Origin: Armatimonadota bacterium
GTDB taxonomy: Bacteria > Armatimonadota > UBA5829 > DTJY01
DNA length: 64,000 nt
Direction of reading: 5' to 3'
Assembly: GCA_025358205.1 (NCBI GenBank)
Contig: JANYKG010000017.1
Span: 2,238 to 66,237 of the forward strand
In this document: positions 1 through 64,000 of the stretch, piece after piece
How positions within the stretch are numbered: position 1 is the stretch's first letter
How the letters are laid out: the number at the start of each line of letters is the position of its first letter
Position numbers and translations under genes: made by a program
The notes under the pieces: generated by a model
The model's input: only the letters and a program-made list of their open reading frames with translations
The model's database searches: none
What the model was told of the DNA's origin: nothing

Positions 1-847
1 CCCCGGACTCGCTGGTGATGTCACTACCGCCCGTGAGTCGGTATGTATATCGTGTACTCATAGGTTTCTGAGAGCTGTTGGATACCTTGAATCCAAGGTC
101 TTGAGTCCACGGATCCATATCCTCGGTTCTTGGAAACAACACGGAATACATATCCTTGTCGTTCATGGGCAAGATCAACTCGCCGAGCAATGCCGGCTCG
201 GTGAAGAGATCATCGGCGGCCGACCAACTGCTGAGCTGTTCACCAGCGCCGACCCGCCCCCTGGCGAGGTTCAGACCCAGACATGGGGCCTTATCCGGCG
301 TGATTCCCATCGTCGCGAACGGGATGCGCCATTCGGCATACCATTCGCCTTTGCCCAGAGATGTCACCAACTCCCAGTTGCCATCCCACTTAGGGTTCTC
401 ACTTACACGACTGGGGCCTTCTACTATGCACTCTGCGTCGTACACACTGCCTGCCGCATTGGCGATGAGGTGGTAGATCTTCTCGCGCCCGTTCGTCGGG
501 TCAATTATGACCTCAATGGAGTCGTCGTTCCAGACCTCGGCATCCCGGCTTAACTTGCGGGCCGTGAGCTTGTCCATCCGTGGTTCCACGCATCGAAAGC
601 CGAAGTACAGCGCTTTGCCATCCGTCATCGCCTTAACGTAAGTCTCCGCATCGGGTTTCTTGTCGGATGCGTTTAGCGTCGCGAACCCGCCGATCTCCTT
701 CGCTCCAGCCCATGCCGGGTCGTCGAGTTTGCCATCAATGACCGGCGCTTTGTCTGTCCACGCGGCGTTGATCTGTTTCATCGGATGTTCGTTGGCGAAC
801 GCGCACTGCGCCGAAAGTAACACCGCGAAAACTAATAGTAGTCTCAT
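1..847 (-). CDS. Secreted protein with CBM9-like/DOMON sugar-binding domain (runs off the window edge, C-terminus missing)
   Basis: Manual translation from ATG at 847 (AAGGA upstream): MRLLLVFAVLLSAQCAFA signal peptide, then APVIDGKLDDPAW...ALYFGFRCVEP...WNDDSIEVIIDP...WYAEWRIPF, typical of CBM9-like domains. Not listed in the ORF track because the frame is open to base 1. Confidence 0.75.
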   Translation of the reverse strand, partial: MRLLLVFAVLLSAQCAFANEHPMKQINAAWTDKAPVIDGKLDDPAWAGAKEIGGFATLNASDKKPDAETYVKAMTDGKALYFGFRCVEPRMDKLTARKLSRDAEVWNDDSIEVIIDPTNGREKIYHLIANAAGSVYDAECIVEGPSRVSENPKWDGNWELVTSLGKGEWYAEWRIPFATMGITPDKAPCLGLNLARGRVGAGEQLSSWSAADDLFTEPALLGELILPMNDKDMYSVLFPRTEDMDPWTQDLGFKVSNSSQKPMSTRYTYRLTGGSDITSESG

Positions 848-896
848 CTGACCATCCTTATCCACATGCCTGTTGTGAAGAAAACTTGTACTCTCT

Positions 897-3800
897 TTAC
901 TCGATTTTCACCGGAAGCTTCACTGTGGTGGAGTTTCCAGCCTGGTCTATGGCTTTAACTTCCAGTGTGTGTTCGCCCGGGGTGAGAACATCGGTTTTCA
1001 CGGTGAACGACTCGAATTTGGAGTCAAAGATGCCGTCGTCCGCCGCTGCCGCCGCCCATTCGTCGGTGTCCACGCGGTACTGCACACCGGCGATTGACAC
1101 CAGGTCCTGCTGTGCGAATCCCTCGACCCGAACGCTCTTGTCCGCCTGCACAGTCAGCGTCTTCTTGAACGCCGCGATCCTCGGCTTGTGGTTGCAGACT
1201 ATGATGAGTTCGGAGATGCTTTCGCCGGTCAGCGCATCAGTCGCGTTGCTCACACTGTCCGAGCCTACGATCTTCAGCAGGTATGCGCCGTCCTTGACTT
1301 TAGTCGTATCCCATGACAAACTCGTCTGCGTTGTGCCGTTCGGTGACGGCTTGTCCGCAGGGGCGGATGGCTCAGCCGGAACTGAGGCGGCGAGGTCGCC
1401 GGGCGCCTCAGCCAGTATCTTGTCTCTTACTGCCTGTGGTATCTCCGGATGCTTGTCCAACTCCGCTGCCATCTCGGCCAGCATCTGGTCCGGGTTGCCT
1501 GCCTCTGCATCCAACGCTGCATCGGGCGGTGCAGCCGCTTCTTCGGTAGTGTCGGCTGGCGCGGTTGCATCCAGTTTCTTCTTGTCCTTTGCAGCTTTCG
1601 GTTTCTCGATCTTGTCGGCCACCTGGTCCCAGGTTGCGCCGTTATCGCCGGAGTAGTAGATCTTGTATTTCAGCGTATCTTTGTCCGGGTCGGAGCCGGT
1701 CCACTTGATGGTCTGCTTGCCCGCCCATTTCTCGCCGCCCTTTGGCGCGGTTACCGTGATCTTCGGCGCCTGGTTGGCAGGCAGGTACATCACGCTGACG
1801 TCCTTCAGCTTCGGATCAGCCCCCGCGCCGCCCGATGTGAGTGTAGCCGAATACTGCACGTAGCGTCCGGGCGGACTGGATATCTTCGTGCCGGACTCCC
1901 GATATGGTTCTGACCATGAACTCCATGACGCGTCAGGATCAGCCACTGATCCGGTTCTTGTCTTCAACACCACCGCTGCGCCGGTCGGCACGTCTGCGGT
2001 CCACTCAATGATGCCCCACTTGGAGGTCAGGCCGCAATCGTGGACCGAAGATTCGTAGGTTCCTTCGGCGCTCGCAAGGTCGGCAGTGTATACCGATCCC
2101 ACATTGCCGGTGCCTGCGTACAGTGTGCCGCCACCCACAGACATCGAGATGAACTGCAGGTCCTTGTAGTTTTCGAGTGTGGATACCTTGTCGTCCGCGT
2201 CAATCTTGAAAATGTTCGCGGCGGTCATCGCGTACACATTGCCCGCGTCGTCCGTCGTCATGCCCAGAACGCCTTTGTCCGCCTTGTCAAAGATTGCTTT
2301 GGGCGTGGCGTCTGCCGCCAGCTTGTAGATCATACCCTTGGGCGATGTGCCCGCGTAGAGGACGCCCTTTGCGCCGAATGCCAGCGATGTGACAGACTCC
2401 TCGTCCGCATCATACAGCACAGTCGTCTTGCCGTTCGCATCCACCTTGTAGATGATGCCGTTGACACCGGTGCCAACAAACAGGTTGCCGTCCTTGTCCG
2501 TCAGCAGAGCCAACGCGTGGTATTCCTGGGAGTCCAGCACGACAGATGCCTTGCCGCCCGAGTCTATCCGGTAGACCTTGCCTTTGTCGCCGGTCGCCGC
2601 GTACACTCCGCCCTTGCCGTCCGCAGCCAGTGCGGTGATGTACTTCTCGTCCGCGTCAAAGAACTTTTCCGCCTTTCCGTCGGCAGCTATTCGGTAGATG
2701 ATGCCGTTCGGTGCGGTTCCTGCAAACAGAGTTCCGCTTGAGTCCAGCGCCAGACTCTGGATTTCGAGTTCCGGCGAATCATAGACCACGGTCGTGCTTC
2801 CGTCTGCAGCGGCTTTGAGGATGATACCCTTGTTGCCGGTGCCAAGGTAGACGTTCCCCTTGCCGTCCGGTACTGCGCACCACACATACACCTGGCCGGT
2901 GTCGCAGAGTAGCTTGAGTTCAGGGCTGGTCGTCAGCAGATCAGCGGTCGTTGCGGCCGTGTTCTTGAATATGCCGGTAAGGAACTCGGTGCGGCTCGTC
3001 TGCTTCCACACGGTCGGAGTTCGTCCGACGGGTTTTTCGTTTGTGCCCGATCCGCTGTCCGGTTTCGGCGCGGTAACGGTGGTTTCATCCGGGGTCGTTG
3101 CAGCATCGTCTGCAGGCGTTGTTTTATCCGCTGTCGCAGTTGCATCCGGTGCGACAGGAATCGTTATCTCTATCGGAGCATCTGTTCCGGTATCCGCAGA
3201 CACCATCTCCGCAGAGAAGCCCGATGAGTCACCGCTATCATCTATCGGTGGTTCATCCGGTGCAGCGGTATCGGGTGAAGCCGACAATGAGCTGTCCGAC
3301 GACTTCTTGGAGCCGGTCTTCTTCTCGCTCTTGTCCGTCTTCTGCACGGTTATCGAAAGCCTTTGCGAACCGGAGATCACCCAGTCGGTGGGTGACACAG
3401 TCTTGATCTCGTCGCGCTCCACCGTCAGCGAGGTTACCTTGCTTGATTTCATTGACTCGGTTAGGGACGGCGGCAGGTTGCTGAACTTCTCGCCCGCAAT
3501 GCTGGGCACGCTTTTCGGCAGCACGATTCTCGCCACCAGATCGTTGTTCTTGTCTCGCTCCAGGAACTTCTTAATGACTTGCTGCAGGTTCTCCATGCTA
3601 GTCGAAGAGGATGTGGAGAGCGTCGGTGGGCCGCCCATTTCCTGCAACTGCTCGGAAAGCGACATCGGTGGGCGGGACAGGCTTCCGCCCATCACTTCCA
3701 GGCTCACGCGCCCGTTCGGCATGTTCATCGGAAGTGTGATGCTCATCGTTTTGGTTACCGGCTCTCCCTTGAACGGTTTCAACACCGCGCTGATCTCGAT

Positions 3801-5240
3801 GGTCTCGCCAGGCTTGTATTTTCCTTCCTTCACGAACACCTTGTCGAGTTTTGCCGTGCTGTGCTTTGGCGTCAGATTGACCACCACGTTTACGCGCTTC
3901 ACGGCAACAGGGTAGAACTGGTTAAACTGCAGCGTGGTCAGTATCTGGCCTAACTCACCGACCACCTTGGAGTCAATGGATAAGGCGTCGAAGAATGTGT
4001 TCTCTCGCTTAATCACGCCGACCTCACCCGCTGTGATCTCGAACTTCACGAGTGCGGTGCAGTCACCGGGATTGCCGCGCATCTCGAAGATCGCCTCGGA
4101 GATTGCGGCTGGGATGAAGCTCATGGCCAGCAGCGGATGGTTCACCACCTTGACTTTGAAGTCCCTTGCCGTGCCGCGCATGGTATCATTCACGCGCACT
4201 GTCACGGGTATCATGTCCGCCGGCCCCGCGCCCAGCCTTCCTGCAATCGCCCACGGTCTATCCTGGAACACCGTGCCGATTGGCTTGATGGGTGCGGCCA
4301 GCTTGGTGGATACCTCCAGGCTGGGGTAGATGTCGTACACCCAGGCCGTGCTCAGCGGCGCGTTGATGGCGCCTATTCCGTTCATCATCGGGTTGGAGAA
4401 CATTGGGTGGCCGAACGCCAGTATCCGGTCTCCGCGCCTGTACGTTACCGTGCCAACGCCGGTCATGTCCACGTCACCGGTCACAAACGAACAGCCGACC
4501 GACGAGCCTGCCTGCACATCTACGCTCAGTTTCAACTTGTCTGAGGCAACACCGGGTCCTGCCACCGGACGGATGTTCAGCGGCTTCAGGGATTCGCGGA
4601 GGCTTGTCATCACCCGCTCCGACATACCGCTTACCATCAGCGGTGTGGAAAGCGGACGGAAGATCATGGTGTCCTTGTCAGCGCTGACAGGCATCGAACC
4701 GTCGTCAATCGCGACTTTGGAGTAGGAATGCCCGTTTGCCGCGATAGGTTCATCCAGGTTCATCGTGCTGAGCGGATAGAATGAAGACGGCTTGGATGGT
4801 AGGGTAGGGTCCCACGCGTCCAGCATGAACTCAATGGGCGTCACCATGCCGATCGGTTCCTTGCCGAACGGGTAACCGAACGCGAACGCGCCTGCCACCT
4901 TGCCGTTCAGGTAGATGGGGCTGCCGCTCATGCCTTCAATCAAGTTCGCGCCCCGCTTTGTCATGGGGCCGCCGTTCAGTTTCACCAGTATCAGGTCGTT
5001 CCCGAAGTACGCTTTCTTCAGGACGCCCAGTACCGTGACCCCGAACTTCTCCGGTTTCGTGCCGAGGAACACACTCAGGCCGTAGCCCTTCATCCCCGCT
5101 TTCACGTCCTTAATAAGCGTGATGTTCTTCAGGTCGGCAGGGTCTAGCCTTGACTTTGTGGTGGATTCGGACCACGCAGGTCGGACTGCCGAGATTAGAA
5201 CTGCGAGCATGATAGCGATCCGGAGTCGCTGGTAATACAT
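897..5240 (-). CDS. Secreted SpoIVB/peptidase S55-domain protein fused to beta-propeller repeats and a C-terminal Ig/FN3-like region
   Basis: 1448-aa ORF; signal peptide; S55 motif IEGMSGSPIYLNGKVAGA; AFGHPM; S/T/D/P-rich linker; repeated ALxxDxxGxLYAGTxxxGxIYKI blades; C-terminal GEHTLEVKAIDQAGN. Confidence 0.8.
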   Translation of the reverse strand: MYYQRLRIAIMLAVLISAVRPAWSESTTKSRLDPADLKNITLIKDVKAGMKGYGLSVFLGTKPEKFGVTVLGVLKKAYFGNDLILVKLNGGPMTKRGANLIEGMSGSPIYLNGKVAGAFAFGYPFGKEPIGMVTPIEFMLDAWDPTLPSKPSSFYPLSTMNLDEPIAANGHSYSKVAIDDGSMPVSADKDTMIFRPLSTPLMVSGMSERVMTSLRESLKPLNIRPVAGPGVASDKLKLSVDVQAGSSVGCSFVTGDVDMTGVGTVTYRRGDRILAFGHPMFSNPMMNGIGAINAPLSTAWVYDIYPSLEVSTKLAAPIKPIGTVFQDRPWAIAGRLGAGPADMIPVTVRVNDTMRGTARDFKVKVVNHPLLAMSFIPAAISEAIFEMRGNPGDCTALVKFEITAGEVGVIKRENTFFDALSIDSKVVGELGQILTTLQFNQFYPVAVKRVNVVVNLTPKHSTAKLDKVFVKEGKYKPGETIEISAVLKPFKGEPVTKTMSITLPMNMPNGRVSLEVMGGSLSRPPMSLSEQLQEMGGPPTLSTSSSTSMENLQQVIKKFLERDKNNDLVARIVLPKSVPSIAGEKFSNLPPSLTESMKSSKVTSLTVERDEIKTVSPTDWVISGSQRLSITVQKTDKSEKKTGSKKSSDSSLSASPDTAAPDEPPIDDSGDSSGFSAEMVSADTGTDAPIEITIPVAPDATATADKTTPADDAATTPDETTVTAPKPDSGSGTNEKPVGRTPTVWKQTSRTEFLTGIFKNTAATTADLLTTSPELKLLCDTGQVYVWCAVPDGKGNVYLGTGNKGIILKAAADGSTTVVYDSPELEIQSLALDSSGTLFAGTAPNGIIYRIAADGKAEKFFDADEKYITALAADGKGGVYAATGDKGKVYRIDSGGKASVVLDSQEYHALALLTDKDGNLFVGTGVNGIIYKVDANGKTTVLYDADEESVTSLAFGAKGVLYAGTSPKGMIYKLAADATPKAIFDKADKGVLGMTTDDAGNVYAMTAANIFKIDADDKVSTLENYKDLQFISMSVGGGTLYAGTGNVGSVYTADLASAEGTYESSVHDCGLTSKWGIIEWTADVPTGAAVVLKTRTGSVADPDASWSSWSEPYRESGTKISSPPGRYVQYSATLTSGGAGADPKLKDVSVMYLPANQAPKITVTAPKGGEKWAGKQTIKWTGSDPDKDTLKYKIYYSGDNGATWDQVADKIEKPKAAKDKKKLDATAPADTTEEAAAPPDAALDAEAGNPDQMLAEMAAELDKHPEIPQAVRDKILAEAPGDLAASVPAEPSAPADKPSPNGTTQTSLSWDTTKVKDGAYLLKIVGSDSVSNATDALTGESISELIIVCNHKPRIAAFKKTLTVQADKSVRVEGFAQQDLVSIAGVQYRVDTDEWAAAAADDGIFDSKFESFTVKTDVLTPGEHTLEVKAIDQAGNSTTVKLPVKIE

Positions 5241-5386
5241 CAATGAAGCCCCTTTCAGATCGTGGCACGATGGTCAGCAGAATCCTTCCACATTATTCCA
5301 TCACAAACTTATATCACCAGACTGTGATAGGTGTCAAGGCATTTTGGGTATTTGGGCAGAAAGGTTTGCAGAATCTGAGGTTCTAA

Positions 5387-5524
5387 CTTGGAGTGCGGTC
5401 GCGCAGTCAAAGACGAAGCTGCCGCTTTTCCCTCCGCAGATGCTTGTCTCTGCGGAATCTCTGAAAGCTTCGTATTCAGGATCCAAAGCGAAAGCTCCAT
5501 TGCATTCCGCGTTCGCACTCCAAG
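5387..5524. repeat. Dispersed palindromic MITE/REP-like element, family C (TTGGAGTGCG...CGCACTCCAA)
   Basis: 11-bp perfect terminal IR CTTGGAGTGCG / CGCACTCCAAG; internal CGCTTT...AAAGCG; related copies at 30744-30860 and 60276-60400. Confidence 0.7.
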
Positions 5525-5668
5525 GCAAAGGGGTGTCCGGTTTCCCGAACTCCATTAACATCATACTTATGGCCCAACCTACTGACCTACTTCCCCCAGC
5601 TCTTGAAGAATAATCGTCATTGCCTTATCATTGTTCCCGCGCGGGAATGCCGTGCGGTTGGAGGGGCA

Positions 5669-8600
5669 ATGAAAACCACCAGAATACTCATCCTGTCGTT
5701 ATTCGCCATCATCGCGGCTGCCGGCGCTGAGGTCTGCGCGGCTAGTCTTGCGGCTCAGTTCAAGAACCCGGATGCGGAGTTCCGCCCAGTTCCGTTCTTT
5801 TCGCTGAACGACGACCTGAAGGCGGATGAGCTTGCCTCTCAGATCAAGGATATGCACTCACACGGCTACGGTGGGGCGTTCTTCCATGCGCGAGCTGGTC
5901 TGATCACCCCATACATGGGCGAGGACTGGCTGAACTGCATCGCGCGCGGCGTCAAGGAGTCGAAGGGGGTCGGCAACTACGCCTGGCTCTACGATGAGGA
6001 CCGCTGGCCGAGCGGGTATGCGAGCGGCATGGTTCCCGCGAAGGGCCTGGATTATCGCGCCAAGTCGCTGGGCATAGTTGAGTTCGACGTAAACAATGAT
6101 ACCAAGATCGAACAGAAAGACGGCCAACTGGTCATCAACGGGCTGGACAACGTGCTCGCCTTATTCTCTTGCAGGAAGGAAGGCATGGGGTTCAAGGACA
6201 TCAAGCGCATCACGCTGACTCCCACGATGGGTCTGCCCACGGGCGCGCACATTATGATGTTTCGGAAGATCGTCGCGGCTGACAGCGCCGGGTTCAACGG
6301 ATTCAGCTACGTGGATGTGCTTGAGCCAAAAGTCATCAAGGCGTTCATTGACACTACCTACGAGCCGTACTACAAGAAGCTCGGGGCCGATTTCGGCAAG
6401 GCGATACCAGGGATATTCACGGATGAGCCGAACATCTCGCCGACCGCATGGACCGAAAGCCTGCCGGACAAGTTTCGCGCCAGATACGGATATGATATCC
6501 TCGACTTCCTGCCGGCGCTCTACTACGAAATAGGTGACTGGCAGCGGATACGATACGACTACCGAAGCCTAACGTGCGACATGTACGTGGAGGCCTACTC
6601 CAAGCAGCTCTACGACTGGTGCGAGCAGCATAAGATTCAGTTCACCGGCCACTACCTGGCAGAGGACAGCCTGCACAGCCAACTCCAGAGGGACGGCGCG
6701 GTTATGCCGCACTACGAGTACGAGCAGATGCCGGGCATAGACCATCTCTTCCTTAAGCTTGGCGAGGTTGTGCTGATCAAGCAGGTCAGCAGCGCGGCGA
6801 ACCAGTTGGGGCGCAAGCGGGTACTTTCAGAGACGTACGGCGGCTCCGGCTGGAATATGAGCTTCGCGGACATGCGGTGGATAGCGAACTGGCAACTGGC
6901 GCTAGGCGTGAACTTCATGAACCCGCATCTGTGCCATTACTCGCTTCGGGGAAATCGCAAGCGCGACTGGCCGCCTTCCATCTACTTCCAGCAGCCCTAC
7001 TGGAAATACTATGACAACGTGAACGACTACACCGCGCGCGTTTCCATGATGCTGACCCAGGGCGACTTCATCGCCGATGTGCTGGTCATCCATCCCATAG
7101 CCGGCGCTTGGAGTACGTTCAGTACACTGGACTCATCAAGGGAAGCTACCATCAATCGGCAGTTTGCCACCATCAGCAGCATCCTTCCGACAATCCATCG
7201 GGAGTTCGAGTACGGCGACGAGAAGCTGATGGCGAAATATGCCAAGGTCAGCGGTAAAGACTTCATCGTCGGCAAGATGACGTACAAGACGGTTCTCGTT
7301 CCTTCGACGGTCACGCTTTCCGGCACCACGCTGAAGCTGCTAAAGGAGTTCACGGCGGCGGGCGGCGCTGTCATCGCCGTGCGTCCGACTCCTACGCGAC
7401 TGGACGGCATGGAGTCGCCCGATATCCAGTCGTTCTTCGCAAGCAATACGCCGAATGTGGTCGTCATTGATGATACCAGGAGTGAGATCGAGACGGCGTT
7501 GGACAAGGCATCACCAAAGGGCATCACAGTCAAGGATGCTATCGGCATGGAACAGCCGAATATCGTATGCCATCGCCGCCAGGACGGGAATCGGCAGATC
7601 ATCTTCCTTGCGAATACAAATCGCACCGAGTCTTATCTTGTCACCGTTGGGATCAACACGACGGGCAAGGTCGAGAGCTGGAACCTTGAGACCGGCGCAG
7701 TGGGCAATGCCGCCGCTCGTGCTGAAGGCTCGGGGACCGCCGTTGACCTGCGAATACCCGGCGGGGGATCGAAGCTTCTCGTCGTTGATAGCTCCCAGAA
7801 GCTCGTTCCCGCCAAGATGCCGGACCCAACCATGGCATACTCGGTGGAGTTGTCGAATGCGTGGCAGGTGAAGCGTCACAGCCCGAACGCGCTCACTCTC
7901 GACTACTGCCGGTATCGCATTGGCGAGGGTGAGTGGAAAGGCCCCGTGCCGGTCTATCAGGTGCAGCAGGAGATGGGCGGTCAGCCGGACGGCACGTCGG
8001 TTACTCTGAGTTTCACTTTCAACATGGGCTTCGCTCCGACCAAGGCGCCGCTCTATCTGGTGACGGAGAAGCCTGATATCTACACGGTATTGGTGAACGG
8101 CCAGCCCGTTTCGTCCAAAGACGTCGGTTGGTGGGTGGATAAGTCGTTCCGCAAATTGGACATCGGCAAGGCGGTCCGCACCGGTGACAACACTATCGAG
8201 ATGACCTGCAAGTTCGTCAATCCTACAAAGCCCAGCACAGCTATCTTCATCAAGAATGGTGTCGAGATCGAGAACGTCTACATCGTCGGCGACTTCGCGG
8301 TTGAGGCTGCCTCATCCAAGCCTGACGGTCCGGCGGAAACCACCGTTCTGACTGGGCCGTTCAAGCTCACGCCGGAGAATCCCGTTCCGATCATTGGCGA
8401 CCTGACCACCGCCGGGTATCCGTTCTTCGCGGGCGATATGGAGCTGTATCAGGATGTGAATGTACCCTTCATGCCGGAAGGGCGGATATACCTGGAGTTC
8501 GAGGGCCTGAATGCCATCGTAGCGCGCGTGTATGTGAACGGAAAAGACGCAGGCACTGTGTTCTGGCCGCCGTATCGGACCGAGGTCACGTCGGTTCTGG

Positions 8601-8794
8601 AGAAGGGGAGCAATACCATACAGGTGGTACTCTCCAACAGTCTGCGGAACCTGCTCGGGCCTCTGCATCACAAGCAGGGCGAGCTGACCGCCGCCAGTCC
8701 GCGCTCATTTGTTGACGGCGCCAACTGGACGGAGACTTATCAGGTCGTGAAGCAGGGGATACCGGGTACAGCCAAGCTGGTTTGGGAGGAGTAG
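5669..8794 (+). CDS. Secreted glycoside hydrolase, GH106 (alpha-L-rhamnosidase-like)/GH2-associated type
   Basis: ATG at 5669 after GGAGG; signal peptide; RPVPFFSLN, WLYDEDRWPSG, GIFTDEP, PGIDHL, RVLSETYG and GVNFMNPH motifs; C-terminal beta-sandwich ending SLRNLLGPLH. Confidence 0.75.
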   Translation: MKTTRILILSLFAIIAAAGAEVCAASLAAQFKNPDAEFRPVPFFSLNDDLKADELASQIKDMHSHGYGGAFFHARAGLITPYMGEDWLNCIARGVKESKGVGNYAWLYDEDRWPSGYASGMVPAKGLDYRAKSLGIVEFDVNNDTKIEQKDGQLVINGLDNVLALFSCRKEGMGFKDIKRITLTPTMGLPTGAHIMMFRKIVAADSAGFNGFSYVDVLEPKVIKAFIDTTYEPYYKKLGADFGKAIPGIFTDEPNISPTAWTESLPDKFRARYGYDILDFLPALYYEIGDWQRIRYDYRSLTCDMYVEAYSKQLYDWCEQHKIQFTGHYLAEDSLHSQLQRDGAVMPHYEYEQMPGIDHLFLKLGEVVLIKQVSSAANQLGRKRVLSETYGGSGWNMSFADMRWIANWQLALGVNFMNPHLCHYSLRGNRKRDWPPSIYFQQPYWKYYDNVNDYTARVSMMLTQGDFIADVLVIHPIAGAWSTFSTLDSSREATINRQFATISSILPTIHREFEYGDEKLMAKYAKVSGKDFIVGKMTYKTVLVPSTVTLSGTTLKLLKEFTAAGGAVIAVRPTPTRLDGMESPDIQSFFASNTPNVVVIDDTRSEIETALDKASPKGITVKDAIGMEQPNIVCHRRQDGNRQIIFLANTNRTESYLVTVGINTTGKVESWNLETGAVGNAAARAEGSGTAVDLRIPGGGSKLLVVDSSQKLVPAKMPDPTMAYSVELSNAWQVKRHSPNALTLDYCRYRIGEGEWKGPVPVYQVQQEMGGQPDGTSVTLSFTFNMGFAPTKAPLYLVTEKPDIYTVLVNGQPVSSKDVGWWVDKSFRKLDIGKAVRTGDNTIEMTCKFVNPTKPSTAIFIKNGVEIENVYIVGDFAVEAASSKPDGPAETTVLTGPFKLTPENPVPIIGDLTTAGYPFFAGDMELYQDVNVPFMPEGRIYLEFEGLNAIVARVYVNGKDAGTVFWPPYRTEVTSVLEKGSNTIQVVLSNSLRNLLGPLHHKQGELTAASPRSFVDGANWTETYQVVKQGIPGTAKLVWEE

Positions 8795-8813
8795 GCTAGC
8801 AGCCACTCGGAAT

Positions 8814-8884
8814 TGTAGCCGCAGGCTTCATGCCTGCGAGTTCAGAGCGCACCCGTAAAGGGTGCGACTACAGACTTTATCCGA
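8814..8884. repeat. GTAG-type REP doublet, family A
   Basis: TGTAGCCGCAGGCTTCATGCCTGCG...CGCACCCGTAAAGGGTGCGACTACA between convergent genes; near-identical copy at 39861-39931 and half copy at 19136-19172. Confidence 0.8.
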
Positions 8885-8890
8885 AGGCTG

Positions 8891-9703
8891 CTAAGGTGTC
8901 GTAGTCGGAGTTGTGTTAGATACGGGGGTGAGCGTCGGCGACTTGGCAGACTGTCCACTCGCCTTCGCTGTTCTGTCGGTGCGTCTTGTGCGGTAGTGCA
9001 GGCGTCTGGGCCGTTCCCAAGTGGTGATCTGGCTGATGACCTCCTGCTTGGTCGGCGTTCCGTTCTCGCAGGTCTGCAGAACCTTCATAGTGCGCTTGCC
9101 GGTTTGCCTGCTTCCAAGCCTGGCCATGTCGGACGGCGGCATAATGTCTACGGTTTGTGTGACGAGCGATCTGTTCAGCACGGTAATCAAGCGTTTCGCG
9201 GGGCGGATGAGGATCTGATCGCCTTCGTTAAGCAGGGCAACATCAATCAAAGGATTCAAGCCCTGAATCTTGTCCAGCGTGACATTGTACTGTTTTGCCA
9301 GATCCACAGCCCGGTCGCCGACCACTATTGTGTGTATGATCGCAGGTTCTACCGGCTCGGTCAGCGCCTGGCAAGCCTCTTTCGGTGTATTGTACACCAC
9401 GCCGGCAGCAGTCAGTCTGTGGATGATGCTTACTTTTTCTTTGAAGGTTGATTCACCAACAGCTTTTGTCCCCGGCTTGTCATAGGCGTGTCTCAGCAGG
9501 TCCAGCGTGTCTTGTGCATCGCGCCGACTGCTCAATGCAGCGGCTGTCACACCGTCCACGGTTATCGCATAGTGCCCAGCGGGTAACTCCACGACTTTGC
9601 CGCGGTGCAGGAACGGCAACAAGTAGTAAGCGGCAGCCCCCAGTCCAACCACAACTGTTAGCGCTATCAGCCACTTTGTTTTGGTGGAACGTACACTTGT
9701 CAT
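8891..9703 (-). CDS. Membrane-anchored LysM (plus G5-like) domain protein
   Basis: N-terminal TM helix; LysM HTIVVGDRAVDLAKQYNVTLDKIQGLNP...LNEGDQILI; G5-like GKRTMKVLQTCENG; overlaps the upstream gene stop. Confidence 0.7.
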   Translation of the reverse strand: MTSVRSTKTKWLIALTVVVGLGAAAYYLLPFLHRGKVVELPAGHYAITVDGVTAAALSSRRDAQDTLDLLRHAYDKPGTKAVGESTFKEKVSIIHRLTAAGVVYNTPKEACQALTEPVEPAIIHTIVVGDRAVDLAKQYNVTLDKIQGLNPLIDVALLNEGDQILIRPAKRLITVLNRSLVTQTVDIMPPSDMARLGSRQTGKRTMKVLQTCENGTPTKQEVISQITTWERPRRLHYRTRRTDRTAKASGQSAKSPTLTPVSNTTPTTTP

Positions 9704-10644
9704 CAGATTCCCTGAAGGTCGCTCACCTTCACCGGATGGTATCCGGCGGATTCAAGCTTGTTGATCAGTGATTCCAGAGTGTCGGCTGTGGCCTGGCTGC
9801 CGCAGTGCATCAGCACTATGGAGCCGTTCCTTATCCGTTCGGTAACGCGAGCTTCGATCTGAGCCGGCGTGATGCCCTTTTTCACGGCGTCCCAGCAGTC
9901 AATATCCCAGTAGATGGACCGATAGCCGAGATCGCTGAGGACTGAGAGCACGTGTTCGTTGCGGTTCCCATATGGGGCGCGGAAGAACGGCTTGGTGCTC
10001 TTGCCGGTCAGGTCTACCGCGATTCGCTCAGTTCGGTCCACCTCGTCGGCTATTTCAGCGTCACTCAGGTGAGTGAACGGCTTGTGAGAATAGGAGTGGT
10101 TGCCGATCTCGTGCCCCTCAGCGGAGATGCGTTTCGTGAGTTCCGGGTTTTTCTCCATCCACTTGCCGGTGAGAAAGAACGTCGCATGCAGACCGTGTTT
10201 TGCCAGCGTTTCCAGTATCTTCGGCACGGGCTTGGAATCCGCCCCTGCGTCGAATGTCAGCGCGATGGACGAACTGCCGGTGTCTCCACGGGCAACCTCA
10301 CCATGAGGTCCACGAAGAGTGGGGCGGTTGATCGCATCCTTGCGAACGGGTTTCTCATCGGGCTTCACAGCATCGGCCGTGTCACGCGGCTGCGCAATTG
10401 CCTGGGTATGTGCCGGATGCTCCACAGGTTGCTTGATCGTGTGATTTTGCGCATCGGCGTGTTTCCGCGCTTCAGTGTGCGGGACGTAGCCTGATGACCT
10501 GGCGCCGGGATTTCTCTGGCATGTCGCGAGGAAAGCCATCCCGGCAAATGCCGCGATAATCACGAGAAAGCCGAAGACCTTGGAAAACGGTCTCCTTGCC
10601 CTGCGTTTGCCGCCTGTGTTCCGTGACTTAGCTCTTTTCGCCAT
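9703..10644 (-). CDS. Polysaccharide/peptidoglycan deacetylase (NodB family)
   Basis: IALTFDAG, ATFFLTG, EIGNHSYSH, FRAPYG and GSIVLMH motifs; start placed at ATG 10644 (MAKRAK), followed by a TM helix. Confidence 0.85.
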   Translation of the reverse strand: MAKRAKSRNTGGKRRARRPFSKVFGFLVIIAAFAGMAFLATCQRNPGARSSGYVPHTEARKHADAQNHTIKQPVEHPAHTQAIAQPRDTADAVKPDEKPVRKDAINRPTLRGPHGEVARGDTGSSSIALTFDAGADSKPVPKILETLAKHGLHATFFLTGKWMEKNPELTKRISAEGHEIGNHSYSHKPFTHLSDAEIADEVDRTERIAVDLTGKSTKPFFRAPYGNRNEHVLSVLSDLGYRSIYWDIDCWDAVKKGITPAQIEARVTERIRNGSIVLMHCGSQATADTLESLINKLESAGYHPVKVSDLQGI

Positions 10645-11920
10645 TTGTCTTTGCCTGAGTAACTCCCAGCCGTTCCTGCAGATACTGAACGGCGCGCTTA
10701 AGCTGTACGTCGTTCTCGTTTTTGATATCATCGTCCGACGGGTCAACCGTGATGTCAGGTTTGATCTTCTGCGTAGGGGTGACCTCGTGCCCGTTCGGCG
10801 TTAGGTACTTTGCGGTTGTAATCGCCACAGCCGAGCCGTCATCCAGGTTGATGATGGTCTGCACCAAACCTTTGCCGAAGCTCTCGGTTCCTATCAGCGT
10901 GCCAGCCTTGTGATCCTGAATGGCTCCAGATACGATTTCCGCTGCGCTTGCGGTGTTGCGGTCTATGAGTACTACCACAGGACGCCGGATCGGATCACGC
11001 TTGTCTGGCTCAATGGGGATGGCGCTTCGCTGTCCGCCGCGATTCTGTATGATTACTATGTCGCCGTCCTGCACGAATCTGCTGCCCACGGATACCGCCG
11101 CGTCCAGCAGTCCGCCGGGATTGCCGCGCAGATCGAATATCAAGGCCTTCGCGCCCTGTGCGTCCAGTTCCTTGATGGCCATGAACACATCAGCATCGCT
11201 CTTCTCCGTGAATTGCCGCAGTGTTACATAGCCGATTTTGTTGACGGTATCTTCCATACGCGATTCGACCATCACGAAGGGAATGACGTCACGTGTCAGT
11301 TCCACATCAAACGGCTGAGGCGTGTCCTCACGCTTGATGGTGAGACGCACCTTTGTGTTCCTCGGGCCGCGAATCAGCTTTACCACGTCGGTGATGTCCA
11401 TTCCCTGTATCATCTTGTCGTCCACTTTGAGGATCACGTCCTTGGACTTCAGATTGGCGCGAAGCGCAGGGCTATCGGCCATCGTCTTTTTGATGAAGAT
11501 GCGTCCGTCCTTTGTGTCCAGTTCCGCGCCTATGCCCTCAAAGTCGCCACGGTTTTCCTCACTCATTTCCTTATGCTCGACAGGATCGAGGAAGCGGGTA
11601 TACCTGTCGCCGAGAGTCGCCAGCATGCCTCTGATCGCCGCGTATGTTAGCTGCTTAGGCTTTGGCTTTGTGCCGTAGTAGTTGGAATCCACATATGCTA
11701 TGACGCTGCTGTACGTTTCCACCGGCTGCAGTTCGACGCTATTCTGCGCCACTTTCTCCTTGGCGGCCGTTGCGATATCCGCTGGCATGGTTTTCAGTTC
11801 CGACAGCACTTGCCGCCCCGCGCCTGCCTGCAAGTCGCGATAGACGAATCCCACAAGGAAAGAGCCTATCAGCATGGACGCGGCGACTGCTATTCTTATT
11901 CTGCCTCTCATGTTTACCAT
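10628..11920 (-). CDS. ctpA: Carboxyl-terminal processing protease (S41A, PDZ)
   Basis: FEGIG PDZ entry, DLRGNPGGLL, TASAAE (catalytic Ser) and FGKG (Lys at Ser+25). Confidence 0.9.
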   Translation of the reverse strand: MVNMRGRIRIAVAASMLIGSFLVGFVYRDLQAGAGRQVLSELKTMPADIATAAKEKVAQNSVELQPVETYSSVIAYVDSNYYGTKPKPKQLTYAAIRGMLATLGDRYTRFLDPVEHKEMSEENRGDFEGIGAELDTKDGRIFIKKTMADSPALRANLKSKDVILKVDDKMIQGMDITDVVKLIRGPRNTKVRLTIKREDTPQPFDVELTRDVIPFVMVESRMEDTVNKIGYVTLRQFTEKSDADVFMAIKELDAQGAKALIFDLRGNPGGLLDAAVSVGSRFVQDGDIVIIQNRGGQRSAIPIEPDKRDPIRRPVVVLIDRNTASAAEIVSGAIQDHKAGTLIGTESFGKGLVQTIINLDDGSAVAITTAKYLTPNGHEVTPTQKIKPDITVDPSDDDIKNENDVQLKRAVQYLQERLGVTQAKTNGEKS

Positions 11921-11927
11921 CAAGTCC

Positions 11928-13328
11928 TTAAGCCTTTCCCAGTTTCGCCAGCAGGTATTTCACTGCTTCATCCCGCTGAATATCATTTTCAATTCCGCCG
12001 CTTTTCACTTCGCGGTCAGGTGAGATACCTTTGCCGTTGAAGTCCACGCCTTTGGCCGTTCGCATCTTGCCCGATGTGAGGACAGCCGCCGATCCATCTT
12101 TGAGGATCAGAGGTGTCTGCAACAATCCATCGCCGAACGTCTTGGAACCGAAGAGTACCGCCGCTTTCGACTCCTTGAGCGTTCCCGCCACAAGCTCGGC
12201 CACGCTCGCAGTGCCTTCGTTTATGAGTACCACCACTGGTATGGTCAATCTCTTGCTGACAGGTTCCTTCAACAACTTCCGCGCGTTCTTTGTTTGGATG
12301 CTTGCGATCACTCCTCCGCCGGTGATACTGCTCGCGATGGCCGCAGCGGAGTCCAGCAGTCCGCCGGGGTTGTTTCGGAGGTCCAGAATCAGAGCCTTGG
12401 CCTGTGCGGACTGTGCGCGCTTCATGGCAGCGGCAAAACTTGCGGGTGCAGAGCGGCTGAATTGGGTCACTCGAAGGTACGCCACCCCTCGATCGGTCTG
12501 TTTGGTGATGATCGGGTCCACGAACGTGTCGCGGCATTTGAGCTTGATCTCGATCGGCTTGTCTTCGCCCGCTCGCTCAACCTTTATGGTCAAGTCCCCT
12601 GTTGCTTTTGAGGTGACGGATTCTAGCGCGTCCATGATGCTCATGCCGTCCTTCAGCTTCTTGAATGCGGCTTCGTAGGCTTTCTGATAGGCCAGCGCGT
12701 CTACATCACGGTTGCGCATTGCTTTCAACATGCTTTCGAACTGAGGCTCCTTGAACGGGTCATGGGTGATGATCCATTTGTTGTCAACGAACGCCACTGA
12801 GTCGCCAGGCAAAATGCCCGCCTTTTCCGCAGGGCTACCCGGCATGGGGGTGACAACCACAAGCTTCGTCTCATCGAGCTTGTCAACCTTCTCGCGGCGC
12901 AGGGCGAATATGGCGCCTATGCCGTGAAATCGCCCGTTGCCTGCATCAACTATCAACTTGCGCTCGGCCGGTTCCAGGAACCTGGTATCAGGATCATCAA
13001 GCGACTCCAGCATGCCGCGCACCGCACCGCGCGCCATCTCGGTCTCCTTCTCCTTGGACACGGTGTCTACATAATAGCTGCGGAGCAGACGCACCACCGA
13101 GCCTACCAGATCACGCTCAGCGCCGTCTTTTTCCTTGGCAGGTTGCAGTATCACCGGTGCGGACTCAGGCGTGAGCTTTAGCATGGCGCTCGCTTGCATG
13201 TTCGCCGTCGCTACCTTTGTAGGCGGGCGTGTCTGCATATCGCGAAAGCCTCGACCAGCCTGAAACGCGCATACACTCAGTGCGCCGATTGCCGTCCAAG
13301 TCCAGAATACATTATGTCTTGAAGTCAA
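11928..13328 (-). CDS. Second S41A protease paralog, probably catalytically altered
   Basis: FHGIG, DLRNNPGGLL and TASVAE present, but FGDG replaces FGKG; about 45-aa insertion inside the PDZ region. Confidence 0.85.
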   Translation of the reverse strand: MTSRHNVFWTWTAIGALSVCAFQAGRGFRDMQTRPPTKVATANMQASAMLKLTPESAPVILQPAKEKDGAERDLVGSVVRLLRSYYVDTVSKEKETEMARGAVRGMLESLDDPDTRFLEPAERKLIVDAGNGRFHGIGAIFALRREKVDKLDETKLVVVTPMPGSPAEKAGILPGDSVAFVDNKWIITHDPFKEPQFESMLKAMRNRDVDALAYQKAYEAAFKKLKDGMSIMDALESVTSKATGDLTIKVERAGEDKPIEIKLKCRDTFVDPIITKQTDRGVAYLRVTQFSRSAPASFAAAMKRAQSAQAKALILDLRNNPGGLLDSAAAIASSITGGGVIASIQTKNARKLLKEPVSKRLTIPVVVLINEGTASVAELVAGTLKESKAAVLFGSKTFGDGLLQTPLILKDGSAAVLTSGKMRTAKGVDFNGKGISPDREVKSGGIENDIQRDEAVKYLLAKLGKA

Positions 13329-13361
13329 TATTACTCATCCTCTTTTCGGTTTAGAGCCAAG

Positions 13362-14507
13362 TTAGAAATTCGTATATGGGCTAACGGGATGCCCGTTCTG
13401 CTGCACTTCGAAATGCACATGTGGGCCGGTGCTCAACCCGGTACTGCCCACGTAGGCGATCACCTGTCCTCGGCTCACATGTGAGCCGGACCCTACTGCC
13501 AGCCTGCTGCAGTGTCCGTAGAAGGTAATAACTCCGCCACCGTGGTCCAAAACCACAGTGTTGCCGTATGCACCGTACCAGCCCGTGCCTACAACTATCC
13601 CAGACGCTCCCGCGTGTATGGGAGTTCCCGAAGGAGCGGCTATATCTGTTCCGGTATGCATTTTGGTCCGGTGCAGTATAGGGTGATATCGCATGCCGAA
13701 AGGTGAACTAATGCGTCCATTAACCGGCATCGAGAAGCTTCCGTGCCACGGCGTCATCATACGCTTCCGGCCAGCCGGTGTTGCCATCATACGTCTCATC
13801 ATGGCGCTGATCTGTCTTGATGCCGCCAGTTCCGCCGCTAGTTGCTGCTCCAACTCGGCTCTCTGCTGAGATATGGTCTTCAATATCTCATGGCACTCAG
13901 CCGTTTGTTGATGCACCTGCGCCGTTACGGTTCGTTGTTGCCGTTCGAGTTGCGCGCGCTTGGCCTTCTGTTCCTCCAGCGTGGCCTTGTGGTGTTCAAC
14001 CACCTGCTTGTCCTGTTTGATCTGGCTCAGCAGTTCCGAGTCTTTGCGCACCATCCCGCGGACCACGTGCGTGCCGTTAAGAAGCTCCCAGAAGTCGTTG
14101 GCGCCCAGAAAAACATCCAGATAGCTTATCGTGCCGTACTTGTAGGTATCCACAAGTCTACCGGCTAGCAGATTGTTTCGCTCCATCAGGCGCTTTTCCA
14201 CTTTTTGCAGCACAGTGAGAGTTGTGGAGAGTTTGCTGCGAGTGGACTGAAGCTGTGACTGTATGTCTCGAAGGTTGCGCTGGGTTACCTGCAACCTGTG
14301 GCTTGATTCCTGATAGTCTCTTTCCGCGACTTTCTGCTTTTGTTTCAGCGGTCTGAGTTGCGCCTGCAAGTGGCTTATACTGCGCGATGCTCTGCTGAAC
14401 TGCTGTTCAAGCCTTCGGAGGCTGCTGGAACCTAAGCATTGGCTGGGCAATAGAGCTGTCAGCGCGAACGCCGGAATCAGAATGACTGCCAGTTTTCTTC
14501 GCTGCAC
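13362..14507 (-). CDS. Coiled-coil M23 peptidoglycan endopeptidase (EnvC/CwlO-like FtsEX partner)
   Basis: Signal peptide, long coiled coil, M23 zinc ligands HTGTD and GPHVHFEV intact; directly downstream of ftsX. Confidence 0.85.
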   Translation of the reverse strand: MQRRKLAVILIPAFALTALLPSQCLGSSSLRRLEQQFSRASRSISHLQAQLRPLKQKQKVAERDYQESSHRLQVTQRNLRDIQSQLQSTRSKLSTTLTVLQKVEKRLMERNNLLAGRLVDTYKYGTISYLDVFLGANDFWELLNGTHVVRGMVRKDSELLSQIKQDKQVVEHHKATLEEQKAKRAQLERQQRTVTAQVHQQTAECHEILKTISQQRAELEQQLAAELAASRQISAMMRRMMATPAGRKRMMTPWHGSFSMPVNGRISSPFGMRYHPILHRTKMHTGTDIAAPSGTPIHAGASGIVVGTGWYGAYGNTVVLDHGGGVITFYGHCSRLAVGSGSHVSRGQVIAYVGSTGLSTGPHVHFEVQQNGHPVSPYTNF

Positions 14508-14526
14508 GGGTGTACCCCCTTGTGAC

Positions 14527-15402
14527 CTATGCCTTCAGGAATTTCCTGATGGACATGAGGCTCCCGGACATCCCGATCAAGCATCCGACCGCAACCAGTC
14601 CACCGTTGAACTGTATTGGGTCCAGGCCGCTTGATATCTGAGTCAGCAGAGGCATGATCTTCGTCACTGCCTCATTCACGTAATGAGCGCTGCCGAATAT
14701 CAGGCCGCACGCAATTCCGCCGCCGATCGCGCCCAGGATGACACCCTCAAAGATGTATGGCAGACGGATGAACCAGTTCGTGGCTCCTACCAACTGCATG
14801 ATTCGTATCTCACGCCGCCTGGCATACAGAGTCAGGCGGATTGTGTTGCTTACTATGAAGGCCGAGATAAGGAAAAGTATCCCGCCGACGCCCCAACTGG
14901 CGAGTTTAATGATATCGGCGAAGTTCACTACCTGCTCCACTACCTGCTGTGCCTCTATCACCTCGTCCACTCTCGGGAATTTCCTGATGGCTTTTGCCGT
15001 TTCAGTGGTGTATCTGGGGTCGTCCAGTTTCACGCGGAAATGGGTGGTCAGCGATCCGGGCCTCACGCCCTCTATGTTGACCCGGCCCTTCCACTCGTGC
15101 TTTATCTTTTCCCAGGTCGCTTCTGCGGATACTATCTCAACCGATTTTACGTGTGGCAGAGATCGGATCATGGCATCCAGATCGGCCACCTGTCTGTCCG
15201 TAGCCCCGTCCGTCATCCATGCGGCCATCTCAAACTTCGCTAGCTGTGACTCCACCGCATTGTTCAGTCCGAATGCTAGCAGAACGAAGCTGCCCAAGAC
15301 GACCAACGCCAACGCCACTGTGCCGATGGATGCCACGGACATAAGCCCGTTCCGGATTATGCCTATTATGGATTCCTTGATGGCAAATTCAAGGGTTCGC
15401 AA
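14527..15402 (-). CDS. ftsX: Cell division permease FtsX
   Basis: NTIRLTLYARRREIRIMQLVGATNWFIRLPYIFEG signature; overlaps ftsE. Confidence 0.93.
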   Translation of the reverse strand: MRTLEFAIKESIIGIIRNGLMSVASIGTVALALVVLGSFVLLAFGLNNAVESQLAKFEMAAWMTDGATDRQVADLDAMIRSLPHVKSVEIVSAEATWEKIKHEWKGRVNIEGVRPGSLTTHFRVKLDDPRYTTETAKAIRKFPRVDEVIEAQQVVEQVVNFADIIKLASWGVGGILFLISAFIVSNTIRLTLYARRREIRIMQLVGATNWFIRLPYIFEGVILGAIGGGIACGLIFGSAHYVNEAVTKIMPLLTQISSGLDPIQFNGGLVAVGCLIGMSGSLMSIRKFLKA

Positions 15403-16081
15403 CTTCGTAATACCTTCCCTTTTCCTCGTCCCGCACTATAGTTCCTTTGTCCAGCTCCACCACACGCTTGTTCATCTTGTCAACGATGTGCGTGTCATGG
15501 CTGACAACCACGATGGTGGTGCCCCTGGCGTTGATGCGGGAAAGAAGTTGGATGATGTCCCAGGATGTGTCCTGGTCCAGATTGCCGGTCGGTTCGTCCA
15601 CCAGCAGCATGGGTGGATTGTGGACAAGGGCGCGGGCGATGGATATGCGCTGCTGCTCGCCCCCGGAGAGTTCGTGCGGATAGGCGTTCGGCCTGTCTTG
15701 CAGCCCCACCAGTTCCAGCATCTCAGGGACTCTAACTCGCATTTCCTTGTGCGACGCGCCGGTCACATAGAGCGCGAACTGCACGTTCTCAGCGGCTGTC
15801 TTCTGTGGGAGCAGGCGGAAGTCCTGGAATACCACACCGATGCCGCGTCTGAGCCGAGCGACCGCCCCGCCGCGCAAACGAGTGATGTCACGCTCCGCTA
15901 CGATGATCTTGCCCTGAGTAGGCCGCTCTTCTTTGTAAACGAGCTTCAGGAGCGTGGATTTTCCTGTTCCGGTAGCGCCTACCACAAACACAAACTGGCC
16001 TTTTAGTATCTTCAGGTTGATGTCCCGAAGCGCCTGAATGTCGTTTGGATAGGTGACCGAAACGTTGACGAACTCTATCAT
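15389..16081 (-). CDS. ftsE: Cell division ATP-binding protein FtsE
   Basis: MIEFVNVSVTY start; GATGTGKST, VFQDFRLL, LSGGEQQR and DEPTGNLD motifs. Confidence 0.93.
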   Translation of the reverse strand: MIEFVNVSVTYPNDIQALRDINLKILKGQFVFVVGATGTGKSTLLKLVYKEERPTQGKIIVAERDITRLRGGAVARLRRGIGVVFQDFRLLPQKTAAENVQFALYVTGASHKEMRVRVPEMLELVGLQDRPNAYPHELSGGEQQRISIARALVHNPPMLLVDEPTGNLDQDTSWDIIQLLSRINARGTTIVVVSHDTHIVDKMNKRVVELDKGTIVRDEEKGRYYEVANP

Positions 16082-16118
16082 TATTGTTGATCCCATCCAC
16101 CCCAGCAGCCGCAGGCTG

Positions 16119-16270
16119 CTAGCCTGCACCATTCACGAGAAACGCGAATAATGCTCTGGAGGCCCTGGATTATTAGGTTGGCCCGCATTATTCACGAGAA
16201 ACGTGAATGGCGCTCTGAAGGCCCTGGATTGTTCACTTCGTGAATTATCCAGGCTAGCGAATAATCCAGG
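16119..16270. repeat. Two nested copies of the family B double-hairpin repeat in the ftsE leader
   Basis: ATTCACGAGAAACG(C/T)GAAT...TCTG(G/A)AGGCCCTGGATT occurs twice; the inner copy (about 16175-16257) sits inside the CCTGGATTATT/AATAATCCAGG stem of the outer copy. Confidence 0.75.
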
Positions 16271-16286
16271 TTCGCGGAGTTGCGTC

Positions 16287-16315
16287 AGTATATCAGACGA
16301 CCTTGACTATTGCAA
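16287..16315 (-). promoter_or_regulatory. Putative sigma70 promoter of the ftsE operon
   Basis: TTGCAA-N17-TATACT on the minus strand. Confidence 0.55.
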
Positions 16316-16440
16316 GCTGAACCAAGGCCGCCGCACGCTCAAAGCGCCTGCCGCACGCATCTCGGGGTTCCCCTTATGCATACGTGCAGAGAGACCCAAA
16401 TGGTTTCATGGTTTGGCAGGTTTAGTTGCCCGAGGAGTTA

Positions 16441-16620
16441 GAACCACAGAGGCACGGAGGACACGGAAAAAGAAAACGCCGATAAGGAAGCCAGGAGACC
16501 AAGGAGTAATCAGTGAACGAATCTGAGATTTCAAAAATTTAGATTGAACTGATCTTTTCGCTTCCTGCATTCATGGTTTCCTCATGGGATTCTCTCTGTG
16601 TCCTCTGTGTCTCCGTGGTT
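16441..16620. repeat. Long nested inverted repeat built from roughly 9-nt units
   Basis: AACCACAGAGGCACGGAGGACACGGA pairs with CTCTGTGTCCTCTGTGTCTCCGTGGTT; inner AGGAAGCCAGGAG...TTCATGGTTTCCT; innermost ATCAGT...ACTGAT. Confidence 0.7.
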
Positions 16621-16643
16621 AATGAGTTCCGGCGCGGTTTCTT

Positions 16644-16673
16644 TTGACTCTCATTCCGCTGGTGTGCTACAGT
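16644..16673 (+). promoter_or_regulatory. Putative sigma70 promoter of femX-alr
   Basis: TTGACT-N18-TACAGT with TGn extension, about 35 nt before the ATG. Confidence 0.55.
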
Positions 16674-16706
16674 TAAGGCGATCCCGCACGAACGGAAAGG
16701 AATCCC

Positions 16707-17801
16707 ATGAACGTCAGAGAAATCCCCGTCGCTGAGAAGGACCGCTGGAACGCATTTATCGCCGCGTCCCCGATTGGCGATCTGCTGCAGTCCTTCGAGT
16801 GGGGTGATCTCAAACAGCGCAGCGGCTGGGAGCCGATTCGTGTGGCGGTCGAGGACGACGGTAAGATAGTCGCCGCCGCGTCAGTGCTGAAACGCAAGCT
16901 GCCGAGGCTGAACAAGTGCATTTTCTACGCGCCGCGAGGCCCAGTCTGGGATATGGATAGACCGGACGCGCTCCAGGCTCTTGTAGCTGCGATCAAGGAG
17001 ATCGGCCTCAAGCACGGCGCTATCCTATTCAAAGCCGATCCGCCTGTCACGCCGGACAGCGGGTTAGCAGGCGCGCTGGAATCCGCCGGTCTCAAGAACC
17101 TACCCGATCTCAGCGGCTTCGGCGGAGTTCAGCCACGGTGCGTGATGAAGCTCGATATCAGCTCTTCACTCGATGACGTCCTCGCCGGGTGCAAGCCCAA
17201 GTGGCGATACAACATCCGCCTGGCCGAGAAGAAGGGCGTGGTCGTTCGCTCCGATCTCACCAAAGCCGACCTGCCCACCTTCTACGAACTGCTGAAGGAG
17301 ACCGCCGTGCGGGACCGGTTCCTGGTGCGCGGCTACAGCTACTATGAAGACATGTGGGATACCCTCGTGGAGCCGGGGTACGCGCGGCTCTTCCTCGCGG
17401 AGTTCGATGGCGAGGCCGTCTCAGGCGCGCTTTCCTACGTCTTCGGCGACAAGTGCTGGTACACCTACGGTGCCTCCAGCAACCGCCACCGAAACCTAAT
17501 GCCGAACCACCTGATGCAGTGGCGCATGATTGAATGGGCAAAGGAGTGTGGGTGTTCAGTCTACGATTTTCGCGGAGTTTCGCTGAACAAAGACGGCGGC
17601 GAGGACGACCATCTGCACGGGCTGAACCGCTTCAAGGAGGGGTTTGGCGCGCAGTTTGTAGAATACATCGGTGAGTACGACATGCCGCTGTCAGGTTTCT
17701 GGTACTGGGCGTGGACGGTGGGCAAACCCCGTGCGAGCGCCATTCTCAAGGCCGTTGGTAGGCGGAAGACGGGTGCGGCGCCCGCGTCCGCAGATGTGTG
17801 A
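16707..17801 (+). CDS. FemABX family lipid II aminoacyl-tRNA transferase (FemX/MurM-like)
   Basis: LLQSFEWGDLK, FYAPRGP, KWRYNIRLAEKKGV, YTYGASS, YDFRG and GLNRFKEGF motifs. Confidence 0.88.
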   Translation: MNVREIPVAEKDRWNAFIAASPIGDLLQSFEWGDLKQRSGWEPIRVAVEDDGKIVAAASVLKRKLPRLNKCIFYAPRGPVWDMDRPDALQALVAAIKEIGLKHGAILFKADPPVTPDSGLAGALESAGLKNLPDLSGFGGVQPRCVMKLDISSSLDDVLAGCKPKWRYNIRLAEKKGVVVRSDLTKADLPTFYELLKETAVRDRFLVRGYSYYEDMWDTLVEPGYARLFLAEFDGEAVSGALSYVFGDKCWYTYGASSNRHRNLMPNHLMQWRMIEWAKECGCSVYDFRGVSLNKDGGEDDHLHGLNRFKEGFGAQFVEYIGEYDMPLSGFWYWAWTVGKPRASAILKAVGRRKTGAAPASADV

Positions 17802-17824
17802 TGTTCGTGTGCAAGGAGGCAGCA

Positions 17825-18961
17825 ATGGCCGAGGATAGGTCTTCCAAATCAGCAGGATGCACATCATGGGTCGAAGTAGACGCCGGGGCGCTTCGGCATA
17901 ACTTTGCCGAGATCAAGTCGTTCGTCGGGCCGTCCGTGAAGGTGATGACGGTGGTGAAGGCGGATGCGTACGGACACGGCGCTGTCGGCGCGTCTGAGAT
18001 CTTCGCCGAAGCCGGCGCTGACTACCTCGGCGTGACCACGATTGAAGAAGCGTTGGAGCTTCGTGCCGCTGGAATCACGACGCCAGTCCTCATATTTTCT
18101 CCCCTGATGCCCGATCAGATGGAAGCCGCACTCAGGTTCGACCTGGAGCACACGATCTGCGATCTCGGTCTGGCAAAGGCGGCATCGGAGACGGCGGTGA
18201 AGCTGGGAAAGACCGCTCGCATTCACGTCAAGGTTGACACCGGCATGGGTCGGCTGGGCGTGTTGGCGGACGACTGCCCGGACTTCATGTACCGCGTGGC
18301 GACGCTTGACGGCATCCAGGTTGCGGGCCTCTACACTCATTTCGCCAACGCTCTTCAGAAGGACATCGCCGATTCCGCTGCGCAGAACGAGAGATTCTCC
18401 CAGCTCATCCCCGTGCTGAAGTCGAAGGAGATGCCCACCGGCCTGTGCCACGCCGCGAACAGCGCGGGTTTGCTGCGCCTGAGAGCTTCTCACTATGATA
18501 TGGTGCGGCCCGGTACGCTGCTGTACGGCCAGTATCCCACGCGGCACATCCATGACAAGCTGAACCTGAGCGACACCTGGAGCCTGAAAGCCCGAATCAT
18601 CGCGGTGCGAAAGCTTCCCAAGGGCGCGAGGGTAGGGTACGGAAGCGAGTTCACGACAGCTAGGCCCACGATTGCGGCGGTCATCCCGGTCGGTTACTCG
18701 GACGGCTTCACGCTGATCCCCGAGAGTGTCGCGAAGCGGAACCTGAACCCCCTGAGGATGGCGGGATATCGTCTGATGGGCGGCGGCACTGGGGCTTCGG
18801 TGACGATTGGCGGTCAGAGGGCGCCAGTGATCGGCAGGATTTCGATGCAGATGTGTTCGGTGGACGTGACGGACATCCCCGGTGTTCAGGTCGGCGACGA
18901 GGTAGTTGTACCAGCGCGCCGCACCACGGTCTCAGCCCGGATACCGAGGGTGTATGTGTAG
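17825..18961 (+). CDS. alr: Alanine racemase family PLP enzyme
   Basis: VVKADAYGHG (PLP Lys), KVDTGMGRLG, HAANS, VRPG, VGYG, VGYSDG; ATG 17825 after AAGGAGG. Confidence 0.85.
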   Translation: MAEDRSSKSAGCTSWVEVDAGALRHNFAEIKSFVGPSVKVMTVVKADAYGHGAVGASEIFAEAGADYLGVTTIEEALELRAAGITTPVLIFSPLMPDQMEAALRFDLEHTICDLGLAKAASETAVKLGKTARIHVKVDTGMGRLGVLADDCPDFMYRVATLDGIQVAGLYTHFANALQKDIADSAAQNERFSQLIPVLKSKEMPTGLCHAANSAGLLRLRASHYDMVRPGTLLYGQYPTRHIHDKLNLSDTWSLKARIIAVRKLPKGARVGYGSEFTTARPTIAAVIPVGYSDGFTLIPESVAKRNLNPLRMAGYRLMGGGTGASVTIGGQRAPVIGRISMQMCSVDVTDIPGVQVGDEVVVPARRTTVSARIPRVYV

Positions 18962-18987
18962 CAGTTAGCAGACATCGGAGCGTACTG

Positions 18988-19104
18988 ATGCTCGGGATTC
19001 GGAAATCCCGAGCTAACTTCTGTCGGCTGATAGGTCAGGAGTAGCGTGCCGCGATGTTCGCACTGGATTTCCGAATCCAGTGCAGGCCGCCTAGGCGGAC
19101 ATAC
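18988..19104. repeat. Pair of related REP-like hairpins in inverted orientation, family D
   Basis: GCTCGGGATTCGGAAATCCCGAGCTAAC and GTTCGCACTGGATTTCCGAATCCAGTGC share the GGATTTCCGAATCC core on opposite strands. Confidence 0.6.
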
Positions 19105-19135
19105 CATACAGGCGCTACTACCAGCGATGCCGGAA

Positions 19136-19172
19136 CGCACCCATAAAGGGTGCGGCTACAGGCTCTTTCCGA
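19136..19172. repeat. GTAG-type REP (family A half copy)
   Basis: CGCACCCATAAAGGGTGCGGCTACAGGCTCTTTCCGA matches the right half of the copies at 8814 and 39861. Confidence 0.75.
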
Positions 19173-19178
19173 TACCTG

Positions 19179-20306
19179 CTAATCGCTCTTCTTAGCCTTC
19201 TTCTTCGGTTCGGCCGCGGGCTTTACTTTCTTCTTCGGGCGCTCGGGGCGGAGTTCCGGCTTGAACTCGAAGAGGATCTCCTGAATGCTCGCCGCGATTG
19301 GCACCGAGAGTACCATACCTGCCAGGCCGAACAACTGCCCACCCGCCAGCAACGCGAACATGCTCAGCACCGGATGCAGCCCCACGGACTTGCCGAGGAT
19401 TCTTGGGGTCACTCCGTTGTCAAACACCAGGTTCAGCGCGATCGCACCAACCGGCGCTACCCAGATCGGGTGGCTGACTCCCGCCTCGTAGGTGGCCAAG
19501 CTGACCAGGAAAATGATAAGCACAGTCGCCCCTGCCCCAATGTACGGAACCGCGTAGAGTATGCCCGCCAGCAGCCCAAGTATCACTGCATAGCTGATCT
19601 TCAGTCCGGTGAGCAGCAGCATCTCCAGAATGCCGTAGAGGATACACACGATCAGCAACCCGCGCACGTAGTTACTGAAAACGGTTCCGACCTTGGACAT
19701 GATCTCGGTGGTGCGCTCACGCCACGGCTCGGGTATGAAAAGCGCCGACCGTTTGCGAATTTTGTCCACATCATTCAGCAGGTAGAACGAGATGAGGGGA
19801 ATCAGTATCAGCCAGAGCGCTTTCGATACATTCGCCGCGATCCACGATGATGTCGCGGAGACGGCGGCGGTGGCGCTGCCGGACACCTGGCTGCCGTATC
19901 TGGCGAAGACTTCCTGCAATGTGGTGGGAAGCTTGAACTTCACAAGCAGGGCATGGTGCGACTGCATGGAGTGTTCTGCGAAATCCTGGGCGCGCTCAGC
20001 GTAACCGGGGAAATCGCCGGCAAACTGCGAGGCTTGGTCAATGATCGCCGGAACTAGGAAGACAAGTCCCAGAATGAACGACCCGAGAAAGACCACGTAG
20101 ACTGACGCGATGGCGAAGGTTCGGGAGAATCCCATGCGCTGCATGCGGTCGAGAAGGGGATCAAGCAGCCAGGCGATGGCAAATGCTATAACAAACGGTG
20201 GGAGTATGCCCCGGACTCCCCAAAAGAACAATACCAACCCAACAATCAGCAAAGCGCTTGCCATGAATGCAAGCAAGGCCTTGTACCACGGTGTCCCGTT
20301 CTGCAA
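19179..20306 (-). CDS. AI-2E (PerM/UPF0118) family transporter
   Basis: Multi-TM; PFVIAFAIAWLLDPL, VPYIG, PRILGKSVGLHP and GMVLSVPIAA motifs. Confidence 0.88.
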   Translation of the reverse strand: MQNGTPWYKALLAFMASALLIVGLVLFFWGVRGILPPFVIAFAIAWLLDPLLDRMQRMGFSRTFAIASVYVVFLGSFILGLVFLVPAIIDQASQFAGDFPGYAERAQDFAEHSMQSHHALLVKFKLPTTLQEVFARYGSQVSGSATAAVSATSSWIAANVSKALWLILIPLISFYLLNDVDKIRKRSALFIPEPWRERTTEIMSKVGTVFSNYVRGLLIVCILYGILEMLLLTGLKISYAVILGLLAGILYAVPYIGAGATVLIIFLVSLATYEAGVSHPIWVAPVGAIALNLVFDNGVTPRILGKSVGLHPVLSMFALLAGGQLFGLAGMVLSVPIAASIQEILFEFKPELRPERPKKKVKPAAEPKKKAKKSD

Positions 20307-20328
20307 TGTTTTGCCCCCTGAGATCGGA

Positions 20329-21099
20329 CTACGCTAGCAGAAGATCTTTCAACTTCTTAAGCGCCTTCTGCTGCAGCCTGGATACGTGCATTTGTGATAT
20401 GTTGAGCTTTTGTGCGACTTCCGTCTGAGACATGTCCTTGAAGAATCTGAGGTCAATAATGGAGCGCTCTCTTTGTTCCAGAGTCCCCATTGCCTGTGTG
20501 AGGTCTCCATACTGGTTAATGTTGTCCAGTGAGGCATCTGTGCTGCCCAGGAACTCGGCCAGACTGAGCGCCGTGGATTCATCCTCATGGCTCATTTTGC
20601 TGTCCATGGAGACGGTATCATAGGCATTTCCCATCTCTATGGCTTCCAACGTCTCTTCTTCGGATGCGCCCACAAAATCGGCGATCTCCTGGATGGTAGG
20701 CACTCTGCCGAGCCTCTGCGAAAGAGCATCCGCCGCCTTGCTGGTAGCGAGGTTGAGTTCCTGAAGCCGACGTGGAACCTTCAAGCTCCACGATTTGTCA
20801 CGGAAATACCGTCGAATTTCGCCGACGATGGTGGGCGTAGCGTAGGTGGAGAACTTGGTGCCGCGCTCCGGGTCATACCTGTCAATGGCGTTAATCAGCC
20901 CGATAGTACCTACCTGCACCAGGTCTTCTATCGGTTCGCCGCGGTTCATAAACTTGCCCGCCAGGAAGCGCACCAGGTTGTGATGCATGGCGACAAGCTG
21001 ATTTCTTGTTTCGGGATCACGGTCGCGCGCGAATCTGCTGAATACCGCTTCGGCGTCTTCTACGGCCCGATCTCCTGCTGGTTTCTTAGAAGTAGTCAT
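20329..21099 (-). CDS. SigB/SigF/SigG family sigma factor
   Basis: EDLVQVGTIGLINAIDRYDPERGTKFSTYATPTIVGEIRRYFRD and ISQMHVSRL; follows rsbV-rsbW-like genes. Confidence 0.92.
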   Translation of the reverse strand: MTTSKKPAGDRAVEDAEAVFSRFARDRDPETRNQLVAMHHNLVRFLAGKFMNRGEPIEDLVQVGTIGLINAIDRYDPERGTKFSTYATPTIVGEIRRYFRDKSWSLKVPRRLQELNLATSKAADALSQRLGRVPTIQEIADFVGASEEETLEAIEMGNAYDTVSMDSKMSHEDESTALSLAEFLGSTDASLDNINQYGDLTQAMGTLEQRERSIIDLRFFKDMSQTEVAQKLNISQMHVSRLQQKALKKLKDLLLA

Positions 21100-21103
21100 G
21101 CAG

Positions 21104-21520
21104 TTACCCCGGGTACTTGACCATACTGACCAAGGTGCCTTCCGGAGTAGACTCTACCTTGAACTCATCAACCAGCAACTCCATCAACAGCGCGCCGAGT
21201 CCCTGCTCATCAAGATCAGATGCAGATTCCTCGGAATCCGCATCCGTACACTGTACGTTGTCCTGTACTTTGACGATCAGCTTATCTGCGGCAATTTCGC
21301 TTGTGATGGTTATTTCGCCGTCAGAGACATTCGCCCTCTTTGCACGCTCTACGGCGGTGGTACAGGCTTCCCCAACGGCAAGTCGGATGTCTTCCACTTC
21401 GTCGTAGGTAAATTGCATACGGCTGGCGACGCCGAGAATGGTGAGTCTCGCCACGCCGACGTATTCCGGCTTCGAGGGTATTGTCAGTTCAACAACGGGA
21501 GCTTCCATCGTGTCCGTCAC
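21104..21520 (-). CDS. rsbW: RsbW-like anti-sigma factor with degenerate kinase motifs
   Basis: PEYVGVARLTILGVASRMQFTYDEVEDIRLAVGEACT resembles Bacillus RsbW; the N-box Asn and the DxG motif are altered. Confidence 0.8.
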   Translation of the reverse strand: MTDTMEAPVVELTIPSKPEYVGVARLTILGVASRMQFTYDEVEDIRLAVGEACTTAVERAKRANVSDGEITITSEIAADKLIVKVQDNVQCTDADSEESASDLDEQGLGALLMELLVDEFKVESTPEGTLVSMVKYPG

Positions 21521-21584
21521 CTGATAGTCCTCCTTGCCAGGTGGTATTCAAACGCATCACGCCATTCCAACACGGCCTGATGCA

Positions 21585-21929
21585 CTACTGTACCTTGGCT
21601 ATCGCATCCAGGTCTGTCGCGAAGATGTCGAAAATCTTGTCCAAACCGGTGATCTCGAAAATACGCTTGATTCTTGGGTTTGGGCAGACAAGATCCAAGG
21701 TGCCGCTTCGCTCACGAAGTCTCTTCAGTCCACCTATCAGCACTCCCAAAGCCGTACTGTCAAGGTACTCCACGGAGGAGAGGTCCACGATCACATGCTT
21801 AACCCCGCCGTCCAGCAGTGCGATGATCTGCTGTTTGAGCTGAGGAGCGGTGTAAACATCAACTTCACCCTCCAGACCTATGAGCGAGGCCTGATCGTTG
21901 ATGCTTTTTGTAGCCAGTTTCAAGTTCAT
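21585..21929 (-). CDS. rsbV: STAS anti-anti-sigma factor (RsbV-like)
   Basis: GEVDVYTAPQLK, YLDSTALGVL (phospho-Ser) and RIFEITGLD motifs. Confidence 0.9.
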   Translation of the reverse strand: MNLKLATKSINDQASLIGLEGEVDVYTAPQLKQQIIALLDGGVKHVIVDLSSVEYLDSTALGVLIGGLKRLRERSGTLDLVCPNPRIKRIFEITGLDKIFDIFATDLDAIAKVQ

Positions 21930-22000
21930 AACATGTCACCTTTCTCCAATATCAGAGGCCGGGCGCGTGTTGATCTCGCCCGACCTCACGGATTACAACA

Positions 22001-22339
22001 CTAGGCCTCCACTGTATCGTCGCCAACTGCCTCAATAATCTCTTCTCGCTTCTCGGCCATGGCCTGCTTGCCCTGCTCGATGGCGTCATGCACCTTGGCC
22101 TTAGTGGTGTCTACCAGAGTTTTGGATTTCTGCACCAGGTCGTCCACGGACGTGCTCAGATCGCCGACCACATCTTCGGCTCTGGATTTCAGATCTTCCG
22201 CAGCCTTCTTCAGGTCATCGCGGGTCTCAGTCCCGGTCTTCGGCGCAAACAGCAATCCTGCTGCCGCCCCGATGATTGCGCCCAGGCCAATGCCTGCCAG
22301 TACGCTCAGTAAAACGCTTCTCTCCTCATCGTTGTTCAC
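22001..22339 (-). CDS. YtxH-domain general stress protein
   Basis: GAIIGAAAGLLFAPKTGTETRDDL signature. Confidence 0.88.
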   Translation of the reverse strand: MNNDEERSVLLSVLAGIGLGAIIGAAAGLLFAPKTGTETRDDLKKAAEDLKSRAEDVVGDLSTSVDDLVQKSKTLVDTTKAKVHDAIEQGKQAMAEKREEIIEAVGDDTVEA

Positions 22340-22755
22340 TTAGTGGTACCCTCCTTGTCAGTTTGACGAGGCCCTCTAAGGGCCTTTATTCCCTGCTTGA
22401 TTCCTTCATAAACACTTGCCAGGCCATCGGTTGACGACTTTACAATATTGAGAGCGGCTGACGCGGTCTCCACGGTGTCCACCACGCGCTCTATACCGGC
22501 GGCGGCGTTGTCTACGTGTCGGACGGTTTCCGTGAGTTCCACTACCAGGCGATCCACGTCCAACAGTGCGTTGCGCGCGTGTTGCGTTGTCTGCGTCAGT
22601 TCGTCTTCCGTCGTGTTCATCAGACTGGACAGATCTTCAGCAGTTCGTCCCAGTTTTCTGGCTTCGCGCAATACCCCTGAAATCAGCATTGCGATCGCAC
22701 CGGCAATAACCAGCGCTGCGATGGATAGCGCTGCATACAGTACGTTTAGCACCAT
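22336..22755 (-). CDS. DUF948/YtxG-like membrane-anchored helical protein
   Basis: N-terminal TM helix plus amphipathic helical body, directly upstream of and overlapping the YtxH gene. Confidence 0.65.
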   Translation of the reverse strand: MVLNVLYAALSIAALVIAGAIAMLISGVLREARKLGRTAEDLSSLMNTTEDELTQTTQHARNALLDVDRLVVELTETVRHVDNAAAGIERVVDTVETASAALNIVKSSTDGLASVYEGIKQGIKALRGPRQTDKEGTTK

Positions 22756-22801
22756 CGTCCTCCTGGTTCCGACGAGTGTAAAAAAGACTCCTCACTCATC
22801 A

Positions 22802-23863
22802 TTAGTCGGCGTTGAGTATCGTTCCTCCACCGACAATAATATCATCATTGTAGCACACAACTGCCTGCCCCGGTGTGATGGCTCTCTGCGGCTCGTCGAA
22901 GGTCACCCGAACCATTCCGTCGGGTAATGGTGTGAGCACGGCAGGACAGTCTTTCATATTATAGCGCACCTTTGCGGTCACCGCAATCGGTTTTTCAAGC
23001 TTTTTTATGGAAATCAAGTTGAAATCCGTTGCGAGAAGATTAGCGCAATACAGATCTGCGTTTTGCCCTACGACTACTGCGTTCCTCTCCGGGTCCAGGC
23101 GTATTGTGTAGAGCGGTTCACGGGCGGCGATTCCTATGCGTTTCCGCTGCCCGACCGTATAGAACGCAATCCCATTGTGCCGCCCGATCTCATTTCCAGT
23201 CGTGTCCAGAATGGGTCCCGGCGCCATTGCGTCCGGCGCATACTTCTGCAGGAATGCCGGGTAGTCCTTGTTATCTACAAAACATATTTCCTGGCTGTCC
23301 GGCTTGTCGAAAACCTCCAGGCCAATTCGCTCTGCCAGCGCGCGGGTCTCGTCTTTCTTCATATCGCCGAGTGGGGCGATTATCCGCGACAACTGATCTT
23401 GGTTTAAGCCGCACAACGCGTAGGACTGATCCTTGCTTGCGTCCAGCCCGCGCATCAGGAGCCGACGCCCGGTTTCCTCATTATATGACACTCGAACATA
23501 GTGACCGGTTGCCATTCGTTCAGCTTCCAGTGTGCGCGCATGTTCCATCAACACTCCGAACTTGATTCGCGGGTTGCACCGCACGCACGGGTTGGGTGTT
23601 CGTCCATGTGCATACTCTGAAACGAAGTCGCGGATGACCTCGCGTTCGAACACGTCCCTCAGGTCAACCACATGGTGCTGTATGCCCAGCTTATCTGCCA
23701 TCCGGCGGGCGTCTTCTACAGCCTGCGTGCATCTATCATCCTCGGGCTTTACGCGCATGGTCAGCCCCACTACGTCGAAGCCTTGTTCCACTAGCATCGC
23801 CGCAGCTACCGAGCTGTCTACGCCGCCACTCATGGCCACCGCTACCCTGGTCTTTGCCGTCAC
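22802..23863 (-). CDS. mnmA: tRNA 2-thiouridylase MnmA
   Basis: AMSGGVDSS, TPNPCVRCN, ATGHY, KDQSY, DSQEICF and ITPGQAVV motifs. Confidence 0.95.
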   Translation of the reverse strand: MTAKTRVAVAMSGGVDSSVAAAMLVEQGFDVVGLTMRVKPEDDRCTQAVEDARRMADKLGIQHHVVDLRDVFEREVIRDFVSEYAHGRTPNPCVRCNPRIKFGVLMEHARTLEAERMATGHYVRVSYNEETGRRLLMRGLDASKDQSYALCGLNQDQLSRIIAPLGDMKKDETRALAERIGLEVFDKPDSQEICFVDNKDYPAFLQKYAPDAMAPGPILDTTGNEIGRHNGIAFYTVGQRKRIGIAAREPLYTIRLDPERNAVVVGQNADLYCANLLATDFNLISIKKLEKPIAVTAKVRYNMKDCPAVLTPLPDGMVRVTFDEPQRAITPGQAVVCYNDDIIVGGGTILNAD

Positions 23864-25227
23864 CTGTCTTTCCCCTTACTGTTCGCGCGAATTATCTCAA
23901 GCCGTTCCTTGATGATCCTTTCGCGGCCGTTGTCTGTCGGCTCGTAATACGGGGCAGACTTGATTCCGTCCGGCATATACTGTTGTTCTACCCAATGTCC
24001 GGGGTAATCATGCGCATACTTGTAACCTTTTCCGTGTCCAAGCGCTTTCGCGCCCTTATAGCTGCTGTCTCTGAGGTGAATCGGCACCGGTTTCGACTGT
24101 TTCTCGGTAACATCCTTCAGAGCACGTGTTATGCCCACATACGCCGCGTTGCTCTTCGGGGCACATGCAAGATAGACCGCCGCCTGTGCAATCGGTATGC
24201 GTGCTTCCGGCATGCCCACGTACTCCACCGCATGTGCCGCTGCGTTCGCCAAAACCAACGCCATGGGGTCTGCATTTCCTATGTCTTCTGCTGCGCAGAC
24301 AATTATCCGCCGGACGATAAACCTCGCATCCTCTCCCGCGTAGATCATACGCGCAAGCCAGTAGAGCGCCGCATCCGGGTCAGACCCGCGCATGGATTTG
24401 ATAAACGCGGATATCACATCGTAGTGGCTGTCACCGGTCTTGTCGTAGTTGAGCGATCTGTGCTGCAGGGCCTCTTCCGCTATACCAAGGGTGACCTTGC
24501 GCTTGCCTCTCTTGTCGGGCGGCACGGTCAGCGCGGCGATTTCCAGGGCGTTCAGCGCCACTCGGGCGTCACCGTTCGCTATGTTCAGCAGGTGGGCCAT
24601 GGCATCGTCCGTGACCGCGATTTTCCAGTTGCCCAGTCCGCGTTCCTTGTCTTCCACTGCCCGCAGCATTATGGTCTTCAGATCTTCTTCGCCAAGCTGT
24701 TCGAAGCGGAATATGCGCGACCTGGAGATGAGCGGGGAGTTCACTTCAAAGTACGGGTTTTCGGTCGTCGCGCCTATCAGCGTGATCGTTCCGTCTTCAA
24801 CATGGGGAAGAAAGGCGTCCTGCTGTGATTTGTTAAACCGATGAATCTCGTCCACAAAGAGGATTGTCTTGTGTCCGTAGAATTTCTTCTGCTCTTTGGC
24901 CTTCTCTATGATCTTGCGGATATCGGCCACGCCGGATACGACCGCGCTGAAGTTCTCGAAGTTGGACTTGGTAGAGCGGGCTATGGTGGCGGCGAGGCTG
25001 CTTTTGCCGGAACCGGGCGGCCCCCAGAAGATGGCGGACTGTAGTTCGTCCTGTTCAATAGCGCGGCGGAGCAGGGTGCCGGGACCGATGATCTGTTCCT
25101 GGCCTACAAACTCATCTATGGTGCGGGGGCGCATGCGGGCGGCGAGCGGCATTCCTGTTTCGCCGGATGCCTCCGCGGCTTTGTCGAACAGATCTGCGGG
25201 CTGCGAATCCTTCCCAGCCGGTCTCAT
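23860..25227 (-). CDS. rarA: Replication-associated recombination protein A (RarA/MgsA)
   Basis: PLAARMRP, WGPPGSGKS, DEIHRFNKSQQDAFLP, GATTENP and SAFIKSMRGSDPDAA motifs; start placed at ATG 25227. Confidence 0.95.
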   Translation of the reverse strand: MRPAGKDSQPADLFDKAAEASGETGMPLAARMRPRTIDEFVGQEQIIGPGTLLRRAIEQDELQSAIFWGPPGSGKSSLAATIARSTKSNFENFSAVVSGVADIRKIIEKAKEQKKFYGHKTILFVDEIHRFNKSQQDAFLPHVEDGTITLIGATTENPYFEVNSPLISRSRIFRFEQLGEEDLKTIMLRAVEDKERGLGNWKIAVTDDAMAHLLNIANGDARVALNALEIAALTVPPDKRGKRKVTLGIAEEALQHRSLNYDKTGDSHYDVISAFIKSMRGSDPDAALYWLARMIYAGEDARFIVRRIIVCAAEDIGNADPMALVLANAAAHAVEYVGMPEARIPIAQAAVYLACAPKSNAAYVGITRALKDVTEKQSKPVPIHLRDSSYKGAKALGHGKGYKYAHDYPGHWVEQQYMPDGIKSAPYYEPTDNGRERIIKERLEIIRANSKGKDR

Positions 25228-25247
25228 AATGAATGCCCCCGATAGCG

Positions 25248-25322
25248 AAATGGCTGATGGCTCATGGTCAACGAATAGCGGGCAATTGCCCAAACAACAT
25301 CAACCATCAACCACCAGCCATA
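25248..25322. repeat. ORF-less inverted heptamer-arm element (ATGGCT / AGCCAT family)
   Basis: AATGGCT GATGGCT CATGGTC ... GGGCAATTGCCC ... ATCAACC ATCAACC ACCAGCCAT. Confidence 0.7.
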
Positions 25323-25327
25323 AAAAT

Positions 25328-25521
25328 GAGAAACCCCGCGGATGCCGTGTGCCTAGCAAGCTTTTGAACCCGTTCAAAACCACGGGCGGATGTCCTCTCG
25401 TATGCTTTGCGATTCCCCGTGTTGCTGGGGCTGCCACGTCGGCGTACGAATTAGACTCCTTTAATCTTTGAGTGTAGGCTCAAAACTTCTTCAGCGAAGC
25501 ACGTACACAGCAGGGCTTCTC
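25328..25521 (-). ncRNA. ssrS: 6S RNA
   Basis: The minus strand reads GAGAAGCCCTGCTGTGTAC...TTTGAGCCTACAC...GGAGTC...GAGGACATCCGCCCGT...ACGGGTTCAAAA...ACGGCATCCGCGGGGTTTCTC. It has a closing stem and resembles Bacillus-type 6S RNA, and its position between aspS and rarA matches known 6S synteny. Confidence 0.8.
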
Positions 25522-25546
25522 CTGAAACCACTGGCTTGGACTATTC

Positions 25547-25597
25547 AGTCCAAGGCCTTCTGAGCAGCATTCACGCTGTTCGTGAATGCTATGGACT
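25547..25597. repeat. Partial family B repeat in the 6S leader
   Basis: GGCCTTCTGAGCAGCATTCACGCTGTTCGTGAATGCTATGGAC retains the GCCTTCTGAGC linker and the ATTCAC/GTGAAT stem. Confidence 0.65.
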
Positions 25598-25616
25598 TAT
25601 TCCCTTGCATGAGTTC

Positions 25617-25645
25617 ATTCTATCACACCTTACCCTTTTTCGCAA
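25617..25645 (-). promoter_or_regulatory. Putative sigma70 promoter for the 6S RNA precursor
   Basis: TTGCGA-N17-TAGAAT on the minus strand. Confidence 0.55.
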
Positions 25646-25669
25646 TCCAGTAATGTTACCTGTTTCGGT

Positions 25670-26290
25670 TCATTTTCTGTTGAACTCGGTCGCCCGCTGC
25701 ATGGCCTTCTTGAAGCGTAGGAATGCCACAAAATGCGACAGCGCGTTGACCGTCGAAACGATCGCAGTTGTCATCAGTGCGAGTACACCCATCATGGCGA
25801 ACCACTGCTTGCCCAGTCCCAACACTAACGTCGAAAGTCCAATAACCGCCAGCATGACTCCGCCGCACTGAGGCCCGCACGCGCGGATCATCTGCCTGGA
25901 TTCCATGCGGACGAGGGAGTAGTGCGCTTCTTGGAGTGTATCCAGATGCTCTCGCAGGTCGTCAGGGATTTCGGCGCAGTCGAACGCCTGCAGGTAGTAC
26001 ATGGCCATTTGGGTGTTTCGATGGCTCAGTGCGCGCGCGGCGACGGCGAGGACCTTTCGGTATGCGATACGCGCATCATCATCCCACAGACCCGCCTGCA
26101 ACCAGTAAACCGCGGCATTCCGGTGGTCGCCGTGGTCGTAGTAGATTTGTCCCAGCAGCGTCAGCGCCGCCTCGTGGTCGGGCTGCAACTGGATGACCGA
26201 CCTGAGGCGATCTTTGGCCTTGCGAACATCTCCTCGCGCCAGATCGTCAGCCGCCTTCGTGACAACGCGTTCCAGCTTGTCTTGATCCAT
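25670..26290 (-). CDS. TPR-containing membrane protein
   Basis: TPR-like helices (QPDHEAALTLLGQIYYDHGDHRNA) and two C-terminal TM segments. Confidence 0.65.
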   Translation of the reverse strand: MDQDKLERVVTKAADDLARGDVRKAKDRLRSVIQLQPDHEAALTLLGQIYYDHGDHRNAAVYWLQAGLWDDDARIAYRKVLAVAARALSHRNTQMAMYYLQAFDCAEIPDDLREHLDTLQEAHYSLVRMESRQMIRACGPQCGGVMLAVIGLSTLVLGLGKQWFAMMGVLALMTTAIVSTVNALSHFVAFLRFKKAMQRATEFNRK

Positions 26291-26321
26291 AAGGCAAACC
26301 CGCGCACAGCATTCGAGACAT

Positions 26322-26422
26322 TAGATTCTCAGATATCAGATATCAGATTTGGGATCTCAGATTTGAAATCTCAAATTCCGATCCGCGGCCCCCAATCCGA
26401 GATCCGCAATCCGAACTCCGCA
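26322..26422. repeat. Degenerate heptamer tandem repeats
   Basis: AGATATC AGATATC AGATTTG GGATCTC AGATTTG AAATCTC, then GATCCGC ... AATCCGA GATCCGC AATCCGA ACTCCGC. Confidence 0.75.
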
Positions 26423-26426
26423 CTTG

Positions 26427-28214
26427 TCACACCATCCGCACGTCGGAGGCCTTGCCTTCGCGCAGCTTGATGTGCAGTTCGGTGAGCTGCTCTTCAGTTA
26501 CCTGTGACGGCGCCTCGGTCATCGGGTCAACCGCGGTCGCGGTCTTCGGGAACGCGATTACCTCGCGGATGTTGTCGTCATCGGTCAGCAGCATCACAAG
26601 ACGGTCTATTCCGGGAGCGATTCCACCGTGCGGCGGCGCGCCGAACTCAAACGCCTCAAGCAGGTGGCCGAACCGCGCCTGCTGCTCTTCCGGGGAGTGG
26701 GCCAGCAGGTCGAATATCTTCGACTGGATGTCGCGTCTGTGAATCCTGACGCTTCCGCTCGCGCACTCGCTTCCGTTGCAGGCCAGGTCGTAGGCATTCG
26801 AGCGGCATGCGCCCGGGTCGGTCTCCAGCAGCGCGATGTCCTCTTCAAGAGGCATGGTGAACGGGTGATGCTCGGAGTCCCACCGCTTGCCTTCTTCGTC
26901 CCACTTGAACATCGGGAAGTCCACAATCCACGCAAAGTAGAGCATGTTCGGGTCGCGCAGACCGAGCTTGTCGCCGATCTCAAGCCGCAGTCGCGAGAGT
27001 GTGTTCGCCACTGTCTTGGCGTCGTCGGCCACGATCATGACCATGTCGCCAACCTTCGCGCCAGCCTTCTCTACAATCGCGCCAACCACGTCTTCTATGT
27101 ACTTCAGGCTCGGGGACTTGATGCCTTCCTCGGTGATTTGAATGGTCACCAGACCCTTGCCGCCGAAGGTCTTGGACAGCTCGATCAGGTCATCTACCTG
27201 CTTCCGGCTGTAGGACGCCATGCCGGGGCCGAGCAGCGCCTTGATCTCGCCGCCCTTCGCAAGCGTGTTCTTGAATACCTGGAACTCGCTGCCTTCCACC
27301 ACGTCGGCCAGGTTCACCAGTTCGAGGCCGAAGCGCATGTCCGGCTTGTCGGAGCCGAATCGTTCCATTGAGTCTGCATATGTCAGTTTCGGGAACGGCT
27401 TCACGCACTTTTTGGCGCTGAGCTTCTCGACGATCTCGATGAACAACTCCTCAACCAAGTCGAGGATGTCGTCTCGCTTGACGAACGACATCTCAACGTC
27501 GAGCTGTGTGAACTCCGGCTGGCGGTCGGCTCGCGGGTCCTCGTCGCGGAAGCACTTGGCGATCTGGAAATACCGCTCGATGCCTGCCACCATCAGAAGC
27601 TGCTTGAGCTGCTGGGGCGACTGAGGCAGCGCGTAGAAATGGCCGGGGTAAAGTCGGCTCGGCACCAAGTAGTCGCGTGCGCCTTCCGGGGTGCTCTTGA
27701 TCAGGATGGGCGTCTCGACCTCAATGAACTCGCGTGCGTCAAAGAAGTCGCGCATCAGCTTGATCAGCTTGTGCCGAAGTACCAGCTTCTCTTGCATCAC
27801 GGGGCGGCGCAGGTCGAGATACCGATACTTCAAGCGGATAAGCTCGTCCACATCAACCTGGTCGGAGATGGGGAAGGGCGGTGTCTTGGCGGTGTTCAGC
27901 ACGACGATGCTCTCGGTCGCGATCTCGATCTCGCCGGTCTTCAGCTTCGGGTTCTCAGTGCCTTCCGGCCGCTTGCGAACCGTGCCGCGAATACTGAGCA
28001 CGAACTCACTGCGCACGTCTTCGGCAGCCTTGTGGGCTTCCGCTGCCACGGCGGGGTCAACCACGACCTGCACGGTGCCCCAGCGGTCGCGGAGGTCAAT
28101 GAAGATCAAGTTGCCGTGGTCGCGTCTGCGCTGCACCCATCCGTTCAGCGTGATCTCAGTTCCTATTTCCTTAGCGGTTACTTCACCGCACTTATGAGTT
28201 CGTCTCCAGTCCAT
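26427..28214 (-). CDS. aspS: Aspartate--tRNA ligase (probably the non-discriminating Asp/Asn type)
   Basis: [34 protein letters not shown] and [14 protein letters not shown] motifs; His in RDHG is typical of ND-AspRS. Confidence 0.96.
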
Positions 28215-28223
28215 GTCTAGCCC

Positions 28224-28361
28224 CTCTTCCTCGTCCTTGTGCTGTTCCTCTTACTCTTACTCGTACTCGAAAATCTTTATAAGTGATGAGTGATACGTGA
28301 ACTCCTTCGACGGTTCTACCTGACTCCCAGGCCCAGTTCACTCATCACTTATCACTCATCA
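28224..28361. repeat. Hexamer tract plus inverted heptamer-arm element in the hisS-aspS spacer
   Basis: CTCTTC CTCGTC...CTCTTA CTCTTA CTCGTA CTCGAA; then AAGTGATGAGTGATACGTGAAC ... GTTCACTCATCACTTATCACTCATCA. Confidence 0.75.
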
Positions 28362-29621
28362 TGAAAGCGCTTCTGCTATCTTCTCAACTGCCTCACAAAT
28401 CGGAACATCATTCTCTTCCTTCGTACCCATGTTCCGAACCTTTACCAGGCCCTGGTTCAATTCATCCTCGCCGATGATGACAACGAACTTGGCCTGTTCA
28501 CGGTCGGCAGCCTTCATCTGCGATTTCATGCTCTTGCCCGAATAGTCCGTCTCAGCGGCGATTCCGGCCTTGCGCAGATCGGCCAGCAGCTTAATTCCGA
28601 GTTCCCTGGTCGCTTCACCCAGCGTTATTACGAACACCGATGGATGAACATTTATCGGCGGCTCGATGCCCTGTGCTTCCATGATCAGGAGCATCCTCTC
28701 TATGCCGCAGCCGAATCCCACTGCAGGAGTCGGAGGTCCGCCCATCTGGGTAACCAGTCCATCATACCGACCTCCCCCGATGACCGTGCTCTGCGCTCCA
28801 AGGTCGGCGCTCTGGAACTCGAACGCGGTCTTGGTGTAGTAATCCAGTCCGCGCACCAACCGTGGGTCAAGGATATAGGAGATACCCAGGTCGTCCAGAT
28901 AGCGCAGAACCGCCTTCAGGTGATCGCCGCAGTCCTGGCACAGGTGATCCACAATGCTCGGTATGTTGACCGTGAACTCCTTGCAGCCTGGGGCCTTGCA
29001 GTCCAGCATCCTGAGCGGGTTCGTATCGTATCGCACCTGGCAGGTTTCGCATAGCTCGTTCAGGTAGGGCTTTACATCCTGCCTCAGCGCGTCCTTATAC
29101 TGGGGGGCGCACTCCGGGCAGCCGACCGAGTTGATCTTGAGTTCGCAGCCGCCGACCCCAAGCGTGGCGAGAAACTGGCTGCCAAGCGCGATGACCTCGG
29201 CGTCCATTGCCGGGTCCTGGGAGCCGAACGCTTCGATGCCTACCTGGTGATGCTCCCGATATCGCCCGGCCTGCGGTCGCTCGTAGCGGAACACTCCGGT
29301 GATGTAGTAGAATTTGTTGACGGGCTGTTCACCGTGCAGCTTATGCTGGACGTAGGCGCGCACTATTGGCGCGGTTCCTTCGGCGCGCAGAGTCATGCTC
29401 CGCTCGCCCCTATCCTGGAACGTGTACATCTCTTTGCTGACGATGTCCGTATGCTCTCCCACGCTGCGGGTGAAAAGGTCCGTTTCCTCAAAAGTAGGCG
29501 TGCGGAGTTCGTTGTACCCGAAGAGTCGGCAGATATCGCGGAATTTCCCCTCGACGTACTGCCACCGAGGGCTTTCACGGGGCAGGATGTCCTGGGTTCC
29601 CCGCGGTGCGGAATATCGCAT
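28359..29621 (-). CDS. hisS: Histidine--tRNA ligase
   Basis: APRGTQD, KEMYTF, LRAEGTA, FRYERPQAGRYR, LVRGLDYY and GGGRYDGL motifs. Confidence 0.97.
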   Translation of the reverse strand: MRYSAPRGTQDILPRESPRWQYVEGKFRDICRLFGYNELRTPTFEETDLFTRSVGEHTDIVSKEMYTFQDRGERSMTLRAEGTAPIVRAYVQHKLHGEQPVNKFYYITGVFRYERPQAGRYREHHQVGIEAFGSQDPAMDAEVIALGSQFLATLGVGGCELKINSVGCPECAPQYKDALRQDVKPYLNELCETCQVRYDTNPLRMLDCKAPGCKEFTVNIPSIVDHLCQDCGDHLKAVLRYLDDLGISYILDPRLVRGLDYYTKTAFEFQSADLGAQSTVIGGGRYDGLVTQMGGPPTPAVGFGCGIERMLLIMEAQGIEPPINVHPSVFVITLGEATRELGIKLLADLRKAGIAAETDYSGKSMKSQMKAADREQAKFVVIIGEDELNQGLVKVRNMGTKEENDVPICEAVEKIAEALS

Positions 29622-29643
29622 GAATCGGTTTCCTCCAAGCGAT

Positions 29644-29673
29644 ATAGTAGGTCATTCAAGCGTGGATTGTCAA
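29644..29673 (-). promoter_or_regulatory. Putative sigma70 promoter of hisS-aspS
   Basis: TTGACA-N18-TACTAT on the minus strand, about 22 nt upstream of the ATG. Confidence 0.65.
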
Positions 29674-29711
29674 ACTTGGCATGGTTTTCTCAGACAGGCG
29701 AAGGGAAATCT

Positions 29712-29843
29712 AACAGGATAAGCAGGATGTGGAGGATCAGAGTGGGAAGCGAACATCCAACATCCATCCGCCGCGGCGGACGAACTCCCAACATCGAACA
29801 CAGCACCCGAAACCCGGAACCTGGCACCGGGAACCTCGCACCC
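29712..29843. repeat. Stacked nonamer and heptamer tandem repeats
   Basis: AACAGGATA AGCAGGATG TGGAGGATC; CGAACAT CCAACAT..CGAACTC CCAACAT CGAACAC; AGCACCC GAAACCC GGAACCT GGCACCG GGAACCT CGCACCC. Confidence 0.7.
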
Positions 29844-29846
29844 GCC

Positions 29847-30668
29847 CTACGACAACTTGATGCCCGTCCGCTCGAACTCGGTGCGGATGGCTTCTCGGAG
29901 TGCGGAGACAACCGCGTCCTGTCTGCCTGGTCTGACCTCCCCGATCACGCGGATGGTGACGCTGGCCGCGTTCATCGCTGAGATTCCGTCCGCTCTGGGT
30001 GGGCTGACCATGCCTTCGACATCCTTGGAAATGCTGTCCGCCGCGCTGTTGATGGCCGCGCGCACCTTCTCCAGGTCTGAGTCTGCCGCCACGCTTACGT
30101 CCAGCACGGACTGAACTGCCCCTCGGCTGTGGTTGGTTACCATCGTGATGTCGCCGTTTGCGATGATAACCAGCTTGCCAACGTCGTCGCGGAGTTGGGT
30201 CACTCGCATGCCCAGTTCCTCAACCGTTCCCGTAACCGCGCCGATGGTCACATACTCGCCAACCGAATACTGGTGTTCCAGCACGATGAAGAAGCCGGAG
30301 ATGATGTCGCGAACGAGTTTCTGCGCGCCGAACCCAACCGCCAGGCCGACCACGCCGGCGGCCGTCAGCACCGGGGCGGCGTCTATATCAAAGACCCGCA
30401 GGACCATGATGCCTGAGATGAAGATCAGTACGTAGAACACCGTGCTCTTTATCAGACTGCCCAACGTCTTGATCCGCCCTGTAACGGATGCCCCGTCGTC
30501 CTGCCGCTTGATGACCGTGGCCATGATCCTGTTCGTCAGCCGGTTTGCGATGAACCTCACGAGCAGGAAGAAGATGATGATCTTCACAATCGCCCATATC
30601 TTGAAGACGGCGATAGTCAGTCCGCCGATGTGTACACTTCCAAGGTCGTTTAGCCAGTTGATGTTCAT
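29847..30668 (-). CDS. Small-conductance mechanosensitive channel (MscS/YkuT-like)
   Basis: AGVVGLAVGFGAQKLVRDIISGFFIVLEHQYSVGEYV and GTVEELGMRVT; start position uncertain. Confidence 0.9.
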   Translation of the reverse strand: MNINWLNDLGSVHIGGLTIAVFKIWAIVKIIIFFLLVRFIANRLTNRIMATVIKRQDDGASVTGRIKTLGSLIKSTVFYVLIFISGIMVLRVFDIDAAPVLTAAGVVGLAVGFGAQKLVRDIISGFFIVLEHQYSVGEYVTIGAVTGTVEELGMRVTQLRDDVGKLVIIANGDITMVTNHSRGAVQSVLDVSVAADSDLEKVRAAINSAADSISKDVEGMVSPPRADGISAMNAASVTIRVIGEVRPGRQDAVVSALREAIRTEFERTGIKLS

Positions 30669-30743
30669 GATCCAGCCCCTTCGCGCGAGTTGTTTCTCAC
30701 AGGGAAAGTTCGCCATGCAGTCTAGTCCTTCCTGCGAAACCCT

Positions 30744-30860
30744 TTTGGAGTGCCGGCGGTCTTGACGCCGCTTTGTCTTTCGCCTACAGCCTTGGTCTTA
30801 GCCCCGCTGATTGATCTCTCGTCGGAAGTAAAAAGCGCAGTCGAGCCTGCGCACTCCAAA
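30744..30860. repeat. Family C palindromic element
   Basis: TTTGGAGTGC / GCACTCCAAA 10-bp perfect IR; internal CTTGAC..CGCTTT and AAAGCG..GTCGAG. Confidence 0.72.
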
Positions 30861-30976
30861 GTGCCTCGCGGTGTGCTAGAATAAACAAGTCATATCTCTT
30901 ACTCTCAGAAATTCCGAAGGTTCTGCGCGTTGCGAGTATCTACCCTTGTGAAGCACGATCAACATGGAGGCGATCC

Positions 30977-31528
30977 TTGCAGGACACATGCTGCGAGCGA
31001 CAACTGAATGACAGCGAACTGGTGGCGCTGACCCGCAAGGGCTCGATGAACGCATTCGACACTTTGGTCGAGCGCTATCGCAAGAGCATCTATCGCATGG
31101 CGCGAGGGATGACTCAGAGCCACGATGCCGCCGACGACCTCTCGCAGGAGACCTTTGTCCAGGCGTACAAGCAGATTCGGCAACTCCAGAACCCGGAAAG
31201 CTTCGGGCCGTGGCTTCGGAAGATACTTGTCAACCTCTGCATCAAGCAGTCCAAGAAGGTCGCGCTTGCGTGGCTTGAGGAGCACGAGGTCGAGTCGCCT
31301 GAATCTCCGTCCGCCGACGCCGAACGAAGCATGGTGCGGGACACCGTGAGGAACGCGATCATGGACCTTGATCCCGCTGAGCGCGCGGTGGTGCAGTTGT
31401 TCTACATCGAAGGCCTGAAGCAGACCGAGATCGCCGATGCCCTGGGCTGCCCGGTTGGCACCGTCTGGTCGCGCCTGAACTCCGCACGAGGCAAGCTGCG
31501 CGGGCGATTGGCGGATTTGATCTCTTGA
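30977..31528 (+). CDS. ECF RNA polymerase sigma factor
   Basis: DDLSQETFVQAY, FGPWLRKI and EIADALGCPVGTVWSRLNSAR; TTG start after GGAGG. Confidence 0.9.
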   Translation: MQDTCCERQLNDSELVALTRKGSMNAFDTLVERYRKSIYRMARGMTQSHDAADDLSQETFVQAYKQIRQLQNPESFGPWLRKILVNLCIKQSKKVALAWLEEHEVESPESPSADAERSMVRDTVRNAIMDLDPAERAVVQLFYIEGLKQTEIADALGCPVGTVWSRLNSARGKLRGRLADLIS

Positions 31529-31543
31529 TGCGGCTGTTGCCGT

Positions 31544-32404
31544 ATGGAGGATATGATGGATTGTTCGAGAGTAAGAGACCTGATTCCACAATACTGCAGC
31601 GACGAGCTGGATGCTGAGACCCGCCGACAGATGGACGAGCACATCTCCGGCTGCTCCAAGTGCCACGATGAACTCAAACAGGAGCAGGAACTGAGCCGGG
31701 TGATCAGCAAATCAATGGCCGACGACCCGCCCGAGGAGTACTGGGATGACTACAACGCCAAGGTTCGTTCCAGAGCGCGAGGCGTAACCGGCATGCTGTG
31801 GCGGACGGGTTCGATTCCGGGATGCCTCGCAGGTGCTTTCAACGGACTCGTGCTGGGCGGCCTATTCATTTTGCTGTACATGGGCCACGGACTGCGGTCT
31901 ATCCATCCCGTCTGGCTGAAGAACAGCGTGGTTGGTCTGATCCTTGTCGCGACATTGACCGCTCTTTACTTTGTAGGCGCTCGCGCTCTGAAGAAGGCGA
32001 ATCTCCGAGTTCTGCCGCGCTACGAGAAGGACGAGACGGGGCTGAAACAGGCAATCGTCGCCAAACCCATCAATCGCACTGTCTTCATTGCACTGCGAAT
32101 GACGGGCTATGTCGGAATGTCGTTATTCGCCACGCTTCTCCTCACGGGGACATGGGGGTTGGTTCGTTGGCTCACGCCTTCGTGGACGGTCAGCGTATTT
32201 CGAGCAGTCATGCTGATTCTGTTCGCCGCCGGTATACCCGCGCAGTACGTGTCGATCTGCGACTATATGGATGGTTCGCATCGCCTCGTCGAATGGGGCA
32301 AGAGGCACCGCATTTACCTCCGCAGTTTAACTGTGGGCTTCACGTTACTGGGGGCTGCCATGCTTGGCGTCAGCATCTGGCAGCTTACCATCATGATCCG
32401 CTGA
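31544..32404 (+). CDS. Zinc-finger (zf-HC2) anti-sigma factor, multi-pass membrane protein
   Basis: C...HISGCSKC ZAS motif followed by about 5 TM helices; directly after the ECF sigma gene. Confidence 0.8.
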   Translation: MEDMMDCSRVRDLIPQYCSDELDAETRRQMDEHISGCSKCHDELKQEQELSRVISKSMADDPPEEYWDDYNAKVRSRARGVTGMLWRTGSIPGCLAGAFNGLVLGGLFILLYMGHGLRSIHPVWLKNSVVGLILVATLTALYFVGARALKKANLRVLPRYEKDETGLKQAIVAKPINRTVFIALRMTGYVGMSLFATLLLTGTWGLVRWLTPSWTVSVFRAVMLILFAAGIPAQYVSICDYMDGSHRLVEWGKRHRIYLRSLTVGFTLLGAAMLGVSIWQLTIMIR

Positions 32405-32511
32405 TCTCTGAACCACCTTGGATAATTGCCGCAACCTTTCGCGCGATAGGAGAGTCTGTATACAAGGGCGACGCAGAACGCAGCGTGCGGACCCGGATTA
32501 GGAGAGTATCA

Positions 32512-33141
32512 ATGAACCAGAAGGTTGGGTTGTACACTCTGGTCGCGGTACTGGTGGCAGGGTTCGGATGGACAAGCTACCAGGTCAAGCGGTCGGAAAT
32601 GGTAGGGGCGAGCGCCAGCGGGAAGATAACATTCTTATCTTCTAAGAGCGGCGCGGAGAAGAGGCAAGCTCCGGATTTCACACTGCCGGCGCTTGACGGG
32701 TCGAAGGTGTCTCTTGCCGATTTCGCGTGCAAGGACGTCGTGCTTCTCGAATTCTCATCGGTCTCGTATCCAATGTGCCGTGCCCTAATGCCCGGTCTCG
32801 CGGAGTTGGAGCAGAAATACGGGAGCAAGGGTCTGAAGGTCATCACTGTCAACTGGGGAGATGACACCGCTGCGGTGTCACGCTTCGTGAAGGAAACCAG
32901 CTACAAGCCGCTGATTCTCCTCGACGACGGCTCCGTGCGCGAGCGGTACCACGTCATCGCGATGCCGACTATCGTGATCGTGGATAAGTCCGGTGAGATA
33001 TCTTCCGTTCGTTTGGGCCAGGTTGGGCCGCAACAGAGTTGGATTGAAGAGGAGATATGCAAGTTGTTGGGGTTGAAGTACACTCCCCCAATTGCCGCCA
33101 AGTCAACAAAGGGGGTGGTCCGTTTTGACCAGCATAATTGA
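32512..33141 (+). CDS. TlpA/ResA-like thioredoxin-fold protein lacking the first Cys of CxxC
   Basis: ATG 32512 after AGGAG; TM anchor; APDFTLPALDGSKVSLADF; YPMC at the CxxC position; AMPTIVIVDKSG. Confidence 0.8.
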   Translation: MNQKVGLYTLVAVLVAGFGWTSYQVKRSEMVGASASGKITFLSSKSGAEKRQAPDFTLPALDGSKVSLADFACKDVVLLEFSSVSYPMCRALMPGLAELEQKYGSKGLKVITVNWGDDTAAVSRFVKETSYKPLILLDDGSVRERYHVIAMPTIVIVDKSGEISSVRLGQVGPQQSWIEEEICKLLGLKYTPPIAAKSTKGVVRFDQHN

Positions 33142-34057
33142 ACTAGATCATCTGACGAAAAGCTTCAAGGGGCGCGGGCGCAAGGTGGAAACCACGGCTG
33201 TCAACGACCTGTCTTTCTCGGTTGAACAAGGCGAGATATTCGGATTCCTCGGGCCAAACGGTGCGGGCAAGACGACCACGCTCTATACGTTACTAGGTTT
33301 TCTTCATCCCAGTTCGGGCGGCGGCAGCGTGTTCGGGCTTCCTTTCGGCGATCCCGAGGGGTTGCGCAGGATAGGCTATCTGCCGGAGTACGTCAACCTC
33401 CACGAGTATTATACGCCGGACGGCATGCTGAACTACTATGCACGGCTATCGGGACTGGACCCGGTTGAGGCAAGGGCACGCGCGTCATATGTGCTTGAAC
33501 GGCTTGGCATAGCAGACGTGTGCAACAAGCGGATATCCAAGTTCTCAAAGGGCATGATACAGCGGCTGGGCCTTGCACAAGCAGTACTCGGAAACCCGGA
33601 CCTGCTGTTCCTTGATGAGCCGACATCGAGTCTTGATCCGGTCGGCAGGAAAGACGTCAAAGACCTGCTGCTCGAACTGAAGGCGCAGGGCAAGACTGTC
33701 GTCATCAGTTCGCACATTCTCAGCGACATCGAGTCACTGTGCGACAGGGTGGCGATTATCAGAAAGGGCCGTCTGGTAAAGACAGGCAAACTCGACGAAC
33801 TGCTGTCCACCGGGAGCGGTGTCAGGATAACCACCGACAAGCTGCCAACGGATGCCGTCAACGAAATTCAGCAGTTGGGTGGCGTTGTCATTGGGTCTGA
33901 TACCGTTTTCGCGATAGAACTGCCTGACCGTGAGAAGGAGTACGATGTGATAGGTATTCTGCGAAAACACGGCTGTCCGCTAATCTCGGTGGCCGAACAG
34001 AAGTCCAGCCTTGAGGACTACTTCTTCGATATCATGAAGGGGGAAGAGACCAAATGA
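33125..34057 (+). CDS. ABC transporter ATP-binding protein (ABC-2 type)
   Basis: GPNGAGKTT, FSKGM, LFLDEPT and SSHIL motifs; TTG start. Confidence 0.92.
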   Translation: MTSIIELDHLTKSFKGRGRKVETTAVNDLSFSVEQGEIFGFLGPNGAGKTTTLYTLLGFLHPSSGGGSVFGLPFGDPEGLRRIGYLPEYVNLHEYYTPDGMLNYYARLSGLDPVEARARASYVLERLGIADVCNKRISKFSKGMIQRLGLAQAVLGNPDLLFLDEPTSSLDPVGRKDVKDLLLELKAQGKTVVISSHILSDIESLCDRVAIIRKGRLVKTGKLDELLSTGSGVRITTDKLPTDAVNEIQQLGGVVIGSDTVFAIELPDREKEYDVIGILRKHGCPLISVAEQKSSLEDYFFDIMKGEETK

Positions 34058-34857
34058 GTATCCTAGCAGTTGCCAAGGATCAGTTCAGCGACCTTCTGCG
34101 CCGCCGATATTTGCTGGTCATATTCATCGGCGCGCTGGCGATAATCGGCATGTGGGTCGGATATCTGGCGCTAATGAAGAGTCTGTTCCCCGCGATGCAG
34201 CAGGGCGCACAGGATGCCGCCACCAAGGGAATGACGGAGATGATGATAGGTGGACTGCAGGTTGCATTACACGCGATCATCGGGTCCATCGGCGTTCTCC
34301 TGGCACTCGGTCTGATGTGTTTCTCCGTCACCAGCGAGGTATCCAAGGGTACGGTCAGGATGATTCTTTCGCGTCCGGTGCGGCGATATGAGTTTTTCAT
34401 CGGTAAGTGGCTCGGCTGTGTCTGCATAGTCGGGGTATACACGCTGCTGGTGGGAACCATGGTGTGTACCTACACCTACTACTCGTTCGGCAGACTGCTG
34501 CCGGTTATACCGCTCTCGATTGCGATGCTGTTTCTCAAGGCGATCACGGTCGGCAGTATTGGCATGGCGCTTGCGATGTGGCTGCGTCCGATAGTGGCTC
34601 TGCTGGTTGCCTATCTCGCAGCCGCCGAGACCTTTCTGTTCATTGCCGGATTCATGCATGGAATCGCCAAGTCCGTTATGCACACGCTCTTCTATGCGTT
34701 GCCGAGCTACAAGGCATTCGACCTGTACACCGGGATAATGAATGGGACAATCATGAGCGGCGCTGAGATAGCCTACCGAGTCGCCTATGCCGTGCTCATC
34801 TGGGCGCTGATGCTCATCGCGGGTGCGTCCCTGTTCCAGCGACGAGATCTGGCGTGA
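34054..34857 (+). CDS. ABC-2 type permease
   Basis: Six TM helices; EVSKGTVRMILSRPVRRYEFFIGK; ends FQRRDL. Confidence 0.88.
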   Translation: MSILAVAKDQFSDLLRRRYLLVIFIGALAIIGMWVGYLALMKSLFPAMQQGAQDAATKGMTEMMIGGLQVALHAIIGSIGVLLALGLMCFSVTSEVSKGTVRMILSRPVRRYEFFIGKWLGCVCIVGVYTLLVGTMVCTYTYYSFGRLLPVIPLSIAMLFLKAITVGSIGMALAMWLRPIVALLVAYLAAAETFLFIAGFMHGIAKSVMHTLFYALPSYKAFDLYTGIMNGTIMSGAEIAYRVAYAVLIWALMLIAGASLFQRRDLA

Positions 34858-34938
34858 TTTGGAGACGAGTAAGTTTCCGCCTGATTTCACGGCATAATCT
34901 ACCAATATTCAACACAATAACAACAGGAGGTTCCGAGT

Positions 34939-35649
34939 TTGATTAAGTATGTAAAGGCAATGGGCATCCTACTATGCGTCTCACTGATGGTCTCGGCGAT
35001 TGTCGGCTGTGGGAAGAAGCAATCGGCACAGACTGATGCAGGCTCAAGCGGCGAAGTGGCAAAGTCACCGGTAGCGCAGGTGACGCCGCAGGTCGCTCCC
35101 GATGCTCCGAAACCAGTTGTACGGAGTTCCAATCCGCTGGCCGACCTGATGAAGAAGCAGTCTGGACTCACCAGCTATGTTATGACCATGAAGATGGGCG
35201 CTCAGGATATGAAGAGCGCGATGAAGATGGAGAACGGCAAACCGGTTCGCATTAGGACGGATATGGGCGCCATGGGCTGGACGCTGGTACAGTATGATAA
35301 GGGCGTGCAGTATATGGGCAACTCCAAGACAAACGTGGCGATGGAGATACCGCTGAAGGGTTCACAGCATAATGCGCCTTCCACTATGATTATGCCCAGC
35401 GCGGAGGCTCTCAAGTCATACAAAATAGAGTCAGAGACGCTGGACGGGGTGGACTGCCTGAAAGTGAGCAAGGCTGATAGCAGCACGACTGTTTGGATGG
35501 AGAAGGAACATGGGCTTCCGGTGCAGATGATAATGGGTGGCAAGCCCATGAAGCTTAAGTATGAGCAAGTGAACGCAGTGCCGGACAGCGCGTTTGAGCT
35601 TCCCGCAGGTGTGCAGGTGCAGAAGGCGCCGACAGCGCCCGGACGGTGA
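34939..35649 (+). CDS. Lipoprotein with LolA-like/DUF4412-type fold
   Basis: Lipobox IVGC; ETLDGVDC...TVWMEKEHGLPV...VPDSAFELPAG. Confidence 0.7.
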   Translation: MIKYVKAMGILLCVSLMVSAIVGCGKKQSAQTDAGSSGEVAKSPVAQVTPQVAPDAPKPVVRSSNPLADLMKKQSGLTSYVMTMKMGAQDMKSAMKMENGKPVRIRTDMGAMGWTLVQYDKGVQYMGNSKTNVAMEIPLKGSQHNAPSTMIMPSAEALKSYKIESETLDGVDCLKVSKADSSTTVWMEKEHGLPVQMIMGGKPMKLKYEQVNAVPDSAFELPAGVQVQKAPTAPGR

Positions 35650-35679
35650 GTAGTCACTGAGAATACAGAACGAACAGTG

Positions 35680-35710
35680 GGGCGGGTCCGATTGCGGATG
35701 CCGCCCTTTT
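35680..35710 (+). terminator. Rho-independent terminator; target site of the class IIC intron
   Basis: GGGCGG-GTCCG ATTG CGGAT-G-CCGCCC followed by TTTT, directly before the intron 5' end. Confidence 0.8.
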
Positions 35711-35712
35711 GT

Positions 35713-37579
35713 GTATGCCGGGCATGTGCTCGATATCGGAGGTGAAAGTCCTCTACGGTAAAGGGAGTGAGAACCGTTAAGCGGAGGCAAGGGCGTCACC
35801 GTGAGGTGGGGTCTGAAAGAAGCCCGAGCCACAGTCACGACCTGACGAACAGAAACCGGATAGTAGGCCACAGGCGGTGGGTGAGCTGGCATGAGACGGT
35901 GAAACCCTCAACTCCCAAGACCGGCCTGTGGTAAATTCGGCAGGAGCGGGGCGAAAGATCGAGCGCTTATCCCGGGAGATCTGTCACTCTGTCCGCGTGA
36001 GGCGGACTATGCCAGCAGCAATGCAGACAAAAGGAGTGACAGAAGTCAGCAGAGGCCATAGTATCCGCGTGATGCGGAGAAGGGCCGAACACGAAGACAC
36101 AAGGAATCGCCGGAGGAATCGAGGCCGTGGCGGAGCAGAATATCGGACAACCGGCTTTCGACTACGATGAGGCGGGTGAAGCCCGGCCTGGGCGTAGTGA
36201 AGGGCATCAAGCGGCATCGGCGTCCCCCGAGACGAGAACCTTGGCGCAGAGCCTCATGGAGGCAGTAGTAGATGCGCGGAACATGCGCGCAGCCCTGAAA
36301 CGAGTCAGAGAGAACAAGGGAAGCCCAGGAGTAGACGGGGTGACCGTGGATAAGCTCCCGGAGTACCTTATGGAACACTGGCAGAGAATAAGGGCAGAAC
36401 TGCTTGATGGTAAGTACAAACCCCAGCCTGTAAGGCGGGTGGAGATACCGAAGCCGGACGGCGGAGTGCGACAATTGGGCATTCCGACCGTAATGGATAG
36501 GTTGATCCAGCAGGCAGTGCTACAGGTACTTGGGCCACTCTACGCCCCCACCTTCTCGGAATCGAGCTATGGATTCAGACCCGGCAGAAGTGCCCACCAG
36601 GCGGTGAGAGCCGCGAGAGAGCACGTAGCGAGCGGAAAGGAATGGGTAGTAGACCTAGACATCGAGAAGTTCTTCGACCGCGTGAACCACGATATCCTGA
36701 TGGGCCGTTTAGCACGGCGCATAGGGGATAAGCGTGTGCTAAGGCTGATTCGCGCATATCTGAATGCAGGGATCATGGCAGACGGAGTGGTGATAGAGCG
36801 GCACGAAGGCACACCACAGGGAGGGCCACTCTCACCGTTACTTGCCAACATACTCCTTGACGAGTTCGACAAGGAGTTGGAGAAGCGAGGGCACAGGTTC
36901 GTAAGATATGCAGATGATTGCAACATCTACGTAGCCACAGAGCGTGCAGGTGAGAGAGTAATGAAATCGCTCACGCAGTTCCTGGAGAAGAAACTCAGGC
37001 TGAAGGTGAACAAGGAGAAATCCGGGGTAGCCAAGCCGAGGGAGCGGAAGTTTCTGGGATTGCGGATAGTGAAAGGGAAAGAAGCGTTCATAAGCATCGC
37101 GCCCAAATCGCTTGAGCGATTCAAGAAGGCAGTGCGGCGTATCACAAAGCGAAACCGAGGAAGGAGCCTGACCCATGTGATAACGGAACTAAATCGTTAC
37201 ACGACGGGATGGGTGAACTACTTCGGGATTGCAGATGCCAAATCCATCATGCAAAAGCTGGATGGATGGATACGCCGTAGACTGAGGTGCTTGATCTGGA
37301 AGCAGTGGAAAGGATGGCAAACTCGGGCACATAATCTCCTGAAGGCAGGAGTAGGCCCGTGGCTGGCCTATGGCATCGTCTCCGGGAAGCATGGGCCGTG
37401 GAACGTTGCCGGAAGCCCTGCCATGACGAAAGCCATCACGAATGCGTACCTGAAGCAGCAAGGCTACAAGAGTCTCTATGAGCGTTACATGACGCTCGCG
37501 TCTTCGTGAACCGCCGGATGCGGACCCGCATGTCCGGTGGTGTGGGGGGAGGAGCCGGTGACGACTCCTCCTACCCGAT
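35713..37579 (+). mobile_element. Group II intron, class IIC (bacterial class C)
   Basis: 5' GTATGCCGGGCATG...GGTGAAAGTCC...GCAAGGGCGTC...TCTGAAAGAAGC resembles IIC domain I; short DV GAACCGCCGGATGCGGACCCGCATGTCCGGTGGTGT with CGC triad; DVI ends CTACCCGAT; inserted after a terminator. The 5' boundary could be off by 2 nt. Confidence 0.92.
36127..37509 (+). CDS. ltrA: Group II intron reverse transcriptase/maturase (no En domain)
   Basis: NKGSPGVDG, RQLGIPTVMDR, SYGFRPGRS, DIEKFFD, GTPQGGPLSPLLAN, RYADD, GWVNYF (X domain). Confidence 0.95.
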   Translation: MAEQNIGQPAFDYDEAGEARPGRSEGHQAASASPETRTLAQSLMEAVVDARNMRAALKRVRENKGSPGVDGVTVDKLPEYLMEHWQRIRAELLDGKYKPQPVRRVEIPKPDGGVRQLGIPTVMDRLIQQAVLQVLGPLYAPTFSESSYGFRPGRSAHQAVRAAREHVASGKEWVVDLDIEKFFDRVNHDILMGRLARRIGDKRVLRLIRAYLNAGIMADGVVIERHEGTPQGGPLSPLLANILLDEFDKELEKRGHRFVRYADDCNIYVATERAGERVMKSLTQFLEKKLRLKVNKEKSGVAKPRERKFLGLRIVKGKEAFISIAPKSLERFKKAVRRITKRNRGRSLTHVITELNRYTTGWVNYFGIADAKSIMQKLDGWIRRRLRCLIWKQWKGWQTRAHNLLKAGVGPWLAYGIVSGKHGPWNVAGSPAMTKAITNAYLKQQGYKSLYERYMTLASS

Positions 37580-37762
37580 TGAGCCAACCATCCAATCCTC
37601 ATCCGCCTACTTCCGTCCGCCGCCATCCCTAATCCTACGTAGTCTGCCTGTAGATTCTACGGGGTTTTACCGATAATTCGGTTGTCACCCCGCTCGAACC
37701 ATGCCTGCGGGGGCGCGTTATCATGCATCGGATACAGGTGCTCCTGGGGAGGAACAGACTCA

Positions 37763-38413
37763 ATGAACTGGGTTTCAAACGCGTTTAGCCTTTTGGTCAA
37801 GGGTGGGCCGGTCATGGTTCCACTCATGCTCTGCTCAGTGGTCTCGGTCACTGTAATGATCGAGCGCTGGGTCTTCCTGAACCGCTCCAAGTGCGATTCA
37901 GAAAGTCTGATGAAGAAGGTCGAGAATTACCTCGCTCTCGGCAAGTATCAGGATGCCGTTCGGGTCTGTCGCACTGATGAGACACCGCTCGGCGAGATGC
38001 TGGTGTGCGGCATGGAAAGCGGTTCCAAATCGGCTGAGAAGTGCATGGAAGAGCAGGCGCTCAGATCAACGCCCAGCCTCTTCCAGAAGCTCAGCATGCT
38101 GGACACCATCATCACCATCGCGCCTCTGCTTGGTCTGCTTGGCACGGTCACCGGCATGATCCGCTCGTTCCACGTCATCTCAACCAAGACCGGGCTGAGC
38201 ACTCCCACCGCCATCACGGGCGGCGTGGCCGAAGCGCTTATCGCCACTGCCACTGGTCTTGCCATCGCTATCACCACGCTCATTGGCTACAACTTCCTGA
38301 CAGAGATGGCCAAGCACGTGGTCAGCGACATGGAAGTGAATGGCACTCGCCTGCTCAATATTCTCTCATCGGATGAGGAGGAACAGCATGCGGCTAAAGC
38401 AATGGGAGCCTAA
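37763..38413 (+). CDS. exbB: MotA/TolQ/ExbB proton channel
   Basis: GGPVMVPL, APLLGLLGTVTGMIRSF and GGVAEALIATATGL motifs. Confidence 0.9.
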   Translation: MNWVSNAFSLLVKGGPVMVPLMLCSVVSVTVMIERWVFLNRSKCDSESLMKKVENYLALGKYQDAVRVCRTDETPLGEMLVCGMESGSKSAEKCMEEQALRSTPSLFQKLSMLDTIITIAPLLGLLGTVTGMIRSFHVISTKTGLSTPTAITGGVAEALIATATGLAIAITTLIGYNFLTEMAKHVVSDMEVNGTRLLNILSSDEEEQHAAKAMGA

Positions 38414-38801
38414 GAAAGCCCGCATCGAAATCATCCCGATGATTGACACGATCTTCTTCCTGCTCGTGTTCTTCATGATCGCGTCTATGGCGATGACGAC
38501 CATGAAGGGCATTCCCGTTAACCTTCCCAAATCCGCCACGGCCACCGACCGCTCACCGGTTCGGACCGTGGTGACCGTGAGCACGAAGGGTAACTATTAC
38601 ATTGACAAGGAGCAGGTCGCGTTTGAAGAGATCGCGCCTGTTTTGAGCGCACGATTGAAGGATAACCCCAAGATGGTTGTGGTCATAAACTGCGACAAGG
38701 GACAGAATTGGGGCAGGGGAATCGAAGTGATGGACGAGGCAAAGCGCGCGGGCGCAGAGGTGCTCACCATTGCCACGGAACCCAAGGCGGCGAAAGGGTA
38801 G
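38388..38801 (+). CDS. exbD: ExbD/TolR biopolymer transporter
   Basis: IEIIPMIDTIFFLLVFFM and VNLPKS motifs. Confidence 0.9.
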   Translation: MRLKQWEPKKARIEIIPMIDTIFFLLVFFMIASMAMTTMKGIPVNLPKSATATDRSPVRTVVTVSTKGNYYIDKEQVAFEEIAPVLSARLKDNPKMVVVINCDKGQNWGRGIEVMDEAKRAGAEVLTIATEPKAAKG

Positions 38802-38804
38802 TCC

Positions 38805-39836
38805 ATGCGGGACAGAGTCCTCAGGTACGCGTTGGCCGCATCGGTTGGCGCGCACATCATTATTTTATGCGCGGTCGGCAAGACCTACTCGGCCTCCGGA
38901 AACGTTCCGGCGCCTGAGCAGCTTTCCGCCATCCGCGTGAATGTGGAAACACCGGCGGGTGAGAAGCCCAGGCCCCGTCCGATCATGCCGCCACGCCCGG
39001 AGTTGATCCCGGAACAGCCGAAACCCATTGACACACCTCCTGTGACCAAGACTCTGCGGGAGCGCATCTTTGGCGTCAAAACACCTCTGCCACCCACGCC
39101 GATATCTCAGCCGCAGGTGCGCCAGGCGCCTCAGCCGATGCCGCGCCCGCTGCCGACATCAACCAAGCCAGCGTCAAACAAACTGCCAGGCAATCCCGGC
39201 GGCGCTCTGAACATGGGAACAGGAAGCTCACACGGCGAGAATCTGGGCAACAGCGGTCGGACTCCCGTAGGTTGGGTTCCTGGTTCGTCCGGTGGCGATG
39301 GCAAGGGATCGGGCAGCGGACCCGGTGTGGGCAAACCTGAGCCGGTTCACGGCGCGGTTGACGGACCTGGAAAAGAGGCTTCTCCACCGCCTCCTCCGCC
39401 ACCACCGCCTGCCCCTGATATCGAGGCGAAGGTCTGCGCGGAATCCGGCATGCTTCCCGGCCCGAATTGTGAGCGCGTGGGCGTCAGATCGTTTCGACCG
39501 GGCAATCAGCCCACGGGTGTCTGCACGGTGTGTAAGCCGAAGCACGTGTCAACCCTCGCCGACAGATCTGTTCCTGAAATGATAAGCGGCAGACGAGCGC
39601 CGAAGTACCCGGAATCTGCCAGGGACAAGGGCGTAGAAGGCTCGGTCACAGTTGAGTACACTATCAATATCGAGGGCGGCGTCTCCGGCGTACAGGTCAG
39701 TTCATCGTCCGGCGATTCGTCTCTGGATTCCGCGGCTGTGGCTGCGGTTGAGAGTCGAAAGTACAAACCGGCGATTCAGGCTGGCATCCCCCGCAACTAC
39801 CGCAAGCGCGAAACCTTCCACTTCGCGCTGGACTAG
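38805..39836 (+). CDS. tonB: TonB family energy transducer with an extra Cys-rich module
   Basis: TM with SxxxH (SVGAH), Pro/Gly-rich linker, TonB_C YPESARDKGVEGSV...SSG..LDSAA. Confidence 0.85.
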   Translation: MRDRVLRYALAASVGAHIIILCAVGKTYSASGNVPAPEQLSAIRVNVETPAGEKPRPRPIMPPRPELIPEQPKPIDTPPVTKTLRERIFGVKTPLPPTPISQPQVRQAPQPMPRPLPTSTKPASNKLPGNPGGALNMGTGSSHGENLGNSGRTPVGWVPGSSGGDGKGSGSGPGVGKPEPVHGAVDGPGKEASPPPPPPPPPAPDIEAKVCAESGMLPGPNCERVGVRSFRPGNQPTGVCTVCKPKHVSTLADRSVPEMISGRRAPKYPESARDKGVEGSVTVEYTINIEGGVSGVQVSSSSGDSSLDSAAVAAVESRKYKPAIQAGIPRNYRKRETFHFALD

Positions 39837-39860
39837 CGCGCCGCCGGACAAAGCCTGACC

Positions 39861-39931
39861 TGTAGCCGCAGGCTTTATGCCTGCGAGGTCAGACCGCACC
39901 CGTAAAGGGTGCGGCTACAGGCTCTATCCGA
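39861..39931. repeat. GTAG-type REP doublet, family A
   Basis: TGTAGCCGCAGGCTTTATGCCTGCG-AGGTCAGAC-CGCACCCGTAAAGGGTGCGGCTACA. Confidence 0.8.
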
Positions 39932-39946
39932 TCCCTAACTCATCGT

Positions 39947-39972
39947 GATCATTCACGAATAACGTGAATAAC
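39947..39972. repeat. Partial family B hairpin
   Basis: ATTCACGAATAACGTGAAT stem-loop. Confidence 0.5.
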
Positions 39973-40054
39973 CCCCAGAATGAACTTAACCACGCAGGAA
40001 ATTCGTCATACAGGCTAGAATGTCCCATGTATAACCACGGGATCGGAGCGCGGA

Positions 40055-40564
40055 TTGGCGGACCAGCACACTACTCTCAGGATACTCGGCGTTGATCCGG
40101 GACTGAACATCAGCGGGTATGGGCTGATAGATGTCCTGAGGGGCCAGCCGTCGCTGATCGAGGCAGGGGTCATCCGCATCCCGGCCAGGCGTCCGCTGGA
40201 GCAGAGGCTGTCCACGCTCTTTCACGGAATCCAGGAGTTGATGCAGGAGTTCAAGCCCGGCGCGCTCGCATTGGAAGAGGTCTACACACACTATGAGCGC
40301 CCCAGGGTGGCGGTGATGATGGGCCATGCGCGCGGCGTTATCTGCCTGGCTGCGGCGGTCAACCAGGTTCCGGTGTTCAGCTATGCTCCCACGCATATCA
40401 AGAGTTCGCTAACCGGCAACGGGCGTGCGAGCAAGGAGCAGGTCAGGCGAATGGTGGAGGTCACCCTGCGCCTGAAGAAGTGCCCGGAACCGTTGGACGT
40501 ATCGGATGCGCTGGCAGCGGCTTTGTGCCACATCTCCAGAACCGGCAGGGAGGGTTTGATTTGA
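40055..40564 (+). CDS. ruvC: Holliday junction resolvase RuvC
   Basis: ILGVDPG, ALEEVY, GHARGV, GNGRASKEQV and DVSDALAAALCH motifs. Confidence 0.95.
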   Translation: MADQHTTLRILGVDPGLNISGYGLIDVLRGQPSLIEAGVIRIPARRPLEQRLSTLFHGIQELMQEFKPGALALEEVYTHYERPRVAVMMGHARGVICLAAAVNQVPVFSYAPTHIKSSLTGNGRASKEQVRRMVEVTLRLKKCPEPLDVSDALAAALCHISRTGREGLI

Positions 40565-41193
40565 TTTCATTTCTGCAGGGCAGTCTAACCATAGCCAGCG
40601 ACTCCGAGGTCATCATCTGGGCGAACGGCATCGGCTATCAGATCATGGTGCCTGCCACAGTCATGCATACCCTCCAGAAAAAGTCCGAGGACGAGTGTCG
40701 CGACGTTCGTCTCATCACGTTTCACTACCTGGAGAACAACCAGTCGCGAATCGTGCCGAGGCTGATTGGGTTCAACAACGAGATCGAGCGCGAGTTCTTC
40801 GAGCTGTTCATTACAGTGGCCGACCTGGGACCGAAGACCGCTGTTCGCGCGCTGTCGAAGGCGTTCCACTCCATCGCCGAGTCAATAGAGCAGGGAAACC
40901 ACAAGGAACTGACCGCGCTGCCCGGCATCGGCGATAAGAAGGCGCGGCAGATAGTGGCCACGCTCCAGGGCAAGGCCGGGAAGTTCGCCATGCTGCAGGA
41001 CGAGGAGATATCATCTTCGCCGCAGCCGAAGGAGGACATCCAGACCGACGCTATCGAAGTATTGCTTCAACTGGGTTACAGGCGCAGCGAGGCGCAGGCG
41101 ATGGTTACCAGCGCCGTGGAGTCCACGTCCCCTAGGCCGAAGACGTCCGAAGAACTGATACAGAAGATATACGAACTGAAGCTTATGAAGTAG
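40561..41193 (+). CDS. ruvA: Holliday junction branch migration protein RuvA
   Basis: (M)ISFLQG, NGIGY, LGPKTA, LPGIGDKKARQI and LLQLGY motifs; TTG start overlapping the ruvC stop. Confidence 0.92.
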   Translation: MISFLQGSLTIASDSEVIIWANGIGYQIMVPATVMHTLQKKSEDECRDVRLITFHYLENNQSRIVPRLIGFNNEIEREFFELFITVADLGPKTAVRALSKAFHSIAESIEQGNHKELTALPGIGDKKARQIVATLQGKAGKFAMLQDEEISSSPQPKEDIQTDAIEVLLQLGYRRSEAQAMVTSAVESTSPRPKTSEELIQKIYELKLMK

Positions 41194-41200
41194 AGCGCAA

Positions 41201-41856
41201 AGAATGGCTAATGGCTGGCCCGCCGAGAGCGGGAATGGACGATGGCTCACGGACAATGGCTGATTGCTGTTGGAGGATGGACGATGGAGAGAATTCGGGA
41301 CGTGGAGCAGATGCCGATTCATCGGTTGTTCGAGGATCTGGCATTCCGAGTAGAGGAATCGACTCGGCGTTTTGGACCGGAGTTCCGGTGGCTCCGTGTT
41401 CAGGTTCTTCGTTCATCCGAATCGGTGTGTGCCAATCTTGCCGAGGGGTTTTACGCCCAGTACAGCACGGAGTATGCTCAATCTTTGCATCGTTGTCGCC
41501 GTGAAGCCCGCGAGTCCATAGCTCATATTCGCTATGCGAAGGGAGTCGGGCAGCTTGACGAGACCTTGAGTGATTCTATCATCTCCTCGTATGTGAGCGC
41601 TCTTGTGCAACTAGCCAGATTGATCTCCGCCATAGAGAAAAAGATAATCGAGAGAGGGAAGGGCAAAGACCTGTCCTGCATAGTCAGAGAAGAACCTTGC
41701 GAATATGAGGTGGATTCGTGTGAGTATGCTTAGCCGACTGTGCCGGAGCGTTCCGGTCATCCATTGCCCATCAGCCATGGATTCCCAGCCATTCCGGCTA
41801 GCCATAAGCCATTTTCCCTAAGCCATTCCGGCTAGCCATTGTCCATTAGCCATTCT
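41201..41856 (+). mobile_element. Candidate element: four-helix-bundle gene enclosed by inverted heptamer-repeat arms
   Basis: Left arm of (A/G)ATGG(CT/AC) units at 41201-41289; right arm of AGCCAT(T/A/G) units at 41759-41856; perfect 14-bp terminal IR AGAATGGCTAATGG / CCATTAGCCATTCT; splits ruvA from ruvB. Mobility is inferred, not shown. Confidence 0.6.
41284..41733 (+). CDS. Four helix bundle protein (23S rRNA-IVP / bAvd-like family)
   Basis: LRVQVLRSSESVCANLAEG...EARES fits the QxxRSxxSxxxNIAEG signature; C-terminal VREExxxY tail; ATG 41284 after GGAGG. Confidence 0.85.
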   Translation: MERIRDVEQMPIHRLFEDLAFRVEESTRRFGPEFRWLRVQVLRSSESVCANLAEGFYAQYSTEYAQSLHRCRREARESIAHIRYAKGVGQLDETLSDSIISSYVSALVQLARLISAIEKKIIERGKGKDLSCIVREEPCEYEVDSCEYA

Positions 41857-41867
41857 CGGAGGTAGCC

Positions 41868-42938
41868 ATGTCCCGAGACAAGATAATATCAGGCGACGAT
41901 GCAGATGAAACCCCGGTTCGTGAGGCCGTCGTGAGTTCGGCGCTGGACCCGGAAGAGGATCGTCAGCAATGGAATCTGCGGCCGAAGACCCTGTCTGAGT
42001 ACATCGGCCAGACCACTGTCGTCGAGAGCCTGAACATCGCCATCACCGCCGCGACCAACAGGCGCGAGCCGTTGGAACACGTCCTCCTGCACGGCTCGCC
42101 CGGCCTCGGCAAAACCACCCTCGCGCATATCATCGCAACCGCCATGGGCGCAAACATCATCGCCACGTCCGGCCCGGCAATCGAGAAACCCAAGGACGTC
42201 ATGGGGATCCTCTCAAGCCTGGAGGTCGGCGATGTGCTCTTCATAGACGAGATTCACCGCCTCTCGCGCGTGGTGGAGGAGTTCCTCTACTCCGCCATGG
42301 AGGATTTCCAGGTGGACTTCGTGCTGGACCGGGGTGCGTATGCAAAGACCATAAAGGTGCCACTCAAGCGGTTCACACTGGTCGGCGCCACCACCCGCGC
42401 GGGGATGCTCTCGGCGCCTCTGCGCGACCGGTTCGGCATATTCACGCACATGGACTACTATGAAACTGAGGAACTCAAGCGCATCGTCCAGCGGTCCGCG
42501 GGCATCCTGAGCGTGAAGATTGACCCCAAGGGAGCTGAGGAGATCGCCCGCCGATCACGAGGCACACCCCGGATAGCCAACCGCCTGCTCCGCCGAGTTA
42601 GGGACTACGCGGAAGTGGAATCGGACGGCACAATCACCCGTGAGCTTGCGGACATCGCGCTGAAGCGTGAGATGGTTGATGAAATGGGGTTGGACAAGCT
42701 CGACCGAGCGTTCCTCCGCACGATCATAGAGTTCTACGACGGCGGACCGGTCGGCATTGAGGCGCTCTCCGCGACCCTGAACGAGGAGACGGATACGCTT
42801 GTGGACATGGTGGAGCCGTACCTGCTGAAGATTGGGTTCCTCAACCGCACGCCCAGCGGCCGCAAAGCCACCCGCACCGCTTGCGAGCACCTGGGCATGA
42901 ACACCGCCAAGCGCAAGCAGGGGCAGCTTCCACTCTAA
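41868..42938 (+). CDS. ruvB: Holliday junction branch migration ATPase RuvB
   Basis: [35 protein letters not shown] and [17 protein letters not shown] motifs. Confidence 0.97.
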
Positions 42939-43147
42939 CACCCACCACCAAGCACCTGTTGAACTCGTCCCACGCGGCCATCCTCCAGCATCACCTTGAT
43001 GCCGTGCGGGTGGGATGAGCTCTTCGTAAGCAGTCGCGCCACCACACCCTCGGTCTGCTGACCGCTCGGCTGGTTCTGCTTCTCCACTATGCGCACCCGC
43101 TGCCCTGGTTGGATCTCGCTTCTGTTCGGCGTTGGCATGATAGACAT
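42935..43147 (-). CDS. YwbE/DUF2196 family small protein
   Basis: [15 protein letters not shown]...[31 protein letters not shown]. Confidence 0.85.
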
Positions 43148-43151
43148 ACTC

Positions 43152-43457
43152 CTACTCGTCATGCAACTTATCCAAGACGACCTTACCGCTTTGGAACGCT
43201 CGTTCCTCTTCGCAGATCACCGACTTGTAAAAATCACATTTCATGCAATTATTGAACTTATGCGCGTAGATGCCTTGCACCTCGCCTCCGCACAGGGTTC
43301 CCGCAACCATCCAACAGGTTCGTCCGCCATTCTTTCCGCAGTTGACGCCATCTACCCGGATCTCCGTTGCCGATGGACAAACGCCAAATTCGGCGACGAT
43401 TGCGCCGCCTGGTTCTCTGCCGCACTTCTTATATTCCCAGCAGTTCAGTTTGCTCAT
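43152..43457 (-). CDS. Stand-alone two-CW domain Cys-rich protein
   Basis: NCWEYKKCGRE...CP...GRTCWMVAGTLCGGEVQG...CMKCDFY. Confidence 0.8.
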   Translation of the reverse strand: MSKLNCWEYKKCGREPGGAIVAEFGVCPSATEIRVDGVNCGKNGGRTCWMVAGTLCGGEVQGIYAHKFNNCMKCDFYKSVICEEERAFQSGKVVLDKLHDE

Positions 43458-43707
43458 TGATCGCCCCAATCTCCCGCGTCATACCCGTCACTATGGATTC
43501 ATCGCGCTATCACATATTATCGGCGGATTCGATGGACGTGACAGGCGCTACTCAAAGTCGGTTGCAGCAGCCAACGTCCGTTGCGCATGTCTCTGTATTC
43601 CCTGTGTACAACCTGGTTTCCTGTTATAATTGCACTGGTGAGGCTGCGAGATGGAGGATTGCGAGTTGAAGAAGATGCCGCCGAAGTACCTGGGGATTGT
43701 CAGAGGC

Positions 43708-46269
43708 ATGCCGCGTTTCATCCTAGTGATTCTTGCTAGCGTTCTGTGCTCCCACTGCGTTTGTGCGGACCCCCTGAAGGTCGCCGTTTTGAACGACGGC
43801 CCGGCAGTCAGCGACATTCAGAAGCTCTATCAGCAGGCAGGATATGCTGTCGCATTGGATAGCGAAGCAGACCTTGCGAACCTGAAGGCCCCGGAGACGG
43901 CGCTTCTGGTCATCCCGCCAAAATCGGTCTTCCCGCCGAACGCCCGCAGGGGTCTGAACCGCTATCTCGCGGAAGGCGGGAATGTGGCCGACCTGTCACC
44001 CCAAGCCTTCAACTACGACCCCAAGCCGGTTGACCCAAAGCCGATAGTGGACTTCGGCAAGGAAGGCGGATACACGGTCACCAAGCCGGAGAGCGGCGCC
44101 TACACGGTCATCAATCTGCCTGGCGGTAAGTCGAAGGGTATCCACCTTGCATCGAAGTACGTCTATGACGGCGAACTCTTCGTGAGCATTCCATTGGAGG
44201 CGCACCGTTCCGCCGACCGGAGCGTGGTCTGCTTCGATGCCAAGGGAGACTACGACATTGACGCACTTCGCCTGACGTTGGAGGACGATTCCGCCGCGAA
44301 GTATGTTGCGTTTGTGGAGTTGGGACGAGACTGGCGGCGCTACACACTCTCGTTCGCCGACTTCGTGCGGGTCGGCGAGGAGAAGAACCCCGCGCCTGTT
44401 GAACCCGCGAAAGTGCGCTTGCTCACCCTGGGAGTACACTACAAGGTGGTGTGGAAGGACGTCCGGGGATCGTTCTCCCTAGGGCAGGTATCGCTGGCTA
44501 AGGCGAGTCGGTTCGCTGGGGTTCCGACCTCATACATTATGAAGTGGCGGAATCGGTATGCCAGGTCGGGCGCGCCGTTCCCAGACTGGATTATTGATCC
44601 GTTCCAGCTTCCACAGCATTTCCGAGGAACCGAGGACATGGAGATAGGCGATGCGCTGAAGGTGACCGATATGCGCCGCGCGCCGATCCCATTGGCGAAG
44701 AGTTCTGGCAGGCAGGTCACCGCGTCAGAGATCCGCACGTTCACCGGCGGGCCGTATGCCAAATCGTCGCTGATCTTGTTCAGCATCGAGGGGGGTGATT
44801 ATGCGCCCGGGAAGCCGCTTGCCAAAGCGCTCATCTCCGCAAGCGATCTCGTTACCAGGACATGCCGGATAGCGAAAGTCACGCCGATCACCACACCGGC
44901 GGACGAGAAACCGACTCAACTTCGCTGTAAGGTCTCGGTGCTTAACCCACTTTCGACCAGCGTCAGTGGACGGGTGACCGTTACCGTCGCGGACGGACTG
45001 ATGCACGGCTCCGAGACAGCCCGCCTCAAGCCAGGCGGCTTCACCGATGTGACGGTCAACCTTGGAGAAGCGCCGCAGGCGTTCCCGATGACAAGATTCA
45101 AGTGGCGCGCTGAGGTCGAGGCTGGCGGCAGGCACGACGCCCTCGCGGATACCGTGGACGTGGAGCGGTCGTTGATTCAAGCCGCGATATACATGATGAA
45201 CGTGCAGAAAGGTCATCCAGATGGCCGATTCAGCATCTACTTCTTCACAGACATCTATACCGCCCGCACGCTCTTCGCACTGAGCAACTACCTGCGCGCC
45301 CCGGCGGTCTGGGAGCGCAACGCCGACCTGCTGGCCGGGCTGAAGCCGCACGACTTCGCCGAGTCCGCGTTCCGGTTCTGCGACATGGTAGTCTCGCGGC
45401 AGACGGCGGAAGGCGGCATCTCCATCGGCTATGCAGAGCGCGACAACCTGCTCTTCACCGCCGATGACGGCACCATAGTCCTGGGTCTCCTGCAAATCGC
45501 CTCTCAGATGGGTGACGATGCTCGCGCAAAAAGATACACGGAAGCCGGGCGCAAGTATTTCAAGTTCCGTGAGTCGCTGTACATCTCGGCGGAGAAGTCA
45601 AAGCGGCTTCAGGAGCAGTTCGGTAAGGATGCACCGGGCACGCGGGAAGGCCTTTACGGCCTCGGATTGCTCAACAGTGACATGCTGAAGAAGAACGGTG
45701 AGCACTGGCCGGAACCTAAGATCGAGGAGCGCGGCATTCAGTGGGTAATGCCGATATCAATGGGCGCAGTTGCCGCTTTGGACCTGATGAACCCGTCAAG
45801 CCCGGAGTACCACCCTGTCGTTTTGCGCGATGCCGCCGAGATCATCAACCAGGATTATGGAATCGGCCGATCGAGCTACTTCCACGTCGAGTGTCTCTTC
45901 TGGATGCGCCAGGCAATCACCGACCCCGACATCCGAGCGAAGCTCCTGACGAAGATCGAGCAATTCATCCCGCAGGTGCTGGGCGCCGATGACACTCCAT
46001 ACTACTTCCAGGGACGCGGCGCCCTTCACTGGCTCAACCTGGCGTACTACCGGCAGATAGAGGACAGCGCTCGTACCAGGGCGCCGATGGCTCAGGGCGT
46101 CTGGCAGCTCTGTTCGGAGAGTTCCGGAGGTTCACTCAAGGGCATCGCGGATAGGTTCCCGTCAACGGCATATGGGCCGTCATGCGGTGGATACCGGACA
46201 GTCGCGTACGGCAGCATAGCTCTCATGGAACTGCTGAAGCCTGGCAGCACACGTCTTCAGAAAAGGTAG
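43708..46269 (+). CDS. Large secreted protein: CBM-like beta-sandwich, Ig-like domain and helical (alpha/alpha) C-terminal region
   Basis: Signal peptide; FDAKGD...LRLTLED...WRRYTLSFADF resembles CBM11/CIA30; helical aromatic-rich C-terminal half. Function unknown and start uncertain. Confidence 0.55.
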   Translation: MPRFILVILASVLCSHCVCADPLKVAVLNDGPAVSDIQKLYQQAGYAVALDSEADLANLKAPETALLVIPPKSVFPPNARRGLNRYLAEGGNVADLSPQAFNYDPKPVDPKPIVDFGKEGGYTVTKPESGAYTVINLPGGKSKGIHLASKYVYDGELFVSIPLEAHRSADRSVVCFDAKGDYDIDALRLTLEDDSAAKYVAFVELGRDWRRYTLSFADFVRVGEEKNPAPVEPAKVRLLTLGVHYKVVWKDVRGSFSLGQVSLAKASRFAGVPTSYIMKWRNRYARSGAPFPDWIIDPFQLPQHFRGTEDMEIGDALKVTDMRRAPIPLAKSSGRQVTASEIRTFTGGPYAKSSLILFSIEGGDYAPGKPLAKALISASDLVTRTCRIAKVTPITTPADEKPTQLRCKVSVLNPLSTSVSGRVTVTVADGLMHGSETARLKPGGFTDVTVNLGEAPQAFPMTRFKWRAEVEAGGRHDALADTVDVERSLIQAAIYMMNVQKGHPDGRFSIYFFTDIYTARTLFALSNYLRAPAVWERNADLLAGLKPHDFAESAFRFCDMVVSRQTAEGGISIGYAERDNLLFTADDGTIVLGLLQIASQMGDDARAKRYTEAGRKYFKFRESLYISAEKSKRLQEQFGKDAPGTREGLYGLGLLNSDMLKKNGEHWPEPKIEERGIQWVMPISMGAVAALDLMNPSSPEYHPVVLRDAAEIINQDYGIGRSSYFHVECLFWMRQAITDPDIRAKLLTKIEQFIPQVLGADDTPYYFQGRGALHWLNLAYYRQIEDSARTRAPMAQGVWQLCSESSGGSLKGIADRFPSTAYGPSCGGYRTVAYGSIALMELLKPGSTRLQKR

Positions 46270-46275
46270 GAGATC

Positions 46276-47412
46276 ATGGCAACCAGAGATATCAGCCACG
46301 CATCACTCGCGATCAAACAGAACTGCACCGTTCGGCGTGAGGAGTATCTGGACTACATGACCTTCCAGGCGAACGCGAGGCCGCTGTTCACCGAGATATT
46401 CGGTCCGCTGATCGGCCTCAAGGAGGAGTGGGCGGAGCAGGGCGCTTTGCCTGAAGAACTGGATTTATCAGCGTTCGAGTACCGCTGTCCCATGCGCGCG
46501 GGCGTGCCGGTCCACACCGGCTGGGTGGGCGGCGATCCGGAGCAGGTGCTTGAGGAGACGGATGACTACCGCATCACCCGCGACGCCAGGGGTCGCACGA
46601 TGAAACTCTGCAAGGGGTTCGCGACACTCCCGCTTCCGCTCGATCATCCTGTGAAGAACATGGATGACTGGCTGAAGCTCAAGCCGCGATACGAGTTCTC
46701 GGAAGACCGTTTCAGCAAGGACTGGGAGCAGACCGCCCGGGCGCATCAGCAGGCGGGGCGTTCACTTACCGTCGGCATCCCCGGCGGGTTCGACGAACCG
46801 AGGCAACTCATGGGCGAGGAGGAGCTATGCGTGTCGTTCTACACTCAGCCGGAGCTGATCCACGATATCCTGCAAACCATCGGCGACACGGCGATGAAGG
46901 CGCTTGATAGAGTGTCTTCGGTCGTGCAGGTGGACGAGTTGAGCGTGCATGAGGACCTGGCCGGTAAGAGCGGTCCGTTGGTCGGCCCCAGCCAGATCGA
47001 GGAATTCATCAAGCCCTACTATCGGCGAGTGTGGGACATGCTGCAGAACAGGGGTGCGCGGCTCTTCAGCCAGGATTCCGACGGCAACATGAACCCGGTG
47101 ATAGACGCGTTTGTGGATGCCGGGATCAACGTGATGTACCCCATGGAACCTGCGTCCGGCATGGACATTGTGAAGGTCCGCGAGGCTTACGGCGCCAGGC
47201 TCGCGTTCTGGGGCGGGATTGACAAGCACGTGATCAGGCGCACCAAAGAAGAGATTGAGGCCGAACTGGAGTACAAGATTCCGCTAATGGTGCGCACAGG
47301 CGGATGCATCCTCGGCCTCGACCACCGCATCCCGAACGGCACGCCGCTGGAGAACTACCGCTTCTACATCCGCAAGGCCTGGGAGATTCTGAATCGCGAG
47401 GTAGGGTCGTAG
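46276..47412 (+). CDS. Uroporphyrinogen decarboxylase-like (MtaA/CmuA methyltransferase superfamily) protein
   Basis: MGEEELC, HEDLAGKSGPL, QDSDGN, YPMEP, GGIDK and DHRIP motifs. Confidence 0.82.
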   Translation: MATRDISHASLAIKQNCTVRREEYLDYMTFQANARPLFTEIFGPLIGLKEEWAEQGALPEELDLSAFEYRCPMRAGVPVHTGWVGGDPEQVLEETDDYRITRDARGRTMKLCKGFATLPLPLDHPVKNMDDWLKLKPRYEFSEDRFSKDWEQTARAHQQAGRSLTVGIPGGFDEPRQLMGEEELCVSFYTQPELIHDILQTIGDTAMKALDRVSSVVQVDELSVHEDLAGKSGPLVGPSQIEEFIKPYYRRVWDMLQNRGARLFSQDSDGNMNPVIDAFVDAGINVMYPMEPASGMDIVKVREAYGARLAFWGGIDKHVIRRTKEEIEAELEYKIPLMVRTGGCILGLDHRIPNGTPLENYRFYIRKAWEILNREVGS

Positions 47413-47431
47413 CGGAATGAACTGATCGGAC

Positions 47432-47461
47432 TTGCACTTTTTCACAAAAAACGTGCATAAT
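47432..47461 (+). promoter_or_regulatory. Putative promoter overlapped by an inverted repeat
   Basis: TTGCAC-N18-CATAAT; imperfect palindrome TGCAC-TTTTT-CAC-AAAAA-AC-GTGCA. Confidence 0.45.
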
Positions 47462-47472
47462 ATCGGAAGAGC

Positions 47473-47550
47473 AAGCCTGCGCTATCCCCAAGTGCATAGC
47501 GCAGGGCCTTCTGAGCATTGTTCACGAACTTCGTGAACAATGCGGACCAG
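47473..47550 (-). repeat. Family B double-hairpin repeat
   Basis: CCTGCGCTAT...ATAGCGCAGG-GCCTTCTGA-GCATTGTTCAC...GTGAACAATGC-GGACCAG. Confidence 0.85.
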
Positions 47551-47572
47551 TTCGGTCGGAGGAAGAACGGTT

Positions 47573-48010
47573 TTGTGCAAAATACTTGTTGTGGATGACG
47601 AAGAGCAGGTGAGGGCGGCGATTCAGCGACGACTGCAGCGTGAGGGCTACAAGGTTGATGCGGTAGCGGGCGAGGCGGAGGCGGTCGAGCGCATTCAGAA
47701 CGCTGACCCCCACTACGATATCGTGCTGACCGATATGGTTATGGAAGACCCGGACAGCGGTGTTAAGATACTTCAGACCGCGTTTGCCGAGGACATCTTT
47801 ACCGAGGTTCTGGTGCTCACTGCATACGGCAACGTGGCCAACGCTGTGGAGTGCATGAAGCGCGGCGCGTTCGACTACGTGGAGAAGAACATCCCCGGCG
47901 TGGACGTGTACGAGCTGATGAGCCTGAAGGTCGCGCAGGCAATGGACCGGCGGCGCTCGTCCGTCAGCACTGCCCGCCGACTGGATGGAATAGGCCGATC
48001 CCTACGCTGA
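47573..48010 (+). CDS. Single-domain response regulator (REC)
   Basis: ILVVDDE, VLTDMVM (phospho-Asp), VLTAYG, GAFDYVEK; TTG start after GGAGG. Confidence 0.88.
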   Translation: MCKILVVDDEEQVRAAIQRRLQREGYKVDAVAGEAEAVERIQNADPHYDIVLTDMVMEDPDSGVKILQTAFAEDIFTEVLVLTAYGNVANAVECMKRGAFDYVEKNIPGVDVYELMSLKVAQAMDRRRSSVSTARRLDGIGRSLR

Positions 48011-48048
48011 TGCCTCTCGGTATTTTCTGAACGACGGAACCACAATCC

Positions 48049-48128
48049 CTGGTCCGCATTATTCACAAATTTCGTGAATAATGCTCAGAAGGCCCTGCAT
48101 GATGCGGGGATCGCATAATGCAGGCTAG
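48049..48128 (+). repeat. Family B double-hairpin repeat
   Basis: CTGGTCC-GCATTATTCAC...GTGAATAATGC-TCAGAAGGC-CCTGCATGATGC...GCATAATGCAGG-CTAG. Confidence 0.85.
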
Positions 48129-48137
48129 GAGTGACAC

Positions 48138-49985
48138 ATGCCGTTGCGCCTGCTCGCCGGACCCGTCGGAAGCGGCAAGACCACATGCCTGCTGGATACC
48201 TTCAAGCGGTTTTCGCCCGCGGAGAGTCTGTCGTCCGTGCGACTTGTGACGCCCAACCTCAGCCACGCTCGGCGAGTGCGCAAGACTCTGCTTTCAGACC
48301 CCGCTTTTCCGGGTTTCTTCGGCGATACCGTGCTGAGCATGCACGGGTTTGCGTCGGAGATCATCAGGCTGTCCGGCCTCAATGCGCCTGGTATAGCCGG
48401 GGAGTCTGCGCGCACGCTCTTGCTGCAGCGAGTGATTAGCGAACGATGCCCGCCGTGCTTTGAGTCCGTGCGCTCTACCCCAGGATTCTCCGATGTGATG
48501 GTCCGAGCGATCAGCCTGCTGAAGCAGTCGGGCGTGCTCACGGATTATCTGCGCGTTGCGGTTGAATCTGCTCCCCATCTGCCAGCGCATTCTCGCGAGA
48601 AGCTGACGGGGGTCGCTGAAGTTTATGCGTCCTTCCAGACCGCGCTTGAGGCGTCCGGCCTTGGCGAATCGGACGATATTCTTCGCCTTGCTTTTTCTGC
48701 TGGGTCACCTTTCAAGCTCGTGCTGTTCGACGGGTGTACGCGCTTCAGTCCGCTTGAACGGGAGTTGATGGCCAAACTCGCTCAGGATTCTGATGTCATC
48801 GTCGCGCTGGACAGCGATGATACCGGGCGGTATGCAGAGGCGGAATCGGCGATCCGATTCTTCGCTCAGTTGCCGGACACAACTATCGAGCGGATGGCTT
48901 CTCGACGCACGGAGTCAGGCCTGACTCATCTCGCGCGGTCTGGCTTCGTTCCTTCCGCAGAGGCCATACCACCCGACGATACGGTAACGGTATTCAATGC
49001 GGCGGATCGGCGGTTGGAGACGGAGATGGTCGCGCGAGAGATCAGGCGGCTGAACCGTGACGGTTTCGCGTGGCAAGAGATCGCGGTGGTTTGCCGTGGC
49101 TCGCGGGAGAGGCAGCGCGTGTCCGGCATCATGCGCGAGTACGGCATCCCGATAGCGGAGGAGTACCTGCCGCTCAGTTCGTCGCCGCTGGTGTCGCGAA
49201 TGCTGAGGTTGATGGACGGCATGGAACCTCAGTCTGCTCTCGACACCGCGCTGAGTGACACACCTCCGCCAACCGACGAACGCGCCTTGCGGGAGTACAA
49301 TGCAGCGCACAGGGCGATCAGGCGCATCATTGATGACATGCCGAACGCTCCCGCCGAGGATATCGCCCGGTTGGTAAGGTCCACGGTCGAGAGTCGCGAC
49401 TACCGGATGCCCGGCTCAGCCGAAGACGGCATCTGCATAACCAACCCGATCGGGATCGCGGGCCGGACGTTCCGCGCGGTGTTCGTGACCGGCCTCAGGG
49501 ACGGCGTATTTCCGCGCGTGCCTGCCGAAGACCCCATTGTCAGCTACCGCGAGCGTGCGGCGTTGAATGCGGTTCTGCCTCATCCACTGACTGTACGAGC
49601 AGACGAAGAGCAGGCCGAGTGCGCGGCCTTTGTCTCCTGCGCAACCTCTGCATTGGACAAACTGTACCTGTGCGTGGATACCCAATCGTCTTTTCTTGAT
49701 CAGGCTGAACGGCTATTTACCATGCCTTTGCCGATGCGCGAGGCGCTTGCTGCAGACATTCTCCCGACGCTTGGTGAGGCTGAAACCCTCCACGAGACCA
49801 TCGCGCGGACCGTCCACGATTCGGTTGCCGGCGAAGACATCAATGCCGCCGCGACCGCCTACAACGCGCTGATTCAGGCAGGCGCTTTTCAGCCCGATGT
49901 GTTCAGATGGATGGGCAGAGACTACTCACAGCCCGTGCCTGCCTACCTTCGAGTCCTCACGGGGTGGCCGGAGGTGTCCGAATGA
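48138..49985 (+). CDS. AddB/RexB-like subunit lacking a C-terminal nuclease domain
   Basis: LLAGPVGSGKTT, LFDGCTRFSPLE, ETEMVAREIRRL...WQEIAV, FRAVFVTGLRDGVFP; no PD-(D/E)xK or Cys cluster at the C-terminus. Confidence 0.75.
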   Translation: MPLRLLAGPVGSGKTTCLLDTFKRFSPAESLSSVRLVTPNLSHARRVRKTLLSDPAFPGFFGDTVLSMHGFASEIIRLSGLNAPGIAGESARTLLLQRVISERCPPCFESVRSTPGFSDVMVRAISLLKQSGVLTDYLRVAVESAPHLPAHSREKLTGVAEVYASFQTALEASGLGESDDILRLAFSAGSPFKLVLFDGCTRFSPLERELMAKLAQDSDVIVALDSDDTGRYAEAESAIRFFAQLPDTTIERMASRRTESGLTHLARSGFVPSAEAIPPDDTVTVFNAADRRLETEMVAREIRRLNRDGFAWQEIAVVCRGSRERQRVSGIMREYGIPIAEEYLPLSSSPLVSRMLRLMDGMEPQSALDTALSDTPPPTDERALREYNAAHRAIRRIIDDMPNAPAEDIARLVRSTVESRDYRMPGSAEDGICITNPIGIAGRTFRAVFVTGLRDGVFPRVPAEDPIVSYRERAALNAVLPHPLTVRADEEQAECAAFVSCATSALDKLYLCVDTQSSFLDQAERLFTMPLPMREALAADILPTLGEAETLHETIARTVHDSVAGEDINAAATAYNALIQAGAFQPDVFRWMGRDYSQPVPAYLRVLTGWPEVSE

Positions 49986-52900
49986 GGGTGCTCTTTCGGC
50001 GCAAGGCGGACAGATCGGCTGATGAGCGCATGCTCACCATCGAGCGTTCTGATTGGAGCCTGAATGCCTTCCTGACCTCGCTCCTGCGAGAGTACGCTGT
50101 GATCGCGGGTGTTGACCCTGGGTTCAGAATGCTGAGTGAGAGCCGCAGGCGGGCGCTGGCCGGTCGTGTGGCGGAACGGCTGATGGAGGATCGGGCGTCA
50201 CTCATCATGGAGCTTGGGGTTGTGGACGGCGACACCACGCTGATTCGCGAGGCGTTCCTTAGGCTTCATCAGGCAGGCGGAATCGTCCCTGCGCGCACAG
50301 CCGACCCTCGACCGTTCGCTGAGGCGCTTGGCCGCTGCTGCATGGACATCCTCGCGCCGCTTGCGAACGATGAGGATGCGCCTGAGGAGATCGTCAACCG
50401 CATTCGATCAGCCGCGCCGGGGCTGATGCTTGCGGCGAACCGGCTGGTGGAATCCTTCGACTGGAAGGCTCTGAGAAAGCTGCGGACGTTTCGTGGGATG
50501 TTCCGGCCCAGGGGTGGATTCCACAAATTCGAGCAGTCGCTGATCTGCGCTCGACAGGCCCTGGATCAGCTCATCGGCGCTTGTCTTGACGGGCAGTCGG
50601 CCCGGTGCGCGGACACGATGGTTGAACTGGTCGCAGAGTTCGAGACCCGATACTCCGCTGAGAAGGCGGGCCTCGGTGTGATGGACGTCGCCGACTTGCA
50701 CGCAAAGGACCGGGCGATATGCACCGACATTCCCGAAATCGCCGAACGCCTTCGCGCCGAGTACCCCGTTGTTCGCGTGCCGGACTGGAGCGACTGGACA
50801 GACGATGAGCGCGAGACCATCTCCTCCATCTGGCCATCGGGCGCCCTGATTATCGAGTCGCAACAGTGGCCCTCCGCGCGACCGGGTATCACCGCGTTCG
50901 TGGACTATCTGTTCTCCGAGATCAATAGCGAGGATGGCGAGAAACGCCGTGTCGCTCACCCGAAGTCGCGAGAAACCGACGTCGAACTCATCATTCTGCC
51001 CACACCCTATGTTCGCACACCTGACGCTACTTACCGGCGGCACAGGCGCGAGGCGGCTGCCATCGCCGAACGGATGCTTCAACTCAACTCCGAGGGCACG
51101 GCCTGGCGCGACATGGTCGTGATTCTGCCGTCGGGGTGGGATGCCGCCACCTACGAACGCGAACTGCTCAGGCGCTGCATACCGGTCTGCGCCCTCGCCG
51201 GTTACGGGTTTTACGACGCGCCCGAAGTACGGGATGCGCTGAACGTTTTGCGCCTCACAGCCGATCCTGAGAACCCCGATGCGCTCTTCCATGTGCTTGG
51301 CTCGCCGTTTGTGGGACTCACCGAACGCACACTGGCAGGTATCCGTGACGCCGCGTTTGAGTCGCCTGATCTACCGCTGTGGCGCGCGCTGCTGGAGTCT
51401 GCGCCTGCCGATGATGCCGACTCCCGAAGACTGAAGGAGTTCTTTCAGTGGATGCCGGAGTTGGTCGCCAGGAGCGACTCTGCGACAGCGGGCGAGTTGC
51501 TGGATACCGCTCTTTCCGCCACGTCATTCGACCTCAAGTTGCTGGCCATGCCGCTGGGCCTGAAGCGATACGCGAACATCCGCAAGCTACGGCAGAACCT
51601 CGCTGAGCCGGTGGGCTTGGAAGAATTCCTTGCCGGAATGGACGAGTCAGACCGCCTCGGCATCGGCGAGCAGGAGGCCAGGCTGAGCGCGCCGGATGAG
51701 AACGCCGTGCGAATCATGACCATCAATCAGACGAGCGGTCAGCACTACCCAGTAGTTTTTCTGCCTGATCTTTCCCGCAGGCTCGGCGGCGCGAGGAGCA
51801 TCTACGCCTTCGACTCGGACAGGGGCCTCGCGGTTGCACCGGTCGCCGATAACGGGCAACGGTGGATGTCGCTCAACTTCCGCGAGACCGAGGCCGCCGC
51901 TATGGGCAAGCGGGTGGAGGACGAGATGACGCGCCTTCACACAGCCATGGCCCGCGCAGCGGAGAAGCTGATCCTCATCGGTTGTACCGATCTGAACCCC
52001 AATCCGAGACGCGCATATAGCGAGACTCTGTCGGCCATGGGGTGGATCGAGCGAGCGCTCAATCTGGGGCCGCAGTCTCGTGCGGGTGCGCTGAACGTGG
52101 GGCCATGCACGGTGGATCTGCGCTTTGTGGACCCGTCCGCGCCAATGCAGCCGACCGAAGAACGGGCGACTCTGGCATTGAGTTACTCGGATGATCTGCG
52201 CGAGTGCCTGCCGGTTGACCTGCCGCCTGATACCGCGATCTCCGAAGCCGTCAGCAGATGTCTACAAACCCCGTCCACCCCGGCTGTCCGCCTGAGCAGG
52301 CTGTCCGTCAGCCAAGCGCTGGACTACATGGAGTGCCCTGCACGGTTCCGGTATCGTCACATCCTCGGCATGCCCGATGAGCCATCTGAACCGCCGGACG
52401 ACCTGGGCGAAGACGAGTACTCCGCCGCCGATCTGGGGCAGGCGGTTCACGATGCGCTCTCCCGCGTGGATTTCTCCATAGGCATTGGCTTTCAGTTGGA
52501 CGAACTTACCGCCGTTCCGCACATGGGTATACGCGCCGAGATGAGGGAACTTCTTACCCGCTTTGGAGAGTCTAAGTGGTGGGCCGAGCTTGCCGCCGCC
52601 GATGAGCTGCTCAGGGAAATACCGTTCGAGATCATGGTCGAGGGCAAGGTGTTCGCCGGGCGCATAGATGCGATCTACCGGCAGGGCGCTGCGTGGACGG
52701 TGCTCGACTACAAGACCGGGCGCGGCGAGGACAAGGCGCGGTACGAGATGCAGGTCGGCATGTACGCACATGCTCTCCACCGGCTCCTCGGCGTGATGCC
52801 AGCCAGGTCCGCGCTCGCACTGCTCACGACAGGCGGCGAATGGGTGCGCGACACCTCGGACGGTGAGTCCGCCCGCACGGCACTGGACTCAGTGAAGCAA

Positions 52901-53008
52901 GCCGTCCGCAGCCTGGATGAAGCCATATTCACAAGTCAGTCCGGTGAATACTGCCGATGGTGTGCCTGCTCACGTACTTGCCCGCAGGAATCCGTGAAGT
53001 GCGAGTAG
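49982..53008 (+). CDS. AddA/UvrD-like protein with degenerate helicase motifs and an intact Fe-S PD-(D/E)xK nuclease
   Basis: AGVDPGFRML, WRDMVVIL, GFYDAPEVRDALNVL, VRIMTINQTSG, AMARAAEKL; nuclease GRID...LDYKTG...QVGMYA with ECP and CRWCACSRTC; ATGA overlap with the upstream gene. Confidence 0.8.
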   Translation: MRVLFRRKADRSADERMLTIERSDWSLNAFLTSLLREYAVIAGVDPGFRMLSESRRRALAGRVAERLMEDRASLIMELGVVDGDTTLIREAFLRLHQAGGIVPARTADPRPFAEALGRCCMDILAPLANDEDAPEEIVNRIRSAAPGLMLAANRLVESFDWKALRKLRTFRGMFRPRGGFHKFEQSLICARQALDQLIGACLDGQSARCADTMVELVAEFETRYSAEKAGLGVMDVADLHAKDRAICTDIPEIAERLRAEYPVVRVPDWSDWTDDERETISSIWPSGALIIESQQWPSARPGITAFVDYLFSEINSEDGEKRRVAHPKSRETDVELIILPTPYVRTPDATYRRHRREAAAIAERMLQLNSEGTAWRDMVVILPSGWDAATYERELLRRCIPVCALAGYGFYDAPEVRDALNVLRLTADPENPDALFHVLGSPFVGLTERTLAGIRDAAFESPDLPLWRALLESAPADDADSRRLKEFFQWMPELVARSDSATAGELLDTALSATSFDLKLLAMPLGLKRYANIRKLRQNLAEPVGLEEFLAGMDESDRLGIGEQEARLSAPDENAVRIMTINQTSGQHYPVVFLPDLSRRLGGARSIYAFDSDRGLAVAPVADNGQRWMSLNFRETEAAAMGKRVEDEMTRLHTAMARAAEKLILIGCTDLNPNPRRAYSETLSAMGWIERALNLGPQSRAGALNVGPCTVDLRFVDPSAPMQPTEERATLALSYSDDLRECLPVDLPPDTAISEAVSRCLQTPSTPAVRLSRLSVSQALDYMECPARFRYRHILGMPDEPSEPPDDLGEDEYSAADLGQAVHDALSRVDFSIGIGFQLDELTAVPHMGIRAEMRELLTRFGESKWWAELAAADELLREIPFEIMVEGKVFAGRIDAIYRQGAAWTVLDYKTGRGEDKARYEMQVGMYAHALHRLLGVMPARSALALLTTGGEWVRDTSDGESARTALDSVKQAVRSLDEAIFTSQSGEYCRWCACSRTCPQESVKCE

Positions 53009-53034
53009 AACTGCTTCCACTGGAGGACAGCTAG

Positions 53035-53988
53035 TTGACGCTTGAAGAACAATTCTTCCGACTGATCAAGACCCTGCAGCTTATCGAACGCGAACCCGGA
53101 GAGTGGGACGCCGCCGCGCTGGAGGTCGAGTTCAACGTCGGCCACGCCACGGTCGAGCGGGACATCCGCATACTGAGGCAGTGGGGCACCATCGAGCGCA
53201 AGAAGGGCTGCTTTGTCGTCAAGGACATGAAGTTCATGCCGCGCAACTTCACCTCCAGTGAGACCCTCGCGCTGGTGCTGGCCGGGAGCATGATCGCCAG
53301 CCGCATCGAGATGCCGCCGTCCGACTCCCTCCGCAGCGCGATGAAGAAGATTGACTCCGTGCTGCCGGAGCAGGTTGATACCATGATCCGCCGAATGCAG
53401 AAGCGCTTCTCTATCGGCGTGGACCTAGTCCGTGAGTGCAACTCCGAAATCCTGAACTCCATCAGCAAGGCGGTTTCGAGTCACCGAACCGTTGAAATAT
53501 CCTACTACGTGCCGGGTCGCAACGAGATCACCAGGCGCAAGGTTGACCCTTACGGTCTGACCTTCCGATTCGGCACTTGGTATGTAATAGGCTACTGCCA
53601 CCTGCGCGACGGGGTGCGCACGTTTGCCGTGGACAGGGTGAAGAGCCTGAAGACCACGCAAAAGCGCTTTGTGTATCCGGGCGATTTCCACCTGGAGGAG
53701 TATCTGGAGCGCGGTTGGCGGCTGCAGGCGAACGCGGAACCGGAACACATAGTCCTGCGTTTTTCACCCGCGATAGCCCCGCTGATAATGGAGTGCAAGT
53801 TCCATCCGCATCAGAAGCTGACACTGCAGGATGATGGGGCGGCGCTGTTCGAGGTCACCGTCGCTGGGGTTGACGAGATCAAGCACTGGGTGCTGGGATA
53901 CGGTGACAAGGTGGAAGTCATCGGCCCGCAGAGCCTTCGCGATTCCGTGGCAGCCACCGCACGAAACATGGCCGCAGTATACTCCTAG
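53035..53988 (+). CDS. HTH-WYL-WCX transcriptional regulator (YafY/PafB-like)
   Basis: HTH TVERDIRIL; RKVDPYGL...WYVIGYCHLRDGVRTFAVDRV; WVLGYGDKVEVIGPQSLR. Confidence 0.92.
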   Translation: MTLEEQFFRLIKTLQLIEREPGEWDAAALEVEFNVGHATVERDIRILRQWGTIERKKGCFVVKDMKFMPRNFTSSETLALVLAGSMIASRIEMPPSDSLRSAMKKIDSVLPEQVDTMIRRMQKRFSIGVDLVRECNSEILNSISKAVSSHRTVEISYYVPGRNEITRRKVDPYGLTFRFGTWYVIGYCHLRDGVRTFAVDRVKSLKTTQKRFVYPGDFHLEEYLERGWRLQANAEPEHIVLRFSPAIAPLIMECKFHPHQKLTLQDDGAALFEVTVAGVDEIKHWVLGYGDKVEVIGPQSLRDSVAATARNMAAVYS

Positions 53989-54064
53989 TCCACATTATTC
54001 ACAAAGAGCATGAATGATGCTCAGAAGGCCGCGGATTATGCGGGACGTGCATAATCCGCGCTAG
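53985..54064 (+). repeat. Family B double-hairpin repeat
   Basis: CTAGTCC-ACATTATTCAC...ATGAATGATGC-TCAGAAGGC-CGCGGATTATGC...GCATAATCCGCG-CTAG. Confidence 0.85.
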
Positions 54065-54072
54065 AGGTAAAT

Positions 54073-55251
54073 ATGAAACACACACTCGCTATGCTGGTTC
54101 CTATACTGCTGAGCTTCGCGCTCACTTCCGCCGCCAACGCCGGGGTCACTACCGGACGCAGGCTCTTCAGGTTCCAGAACAAGTCGGACTTCCGCGGCTT
54201 CGAGATCTCAGGCGCGCGCTGGGATGCCGACGCTGGCGGTATGGTCTTCCAGCCCCAGGGCGCGCAGACCGATGAGTCCAGCAGCATCCCTTACGGTATG
54301 GTGGAGTCGCCGGTTGTCAAGATCGGCTTCCCGACCGACGAATTTGTGCTTTCCTGGAACGCGATCACCCCGCCGGAGAGCTTCTGCACCGTCTACATCC
54401 AGGTTCGATCCAAAGGGTTCTGGAGCCGCAAGTTCGCCTACGCGATCTGGAACCGCGACAAAAAGCCGGTCCAGCGCATGACGATGACGAAGGTTGAGGA
54501 CGACCTGGCGAGTCTGGAGCAGGACATCCTGACCATGAAGACCCAGGCGGATGCTTTCCGCGTCTCCGTGAAGCTCTCATCGCGCGACGGCAAGACCTAT
54601 CCCACACTTCGCATGCTTACGGTTCACTGCCTCAGCCGCACCGTCGCAGGCCCCAGGACTCGCATAAACAAGGCTGTGTGGGGGACCGACCTCGATGTGC
54701 CGCAGCGTTCGCAGCTCACCGTGCCTGAGGGGAACCGCTTCTGCAGTGCGACCTGCTCGTCCATGGATTTGGAGTATTGGGCGCACAAGTTGAACAGGCC
54801 GGAGCTGAACATACCGCTTCAGCAGGCGGTGGATGGCATATATGATTATGAAGCAGGTGGCACCGGCACGTGGCCGTTCAACACCGCGTTTGCCGGGGAG
54901 TTCGGCGGACTGCGCGCATTAGTCACCCGGCTGGCGAGCATGGCCGACGCCGAGCGGTGGATAGCCAAAGGTGTGCCAGTCATCCTCAGCATTGACCACA
55001 ACGTGCTGCGCGGAACCCCGCAGGCGGGGCGCGGCGGGCATCTCATCCTGCTGCGGGGCTTTGACAAGAACGGCGACTGCATCATCAACGATCCCTACAC
55101 GTTCCTGGACAAGGGCGAGGTAGTGCGTAGGGTCTTCAATCGCAAGCTCGTGACGGACGCCTGGATCGGCGATTTCCAATCGAGCGGCACGGCGTACATC
55201 ATGTACCCGGACGGCTGGGACGTTCCACGGAACAGCATCGGTAACTGGTAG
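54073..55251 (+). CDS. Secreted peptidase C39-like family protein
   Basis: Signal peptide; VPQRSQ...FCSATCSSM (Cys), GTWPFNTA, GHLILLRGF (His), IINDP (Asp). Confidence 0.82.
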   Translation: MKHTLAMLVPILLSFALTSAANAGVTTGRRLFRFQNKSDFRGFEISGARWDADAGGMVFQPQGAQTDESSSIPYGMVESPVVKIGFPTDEFVLSWNAITPPESFCTVYIQVRSKGFWSRKFAYAIWNRDKKPVQRMTMTKVEDDLASLEQDILTMKTQADAFRVSVKLSSRDGKTYPTLRMLTVHCLSRTVAGPRTRINKAVWGTDLDVPQRSQLTVPEGNRFCSATCSSMDLEYWAHKLNRPELNIPLQQAVDGIYDYEAGGTGTWPFNTAFAGEFGGLRALVTRLASMADAERWIAKGVPVILSIDHNVLRGTPQAGRGGHLILLRGFDKNGDCIINDPYTFLDKGEVVRRVFNRKLVTDAWIGDFQSSGTAYIMYPDGWDVPRNSIGNW

Positions 55252-55322
55252 CATGCATTATGCTTTTCCGCATAATGCGTGGCATTCAGATCGTCGTTCG
55301 CGAAGAGGGCGAACAATGTGGG
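55249..55322 (-). repeat. Family B repeat, degenerate
   Basis: TAGCATGCATTATGC...GCATAATGCGTG-GCATTCAGA-TCGTCGTTCGC...GCGAACAATG. Confidence 0.7.
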
Positions 55323-55435
55323 GGTGAGCGCTATACAATGCCGAGTCGCCCGGCTGTAAGGAAATGATTTAATTTTCCCCTCCATCGTGGAAATATAGTA
55401 TAGAGACCGATTCTAGCAAAACAGGATTTCGACGG

Positions 55436-56176
55436 ATGTTCTTCAGAAGTAAGAGTCTTTTCTATATCTCCATCTGCATGCTCATGGTTTTGCCGGCTAT
55501 AGGCGTCCGGGCCGATCTGCGTGCCAGAATCAAAGAGGCCACGTCGGGCTTCAAGGATGCCACCGTAACGTGCAAGGTTCTATCCACCAATCGCAATGAA
55601 CTTCAGAAGATCGGCAAGGATTTCTCCAAGTCATACGAGTTCAAAAACACCACCGTCTGGTATAAAGCCCCAGACAAGATGAAGGTCGAGGGCAATCTCG
55701 GCATGGTCAAGGTCTGCATGATCATGAGCGACAAGTACAAGTGCATCAGCGTTCCCTCCCTGCATCTCTCCAAGAGAGAAGACATCAGCGATGATCCGCA
55801 CAAGCGGCAGACGGACTTCGACATGGGCATCATCACAGAATCGCTGTGGCTGGACTATATCGTGACCGACACGGAGATCGAGAAGAGCGGTGATAAGGAG
55901 ATTGCCAAGATCACGTTCATTCGCGACAACTCCCGGGAGAAGAAGCTTGTTGCCTGGGTGGATGTTGATTCGCTGAAGCTTCTGAAGGTTGATAAGTATG
56001 AGAGCAACGGCGCGCTTAAGTCGAGGCTTATATTCTCCGGCCACGTAAAATACGGCAGCATCTGGGTGCCCGGCAGGGTGGATGTCTACAGCCCTTCCGG
56101 TAAGTTGGCGGCCTCATCCGGCTACGAGGGCATCAAGGTCAACACCGGCCTTTCGGACTCAATGTTCAAGATGTGA
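55436..56176 (+). CDS. LolA-like / outer-membrane lipoprotein-sorting family exported protein
   Basis: Signal peptide; WYKAPDKMKVE; AWVDVDSLKLLK; IKVNTGLSDSMF ending. Confidence 0.7.
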   Translation: MFFRSKSLFYISICMLMVLPAIGVRADLRARIKEATSGFKDATVTCKVLSTNRNELQKIGKDFSKSYEFKNTTVWYKAPDKMKVEGNLGMVKVCMIMSDKYKCISVPSLHLSKREDISDDPHKRQTDFDMGIITESLWLDYIVTDTEIEKSGDKEIAKITFIRDNSREKKLVAWVDVDSLKLLKVDKYESNGALKSRLIFSGHVKYGSIWVPGRVDVYSPSGKLAASSGYEGIKVNTGLSDSMFKM

Positions 56177-56207
56177 AGTTTCCGTCTTCTGTTATCTGTA
56201 TGTTGAA

Positions 56208-56247
56208 CTCCCTCTCCTATTATTGGGAGAGGGCAGGGTGAGGGTCC
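56208..56247. repeat. CCCTCTCC...GGGAGAGGG..GGGTGAGGG palindromic REP-like motif
   Basis: Hairpin CCCTCTCC-TATTATTG-GGAGAGGG plus GGGTGAGGG tail; single copy in this window. Confidence 0.5.
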
Positions 56248-56335
56248 CAAAATTCCCGCCTCTTCACGCAGGACTAATGCTTGCACACACGCAATATAAC
56301 TGCGAGTAAAGCCAGCCCTAGCCGAGAGGTGTTCC

Positions 56336-59300
56336 ATGCCCGATGCGCCGCCAATCATTCATGACCTGGTAGACCGGTTCCACGAAAACAGATCTCTCTA
56401 CATGAACGCCGCGAGCTACAACGAGGAGCAAACCCGCGCCGAGTTCATCAATCCGCTTTTCGAGGCGCTGGGCTGGGACGTATCGAACAGGAACGGCTAC
56501 TCACCCGCCTATATGGATGTCGTATTCGAGGGCACCATCCGCACCGAGGGCAACGCAAACGCGCCGGACTACACCTTCCGCGTCGGCCAGAAGCGCATGT
56601 TCTTTGTGGAAGCCAAGAAGCCCGCCGTAAGCATCAACTTCGACCCGGAGCCTGCGCGCCAGATTCGCCGGTATTCGTGGACAGCCAAGCTTCCTCTGGG
56701 TATCGCCACCAACTTCCACGAACTGGCCGTCTATGACGGGCGCACCCCACCAAAGTCCGTGGACAAGGCGAGCTATGCGCGGCTCATATACATGAGGTAC
56801 ACCGAATTCCCCGATCGCTGGCAAGAACTGGCGGGCATATTCGGCCGTGAAGCAGTGTGGAAAGGCTCATTCGATAAGTACGCACAGAAGGACAAGGGGA
56901 AGACCGGCACCGCCGAGGTGGACGATCAGTTCCTTAAGCAGATAGAGGAATGGCGTTCTCTGCTAGCTCATAACCTCGCGCTTAGAAACAAGGCCCTTAG
57001 TGTCCAGGAATTGAACTACGCCGTCCAGAGCACCATTGACCGCATCGTATTCCTCCGCATCTGCGAGGATAGAGGCATCGAGGCGGCTGGTCAGCTCTTC
57101 GGCATGACCAGCGGTCCGAACACTTACCGCAGGCTGGTTGACCTCTACTACAAAGCGGACGACCGGTACAACTCCGGCCTCTTCCATTTTCGCCAGGACA
57201 AGACCCGACAGGAGTCGGCGGACGACTTCACGCCCGGCCTGAACATAGACGACAAGGTTCTGAAGGACATCATCGGCGGGCTTTACTATCCGAAAAGCCC
57301 TTATGCATTCTCAGTCATCGGTGCGGAGATACTCGGCAACGTGTATGAGCAGTTCCTGGGCAAGGTCATTAGTCTCACCGCAGGGCATAAGGCGCTGGTG
57401 GAAGAGAAGCCTGAGGTCAAGAAGGCGGGCGGCGTCTACTACACCCCGGCGTACATCGTTGACTACATAGTGAAGAACACCGTGGGCAAGCTCTGCGAGG
57501 GCAAGACCCCCAAGCAGGTGGAAAAGCTGCGGATACTGGACCCGGCCTGCGGATCAGGCTCATTCCTCATCAACGCCTACGCATGGCTGCTGAGCTGGCA
57601 CCTGGATTACTACGTAACGCACGGCCCGGAGAAGCATAAGAAGGAAATATACTGCGTACCCGGCGGTGGTTGGCGCTTGGCGACCAAAGAGAAGAAGCGG
57701 ATACTTCTCAATAACATCTACGGCGTGGATATAGACAGCCAGGCGGTGGAGGTTACCAAGCTGAGCCTGCTGCTAAAGGTGTTGGAGGGCGAGAGCGCGG
57801 AGACTCTGGACAACCAGCTAAGGCTGCTGCACGAGCGCGCCCTGCCTGATCTGTCTGAGAACATCAAGTGCGGTAACTCCCTGATCGGAACGGACTTCGA
57901 TACCACCGGCCTGAGCGATGAGGAGATTCGGAAGATCAATCTGTTCGACTGGCAGACCGGCTTCCCCGATATCATGGAAAACGGCGGCTTCGATGCAGTG
58001 ATTGGGAACCCGCCGTACATCAGAATCCAGACGATGAAGGAATGGATGCCGCGCGCAGTTGAGCATTACAAAACGGCTTACAAGTCTGCTGCGAAGGGGA
58101 ACTACGATATCTATGTCTTGTTTGTTGAGCGCGGGCTGTCCCTACTGAATAAACACGGCAAGCTTGGGTACATCCTGCCCCACAAGTTCTTCAACGCGCA
58201 GTACGGCGAACCGCTGAGGCAACTAATAGCGAGTGGGAAGCAACTATCCGAGGTTGTACACTTCGGGGATCAACAGGTCTTCGAGAATGCCACGACCTAT
58301 ACCTGTTTGCTGTTCCTTGGCAAAGCCGGGTGTAATGAGTTGACCTTCACGCAGGTTACCGATCTGTCACAGTGGAGAAGTGCCGGTACTGGCACGACCG
58401 GCAGCATTCCAGCCAACAACATCGGCAGTGCCGAGTGGAACTTCGTAGTCGGTGCAGGAAGCTTCCTTTTCGAGAAGTTACGTGCTATGCCTACGACACT
58501 GGGATCCGTGGCCAAGTCTATGTTCGTTGGACAACAGACAAGCGCCGATACCGTGTATTTATTCAAAGATCATCAGCCTGCGAAGAACTCTGATACCCTT
58601 GATGTGCGTTCCCATGAGCTAGAGGAATGGATCACCATAGAGCAGAGCATCCTTAGGCGCGTCGTACGAAGTGGGGACATCCGCAGATACGAGGCACGTG
58701 CCTCTGCATACGTGCTCTTCCCGTATGAGGTGAGGAATTGCGCCGCACGGTTACTAACCGTCGACGAGCTTAGTCCGCTTGCCGGGCATTATCTAAACAG
58801 GAATAAGGCACTGCTTGAGGAACGCGAGAAAGGGAAGTTCAAAGATCCAGAATGGTACCGATTTGGCCGCCACCAGAACGTTGGCATGTGGGAACAGCCG
58901 AAACTCATGGTGCCATATATGATAACCGAACTTGCGGCCTACTTGGACCGCTCAGACGATTACTACTTCATCAATGTCACGACCGGTGGGTATGGGATCA
59001 CGATAGATGAATCCCAGGTCACCCTTGAATACTGCTGTGGATTACTGAACTCACGTCTACTCGATTTCTATCTCAAGAAGGTATCCACGAATTTTCATGG
59101 CGGCTACTTCGCAGCCAACAAGCAGTTCATCGAGCTTCTCCCCATCCGCACGATCAACTTCGACGATCCTGCGGACAAGGCCCAGCACGATAAGATGGTG
59201 AAACTCGTGGAGAAGATGCTGGACCTGCACAAGAAGCTGGACACGGCCAACATCCCCGGCGACAAAACCGCCATCCAGCGGCAGATAGATACCACAGATC

Positions 59301-59377
59301 GAGAGATAGACAGGCTCGTCTACCACCTCTACGGCCTCACCCCCGACGAGATCAAAATCGTGGAGGAATCGCAATGA
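56336..59377 (+). CDS. Fused restriction-modification enzyme, type IIG/IIL-like (N6-adenine MTase, Eco57I/TaqI-C like)
   Basis: N-terminal nuclease PDY...VEAKKP; ILGNVYEQFL, GVYYTP, ILDPACGSGSFL (motif I), VIGNPPY (motif IV); TRD; C-terminal IDRLVYHLYGLT. Confidence 0.92.
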   Translation: MPDAPPIIHDLVDRFHENRSLYMNAASYNEEQTRAEFINPLFEALGWDVSNRNGYSPAYMDVVFEGTIRTEGNANAPDYTFRVGQKRMFFVEAKKPAVSINFDPEPARQIRRYSWTAKLPLGIATNFHELAVYDGRTPPKSVDKASYARLIYMRYTEFPDRWQELAGIFGREAVWKGSFDKYAQKDKGKTGTAEVDDQFLKQIEEWRSLLAHNLALRNKALSVQELNYAVQSTIDRIVFLRICEDRGIEAAGQLFGMTSGPNTYRRLVDLYYKADDRYNSGLFHFRQDKTRQESADDFTPGLNIDDKVLKDIIGGLYYPKSPYAFSVIGAEILGNVYEQFLGKVISLTAGHKALVEEKPEVKKAGGVYYTPAYIVDYIVKNTVGKLCEGKTPKQVEKLRILDPACGSGSFLINAYAWLLSWHLDYYVTHGPEKHKKEIYCVPGGGWRLATKEKKRILLNNIYGVDIDSQAVEVTKLSLLLKVLEGESAETLDNQLRLLHERALPDLSENIKCGNSLIGTDFDTTGLSDEEIRKINLFDWQTGFPDIMENGGFDAVIGNPPYIRIQTMKEWMPRAVEHYKTAYKSAAKGNYDIYVLFVERGLSLLNKHGKLGYILPHKFFNAQYGEPLRQLIASGKQLSEVVHFGDQQVFENATTYTCLLFLGKAGCNELTFTQVTDLSQWRSAGTGTTGSIPANNIGSAEWNFVVGAGSFLFEKLRAMPTTLGSVAKSMFVGQQTSADTVYLFKDHQPAKNSDTLDVRSHELEEWITIEQSILRRVVRSGDIRRYEARASAYVLFPYEVRNCAARLLTVDELSPLAGHYLNRNKALLEEREKGKFKDPEWYRFGRHQNVGMWEQPKLMVPYMITELAAYLDRSDDYYFINVTTGGYGITIDESQVTLEYCCGLLNSRLLDFYLKKVSTNFHGGYFAANKQFIELLPIRTINFDDPADKAQHDKMVKLVEKMLDLHKKLDTANIPGDKTAIQRQIDTTDREIDRLVYHLYGLTPDEIKIVEESQ

Positions 59378-60183
59378 CCATGCTTGCAGAGATGGAAAAG
59401 GCAATCAAGGAACTTGAAGAACGGAAGAATCTACTATGCGCCATCCTTCAGAAGTCAGGCTGGGTGGACGAAAGATCGCACACATCCATACCAGAGAGCA
59501 TAGCTAGTGGCCCCGATCTTGAAGACCTTTTCGGTGCGAAATTGCCGGAACGGCGACCTTTGCCGTCTGGCGCTGAACGCGATTACCAGCAGTGGTACAG
59601 CGCGGCATGGACGATCATCGCCCGAAACCAGCCGAGTCGTCTGGCCGAGTTCGAAGCGGCTTATTGTACGCCGCCCAAGCAGTTTGCGCCTGGCATAAAG
59701 CAGTTGCTAGCAAAGAAACAAGTTGCACAGGACGAGCTGTTCACATTGCTTGATCTTGTCAACACTCAATTCGAGATTCTCGCAGCGGTGCCATGCCACC
59801 TCACGTACAGCATCTACGACATCGAACTGACGGCTTACTCGCTCCTCATGGATGATGAGATTGGGGCCGCACGGCATCTGTTGTCAAGAGGCTTTCGACG
59901 TCCGTCCGGTGCGCTTGCCGGGGTAATCCTAGAGCGTCACCTGAAGAACCTTCTTCGCAAACATACTCCGCCAATCAAGTATAAGCAAGGCGATACCCTC
60001 GCACCACTAAACGATTTGGCGAAGGCCGTGATATACGATGTTGTGACATGGCGGAAGATTCAGCATATGACCGACCTCCGAAATCTATGCGACCACGATA
60101 AGGAACGCGAGCCAACAAAGGAGGAGGTTGCTGAACTGGTCGAGGGTGTGTCAAGTCTACTGAAGAATCACATCTCCCTCTGA
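59374..60183 (+). CDS. HEPN-motif (DUF4145-like) protein
   Basis: AGVILERHLK helix and LRNLCDH (RxxxxH) in the C-terminal domain; ATGA overlap with the RM gene. Confidence 0.7.
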   Translation: MTMLAEMEKAIKELEERKNLLCAILQKSGWVDERSHTSIPESIASGPDLEDLFGAKLPERRPLPSGAERDYQQWYSAAWTIIARNQPSRLAEFEAAYCTPPKQFAPGIKQLLAKKQVAQDELFTLLDLVNTQFEILAAVPCHLTYSIYDIELTAYSLLMDDEIGAARHLLSRGFRRPSGALAGVILERHLKNLLRKHTPPIKYKQGDTLAPLNDLAKAVIYDVVTWRKIQHMTDLRNLCDHDKEREPTKEEVAELVEGVSSLLKNHISL

Positions 60184-60186
60184 TAT

Positions 60187-60272
60187 CCACTGACCGCGAG
60201 ATAGACATCCTGGTCCATCAGCTCTACGGCCTGACGGAAGACGAGATCAAGATCGTAGAGGAGGGCGCTTAG
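60187..60272 (+). pseudogene. Orphan duplicate of the RM gene 3' end
   Basis: Translates TDREIDILVHQLYGLTEDEIKIVEEGA* versus the RM terminus TDREIDRLVYHLYGLTPDEIKIVEESQ*; no start codon. Confidence 0.85.
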
Positions 60273-60275
60273 CCC

Positions 60276-60400
60276 TATGGACTGCGAAGGGCTTGACTTC
60301 GCTTTTCGTGGGTTGGCTTGATAACCCGGATATTCTGTGCAGTCCGACCGGCGTCAAGCCGCCTGGCACAAAGCGGTGTCGAGACCACACGCACTCCAAA
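60276..60400. repeat. Family C palindromic element
   Basis: TATGGACTGCG..CTTGAC..CGCTTT ... AAAGCG..GTCGAG..CGCACTCCAAA. Confidence 0.7.
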
Positions 60401-60411
60401 GCGGCATTCTG

Positions 60412-60451
60412 CCTCCCATGCACCCATACCCCCACACTCCCATACATCCCC
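60412..60451. repeat. Octamer tandem repeat
   Basis: CCTCCCAT GCACCCAT ACCCCCAC ACTCCCAT ACATCCCC. Confidence 0.6.
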
Positions 60452-60459
60452 AAATAACA

Positions 60460-60489
60460 TTGACAAGACGTCGGGTAGCTGACTATAAT
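60460..60489 (+). promoter_or_regulatory. Sigma70 promoter of recG-coaD
   Basis: Perfect TTGACA-N18-TATAAT. Confidence 0.75.
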
Positions 60490-60503
60490 ATCGGGGTTGT
60501 TCC

Positions 60504-62642
60504 GTGATAAGCGAAAGTCAGCACTCTAATGAATCTGCGCCGGAAGGCGGGCGATCATTCACTCACACCCCCATGTTGGATACCGAGGTAAGGTACGTCA
60601 AAGGGGTTGGCGAGCGTCTGTCGAAGCTGATGGGGAAGTTGGGCGTGTTTACCGTCCGTGACCTCCTCACGCACTTTCCGCACAGGTATGAGGACCGGTC
60701 TCGCTTCTTGAAGATCGGACAGCTCAGACCGGGCGATGCGGCAACTTTCATCGGCACGGTCGCGCACACGGAGAACGTGCGAACACCGCGATCTCACAAG
60801 CTACTGACAAAGGTTGCGGTTCAGGACGGCACCGGGGTTGTGACCCTTGTTTGGTTCAACCAGCACTATATCAAGCCGAAGTTCGATAAGCTGCGCGGGC
60901 GTGAGATCGTTGTCTACGGCACGGCCCTGTACAGCAACCGCGGGCTTGAGATAGTCAACCCGGAGTGGGAAGAAGAGGACAGCGGCGGCGACTCGACTGC
61001 AACCGGGCGAATCGTGCCGGTCTATCCGCTCACCGAGGGGCTGTTTCAGAGTACCGTTCGCAAGGCGATTCACAGGGCGCTGGATACGTATCTGTCCAAG
61101 TTGGGCGATGTGCTGCCGGATGAGATCATGAATCGGCGCGACCTGGTGGACGTTCAGTGCGCATACAAGAATATTCACTTTCCTGAGAGCCAGGAGGCTT
61201 TGGACGCGGCGCGGTATCGGTTGGTCTATGAGGAGTTGTTCCTCCTGCAACTTGCGCTGGCGATGCGAAAGCAGAATGTGACTACCGCCCAACCGGGTAT
61301 AGTCTTTGAGATAGCGCCGGAGTACACCAGGGCGTTTTACGATTCGCTGCCGTTTGATTTCACGACCGCGCAGAAGCGTGTGGTCGCGGAGATTCACCGG
61401 GACATGAGCCGTCCCACCGCCATGAATCGTCTGGTGCAGGGCGATGTGGGATCGGGCAAGACGGTGGTGGCGGTGGCGGCGATGATGGTGGCGGTTCACA
61501 ACGGATACCAGACCGCCATGATGGCGCCGACCGAGATTCTGGCCGAGCAGCACTACAGAGTGCTGTCTCGAATCCTTGAAAACCTGGGAGTGGAAACGGC
61601 GCTGCTGATAGGCAGCATGACCGCCAAGCAGAAGCGTTTGGTTCGCGAGCGTGTGGCGTCCGGCGAGGTCAAGGTGGTGGTCGGCACGCACGCGCTGATT
61701 CAGGAGGACGTGGAGTTCAAGAACCTTGGGTTCGCCGTGATAGACGAGCAGCACCGGTTCGGCGTTCTGCAGAGGGCGGCGCTGAGGGAGAAGGGCTGGA
61801 GCCCGGACGTGCTGGTGATGACCGCCACGCCCATTCCGCGAACCCTGGCGCTGACCGTATACGGCGATCTCGATCTCTCGGTGGTGGACGAACTGCCGCC
61901 GGGGAGGAAACCGATTCGCACGCACTGGAAGACGGTTGACCAGCGAAAGTCGGTGTACGACGGTGTGCGGAAGCTGATAGAGCAGGGGCGGCAGGTGTAC
62001 ATAGTGTGCCCGCTTGTGGAGGAGTCGGAAAAGCTTCAGGCTGAAGCGGCCACGGTGTTGGCCGAGCGGCTGAAGGCGGAAGTTTTTCCCGACTTGGAAC
62101 TGGCCCTGATTCACGGCAAAATGAAGACCGCGGACAAGGACGACGTGATGCGCCGGTTCCGCGATGGTGAGATACAGATTCTGGTTGCCACCACGGTGAT
62201 TGAGGTGGGCGTTGATGTGCCGAATGCCTGCGTGATGGTGGTTGAAGACGCCGAGCGGTTCGGCCTTGCACAGCTTCATCAGTTGCGTGGGCGAGTAGGT
62301 CGAGGCGAGCATCAGTCGTTCTGCGTGCTGGTGGCGGACCCTAAGACGGACGATGGTCGAGAGCGGCTGGAAGTAATGGCGCGGACGACCAACGGGTTCG
62401 AGATCGCGGAAGAGGACTTGCGGATACGCGGACCGGGTGAGTTCTACGGCACCCGGCAGAGCGGATTGCCGTCATTCAGAATTGCGAACATCCTGAGGGA
62501 TGTGGAGATACTTGAGCAGAGCAGGGAGGACGCCTTCGCGCTGGTGAAGGCTGATCCGAATCTGCGCAAACCAGATCACGCTGAACTGCGCGCAGAGGTT
62601 TTTCGCCGGTTTGAGGGCTATGAACTTGTGGCGGTGAGCTGA
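60504..62642 (+). CDS. recG: ATP-dependent DNA helicase RecG
   Basis: QGDVGSGKT, MAPTEILAEQH, DEQHRFG, MTATPIPRTL, QLHQLRGRVGR and RGPGE motifs; the start may instead be ATG 60573. Confidence 0.96.
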   Translation: MISESQHSNESAPEGGRSFTHTPMLDTEVRYVKGVGERLSKLMGKLGVFTVRDLLTHFPHRYEDRSRFLKIGQLRPGDAATFIGTVAHTENVRTPRSHKLLTKVAVQDGTGVVTLVWFNQHYIKPKFDKLRGREIVVYGTALYSNRGLEIVNPEWEEEDSGGDSTATGRIVPVYPLTEGLFQSTVRKAIHRALDTYLSKLGDVLPDEIMNRRDLVDVQCAYKNIHFPESQEALDAARYRLVYEELFLLQLALAMRKQNVTTAQPGIVFEIAPEYTRAFYDSLPFDFTTAQKRVVAEIHRDMSRPTAMNRLVQGDVGSGKTVVAVAAMMVAVHNGYQTAMMAPTEILAEQHYRVLSRILENLGVETALLIGSMTAKQKRLVRERVASGEVKVVVGTHALIQEDVEFKNLGFAVIDEQHRFGVLQRAALREKGWSPDVLVMTATPIPRTLALTVYGDLDLSVVDELPPGRKPIRTHWKTVDQRKSVYDGVRKLIEQGRQVYIVCPLVEESEKLQAEAATVLAERLKAEVFPDLELALIHGKMKTADKDDVMRRFRDGEIQILVATTVIEVGVDVPNACVMVVEDAERFGLAQLHQLRGRVGRGEHQSFCVLVADPKTDDGRERLEVMARTTNGFEIAEEDLRIRGPGEFYGTRQSGLPSFRIANILRDVEILEQSREDAFALVKADPNLRKPDHAELRAEVFRRFEGYELVAVS

Positions 62643-62644
62643 TG

Positions 62645-62721
62645 AGAATGGTTGATGGCTAATGGTTGATGGCAGCGCTGCTGCTCTGATCCCCCATGAA
62701 CCATGAACCATGAACCATTCC
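62645..62721. repeat. ORF-less inverted heptamer-arm element (ATGG/CCAT family)
   Basis: AGAATGGTT GATGGCT AATGGTT GATGGCA ... CCATGAA CCATGAA CCATGAA CCATTC; GAATGGTT/AACCATTC IR. Confidence 0.78.
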
Positions 62722-62732
62722 GCGAGGAGCGT

Positions 62733-63209
62733 ATGCGACGAGCAGTGTATCCCGGGAATTTTGATCCGATAACGAACGGGCATCTGGACATCATCGCGCG
62801 GGCGTCCACGATCTTTGATGAGGTCGTGGTGGCCGTGGGGATGAACCTGGGTAAGAGTCCCATGTTCACCGCCGAAGAGCGTATGGACATGATCCGCCAG
62901 GCATGCAGCCACCTGCCGAACGTGAAAGCGGCGATGTACACCGGACTCACAGTGGTCTTCGCCGCATCGCAGGGCGCAAGCGTGATCGTCCGCGGGCTAA
63001 GAGCGCTCTCGGATTTTGACTATGAGTTCGAGATGGCGCTGACCAACCGCAGGCTGGATGACACGATTGAGACGGTCTTCCTGATGACGAACGCTGAATA
63101 CTCGTTCTTGAGCTCCAGCCTGGTCAAGGAAGTGTCCAGCTTTGGCGGATCGGTGGAGGGCCTAGTGCCTTCAGTAGTGGTAGACTTTCTCAGCCGCAAG
63201 CTGAGATAA
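62733..63209 (+). CDS. coaD: Phosphopantetheine adenylyltransferase
   Basis: AVYPGNFDPITNGHLDII, IVRGLRALSDFDYE and SFLSSSLVKE; ATG 62733 after GAGGAG. Confidence 0.96.
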   Translation: MRRAVYPGNFDPITNGHLDIIARASTIFDEVVVAVGMNLGKSPMFTAEERMDMIRQACSHLPNVKAAMYTGLTVVFAASQGASVIVRGLRALSDFDYEFEMALTNRRLDDTIETVFLMTNAEYSFLSSSLVKEVSSFGGSVEGLVPSVVVDFLSRKLR

Positions 63210-63218
63210 TGATAGCGG

Positions 63219-63290
63219 GCCTGCATTATGCACTATCTGCATAATGCAGGGCATTCAGAGCATTATTCACTCTTCTTGTGAATAATGCGG
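63219..63290 (-). repeat. Family B double-hairpin repeat
   Basis: GCCTGCATTATGC...GCATAATGCAGG-GCATTCAGA-GCATTATTCAC...GTGAATAATGCGG. Confidence 0.85.
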
Positions 63291-63342
63291 GAGATATTCG
63301 CGGGGAGGGGCAAACCCTTCGTCGCAAAGGGAGGCGATTCAG

Positions 63343-63834
63343 ATAGATACTCTGGAACTGATTAACAAACTGGAAGATCTAGTCGAGAACAGCAGGCAGC
63401 TTTTCAACACTGCCTTCGTGAACACCGAGGAGTTCTACACGCTGATCAACAAGGTGAGAGCTTCGCTGCCCGAGGATGTGAAGACGGCCGCCCGCATCAC
63501 AAGAGATGCAGACCGTGTGGTAAACGACGCCAGAGACCAGGCCGCGCAGATCACCGACCAGGCCAAGGCTGACGCAGCCGGTGTGATTGACACCGCAAAG
63601 GCCGAAGCCGCCAGACTGGTGGACGCCAGCGAGATCAAGCAGATGGCAGTCGCGCAGTCAAAAGAGATCGTTGCGAGTTCCGAGGACGAGGCGCGCGGCG
63701 TGAAGGCAGGCGCGGACGAGTATGCCCGCGAAGTGCTCACGAACCTCGAAGGCTTTGTCGCAAAAACGCTCAGCACCATACAGCGGGGCCGTGACAAACT
63801 AGACGTGAAAGGCTCGGACAGCAGCGATGAGTAG
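63343..63834 (+). CDS. Conserved coiled-coil protein found downstream of coaD (DivIVA/ATP synthase b-like), probable ATA start
   Basis: The frame is open upstream of GTG 63418: (M)DTLELINKLEDLVENSRQLF...LPEDVKTA...GADEYAREVL; GGGAGG lies 8 nt before ATA at 63343. Confidence 0.7.
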   Translation: MDTLELINKLEDLVENSRQLFNTAFVNTEEFYTLINKVRASLPEDVKTAARITRDADRVVNDARDQAAQITDQAKADAAGVIDTAKAEAARLVDASEIKQMAVAQSKEIVASSEDEARGVKAGADEYAREVLTNLEGFVAKTLSTIQRGRDKLDVKGSDSSDE

Positions 63835-64000
63835 TCCACACATGGAGAGAATTTACGCTCGGGCGATAGAGGCGAAGAAGAGAATCGTCCTGCCTGAGGG
63901 TTCAGACGCCAGAGTGGTCAAGGCCGCCGCTGGTGCGCGTGATCGCGGCTATGCCGACCCGATACTGCTGGGCAACCCGGACGCCGTGCAGAAGTTGGCG
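63827..64000 (+). CDS. pta: Phosphate acetyltransferase, N-terminal part (truncated by the window end)
   Basis: MSSPHMERIYARAIEAKKRIVLPEGSDARVVKAA...ADPILLG matches the Pta N-terminus. Confidence 0.85.
   Translation, partial: MSSPHMERIYARAIEAKKRIVLPEGSDARVVKAAAGARDRGYADPILLGNPDAVQKLA

Follow-up and report, generated by a model that had tools for sequence, protein, structure and literature searches.

Why does a gene for a small four-helix-bundle protein, enclosed by two arrays of degenerate heptanucleotides, lie between ruvA and ruvB in this Armatimonadota bacterium? We addressed this question within a window of 64,000 nt, the whole stretch of contig JANYKG010000017.1 (assembly GCA_025358205.1) that was analyzed. 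The first-pass annotation, made from the letters, had proposed that the two genes are split by a repeat-armed unit, and this was borne out: the unit measures 674 nt and carries an intact PF05635/TIGR02436 gene. The features of the locus are the following:

40055..40564, plus strand: ruvC, the operon gene upstream (PF02075, E 3.8e-42)
40561..41193 (start approximate), plus strand: ruvA (RuvA_N, HHH_5 and RuvA_C matches)
41194..41867, plus strand: inserted unit, the entire ruvA-ruvB spacer of 674 nt (from comparison of the junction with relatives, where it spans 2-75 nt)
41201..41291, plus strand: left arm, about 10 heptamers of the (N)ATGGCT / (N)ATGGAC type (from the letters, inverted pairs I1-I9 and TRF)
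41272..41276, plus strand: Shine-Dalgarno GGAGG of the cargo gene, within a heptamer unit and 7 nt before the ATG at 41284
41284..41733, plus strand: PF05635/TIGR02436 four-helix-bundle gene, 149 aa (profile matches, AF2 model, Foldseek)
41757..41857, plus strand: right arm, about 10 complementary AGCCATN / GTCCATN units (from the letters, inverted pairs and TRF)
41858..41862, plus strand: Shine-Dalgarno GGAGG of ruvB, directly after the right arm (read from the letters)
41868..42938, plus strand: ruvB, the operon gene downstream (RuvB_N, E 3.7e-71; AAA_lid_4; RuvB_C)

The ruvA start is likely a TTG that overlaps the ruvC stop codon, as judged from the translation of an ORF listed stop to stop from 40480. 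In the left arm, two units were read at 41205-41218 and eight contiguous TGGnnnA-type units at 41236-41291, and a small palindrome, CCCGC..GCGGG, interrupts the heptamers; the right arm holds about 10 recognizable nnnnCCA units with one register slip. TRF reported a period of 7 or 21 at 41234-41289 and of 7 at 41833-41854, and the direct repeats found in 41150-41900 were heptamers only. The outermost parts of the arms form a perfect 14-nt inverted repeat (pair I6), AGAATGGCTAATGG at 41201-41214 and CCATTAGCCATTCT at 41843-41856, and eight more arm-to-arm inverted pairs (I1-I5 and I7-I9) of 13-27 nt are 73-93% complementary. Both the perfect outer repeat and the count of about ten heptamers per arm in inverted polarity had been called from the letters, and both stood. 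The same was true for the claim that the repeats supply the translation signals of the cargo gene, since its GGAGG and its ATG are both inside left-arm units, and for the ruvB ATG (41868), which falls within TAGCCATG. Rfam gave nothing at the element at E values up to 1. Contigs from four DNA runs over the element contained neither variants nor alternative joints; they merely broke off near 41314-41331 and 41733-41761. No terminator-like site was found on the plus strand between ruvA and ruvB, and because of this the cassette probably shares the ruv operon transcript by read-through.

Next, the junction was compared with that of relatives. Among 10 relatives of the same family, the ruvA-ruvB gap was 2-8 nt in three (G002, G005 and G010) and about 50-75 nt in two others (G008 and G003), and no PF05635 gene was found in any of these five gaps; the empty alleles that an inserted unit predicts were thus found. 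In a broader set, ruvA was directly upstream of ruvB in 21 of 30 relatives' loci, and tblastn with the window protein gave a match in this genome alone (1 of 30 loci). Short arrays with no gene were present at the site in G008 and G003. Comparison of 41194 and 41867 with the empty junctions, which provides one filled/empty pair, disclosed no target duplication, no transposase or recombinase was seen in the unit, and the loops of gene-less hairpins of one arm family, searched for homology, were unrelated. Nothing here points to whole elements having spread by copy-and-paste.

The cargo protein matched PF05635 (45.4 bits, cut-off 33.8) and TIGR02436 (47 bits, cut-off 24); PF05635 was the sole Pfam match of the ORF, with no transposase domain. 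The AF2 model had a pLDDT of 86.4, with helices at 11-27, 32-56, 61-87 and 93-125 and a C-terminal stretch of about 25 residues predicted to be disordered. When this model was searched with Foldseek, it matched 2gsc (TM 0.91-0.93), 2rld (0.82-0.87) and Avd (4dwl, 0.89), as well as the DGR ribonucleoprotein entries 8ube, 8ub7 and 8ub8. Both 2gsc and 2rld contain five chains each as deposited, Avd is a nucleic-acid-binding pentamer, and the protein of a relative (L002) matched the PHROG family 'Avd protein of DGR'. Residues Q40, R43, S47 and E77 were invariant in an alignment of 20 sequences, the window protein among them (Q..R...S....N.AEG / E motifs). The amino-acid identity of 58-73% despite saturated synonymous sites is consistent with purifying selection; no dN/dS ratio was computable, as synonymous sites are saturated and the one close pair differs too little. 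A PADLOC defence search with two proteins gave no match. By analogy with these structures, the presumably pentameric four-helix-bundle protein is likely to be the binder of the arrays.

The likeness to Avd is one of fold, and the window protein shares about 9% sequence identity with it. Moreover, no reverse transcriptase, template repeat or variable repeat lies adjacent to the gene; the window has a single RVT_1 ORF (36127-37509), which contains a group II maturase domain and is located 4 kb away, inside group II intron RNA matches. A reverse-transcriptase partner, considered by analogy with Avd or telomerase, was rejected as an explanation of general reach, as RVT_1 was found in 4 of 21 relatives and in none of the array-rich G001, G004 and G006.

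To evaluate the pairing of the arms, positions 41190-41875 were folded as RNA. The arms paired with an MFE of -268.9 kcal/mol, against -238.5 ± 6.3 kcal/mol for 20 dinucleotide shuffles (z -4.85), none of which folded as well (0/20), so that the claim of better pairing than in shuffled controls held. In this in silico structure, 41211 onward pairs with positions up to 41860, and the ORF is looped out. In agreement, the left arm scored 33 in local alignment with its own right arm and a mean of 16.5, with a maximum of 23, against the right arms of 32 other elements (rank 1 of 33). In 24 of 33 elements of this genome and its relatives, an arm aligned best with its own counterpart, as it did in 15 of 20 when those of the relatives were counted. 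Local alignment replaced RNA duplex energies over 230-nt flanks, in which long loops dominated and cognate and non-cognate arms were not separated. In register, the arms agree at about 79% of aligned positions (1153 of 1459; 156 of the mismatches are transversions), and a wobble test for a sense-RNA stem showed no bias, with 69 G:U-type and 81 A:C-type mismatches (p 0.37). Since the arms are imperfect and G:U does not exceed A:C, an RNA stem is not specifically favoured. The order of the arms, G-rich first, was discarded as a clue to the strand, because an inverted repeat is identical from both strands and silent on the direction of transcription.

The design was not confined to the ruv locus. 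This genome has 13 PF05635 matches, and 11 of them are flanked by inverted arrays, each with its own heptamer or octamer, as judged by eye. Across many phyla, 63 of 69 PF05635 elements exceeded the 95th percentile of 244 control ORFs, as did 12 of the controls themselves (Mann-Whitney p 3e-32), and period 7 was dominant. Arms at other four-helix-bundle genes were accordingly recovered at all three scales (11/13 here, 15/20 in relatives and 63/69 across phyla). The gene was co-directional with both neighbours in 7 of the 11 elements of this genome and antisense to both in none; among 67 distant elements, the respective numbers were 40 and 4. Orthologous cassettes are kept across genera (C184 of this genome corresponds to L002, and C27 to L009), and one cassette occupies the accB-accC site in four xanthomonad genomes. 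Cassettes also occur in-frame within methyltransferase genes.

The heptamers themselves change readily. At the orthologous insertions L014 and L015, whose proteins are 71% identical, the heptamers differ, and the change affected both arms; repeat number also varies between close relatives, from about 5 units in L008 to about 11 in L011. Protein similarity predicted heptamer similarity weakly (Spearman 0.19, Mantel p 0.001), and proteins that are 71-73% identical can carry quite different heptamers, which argues against a simple recognition code. Similar proteins in distant phyla share heptamer families, such as AGCTGTN in L128, L062, L076, L070 and L122.

Arrays with no gene were also found in the window, and two of them belong to the heptamer family of the ruvA-ruvB unit. 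The first-pass annotation had placed gene-less copies at 25248 and 62645; both exist, as hairpins with ATGGCTN/ATGGTTN arms, and are given here with the other arrays (no strand assigned):

25248..25321: gene-less hairpin of the ruvA-ruvB heptamer family (ATGGCTG.. / ..CCAGCCAT), from the repeat search
26327..26422: gene-less arrays with other heptamers (TCAGATN; CAATCCG), in a gap between genes of a minus-strand operon
28279..28361: gene-less hairpin (ATAAGTG.. / TCACTCA..), in the next gap of that operon
29752..29844: gene-less arrays (AACATCC; ACCCGGAACCTCGC), in the following intercistronic gap
62647..62722: gene-less hairpin of the same family as ruvA-ruvB (AATGGTTGATGGCT x2 / CCATGAA x3.6), between two co-directional genes

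The hairpin at 25248-25321 is immediately 3' of the 6S RNA gene, a short way upstream of the next gene on the minus strand, and the arrays occupy every gap of one minus-strand operon. In the genome as a whole, we counted 207 arrays of period 7, against 20, 56, 32, 3, 0 and 1 for periods 5, 6, 8, 9, 10 and 11. The number of units per array was 3 in 6 arrays, 4 in 68, 5 in 97, 6 in 24 and 7 or more in 12, and the mode of five is that of a detector blind to arrays below about 4 units. The consensus heptamer of 81 of the 198 gene-less arrays occurred exactly in the arms of the 11 armed genes of this genome; in a null built by drawing 11 arms from distant phyla 200 times, the mean was 10.2 and the maximum 27. 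At the threshold used, 135 of the 207 arrays had no inverted partner within 1200 nt, indicating that the hairpin cannot be the whole story. Of 62 hairpins, 44 had the G-rich arm on the 5' side, whichever strand was read, and 14 had the C-rich arm first. Four long-loop 'hairpins' (C122, C173, C91 and C21) appeared to hold other cargo, and were rejected as host genes between two separate arrays.

We then compared the presence of the gene with that of the arrays. The gene-less relatives G005, G009, G010, G018 and G020 together contained one array in 840 kb, found in G018, and the gene-bearing genomes contained 20-150 arrays per Mb (Spearman 0.89 over 16 genomes, a statistic that overstates the support because the compared genomes are kin). 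A second exception was G161, with 60 pattern matches and no gene match. The xanthomonad family, for which a GGGAATC repeat has been published, is an independent replicate. The gene of xanthomonad G155 carries GGGAATN arms, and its genome has 57+57 matches to (GGGAATC)3 and 0+0 to the reversed control. Within the family, at least 20 matches were present in 13 of 17 gene-bearing genomes and in 1 of 14 gene-less genomes (Fisher p 1.8e-4); in the four gene-bearing genomes with few GGGAATC matches, the genes have other heptamers. Arrays of the G. metallireducens type (GTTGCTYN) gave five single matches in 121 genomes of the order of element L119, a sample from which the species is evidently missing. 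The suggested link between gene-less copies and the gene is therefore supported in two respects: arrays with the same heptamer are scattered in the genome, and arrays are nearly absent from gene-less relatives.

Collectively, the ruvA-ruvB unit is a member of a widespread cassette in which a PF05635 (S23p / IVS-protein / Avd-like) gene lies between inverted heptamer arrays, typically of about five tandem 7-nt units per arm and with a heptamer specific to each copy. The cassette occupies an intercistronic gap and reads in the sense direction; this lineage has it, and relatives lack it at the corresponding junction. The genomes that carry such cassettes also hold many gene-less arrays with the heptamers of their resident genes, and gene-less genomes have essentially none. 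Taken on their own, this architecture and the link between gene and arrays are very probably correct. The mobility of the cassette, the processing of its RNA and the binding of the arrays are what we infer from them.

Among known systems, the closest in layout is that of REP and RAYT. A RAYT gene has inverted copies of its own REP repeat on either side, and many further copies, with no gene, are spread over intergenic and intercistronic DNA; each type of gene has its own type of repeat, and the repeats are missing where the gene is missing. RAYT is an HUH/Y1 transposase, and REP repeats are palindromes of 20-40 nt. The PF05635 gene similarly sits between its own inverted repeats and has many gene-less copies, and this was replicated in G155; the two differ in that its protein is a small four-helix bundle, its repeats are tandem 7-mers of about five units and many of its arrays are solo. 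Insertion sequences and MITEs offer a second comparison, with the perfect 14-nt terminal inverted repeat, the insertion polymorphism and the gene-less relatives in common. Unlike them, the unit showed no transposase or target duplication, its arms are internally repetitive, and the loops of gene-less copies are not shared.

The 23S rRNA intervening sequences (IVS) of Leptospira, Coxiella and others encode a protein of the same family, and their ORF is looped out by complementary flanks. In the part of the Coxiella report covered here (PMC4990558), tandem GACAGAT heptamers directly precede the S23p ORF, the Shine-Dalgarno sequence is inside the stem, as in the ruv unit, and RNase III cuts at the first repeat. 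In contrast, the ruvA-ruvB unit lies between two protein genes, and Rfam finds no rRNA in the window. IVS papers treat these sequences as a peculiarity of rRNA, and the covered part of PMC4990558 makes no tie to genome-wide arrays.

On this basis, the reading that we prefer is that of an IVS-like cassette with cognate gene-less arrays in a REP/RAYT-like layout; with its mechanism included, we give it a slightly better than even chance. The arms would pair in the ruv transcript into a long, imperfect stem, which would bury the Shine-Dalgarno sequence and ATG of the cargo gene and leave the ruvB Shine-Dalgarno sequence just outside. Such a stem would have the geometry of the 23S rRNA intervening sequences with the same protein, in which RNase III cleaves the stem. 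We propose that the protein binds a cognate array of five units, with one heptamer for each subunit; it may act both on its own arms, in autoregulation, and on gene-less arrays in trans.

Two other explanations are unlikely. According to the first, the unit is a DNA-level mobile element whose arrays serve as subterminal binding sites, in the manner of transposons that carry repeated motifs near their ends; some recombination or repair route would have moved or copied both cassettes and gene-less arrays as DNA, with the four-helix-bundle protein as a DNA-end binder. Presence or absence at the ruvA-ruvB junction, a patchy PF05635 copy number of 0-15 per genome among relatives and the perfect terminal repeat agree with this, as do the lack of wobble bias, expected if pairing or recognition occurs at the DNA level, the fixed polarity of the hairpins (44 of 62, with 14 in the other order) and the recurrence of heptamer families such as AGCTGTN with similar proteins in distant phyla. 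However, the fold is not a known catalyst of transposition, the one filled/empty pair showed no target duplication, gene-less hairpins have unrelated loops, reverse transcriptase is not associated with the arrays (RVT_1 in 4/21 relatives), and the sense bias of 47 to 4 is unexpected for a purely DNA-level element.

Ordinary host regulation, with nothing selfish about it, is similarly doubtful. Here, each protein would bind heptamer arrays in operon transcripts or DNA sequence-specifically, control intercistronic processing, stability or translation and be autoregulated via its own arrays, and gains and losses would be ordinary gene turnover. The placement of arrays in intercistronic gaps, including every gap of the minus-strand operon, and 3' of 6S RNA fits this, and so do the sense orientation of the gene, the signs of purifying selection on the protein (identity of 58-73% with saturated synonymous sites) and the cassettes kept across genera (C184 = L002, C27 = L009 and the xanthomonad accB-accC site). 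Against it, whole sister genera with neither gene nor arrays keep the same operons, showing that the system is dispensable, and the heptamer turns over fast even between orthologous sites. The in-frame cassettes in methyltransferase genes are more parasite-like, and homologous cassettes are described within 23S rRNA as excised intervening sequences in the covered part of PMC4990558.

Finally, a reading in which the arrays arise independently, through slippage during the replication of intergenic hairpins in particular genomes, and the gene merely prefers hairpins as landing sites or is preserved there with no part in array origin or function, is very improbable. In its favour, the excess of heptanucleotide repeats in some bacteria has been attributed to slippage of the polymerase (work cited in the covered parts of PMC4679880 and PMC4692102), repeat number differs between close relatives (L008 and L011), and short gene-less arrays lie at the ruvA-ruvB site of G008 and G003. 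Slippage alone, however, leaves several findings unexplained: the arms remain complementary as the unit changes, gene-less arrays have heptamers in common with resident genes, arrays disappear in the absence of the gene in two unrelated clades, and array length peaks at five units instead of decaying steadily.

Several bacterial groups have tandem heptamer repeats that have puzzled authors for decades, the cyanobacterial STRR among them. The reports covered in part here describe the repeats GGGAATC (Xanthomonas) and GGGGA(T/C)T (Nostoc) (PMC4692102), 'global regulator sites' made of paired hepta/octanucleotides in Geobacter metallireducens (PMC2700814) and TAACTGA repeats in Beggiatoaceae, cyanobacteria and Bacteroidetes (PMC4679880). 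In those parts, they resemble our arrays as intergenic tandem 7-8-mers of 3-6 units, often in inverted pairs with variable spacing and between operon genes, and G-quadruplexes, IHF/HU sites or translational control are proposed for them. Furthermore, GGGAATC-type arrays track the xanthomonad PF05635 gene with GGGAATN arms across that family. The terms 'S23' and 'four-helix' are absent from the main text of the Geobacter paper (PMC2700814), 'S23' from the Xanthomonas paper (PMC4692102), and 'S23 ribosomal protein' and 'four helix bundle protein' from the Beggiatoa paper (PMC4679880); the supplementary tables of all three, in which the genes beside the repeats are listed, may name such genes. 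Within the openly accessible full-text literature, no paper tying heptamer arrays to PF05635 was found. The description of the unit as undescribed was accordingly upheld for the link to this protein family, and not for its separate parts, since the heptamers of the Coxiella IVS and the Geobacter and Xanthomonas repeats had each been reported; in the covered portions of those papers, none of the three is tied to PF05635.

PF05635/TIGR02436 is a very large 'hypothetical' family with crystal structures, and we know of no function for it outside DGR Avd. The protein family and the heptamer repeats are thus two puzzles tied here by reproducible statistics in two unrelated clades and a cross-phylum sample, and the link gives both a testable hypothesis, that of a pentamer binding five heptamers, with the arrays as processing sites. 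If the REP/RAYT-like reading is true, this would be a second and mechanistically different gene with genome-wide cognate non-coding repeats, and the 23S rRNA IVS would be one landing site of a general cassette. We can extend this, tentatively and as a possibility rather than an expectation, to the proposal that PF05635 proteins and tandem-heptamer arrays are one unrecognised system that spans phyla. A ring of five bundles would read five units, one per subunit, with each paralogue tuned to its own heptamer, and the protein would be needed for arrays to arise, spread or persist. Gene-bearing cassettes would be the 'master' copies, in operon spacers, between tRNA genes, inside 23S rRNA (the classical IVS) and in-frame in methyltransferase genes. 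If that were true, one system would explain the orphan S23p/IVS family along with the heptamer repeats of Xanthomonas, Nostoc/Calothrix (STRR), Beggiatoaceae and Geobacter. Annotation pipelines could flag cassettes and arrays, and interrupted operons, such as ruvA-ruvB and accB-accC, and seemingly 'inserted' methyltransferase genes could then be read correctly.

In the window, the 674-nt spacer between ruvA and ruvB (41194-41867) holds an intact PF05635 gene, the cargo, between inverted heptamer arms. The features of this locus are as follows:

40055-40564, + strand, ruvC (profile/ORF annotation)
about 40561-41193, + strand, ruvA (profile/ORF annotation)
41201-41291, left arm, about ten (N)ATGGCT/(N)ATGGAC heptamers
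41284-41733, + strand, cargo ORF, 149 codons (PF05635 and TIGR02436 matches)
41757-41857, right arm, about ten units complementary to the left-arm heptamers
41868-42938, + strand, ruvB (profile/ORF annotation)

The observation of a heptamer-armed PF05635 gene made in the first-pass annotation was confirmed and also widened. As it had described, about ten heptamers form each arm and the outermost 14 nt are a perfect inverted repeat (pair I6), with eight more inverted pairs joining arm to arm. The left-arm units do contain the SD and ATG of the cargo gene; ruvB, whose ATG had been placed in a repeat unit, has its SD directly 3' of the right arm. Assemblies of all four DNA runs had contig breaks inside the cassette at 41314-41331 and 41733-41761, and no alternative joints at these two breaks were reported from the four runs. 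We also observed a group II intron, located 5' of ruvC and of exbB-like and tonB-like genes:

35795-37579, + strand, group II intron (Rfam D1-D4 and domain V/VI matches)
36127-37509, RT-maturase ORF of the intron (RVT_1 and GIIM)

The cargo protein passed the PF05635 membership tests, scoring 45.4 bits against this profile (cut-off 33.8) and 47 bits against TIGR02436 (cut-off 24), and has all four family-invariant residues. AlphaFold predicts a four-helix bundle that ends in a disordered tail (pLDDT 86.4). This model is best matched by 2gsc (TM 0.91-0.93) and 2rld (0.82-0.87), the two members of the 'S23 ribosomal protein family' with solved structures, after which the DGR accessory protein Avd (4dwl, TM 0.89) was listed. 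Between cassette orthologues synonymous sites are saturated and proteins still 58-73% identical, which is consistent with a working protein.

Next, the ruvA-ruvB junction was compared. ruvB was present in all 31 genomes from the class, with ruvA just upstream in 21 of 30 loci; ten same-family genomes gave these junctions:

G002, 2 nt
G005 and G010, 8 nt
G008, about 50 nt, with a short GTCCYAT-type array
G003, about 75 nt, with a short hexamer array and a small hairpin
G009 (locus L028), about 980 nt, unrelated repeats
G001, G006 and G007, ruvB preceded by other genes

A tblastn search of the 30 loci with the window's protein found a PF05635 gene at this site only in the window's own genome (G000). 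Empty alleles of the proposed mobile or intervening element therefore exist (2-8 nt in G002, G005 and G010), and the unit is lineage-specific. The G009 junction carried about five copies of an unrelated ~190-nt repeat (GTCATCCTGAA...CTCAGAATGACAG), in a genome without PF05635 gene or heptamer arrays. From these sequences, it seems that this spacer has received insertions repeatedly.

Folding of 41190-41875 as RNA paired the two arms at an MFE of -268.9 kcal/mol, against -238.5 ± 6.3 kcal/mol for 20 shuffles (z -4.85), so the predicted stem is better than shuffled controls. In a 33 x 33 grid of upstream arms against reverse complements of downstream arms, the window element's own pair scored 33, versus a mean of 16.5 and a maximum of 23 for non-cognate pairs, and the cognate arm ranked first for 24 of 33 elements from G000 and relatives. 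Among the misses, C184 was outranked by L001/L002, and C27 and L012 by L009, all related elements with a common heptamer; the C62 miss was technical, the arm lying within its open frame, and was recovered in a later register alignment. L007 and L020 are two weak cases.

The same design surrounds other genes of this four-helix-bundle family, a point that the first-pass annotation had proposed to test. G000 has 13 PF05635 matches, and all 11 short genes (about 120-150 aa) lie between inverted tandem arrays when flanks are read by eye, each with a different unit: GGGGTCN, NNNGTCAG (period 8), GTTGAGC, NNGGAGAC (period 8), GGTGGTT, CTAGATG, CGGGTTT, ATCTCAA, CGGATTT, GAAATTC and ATGGCTN. No arrays were seen by eye at the two long forms (C93:33177-33389 and C58:7462-7599), whose open frames (214-275 aa) align only with the beginning of the profile and which may be a separate subfamily. 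Among 20 relatives copy number ranged from 0 to 15 (13 of 21 genomes with a match), and twenty genes fetched from them mostly showed the inverted-array design; at L019 (G013:C6), the first codons and a GGTTGTT array are tandemly repeated two or three times upstream of the cassette.

A motif pattern scan of public genomes then returned 120 stretches, 80 of them listed. Among the matches listed, 79 of 80 held a PF05635 ORF (HMM built here), and 63 of the 69 elements with clean flanks exceeded the control 95th percentile for inverted flank match, versus 12 of 244 size-matched ORFs from the same loci (Mann-Whitney p 3e-32); direct-orientation scores did not differ between these 69 and 244. Record titles among these listed matches name Alpha-, Gamma- and Deltaproteobacteria, Chloroflexota, Acidobacteriota, Bacteroidota, Verrucomicrobiota, Planctomycetota, Elusimicrobiota, Fibrobacter, Clostridia, Omnitrophota, Patescibacteria and others. 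Period 7 dominates in the cross-phylum elements: of the arrays with a self-match of 80% or better, it was found in 26 of 31 on the upstream side and 27 of 34 on the downstream side. In an order-level sample around L119's genome, G096 gave 13+27 matches to the reversed-pattern control, which points to many octamer arrays of the TCGTTG type in that genome, forming one family. Three of 104 elements lie within large Eco57I/MmeI-type methyltransferase ORFs:

L065, cassette 1110-1499, methyltransferase ORF 2-4636
L068, cassette 5783-6169, methyltransferase ORF 4144-7998
L101, cassette 1603-2010, methyltransferase ORF 3-2657

The methyltransferase frame (cassette frame minus 1) is open through arms and gene, the third frame having 8-13 stops, and in L065 and L068, from different phyla, the interruption falls at the same place, between SYYTP and DPAAGSGHFL motifs. 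These in-frame cassettes recall the in-frame palindromic elements of Rickettsia genes.

Arrays without an adjoining gene are also abundant. With the threshold set to at least 17 matches out of 21 at lag 7, G000 has 207 period-7 arrays, compared with 20, 56, 32, 3, 0 and 1 at periods 5, 6, 8, 9, 10 and 11 (109 versus 9 for periods 7 and 8 at a stricter threshold). Contiguous units peak at five (3:6, 4:68, 5:97, 6:24, 7 or more:12). An inverted partner within 1200 nt was found for 72 arrays, giving 62 hairpins with loops under 30 nt (22), of 30-100 nt (22), 100-300 nt (7), 300-700 nt (10, mostly gene cassettes) and over 700 nt (1); the remaining 135 look solo at this search distance. AGGTGKT-arm hairpins have unrelated loops, often holding arrays of other families, and so are not duplicates of a single complete element. 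Each intercistronic gap in a five-gene operon of the window (25200-30720, - strand) is occupied by arrays, with different heptamer families at 25248, 26327, 28279 and 29752, and the hairpin at 25248-25321 lies between the next minus-strand gene start and the 3' end of this gene:

25329-25519, - strand, 6S RNA (64.6 bits, gathering score 46.4)

The consensus heptamer of 81 of 198 gene-less G000 arrays occurs exactly in the arms of the genome's own 11 genes, against a mean of 10.2 and a maximum of 27 in 200 draws of 11 arms from distant phyla; with one mismatch allowed the comparison was uninformative (191 versus a null mean of 151). In 40-400 kb from each of 15 relatives, gene and arrays co-occurred (Spearman 0.89), some carrier contigs having been picked for holding a gene and G000, G006, G013 and G023 sampled without that bias. 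Five genomes without a hit had a single period-7 or period-8 array over 840 kb, G015 (weak long-form hit only) 0 in 100 kb, and gene-bearing genomes 20-150 per Mb; of two complete genomes, evenly sampled G006 had 46 arrays in 400 kb and gene-less G009 had 0 in 400 kb. Outside cassettes, 69 cross-phylum loci among the matches listed held 30 period-7 arrays in 391 kb (77 per Mb) and 11, 1 and 2 at periods 5, 8 and 9.

The xanthomonad family provided a replicate. Pseudoxanthomonas record L109 (genome G155) has a PF05635 gene with GGGAATN arms, and (GGGAATC)3 matched 57+57 times in G155 with up to 3 mismatches (reversed control 0+0), mostly as +/- pairs 50-130 nt apart. Among 31 genomes of the family, 20 or more matches were seen in 13 of the 17 that carry the gene and in 1 of the 14 that lack it (Fisher p 1.8e-4, which overstates independence as the genomes are kin). 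GGGAATC/GGGATTC-type arms occur in four of six many-match carriers (G157, G165, G176, G178), the other two having GGGGATA (G166) and GGGACCC (G160); the arms in the four carriers with 0-6 matches were GGAGTGA, GAGTGGC-like, AAATCAA, GGTAAAT and GGGAACN. G155, G157, G165 and G176 (L109, L306, L301, L304) have one common cassette site, between a gene ending ...EFDQPLFVI and one starting MLDKVVIANRGEIALRI, which we take to be accB-like and accC-like. Support is good both for the architecture of the cassette and for its link, at the genome level, to arrays without a gene.

The window unit was rejected as a DGR, IS or RAYT system, and a reverse-transcriptase partner for the protein is unlikely; its layout is nevertheless like that of REP/RAYT. 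With the 23S rRNA intervening sequence (IVS) it has its anatomy in common but not its location, which is what defines an IVS. PMC4990558, PMC4692102, PMC2700814 and PMC4679880 already contain separate pieces, including an enigmatic enrichment in Xanthomonas of GGGAATC, the heptamer of the L109 arms (PMC4692102). Full-text searches of the main text of open-access papers found none that ties PF05635 to heptamer arrays.

How the arms act was then considered. The two arms agree at 1153 of 1459 aligned positions; 156 of the mismatches are transversions, and G:U-type and A:C-type mismatches are balanced (69 versus 81). These figures, together with mostly solo arrays, argue against a simple stem model. 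At orthologous sites both arms have changed together, so some force keeps them complementary. The arms look like strings of a ~5-nt conserved core and two free positions, as would suit a series of protein-binding sites. The mode of five units per array and the five chains in each crystal form of 2gsc and 2rld suggest one heptamer per subunit, so that each subunit of five would read one array unit. Heptamer specificity, judged from sequence comparison, follows no simple code: similarity between proteins is weakly correlated with similarity between their arms (Spearman 0.19 versus 0.10 for reversed arms; Mantel p 0.001), and C21/C62 and L014/L015 differ in heptamers with proteins 71-73% identical.

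The neighbouring genes, as called by a crude ORF finder, both run in the direction of the cassette gene in 40 of 67 distant elements among the matches listed and both run against it in 4, others being mixed or unassigned; for the 11 G000 cassettes the counts are 7 and 0. In two unrelated genomes (L010, a relative; L125, an Omnitrophota record), tRNA genes stand on either side of a cassette with its arrays, and no terminator-like site was found between ruvA and ruvB in the window. In PMC4990558, 23S rRNA is a further landing site, and the Coxiella IVS has heptamers before its S23p ORF, the SD within the stem and RNase III cutting at the first repeat. Orientation, landing sites, the ruvA-ruvB result and this precedent favour an RNA-level, IVS-like life within host transcripts, for which the putative mechanism would comprise binding, RNA processing and spread.

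Follow-up and report, generated by a model that had tools for sequence, protein, structure and literature searches.

The helicase-nucleases RecBCD, AdnAB and AddAB are defined by a motor coupled to nucleases, and their known members have either two motors or one. PafBC and DriD are HTH-WYL-WCX activators of LexA-independent DNA-damage responses. AddAB is characterised in passages of one report as a 'one motor, two nucleases' machine, and the catalytic residues of Bacillus subtilis AddA are given there as K36/T37, D407/E408, Q441, R479 and R873 (PMC3321194). The K36A substitution alone is described as essentially abolishing ATPase and helicase activity, an effect not seen with AddB K14A; AddB has a Walker A only, which serves to stabilise the Chi complex and hydrolyses no ATP (PMC3064778). 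RecC, as described, is without any helicase motif (PMC3321194). AdnAB is presented in parts of PMC13000450 as a heterodimer of two helicase-nuclease subunits, with an Fe-S cluster in one nuclease domain and, in AdnA, a motor-like domain for which those parts show no motor activity.

The 64,000-nucleotide stretch of Armatimonadota DNA analysed here (the window) contains, between ruvB and recG, a pair of genes derived from addB and addA, which we designate addB' (ORF1) and addA' (ORF2), followed by a gene for a WYL regulator (Table 1).

Table 1. Features of the addB'-addA' locus, with nucleotide positions counted from the first letter of the window
Feature	Position (nt)	Strand	Residues	Description
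ruvB	41868-42938			neighbourhood gene, RuvB
Two-hairpin repeat, first copy	48053-48127	+		~75-80 nt type; immediately upstream of addB'-addA'
addB' (ORF1)	48138-49985	+	615 aa	AddB-derived helicase-like subunit
Walker A of addB'	48159-48185	+		GPVGSGKTT, retained
DGF-like motif of addB'	48726-48752	+		FDGCTRFSP, retained
addA' (ORF2)	49982-53008	+	1008 aa	AddA homologue
Helicase-like region of addA'	49982-52081	+	1-700	degenerate SF1A, domains 1A/1B/2A/2B
Motif II of addA'	50780-50794	+	267-271	PDWSD
Motif V of addA'	51719-51745	+	580-588	TINQTSGQH
Motif VI of addA'	51935-51958	+	652-659	LHTAMARA
Nuclease domain of addA'	52298-53008	+		RecB-family PD-(D/E)XK, four-Cys 'iron-staple'-type pattern
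WYL regulator gene	53035-53988	+	317 aa	HTH-WYL-WCX transcription regulator; TTG start, 26 nt past ORF2 stop
Two-hairpin repeat, second copy	53993-54064	+		between WYL gene and Peptidase_C39_2-like gene
Type IIG restriction-modification gene	56336-59377			PADLOC REase_MTase_IIG 2.5e-262; 2.3 kb downstream
recG	60504-62642			RecG; 7.5 kb downstream

The addB'-addA' gene pair

The addB' product begins MPLRLLAGPVGSGKTT and has the N-terminal helicase-like domain of AddB, with a Pfam match to ADDB_N (9e-14), a Walker A motif, and AddB (3u44_B, 1.6e-6) as its best match by sequence among solved chains. The TIGR02773 addB model is matched at positions 1-378 of 1159 and at no others, and Pfam and TIGR profile searches give no match to a PD-(D/E)XK nuclease. 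The entire C-terminal Fe-S nuclease domain is missing; in an alignment with nine full-length AddB proteins ORF1 stops just short of their nuclease domain, and all eight truncated AddB' proteins stop before the first nuclease Cys. These eight share an internal deletion and an identical end point, and all keep the Walker A. The relative P0124 is identical to ORF1 at 492 of 615 residues (80%) with no gaps. A truncated addB' lies directly 5' of addA' in each of the five dead-motor loci that have upstream sequence (the window, G004, G008/L095/L096, L090 and L097).

The addA' frame opens at an ATG within an ATGA overlap with ORF1 (49982-49985). Its best match by sequence among solved chains is AddA (3u44_A, 6.1e-24), and a weak AlphaFold model (mean pLDDT 64.8, with most of the nuclease under 50, built on an 8-row alignment) has B. 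subtilis AddA as its best Foldseek match (4cej_A, E 1.6e-29, TMq 0.47), with AdnB and AdnA chains also among the structural matches. Pfam recognises only UvrD_C (residues 353-454) and PDDEXK_1 (773-1001, 3.8e-26), with no match to PF00580 or AAA_19. Aligned with intact AddA proteins, ORF2 has no counterpart of motifs I and III; motif I is deleted, along with the rest of the P-loop region and the strand preceding it. PD replaces the DE of motif II and WPSA stands in place of NFRS in motif IV, leaving the motif VI Arg as the sole conserved motor residue. AddA' therefore does not have a complete SF1A motor (motifs I, Ia, II, III, IV, V and VI), and from its sequence the pair is predicted not to unwind or degrade linear duplex DNA in an ATP-dependent way.

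The nuclease domain retains the D, DxK and QxxxY of the RecB family, with catalytic residues H823, D896 (GRID, 893-896), D909/K911 (DYKTG, 909-913) and Q924/Y928 (QVGMY, 924-928), and it also matches Cas4 profiles (TIGR00372, 1.2e-11, and PADLOC Cas4). C785 in ECPARF together with C991, C994 and C1000 in CRWCACSRTC (991-1000) form the iron-staple pattern, a putative cluster site; these four are shared with relatives and, like the catalytic residues, invariant in alignment A2. The H, D, DxK and QxxxY residues and the four Cys are present in all 37 aligned AddA proteins, including the intact-motor Armatimonadota-type AddA. The four putative Fe-S cysteines are a trait of the whole lineage and nothing special to addA'.

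The sequence features had all been read correctly in the first-pass annotation: an AddB-like frame with a Walker A and no nuclease, coupled through ATGA to an equally uninterrupted AddA-like frame with intact nuclease motifs and four Cys, and an HTH-WYL-WCX gene 26 nt downstream. Its description of the pair as motor-dead is likewise borne out at the level of sequence by the loss of motif I and degeneration of motifs II-V. The presence of the Fe-S-type nuclease in AddA, which it set against Bacillus AddB, belongs to the whole lineage, the same Cys being found in 37 of 37 AddA.

A complex of AddB' with residues 625-1008 of AddA' is predicted with a score of 0.75, against 0.00 for the best control, a mark that 58 of 80 solved complexes attain, as do 2 of 110 mismatched pairs. 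A similar complex is already solved, and because that complex is AddAB the result may show likeness alone. At least 68% of contacts agree between prediction runs, partner pLDDT is at least 71, and predicted contacts fall on residues invariant on both sides (P58, G59, G62 and D63 of AddB'; E879, P881, F882 and E883 of AddA').

The WYL regulator

The WYL protein matches the Pfam families WYL (1.3e-24), WCX (4e-21) and HTH_11 (6.5e-4), in the HTH-WYL-WCX order of the PafBC/DriD type. Among solved chains it is closest to PafBC (6sj9, 1.3e-20) and DriD-type proteins (~1e-13), with the WYL-domain chain 7tb5 (7e-5) and CapW (3e-4) well behind. The residue list of the DriD paper gives Y168, R176, R178, Y192, R204 and R207 as conserved ssDNA contacts. 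Four of these six are identical in a hand-mapped phmmer alignment (Y157, R168, Y183 and R195 here); on the same mapping R176 corresponds to T166, which two Arg residues immediately follow, and R207 to A198. The 26-nt gap between addA' and the WYL gene has no repeat element, and no terminator-like site is found on the + strand from 47000 to 56500, so that the two genes are probably co-transcribed.

This is the sole WYL gene of the genome, which also has three LexA-like genes. Orthologues with 60-67% identity are present in nine of ten family relatives; in five of these nine no AddA was found, and at least two of those five keep the same flanks around the WYL gene. The intact-motor AddA genes G009, G003 and L088 are followed immediately by the same WYL gene, and addA and WYL are adjacent in 9 of the 13 informative loci, the exceptions being L097, L090, L098 and L100. 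Judged from this distribution, the WYL link predates motor loss, is inherited from a motor-proficient ancestor and is unspecific to the motorless form. Because the link is older and the WYL gene persists where no AddA is found, the three genes do not constitute an obligate module. The reading of the WYL protein in the first-pass annotation holds in part, and no finding links this protein to the motorless state in particular.

Locus setting and repeats

The setting is core-chromosomal, and synteny extends across genera in the order RR-(addB'A')-WYL-C39-LolA-RecG; the upstream neighbours vary by locus (response regulator, histidine kinase or NAD synthase). L096 keeps the order WYL, C39-like, LolA-like, RecG, with recG right after the LolA-like gene, at which point the window has the restriction-modification gene and a 269-aa ORF; the restriction-modification gene accordingly looks like a local insertion.

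Near the locus, the only motif that recurs is a two-hairpin repeat found throughout the genome, absent from the loci of relatives and matching no Rfam family. There are at least 184 oriented copies in the genome, and for 93 of the 184 an ORF of 80 aa or more begins within 80 nt downstream. The copy upstream of addB' may be a promoter, operator, leader element or REP-like repeat, and its membership in the system is uncertain; the second copy likely marks the 3' limit of an addB'-addA'-WYL transcription unit.

Contigs from four DNA runs of a single study span 47400-54040 without a differing letter; three of the runs may be sources of the window DNA. The run assemblies also have a contig break at 53003-53010, and repeat-driven depth peaks and joints are seen.

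Spread of motor loss and selection

Among the 37 aligned AddA proteins the ATPase site is dead (motif I and/or II/III destroyed) in 18 and intact in 15, and the other four are partial sequences without the N-terminus. Among the changes are substitution of K by Q or by R, deletion of the P-loop, and replacement of DE by DS, GG, PD or DL. A single clade (support 100/99), which arises within Armatimonadota AddA genes that are intact and linked to WYL, unites 17 of the 18; the remaining one, P0150, is sister to the intact P0145 (support 98/91) and represents a second independent loss. The tree requires at least two changes.

Nei-Gojobori dN/dS was obtained in a sister subclade whose members are 33-35% identical to the AddA' of the window and which does not include the window's own gene. 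Values are 0.28 for G004-L089 (dS 0.53) and 0.25 for both L089-L090 and G004-L090; by domain the three pairs give 0.22-0.38, the dead 1A/1B region included, and dS in the three most divergent pairs of the subclade is 0.50-0.65 and unsaturated. Recent decay, for which the first-pass annotation would have expected close relatives with intact motifs and dN/dS near 1, is not what these values describe. Together with the gap-free AddB' relative, they indicate that the dead-motor pair is retained by purifying selection in relatives and is not a case of private decay.

The window copy of addA' is the most decayed in its clade. Its terminal branch measures ~1.0 changes per site against 0.17-0.33 for its nearest relatives, roughly a three- to sixfold difference. 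Identity to these relatives is 32-40% in residues 1-350 and 53-57% in the nuclease. The long branch and low identity of residues 1-350 may reflect relaxed constraint, perhaps because the genome also has a canonical AddAB.

Proposed role and alternatives

We favour the view that addB'-addA' is a retained, motorless, single-nuclease derivative of AddAB acting in chromosomal repair or damage signalling, and give it a probability of roughly 0.55. The heterodimer would have descended from AddAB by destruction of the AddA ATPase site, with loss of ATP-driven translocation, and by deletion of the AddB nuclease domain, with loss of the 5'-strand nuclease. It would keep the AddA RecB-type nuclease and four-Cys cluster site, the AddA helicase-like scaffold and arm, and the nucleotide-binding, helicase-like (Chi-scanning type) domain of AddB. 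Such a complex may still assemble and bind DNA ends or 3' tails without translocating, the one remaining nuclease cutting them either alone or with a separate helicase supplying the substrate. For B. subtilis, the AddB nuclease and its Fe-S loop are described as a main duplex-end contact, and the cluster as essential for DNA binding (PMC3321194); since that nuclease and loop are deleted here, end binding by AddA'B' is uncertain. A role in repair or damage signalling is suggested by the position of the pair between ruvB and recG and by its probable co-transcription with a PafBC/DriD-type WYL gene, relatives of which are ssDNA-activated. The DriD paper puts forward ssDNA made by AddAB as the activating signal, and the older addA-WYL operon link, intact AddA included, offers genomic-context support for AddAB products feeding DriD/PafBC-type regulators (PMC9186387).

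Evidence for a relic in slow decay, a redundant AddAB copy nearing loss whose frames and nuclease motifs are mere remnants, at least in this genome, includes the intact canonical addB-addA pair on another contig (C56), for which the first-pass annotation had advised a check. AddA was moreover not found in six of ten family relatives (genome completeness 88-100%), so that the lineage tolerates its loss, and ORF2 has the longest branch and most motif loss in its clade. Slow decay nevertheless accords poorly with 18 dead-motor AddA proteins that, at mutual identities down to ~30%, all have open frames of full length and do not vary in their catalytic and Cys residues, with the low dN/dS that extends into the dead domains of the sister subclade, and with the 123 of 615 differences between the window AddB' and its relative, which include neither gap nor stop. 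Two genomes (G004 and G008) retain the motorless pair although the queries used detected neither a canonical AddA nor a canonical AddB there, and we hold the relic explanation to be very unlikely. Since no other AddAB-like system was found in those two genomes, some resection role may persist, and AddA'B' could be the nuclease of a split machine, driven by or working behind a separate helicase such as a UvrD/PcrA-type enzyme (encoded on contig C42), RecQ or the nearby RecG. Resection over long distances would then continue, powered from outside the pair. Purifying selection on the dead helicase domains is what a docking or DNA-guiding scaffold would experience. Against this, a helicase gene is not a constant neighbour across the loci examined, where the upstream genes vary, and a genome that already has canonical AddAB would have no need of such a machine, which leaves the split arrangement unlikely.

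The first-pass annotation had also allowed for phage sensing. On that view a BrxR/CapW-like WYL regulator would control the motorless complex, which would sense, decoy or attack the linear DNA of phages or their anti-AddAB proteins. Phages frequently target RecBCD and AddAB, there is a type IIG restriction-modification gene downstream, and the WYL protein matches generic and CRISPR-associated WYL models in PADLOC. None of the PADLOC-DB v2 system models matches ORF1, ORF2 and the WYL gene as a system, however, ORF1 giving a marginal NERD+UvrD match only (2.4e-4, 0 stretches) and ORF2 only generic Cas4/DruK nuclease-domain matches. The setting is core-chromosomal, with the restriction gene seemingly a local arrival, and the WYL gene is single-copy, family-core and far closer to PafBC/DriD than to CapW or 7tb5, with BrxR likewise more remote. 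Defence is accordingly highly improbable, and phage sensing finds no support in these data.

A narrower form of the favoured repair and signalling role would make AddA'B' the sensor arm of a damage circuit: docked on DNA ends or 3' tails and stationary, its nuclease would release or expose short ssDNA that activates the WYL regulator. We regard this as distinctly unlikely. If this sensor-arm reading were true, AddA'B' would serve a WYL activator as its dedicated 'ligand generator', and no helicase-nuclease before it would be known to work with zero motors.

Judged by sequence, these genes form a natural family that lacks a motor and has a single nuclease, kept by purifying selection in at least 18 diverged lineages of uncultured Armatimonadota, two of whose genomes (G004 and G008) showed no other AddAB when searched. 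The family raises the question of what an AddAB scaffold, a Chi-scanning-type domain and a Cys-cluster nuclease do without translocation, and supplies natural 'separation-of-function' variants.

Comparison with known systems

The pair most resembles AddAB of B. subtilis (PDB 3U44/4CEJ), with which it shares the addB-then-addA order, overlapping genes, the ADDB_N domain and Walker A of AddB', and the 2A/2B domains, linker and RecB-family nuclease of AddA'. It differs in that the motor is dead and the AddB nuclease and Fe-S domain are gone, for a total of no motor and one nuclease, and in that four Cys are found in AddA and not in AddB only, as is likewise the case in the canonical AddA of this class. 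AddB and RecC, whose naturally inactivated SF1 helicase domains act as scaffolds that scan ssDNA, provide precedents for a helicase fold without ATPase in the same machine, and AddA' is now built as AddB is, a dead helicase joined to a Cys-cluster nuclease; in AddAB and RecBCD, however, the dead helicase rides on a live motor subunit, whereas here both are dead. The mycobacterial AdnAB differs in having an active motor in AdnB and both nucleases.

The nuclease is like those of Cas4, Exo5 and Dna2 in having one Cys before the core and CxxCx5C after it, but it is fused to a 700-residue dead helicase and paired with AddB', and there is no CRISPR context at the locus. The WYL protein has the same domain order as PafBC and DriD, its closest solved relatives, and differs from them in its direct linkage to addA, of which we found no description for PafBC or DriD in the literature searched.

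The addB'-addA'-WYL locus

The Armatimonadota genome to which the window belongs (G000) is assembled into 4.08 Mb in 200 contigs at 97% completeness, and contigs of four DNA runs from the probable source study back this assembly with zero differing letters across the three genes described here. These are co-oriented and encode an AddB-like protein (ORF1, AddB'), an AddA-like protein (ORF2, AddA') and an HTH-WYL-WCX regulator. ORF1 is 615 aa long (N-terminus MPLRLLAGPVGSGKTT), has an ADDB_N match in Pfam (9e-14), and aligns to positions 1-378 only of the 1159 in the addB equivalog model; profile searches found no nuclease domain in it. ORF2 (1008 aa) starts within an ATGA overlap with ORF1, its domain matches are UvrD_C and PDDEXK_1 only, and the regulator gene starts 26 nt 3' of it.

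Features of the window discussed in the text, in window coordinates
Feature	Position	Strand	Remark
6S RNA gene	25329-25519	-	
Group II intron	35795-37579	+	
RT-maturase ORF	36127-37509		inside group II intron
ruvB	41868-42938		upstream of addB'-addA'
872-aa ORF	43651-46269	+	between ruvB and URO-D-like gene
addB'-addA'-WYL	48138-53988	+	three-gene locus
addB' (ORF1)	48138-49985	+	
addA' (ORF2)	49982-53008	+	
WYL gene	53035-53988	+	
Type IIG restriction-modification gene and 269-aa ORF	56336-60183	+	between LolA-like gene and recG
Two-hairpin repeats, ~75-80 nt	47480-47545, 48053-48127, 53993-54064		
Further repeat cores	16191, 25570, 39952, 63266		
27-bp palindromes	47519-47545, 48060-48086		upstream of addB'

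Loss of the AddA motor

The motif state of ORF2 was read from an alignment with intact AddA proteins. The entire stretch bearing motif I is missing, the DE pair of motif II has become PD, motif III has no counterpart, NFRS of motif IV is replaced by WPSA and motif V reads TINQTSGQH, leaving the motif VI arginine as the sole motor residue among the motifs compared. All of the motif readings in the first-pass annotation, which had described an apparently motor-dead AddAB-like pair, are reproduced in these alignments and translations, and as judged from its sequence the ORF2 motor is dead by AddA family standards. In Bacillus subtilis AddAB, the AddA K36A substitution alone essentially abolishes ATPase and helicase activity, and the AddB Walker A makes no ATPase contribution and serves only to stabilise the Chi complex (PMC3064778). 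ORF1 conforms to the AddB pattern: besides its Walker A, the one helicase motif present is DGF-like, reading DGC in ORF1 itself and DGF in its relatives. On this make-up it cannot be expected to act as a substitute motor.

Foldseek ranks AddA first for an AlphaFold model of ORF2 (4cej_A, E 1.6e-29), although this model, built from an eight-sequence alignment, is weak (mean pLDDT 64.8, with the nuclease mostly below 50) and served for the Foldseek ranking only, with no residue-level claim. The possibility that ORF1 and ORF2 are halves of one split AddB was rejected, because sequence matches, fold search and tree all place ORF2 with AddA.

A family of motorless AddA proteins

Relatives of AddA were sought in 5.8 billion clustered proteins and 1.84 billion cluster representatives, and together with those from genome and metagenome scans 37 sequences were aligned. 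The ATPase site is destroyed in 18 and intact in 15, and the remaining four are partial and lack the N-terminus. The damage varies among the 18, and includes replacement of the Walker A lysine by Q or R, P-loop deletions, changes of DE to DS, GG, DL or PD, and loss of motif III; the nuclease His, Asp, DxK and QxxxY are kept in all 37 sequences. A maximum-likelihood tree of 38 rows joins all dead-motor proteins but one in a single clade (17 of 18; support 100/99), nested within a group in which the motor is intact in the basal members (from relatives' genomes G003 and G009, locus L088, and database proteins P0147 and P0149). The eighteenth, P0150, falls outside this clade as sister to an intact sequence (98/91), and the motor has therefore died at least twice. 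ORF2 clusters with P0005-P0007 (42-45% identity) on the longest branch in that group (~1.0). The homologues with motor-motif losses for which the first-pass annotation advised a search are thus at hand, and by these alignments motorless AddA is a family, not an accident.

An iron-staple-type Cys pattern is present in both nuclease domains of this class (all 37 AddA and nine full-length AddB), an observation that takes in locus L024 (contig C56 of G000) and every aligned AddA and AddB of Armatimonadota type. The AddA Cys are absent from the aligned Bacillus-type P0074 and other-lineage P0009 and P0022. The structures of B. subtilis AddAB and AdnAB place the cluster in the 5'-strand subunit only, AddB or AdnA (PMC3321194, PMC13000450), whereas in this class AddA also carries the Cys pattern.

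The AddB' partner

Eight truncated AddB' proteins (from the window, G004, L090, L097 and L095, and database entries P0124, P0125 and P0126) all share one end point in the alignment, immediately ahead of the first nuclease-domain Cys, and have a common internal deletion but retain the Walker A; the nuclease with its Cys is present in nine full-length AddB proteins of the lineage. Truncated AddB' lies directly 5' of dead AddA' in all five loci with upstream sequence. Intact-motor loci are arranged otherwise, with a full AddB 1.4 kb upstream of AddA in L088, 57 kb from it in G009, and on a different contig in G003. These comparisons indicate that the AddB partner was altered together with, and at the same time as, the loss of the AddA motor. 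The full-length AddB of G003 (L027, contig C23) has one in-frame TAG within the search match, which could be due to read-through or a sequencing error, or mark a pseudogene.

When AddB' was modelled in complex with AddA' residues 625-1008, the prediction scored 0.75 compared with 0.00 for the best control, passing a mark reached by 58 of 80 solved pairs and 2 of 110 mismatched pairs, but because AddAB itself is a solved complex this denotes likeness, not binding. At least 68% of the contacts are common between runs, partner pLDDT is at least 71, and the predicted contacts include residues invariant on both sides.

Selection on the pair

Nei-Gojobori dN/dS values were calculated with our own script for the sister dead-motor subclade G004/L089/L090/L097, in which dS is unsaturated (0.50-0.65 in the three most divergent pairs). 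The overall dN/dS is 0.25-0.28, not near 1, the value by which the first-pass annotation would have recognised recent decay of the window's copy, and by region it is 0.22-0.38, the dead 1A/1B region included. The sole close relative reached for the window's lineage is AddB' P0124, which is 80% identical to ORF1 across 615 residues without gaps and nearly identical in the N-terminal Walker A segment and residues ~290-360; a search with ORF2 residues 1-320 for a partial ORF2 relative beside P0124 gave no scoring match. Within the window's AddA subclade the nuclease is the most similar part (53-57% identity) and residues 1-350 are the least similar (32-40%).

Other recombination genes

The suggestion that a canonical addAB be looked for elsewhere in the genome was borne out on contig C56, which encodes a 1040-aa AddB that includes the nuclease and a 1177-aa AddA with every motif present. 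The latter groups in the tree with canonical AddA of the class's other families, outside the WYL-linked clade. No RecC was found in G000. G004 (97% complete) and G008 (95% complete) carry the degenerate pair, and the queries used here found neither a canonical AddA nor a canonical AddB in either genome. Six of ten family relatives (88-100% complete) have no AddA-type match.

The WYL gene and its surroundings

The WYL gene is the only one of its kind in G000, which has three LexA-like genes, on contigs C77, C43 and C150 (LexA_DNA_bind 1e-20 to 1e-21). Orthologues with 60-67% identity are present in nine of the ten family relatives, five of which are without any AddA match, and G001 and G006 have the order response regulator, WYL, Peptidase_C39_2-like, which is that of the window minus the addB'-addA' pair. 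WYL lies directly 3' of addA in 9 of 13 AddA-clade loci with enough downstream sequence, including the intact-motor G009, G003 and L088, and in L097, L090, L098 and L100 it does not directly follow addA. The linkage noted at first pass is therefore real but old, since it is present with intact-motor AddA and WYL is also kept in genomes without an AddA match; on this distribution the motorless forms inherited the link, and the WYL gene is independent of them. Locus L088 has three tandem WYL paralogues 3' of addA (6965-10567), with 65%, 51% and 53% identity to the window's protein. This protein is closest to PafBC (1.3e-20) followed by DriD-type chains (~1e-13), and far from CapW (3e-4) and the further WYL-domain chain 7tb5 (7e-5). 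By a hand-mapped alignment it keeps four of the six conserved ssDNA contacts listed in a paper on DriD, which explicitly raises AddAB resection as the origin of the DriD ssDNA signal (PMC9186387).

Following the WYL gene are, in order, C39-like, LolA-like, type IIG restriction-modification, 269-aa and RecG genes. The restriction-modification protein is 1013 aa long (PADLOC REase_MTase_IIG, 2.5e-262), and the 269-aa ORF has no Pfam family match. In L096, a G008-type contig, RecG immediately follows the LolA-like gene, so the restriction gene looks like a local insertion into a chromosomal repair neighbourhood that is otherwise conserved. The 872-aa ORF has no Pfam or PADLOC family. The window also contains a group II intron, matched by Rfam models for D1-D4 and domain V/VI (125.7, 66.6 and 47.7 bits), whose RT-maturase matches RVT_1 (3.4e-44) and GIIM (2.9e-22), and a 6S RNA gene (RF00013, 64.6 bits) near one of the repeat cores.

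A dispersed two-hairpin repeat

The repeats near the locus have the structure CCGCATTATTCACG-N5-CGTGAATAATGCTCAGAAGGCC, a second hairpin of ~30 nt, and CTAG. G000 has 91 exact ATTCAC-N7-GTGAAT palindrome cores where 0.12 would be expected. Oriented copies number at least 184, and 93 of the 184 precede an ORF of 80 aa or more by no more than 80 nt; one copy precedes the lexA-like gene on C43 by ~55 nt. The repeat has no match in Rfam and none in 16 related syntenic loci, and could be REP/MITE-like or a genus-specific promoter or leader module. The 27-bp palindromes, considered as a WYL/LexA operator, are part of this genome-wide repeat, which is absent from the relatives' syntenic loci, and are therefore not counted as evidence of regulation.

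Discussion

Comparison of the sequences shows that the pair has lost the ATPase site and the AddB nuclease, and has retained one nuclease, the Cys pattern, the AddB Walker A and both scaffolds, with purifying selection in relatives and an operon-like arrangement. In the B. subtilis structure the 3' strand passes first through the AddA motor, then through the helicase-like domain of AddB, and so reaches the nuclease of AddA; the 5' strand is led to the nuclease of AddB, where an Fe-S loop also holds the end of the duplex (PMC3321194). By analogy, AddA'B' would keep the 3'-strand path and its nuclease but have neither the drive nor the branch for the 5' strand. The most economical reading, to which we give a probability of about 55%, is that AddA'B' is a non-translocating complex that would bind 3' tails or ends and nick or trim them, alone or behind another helicase.

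A doubtful alternative is a split resection machine of which the pair would be the nuclease module: G000 has a UvrD/PcrA-type gene on contig C42, but with a complete AddAB encoded on contig C56 it would not need such a machine. A relic in decay is less probable still; the long ORF2 branch fits it and constraint on ORF2 in the window may have been relaxed, but the dN/dS values, the conservation of P0124 and the domain-wise identities, taken together, argue against neutral decay of the pair. Least probable, and very much so, is a defence sensor. The phage-sensing module proposed at first pass has a restriction-modification gene nearby, but no PADLOC system matches the pair and the setting is core-syntenic, and the reading as a defence system was rejected on these grounds.

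The motorless pair has a narrow, uncultured host range. The open-access literature searched yielded no report of either a naturally motor-dead AddAB or an addA-WYL operon, and this putative no-motor, single-nuclease version was not found there either. Dead helicase domains themselves are known and are already components of AddAB-type machines, in AddB, RecC and perhaps AdnA (PMC3321194, PMC3064778, PMC13000450). Compared with AddAB, RecBCD and AdnAB, the complex predicted here would have zero live motors and one nuclease.
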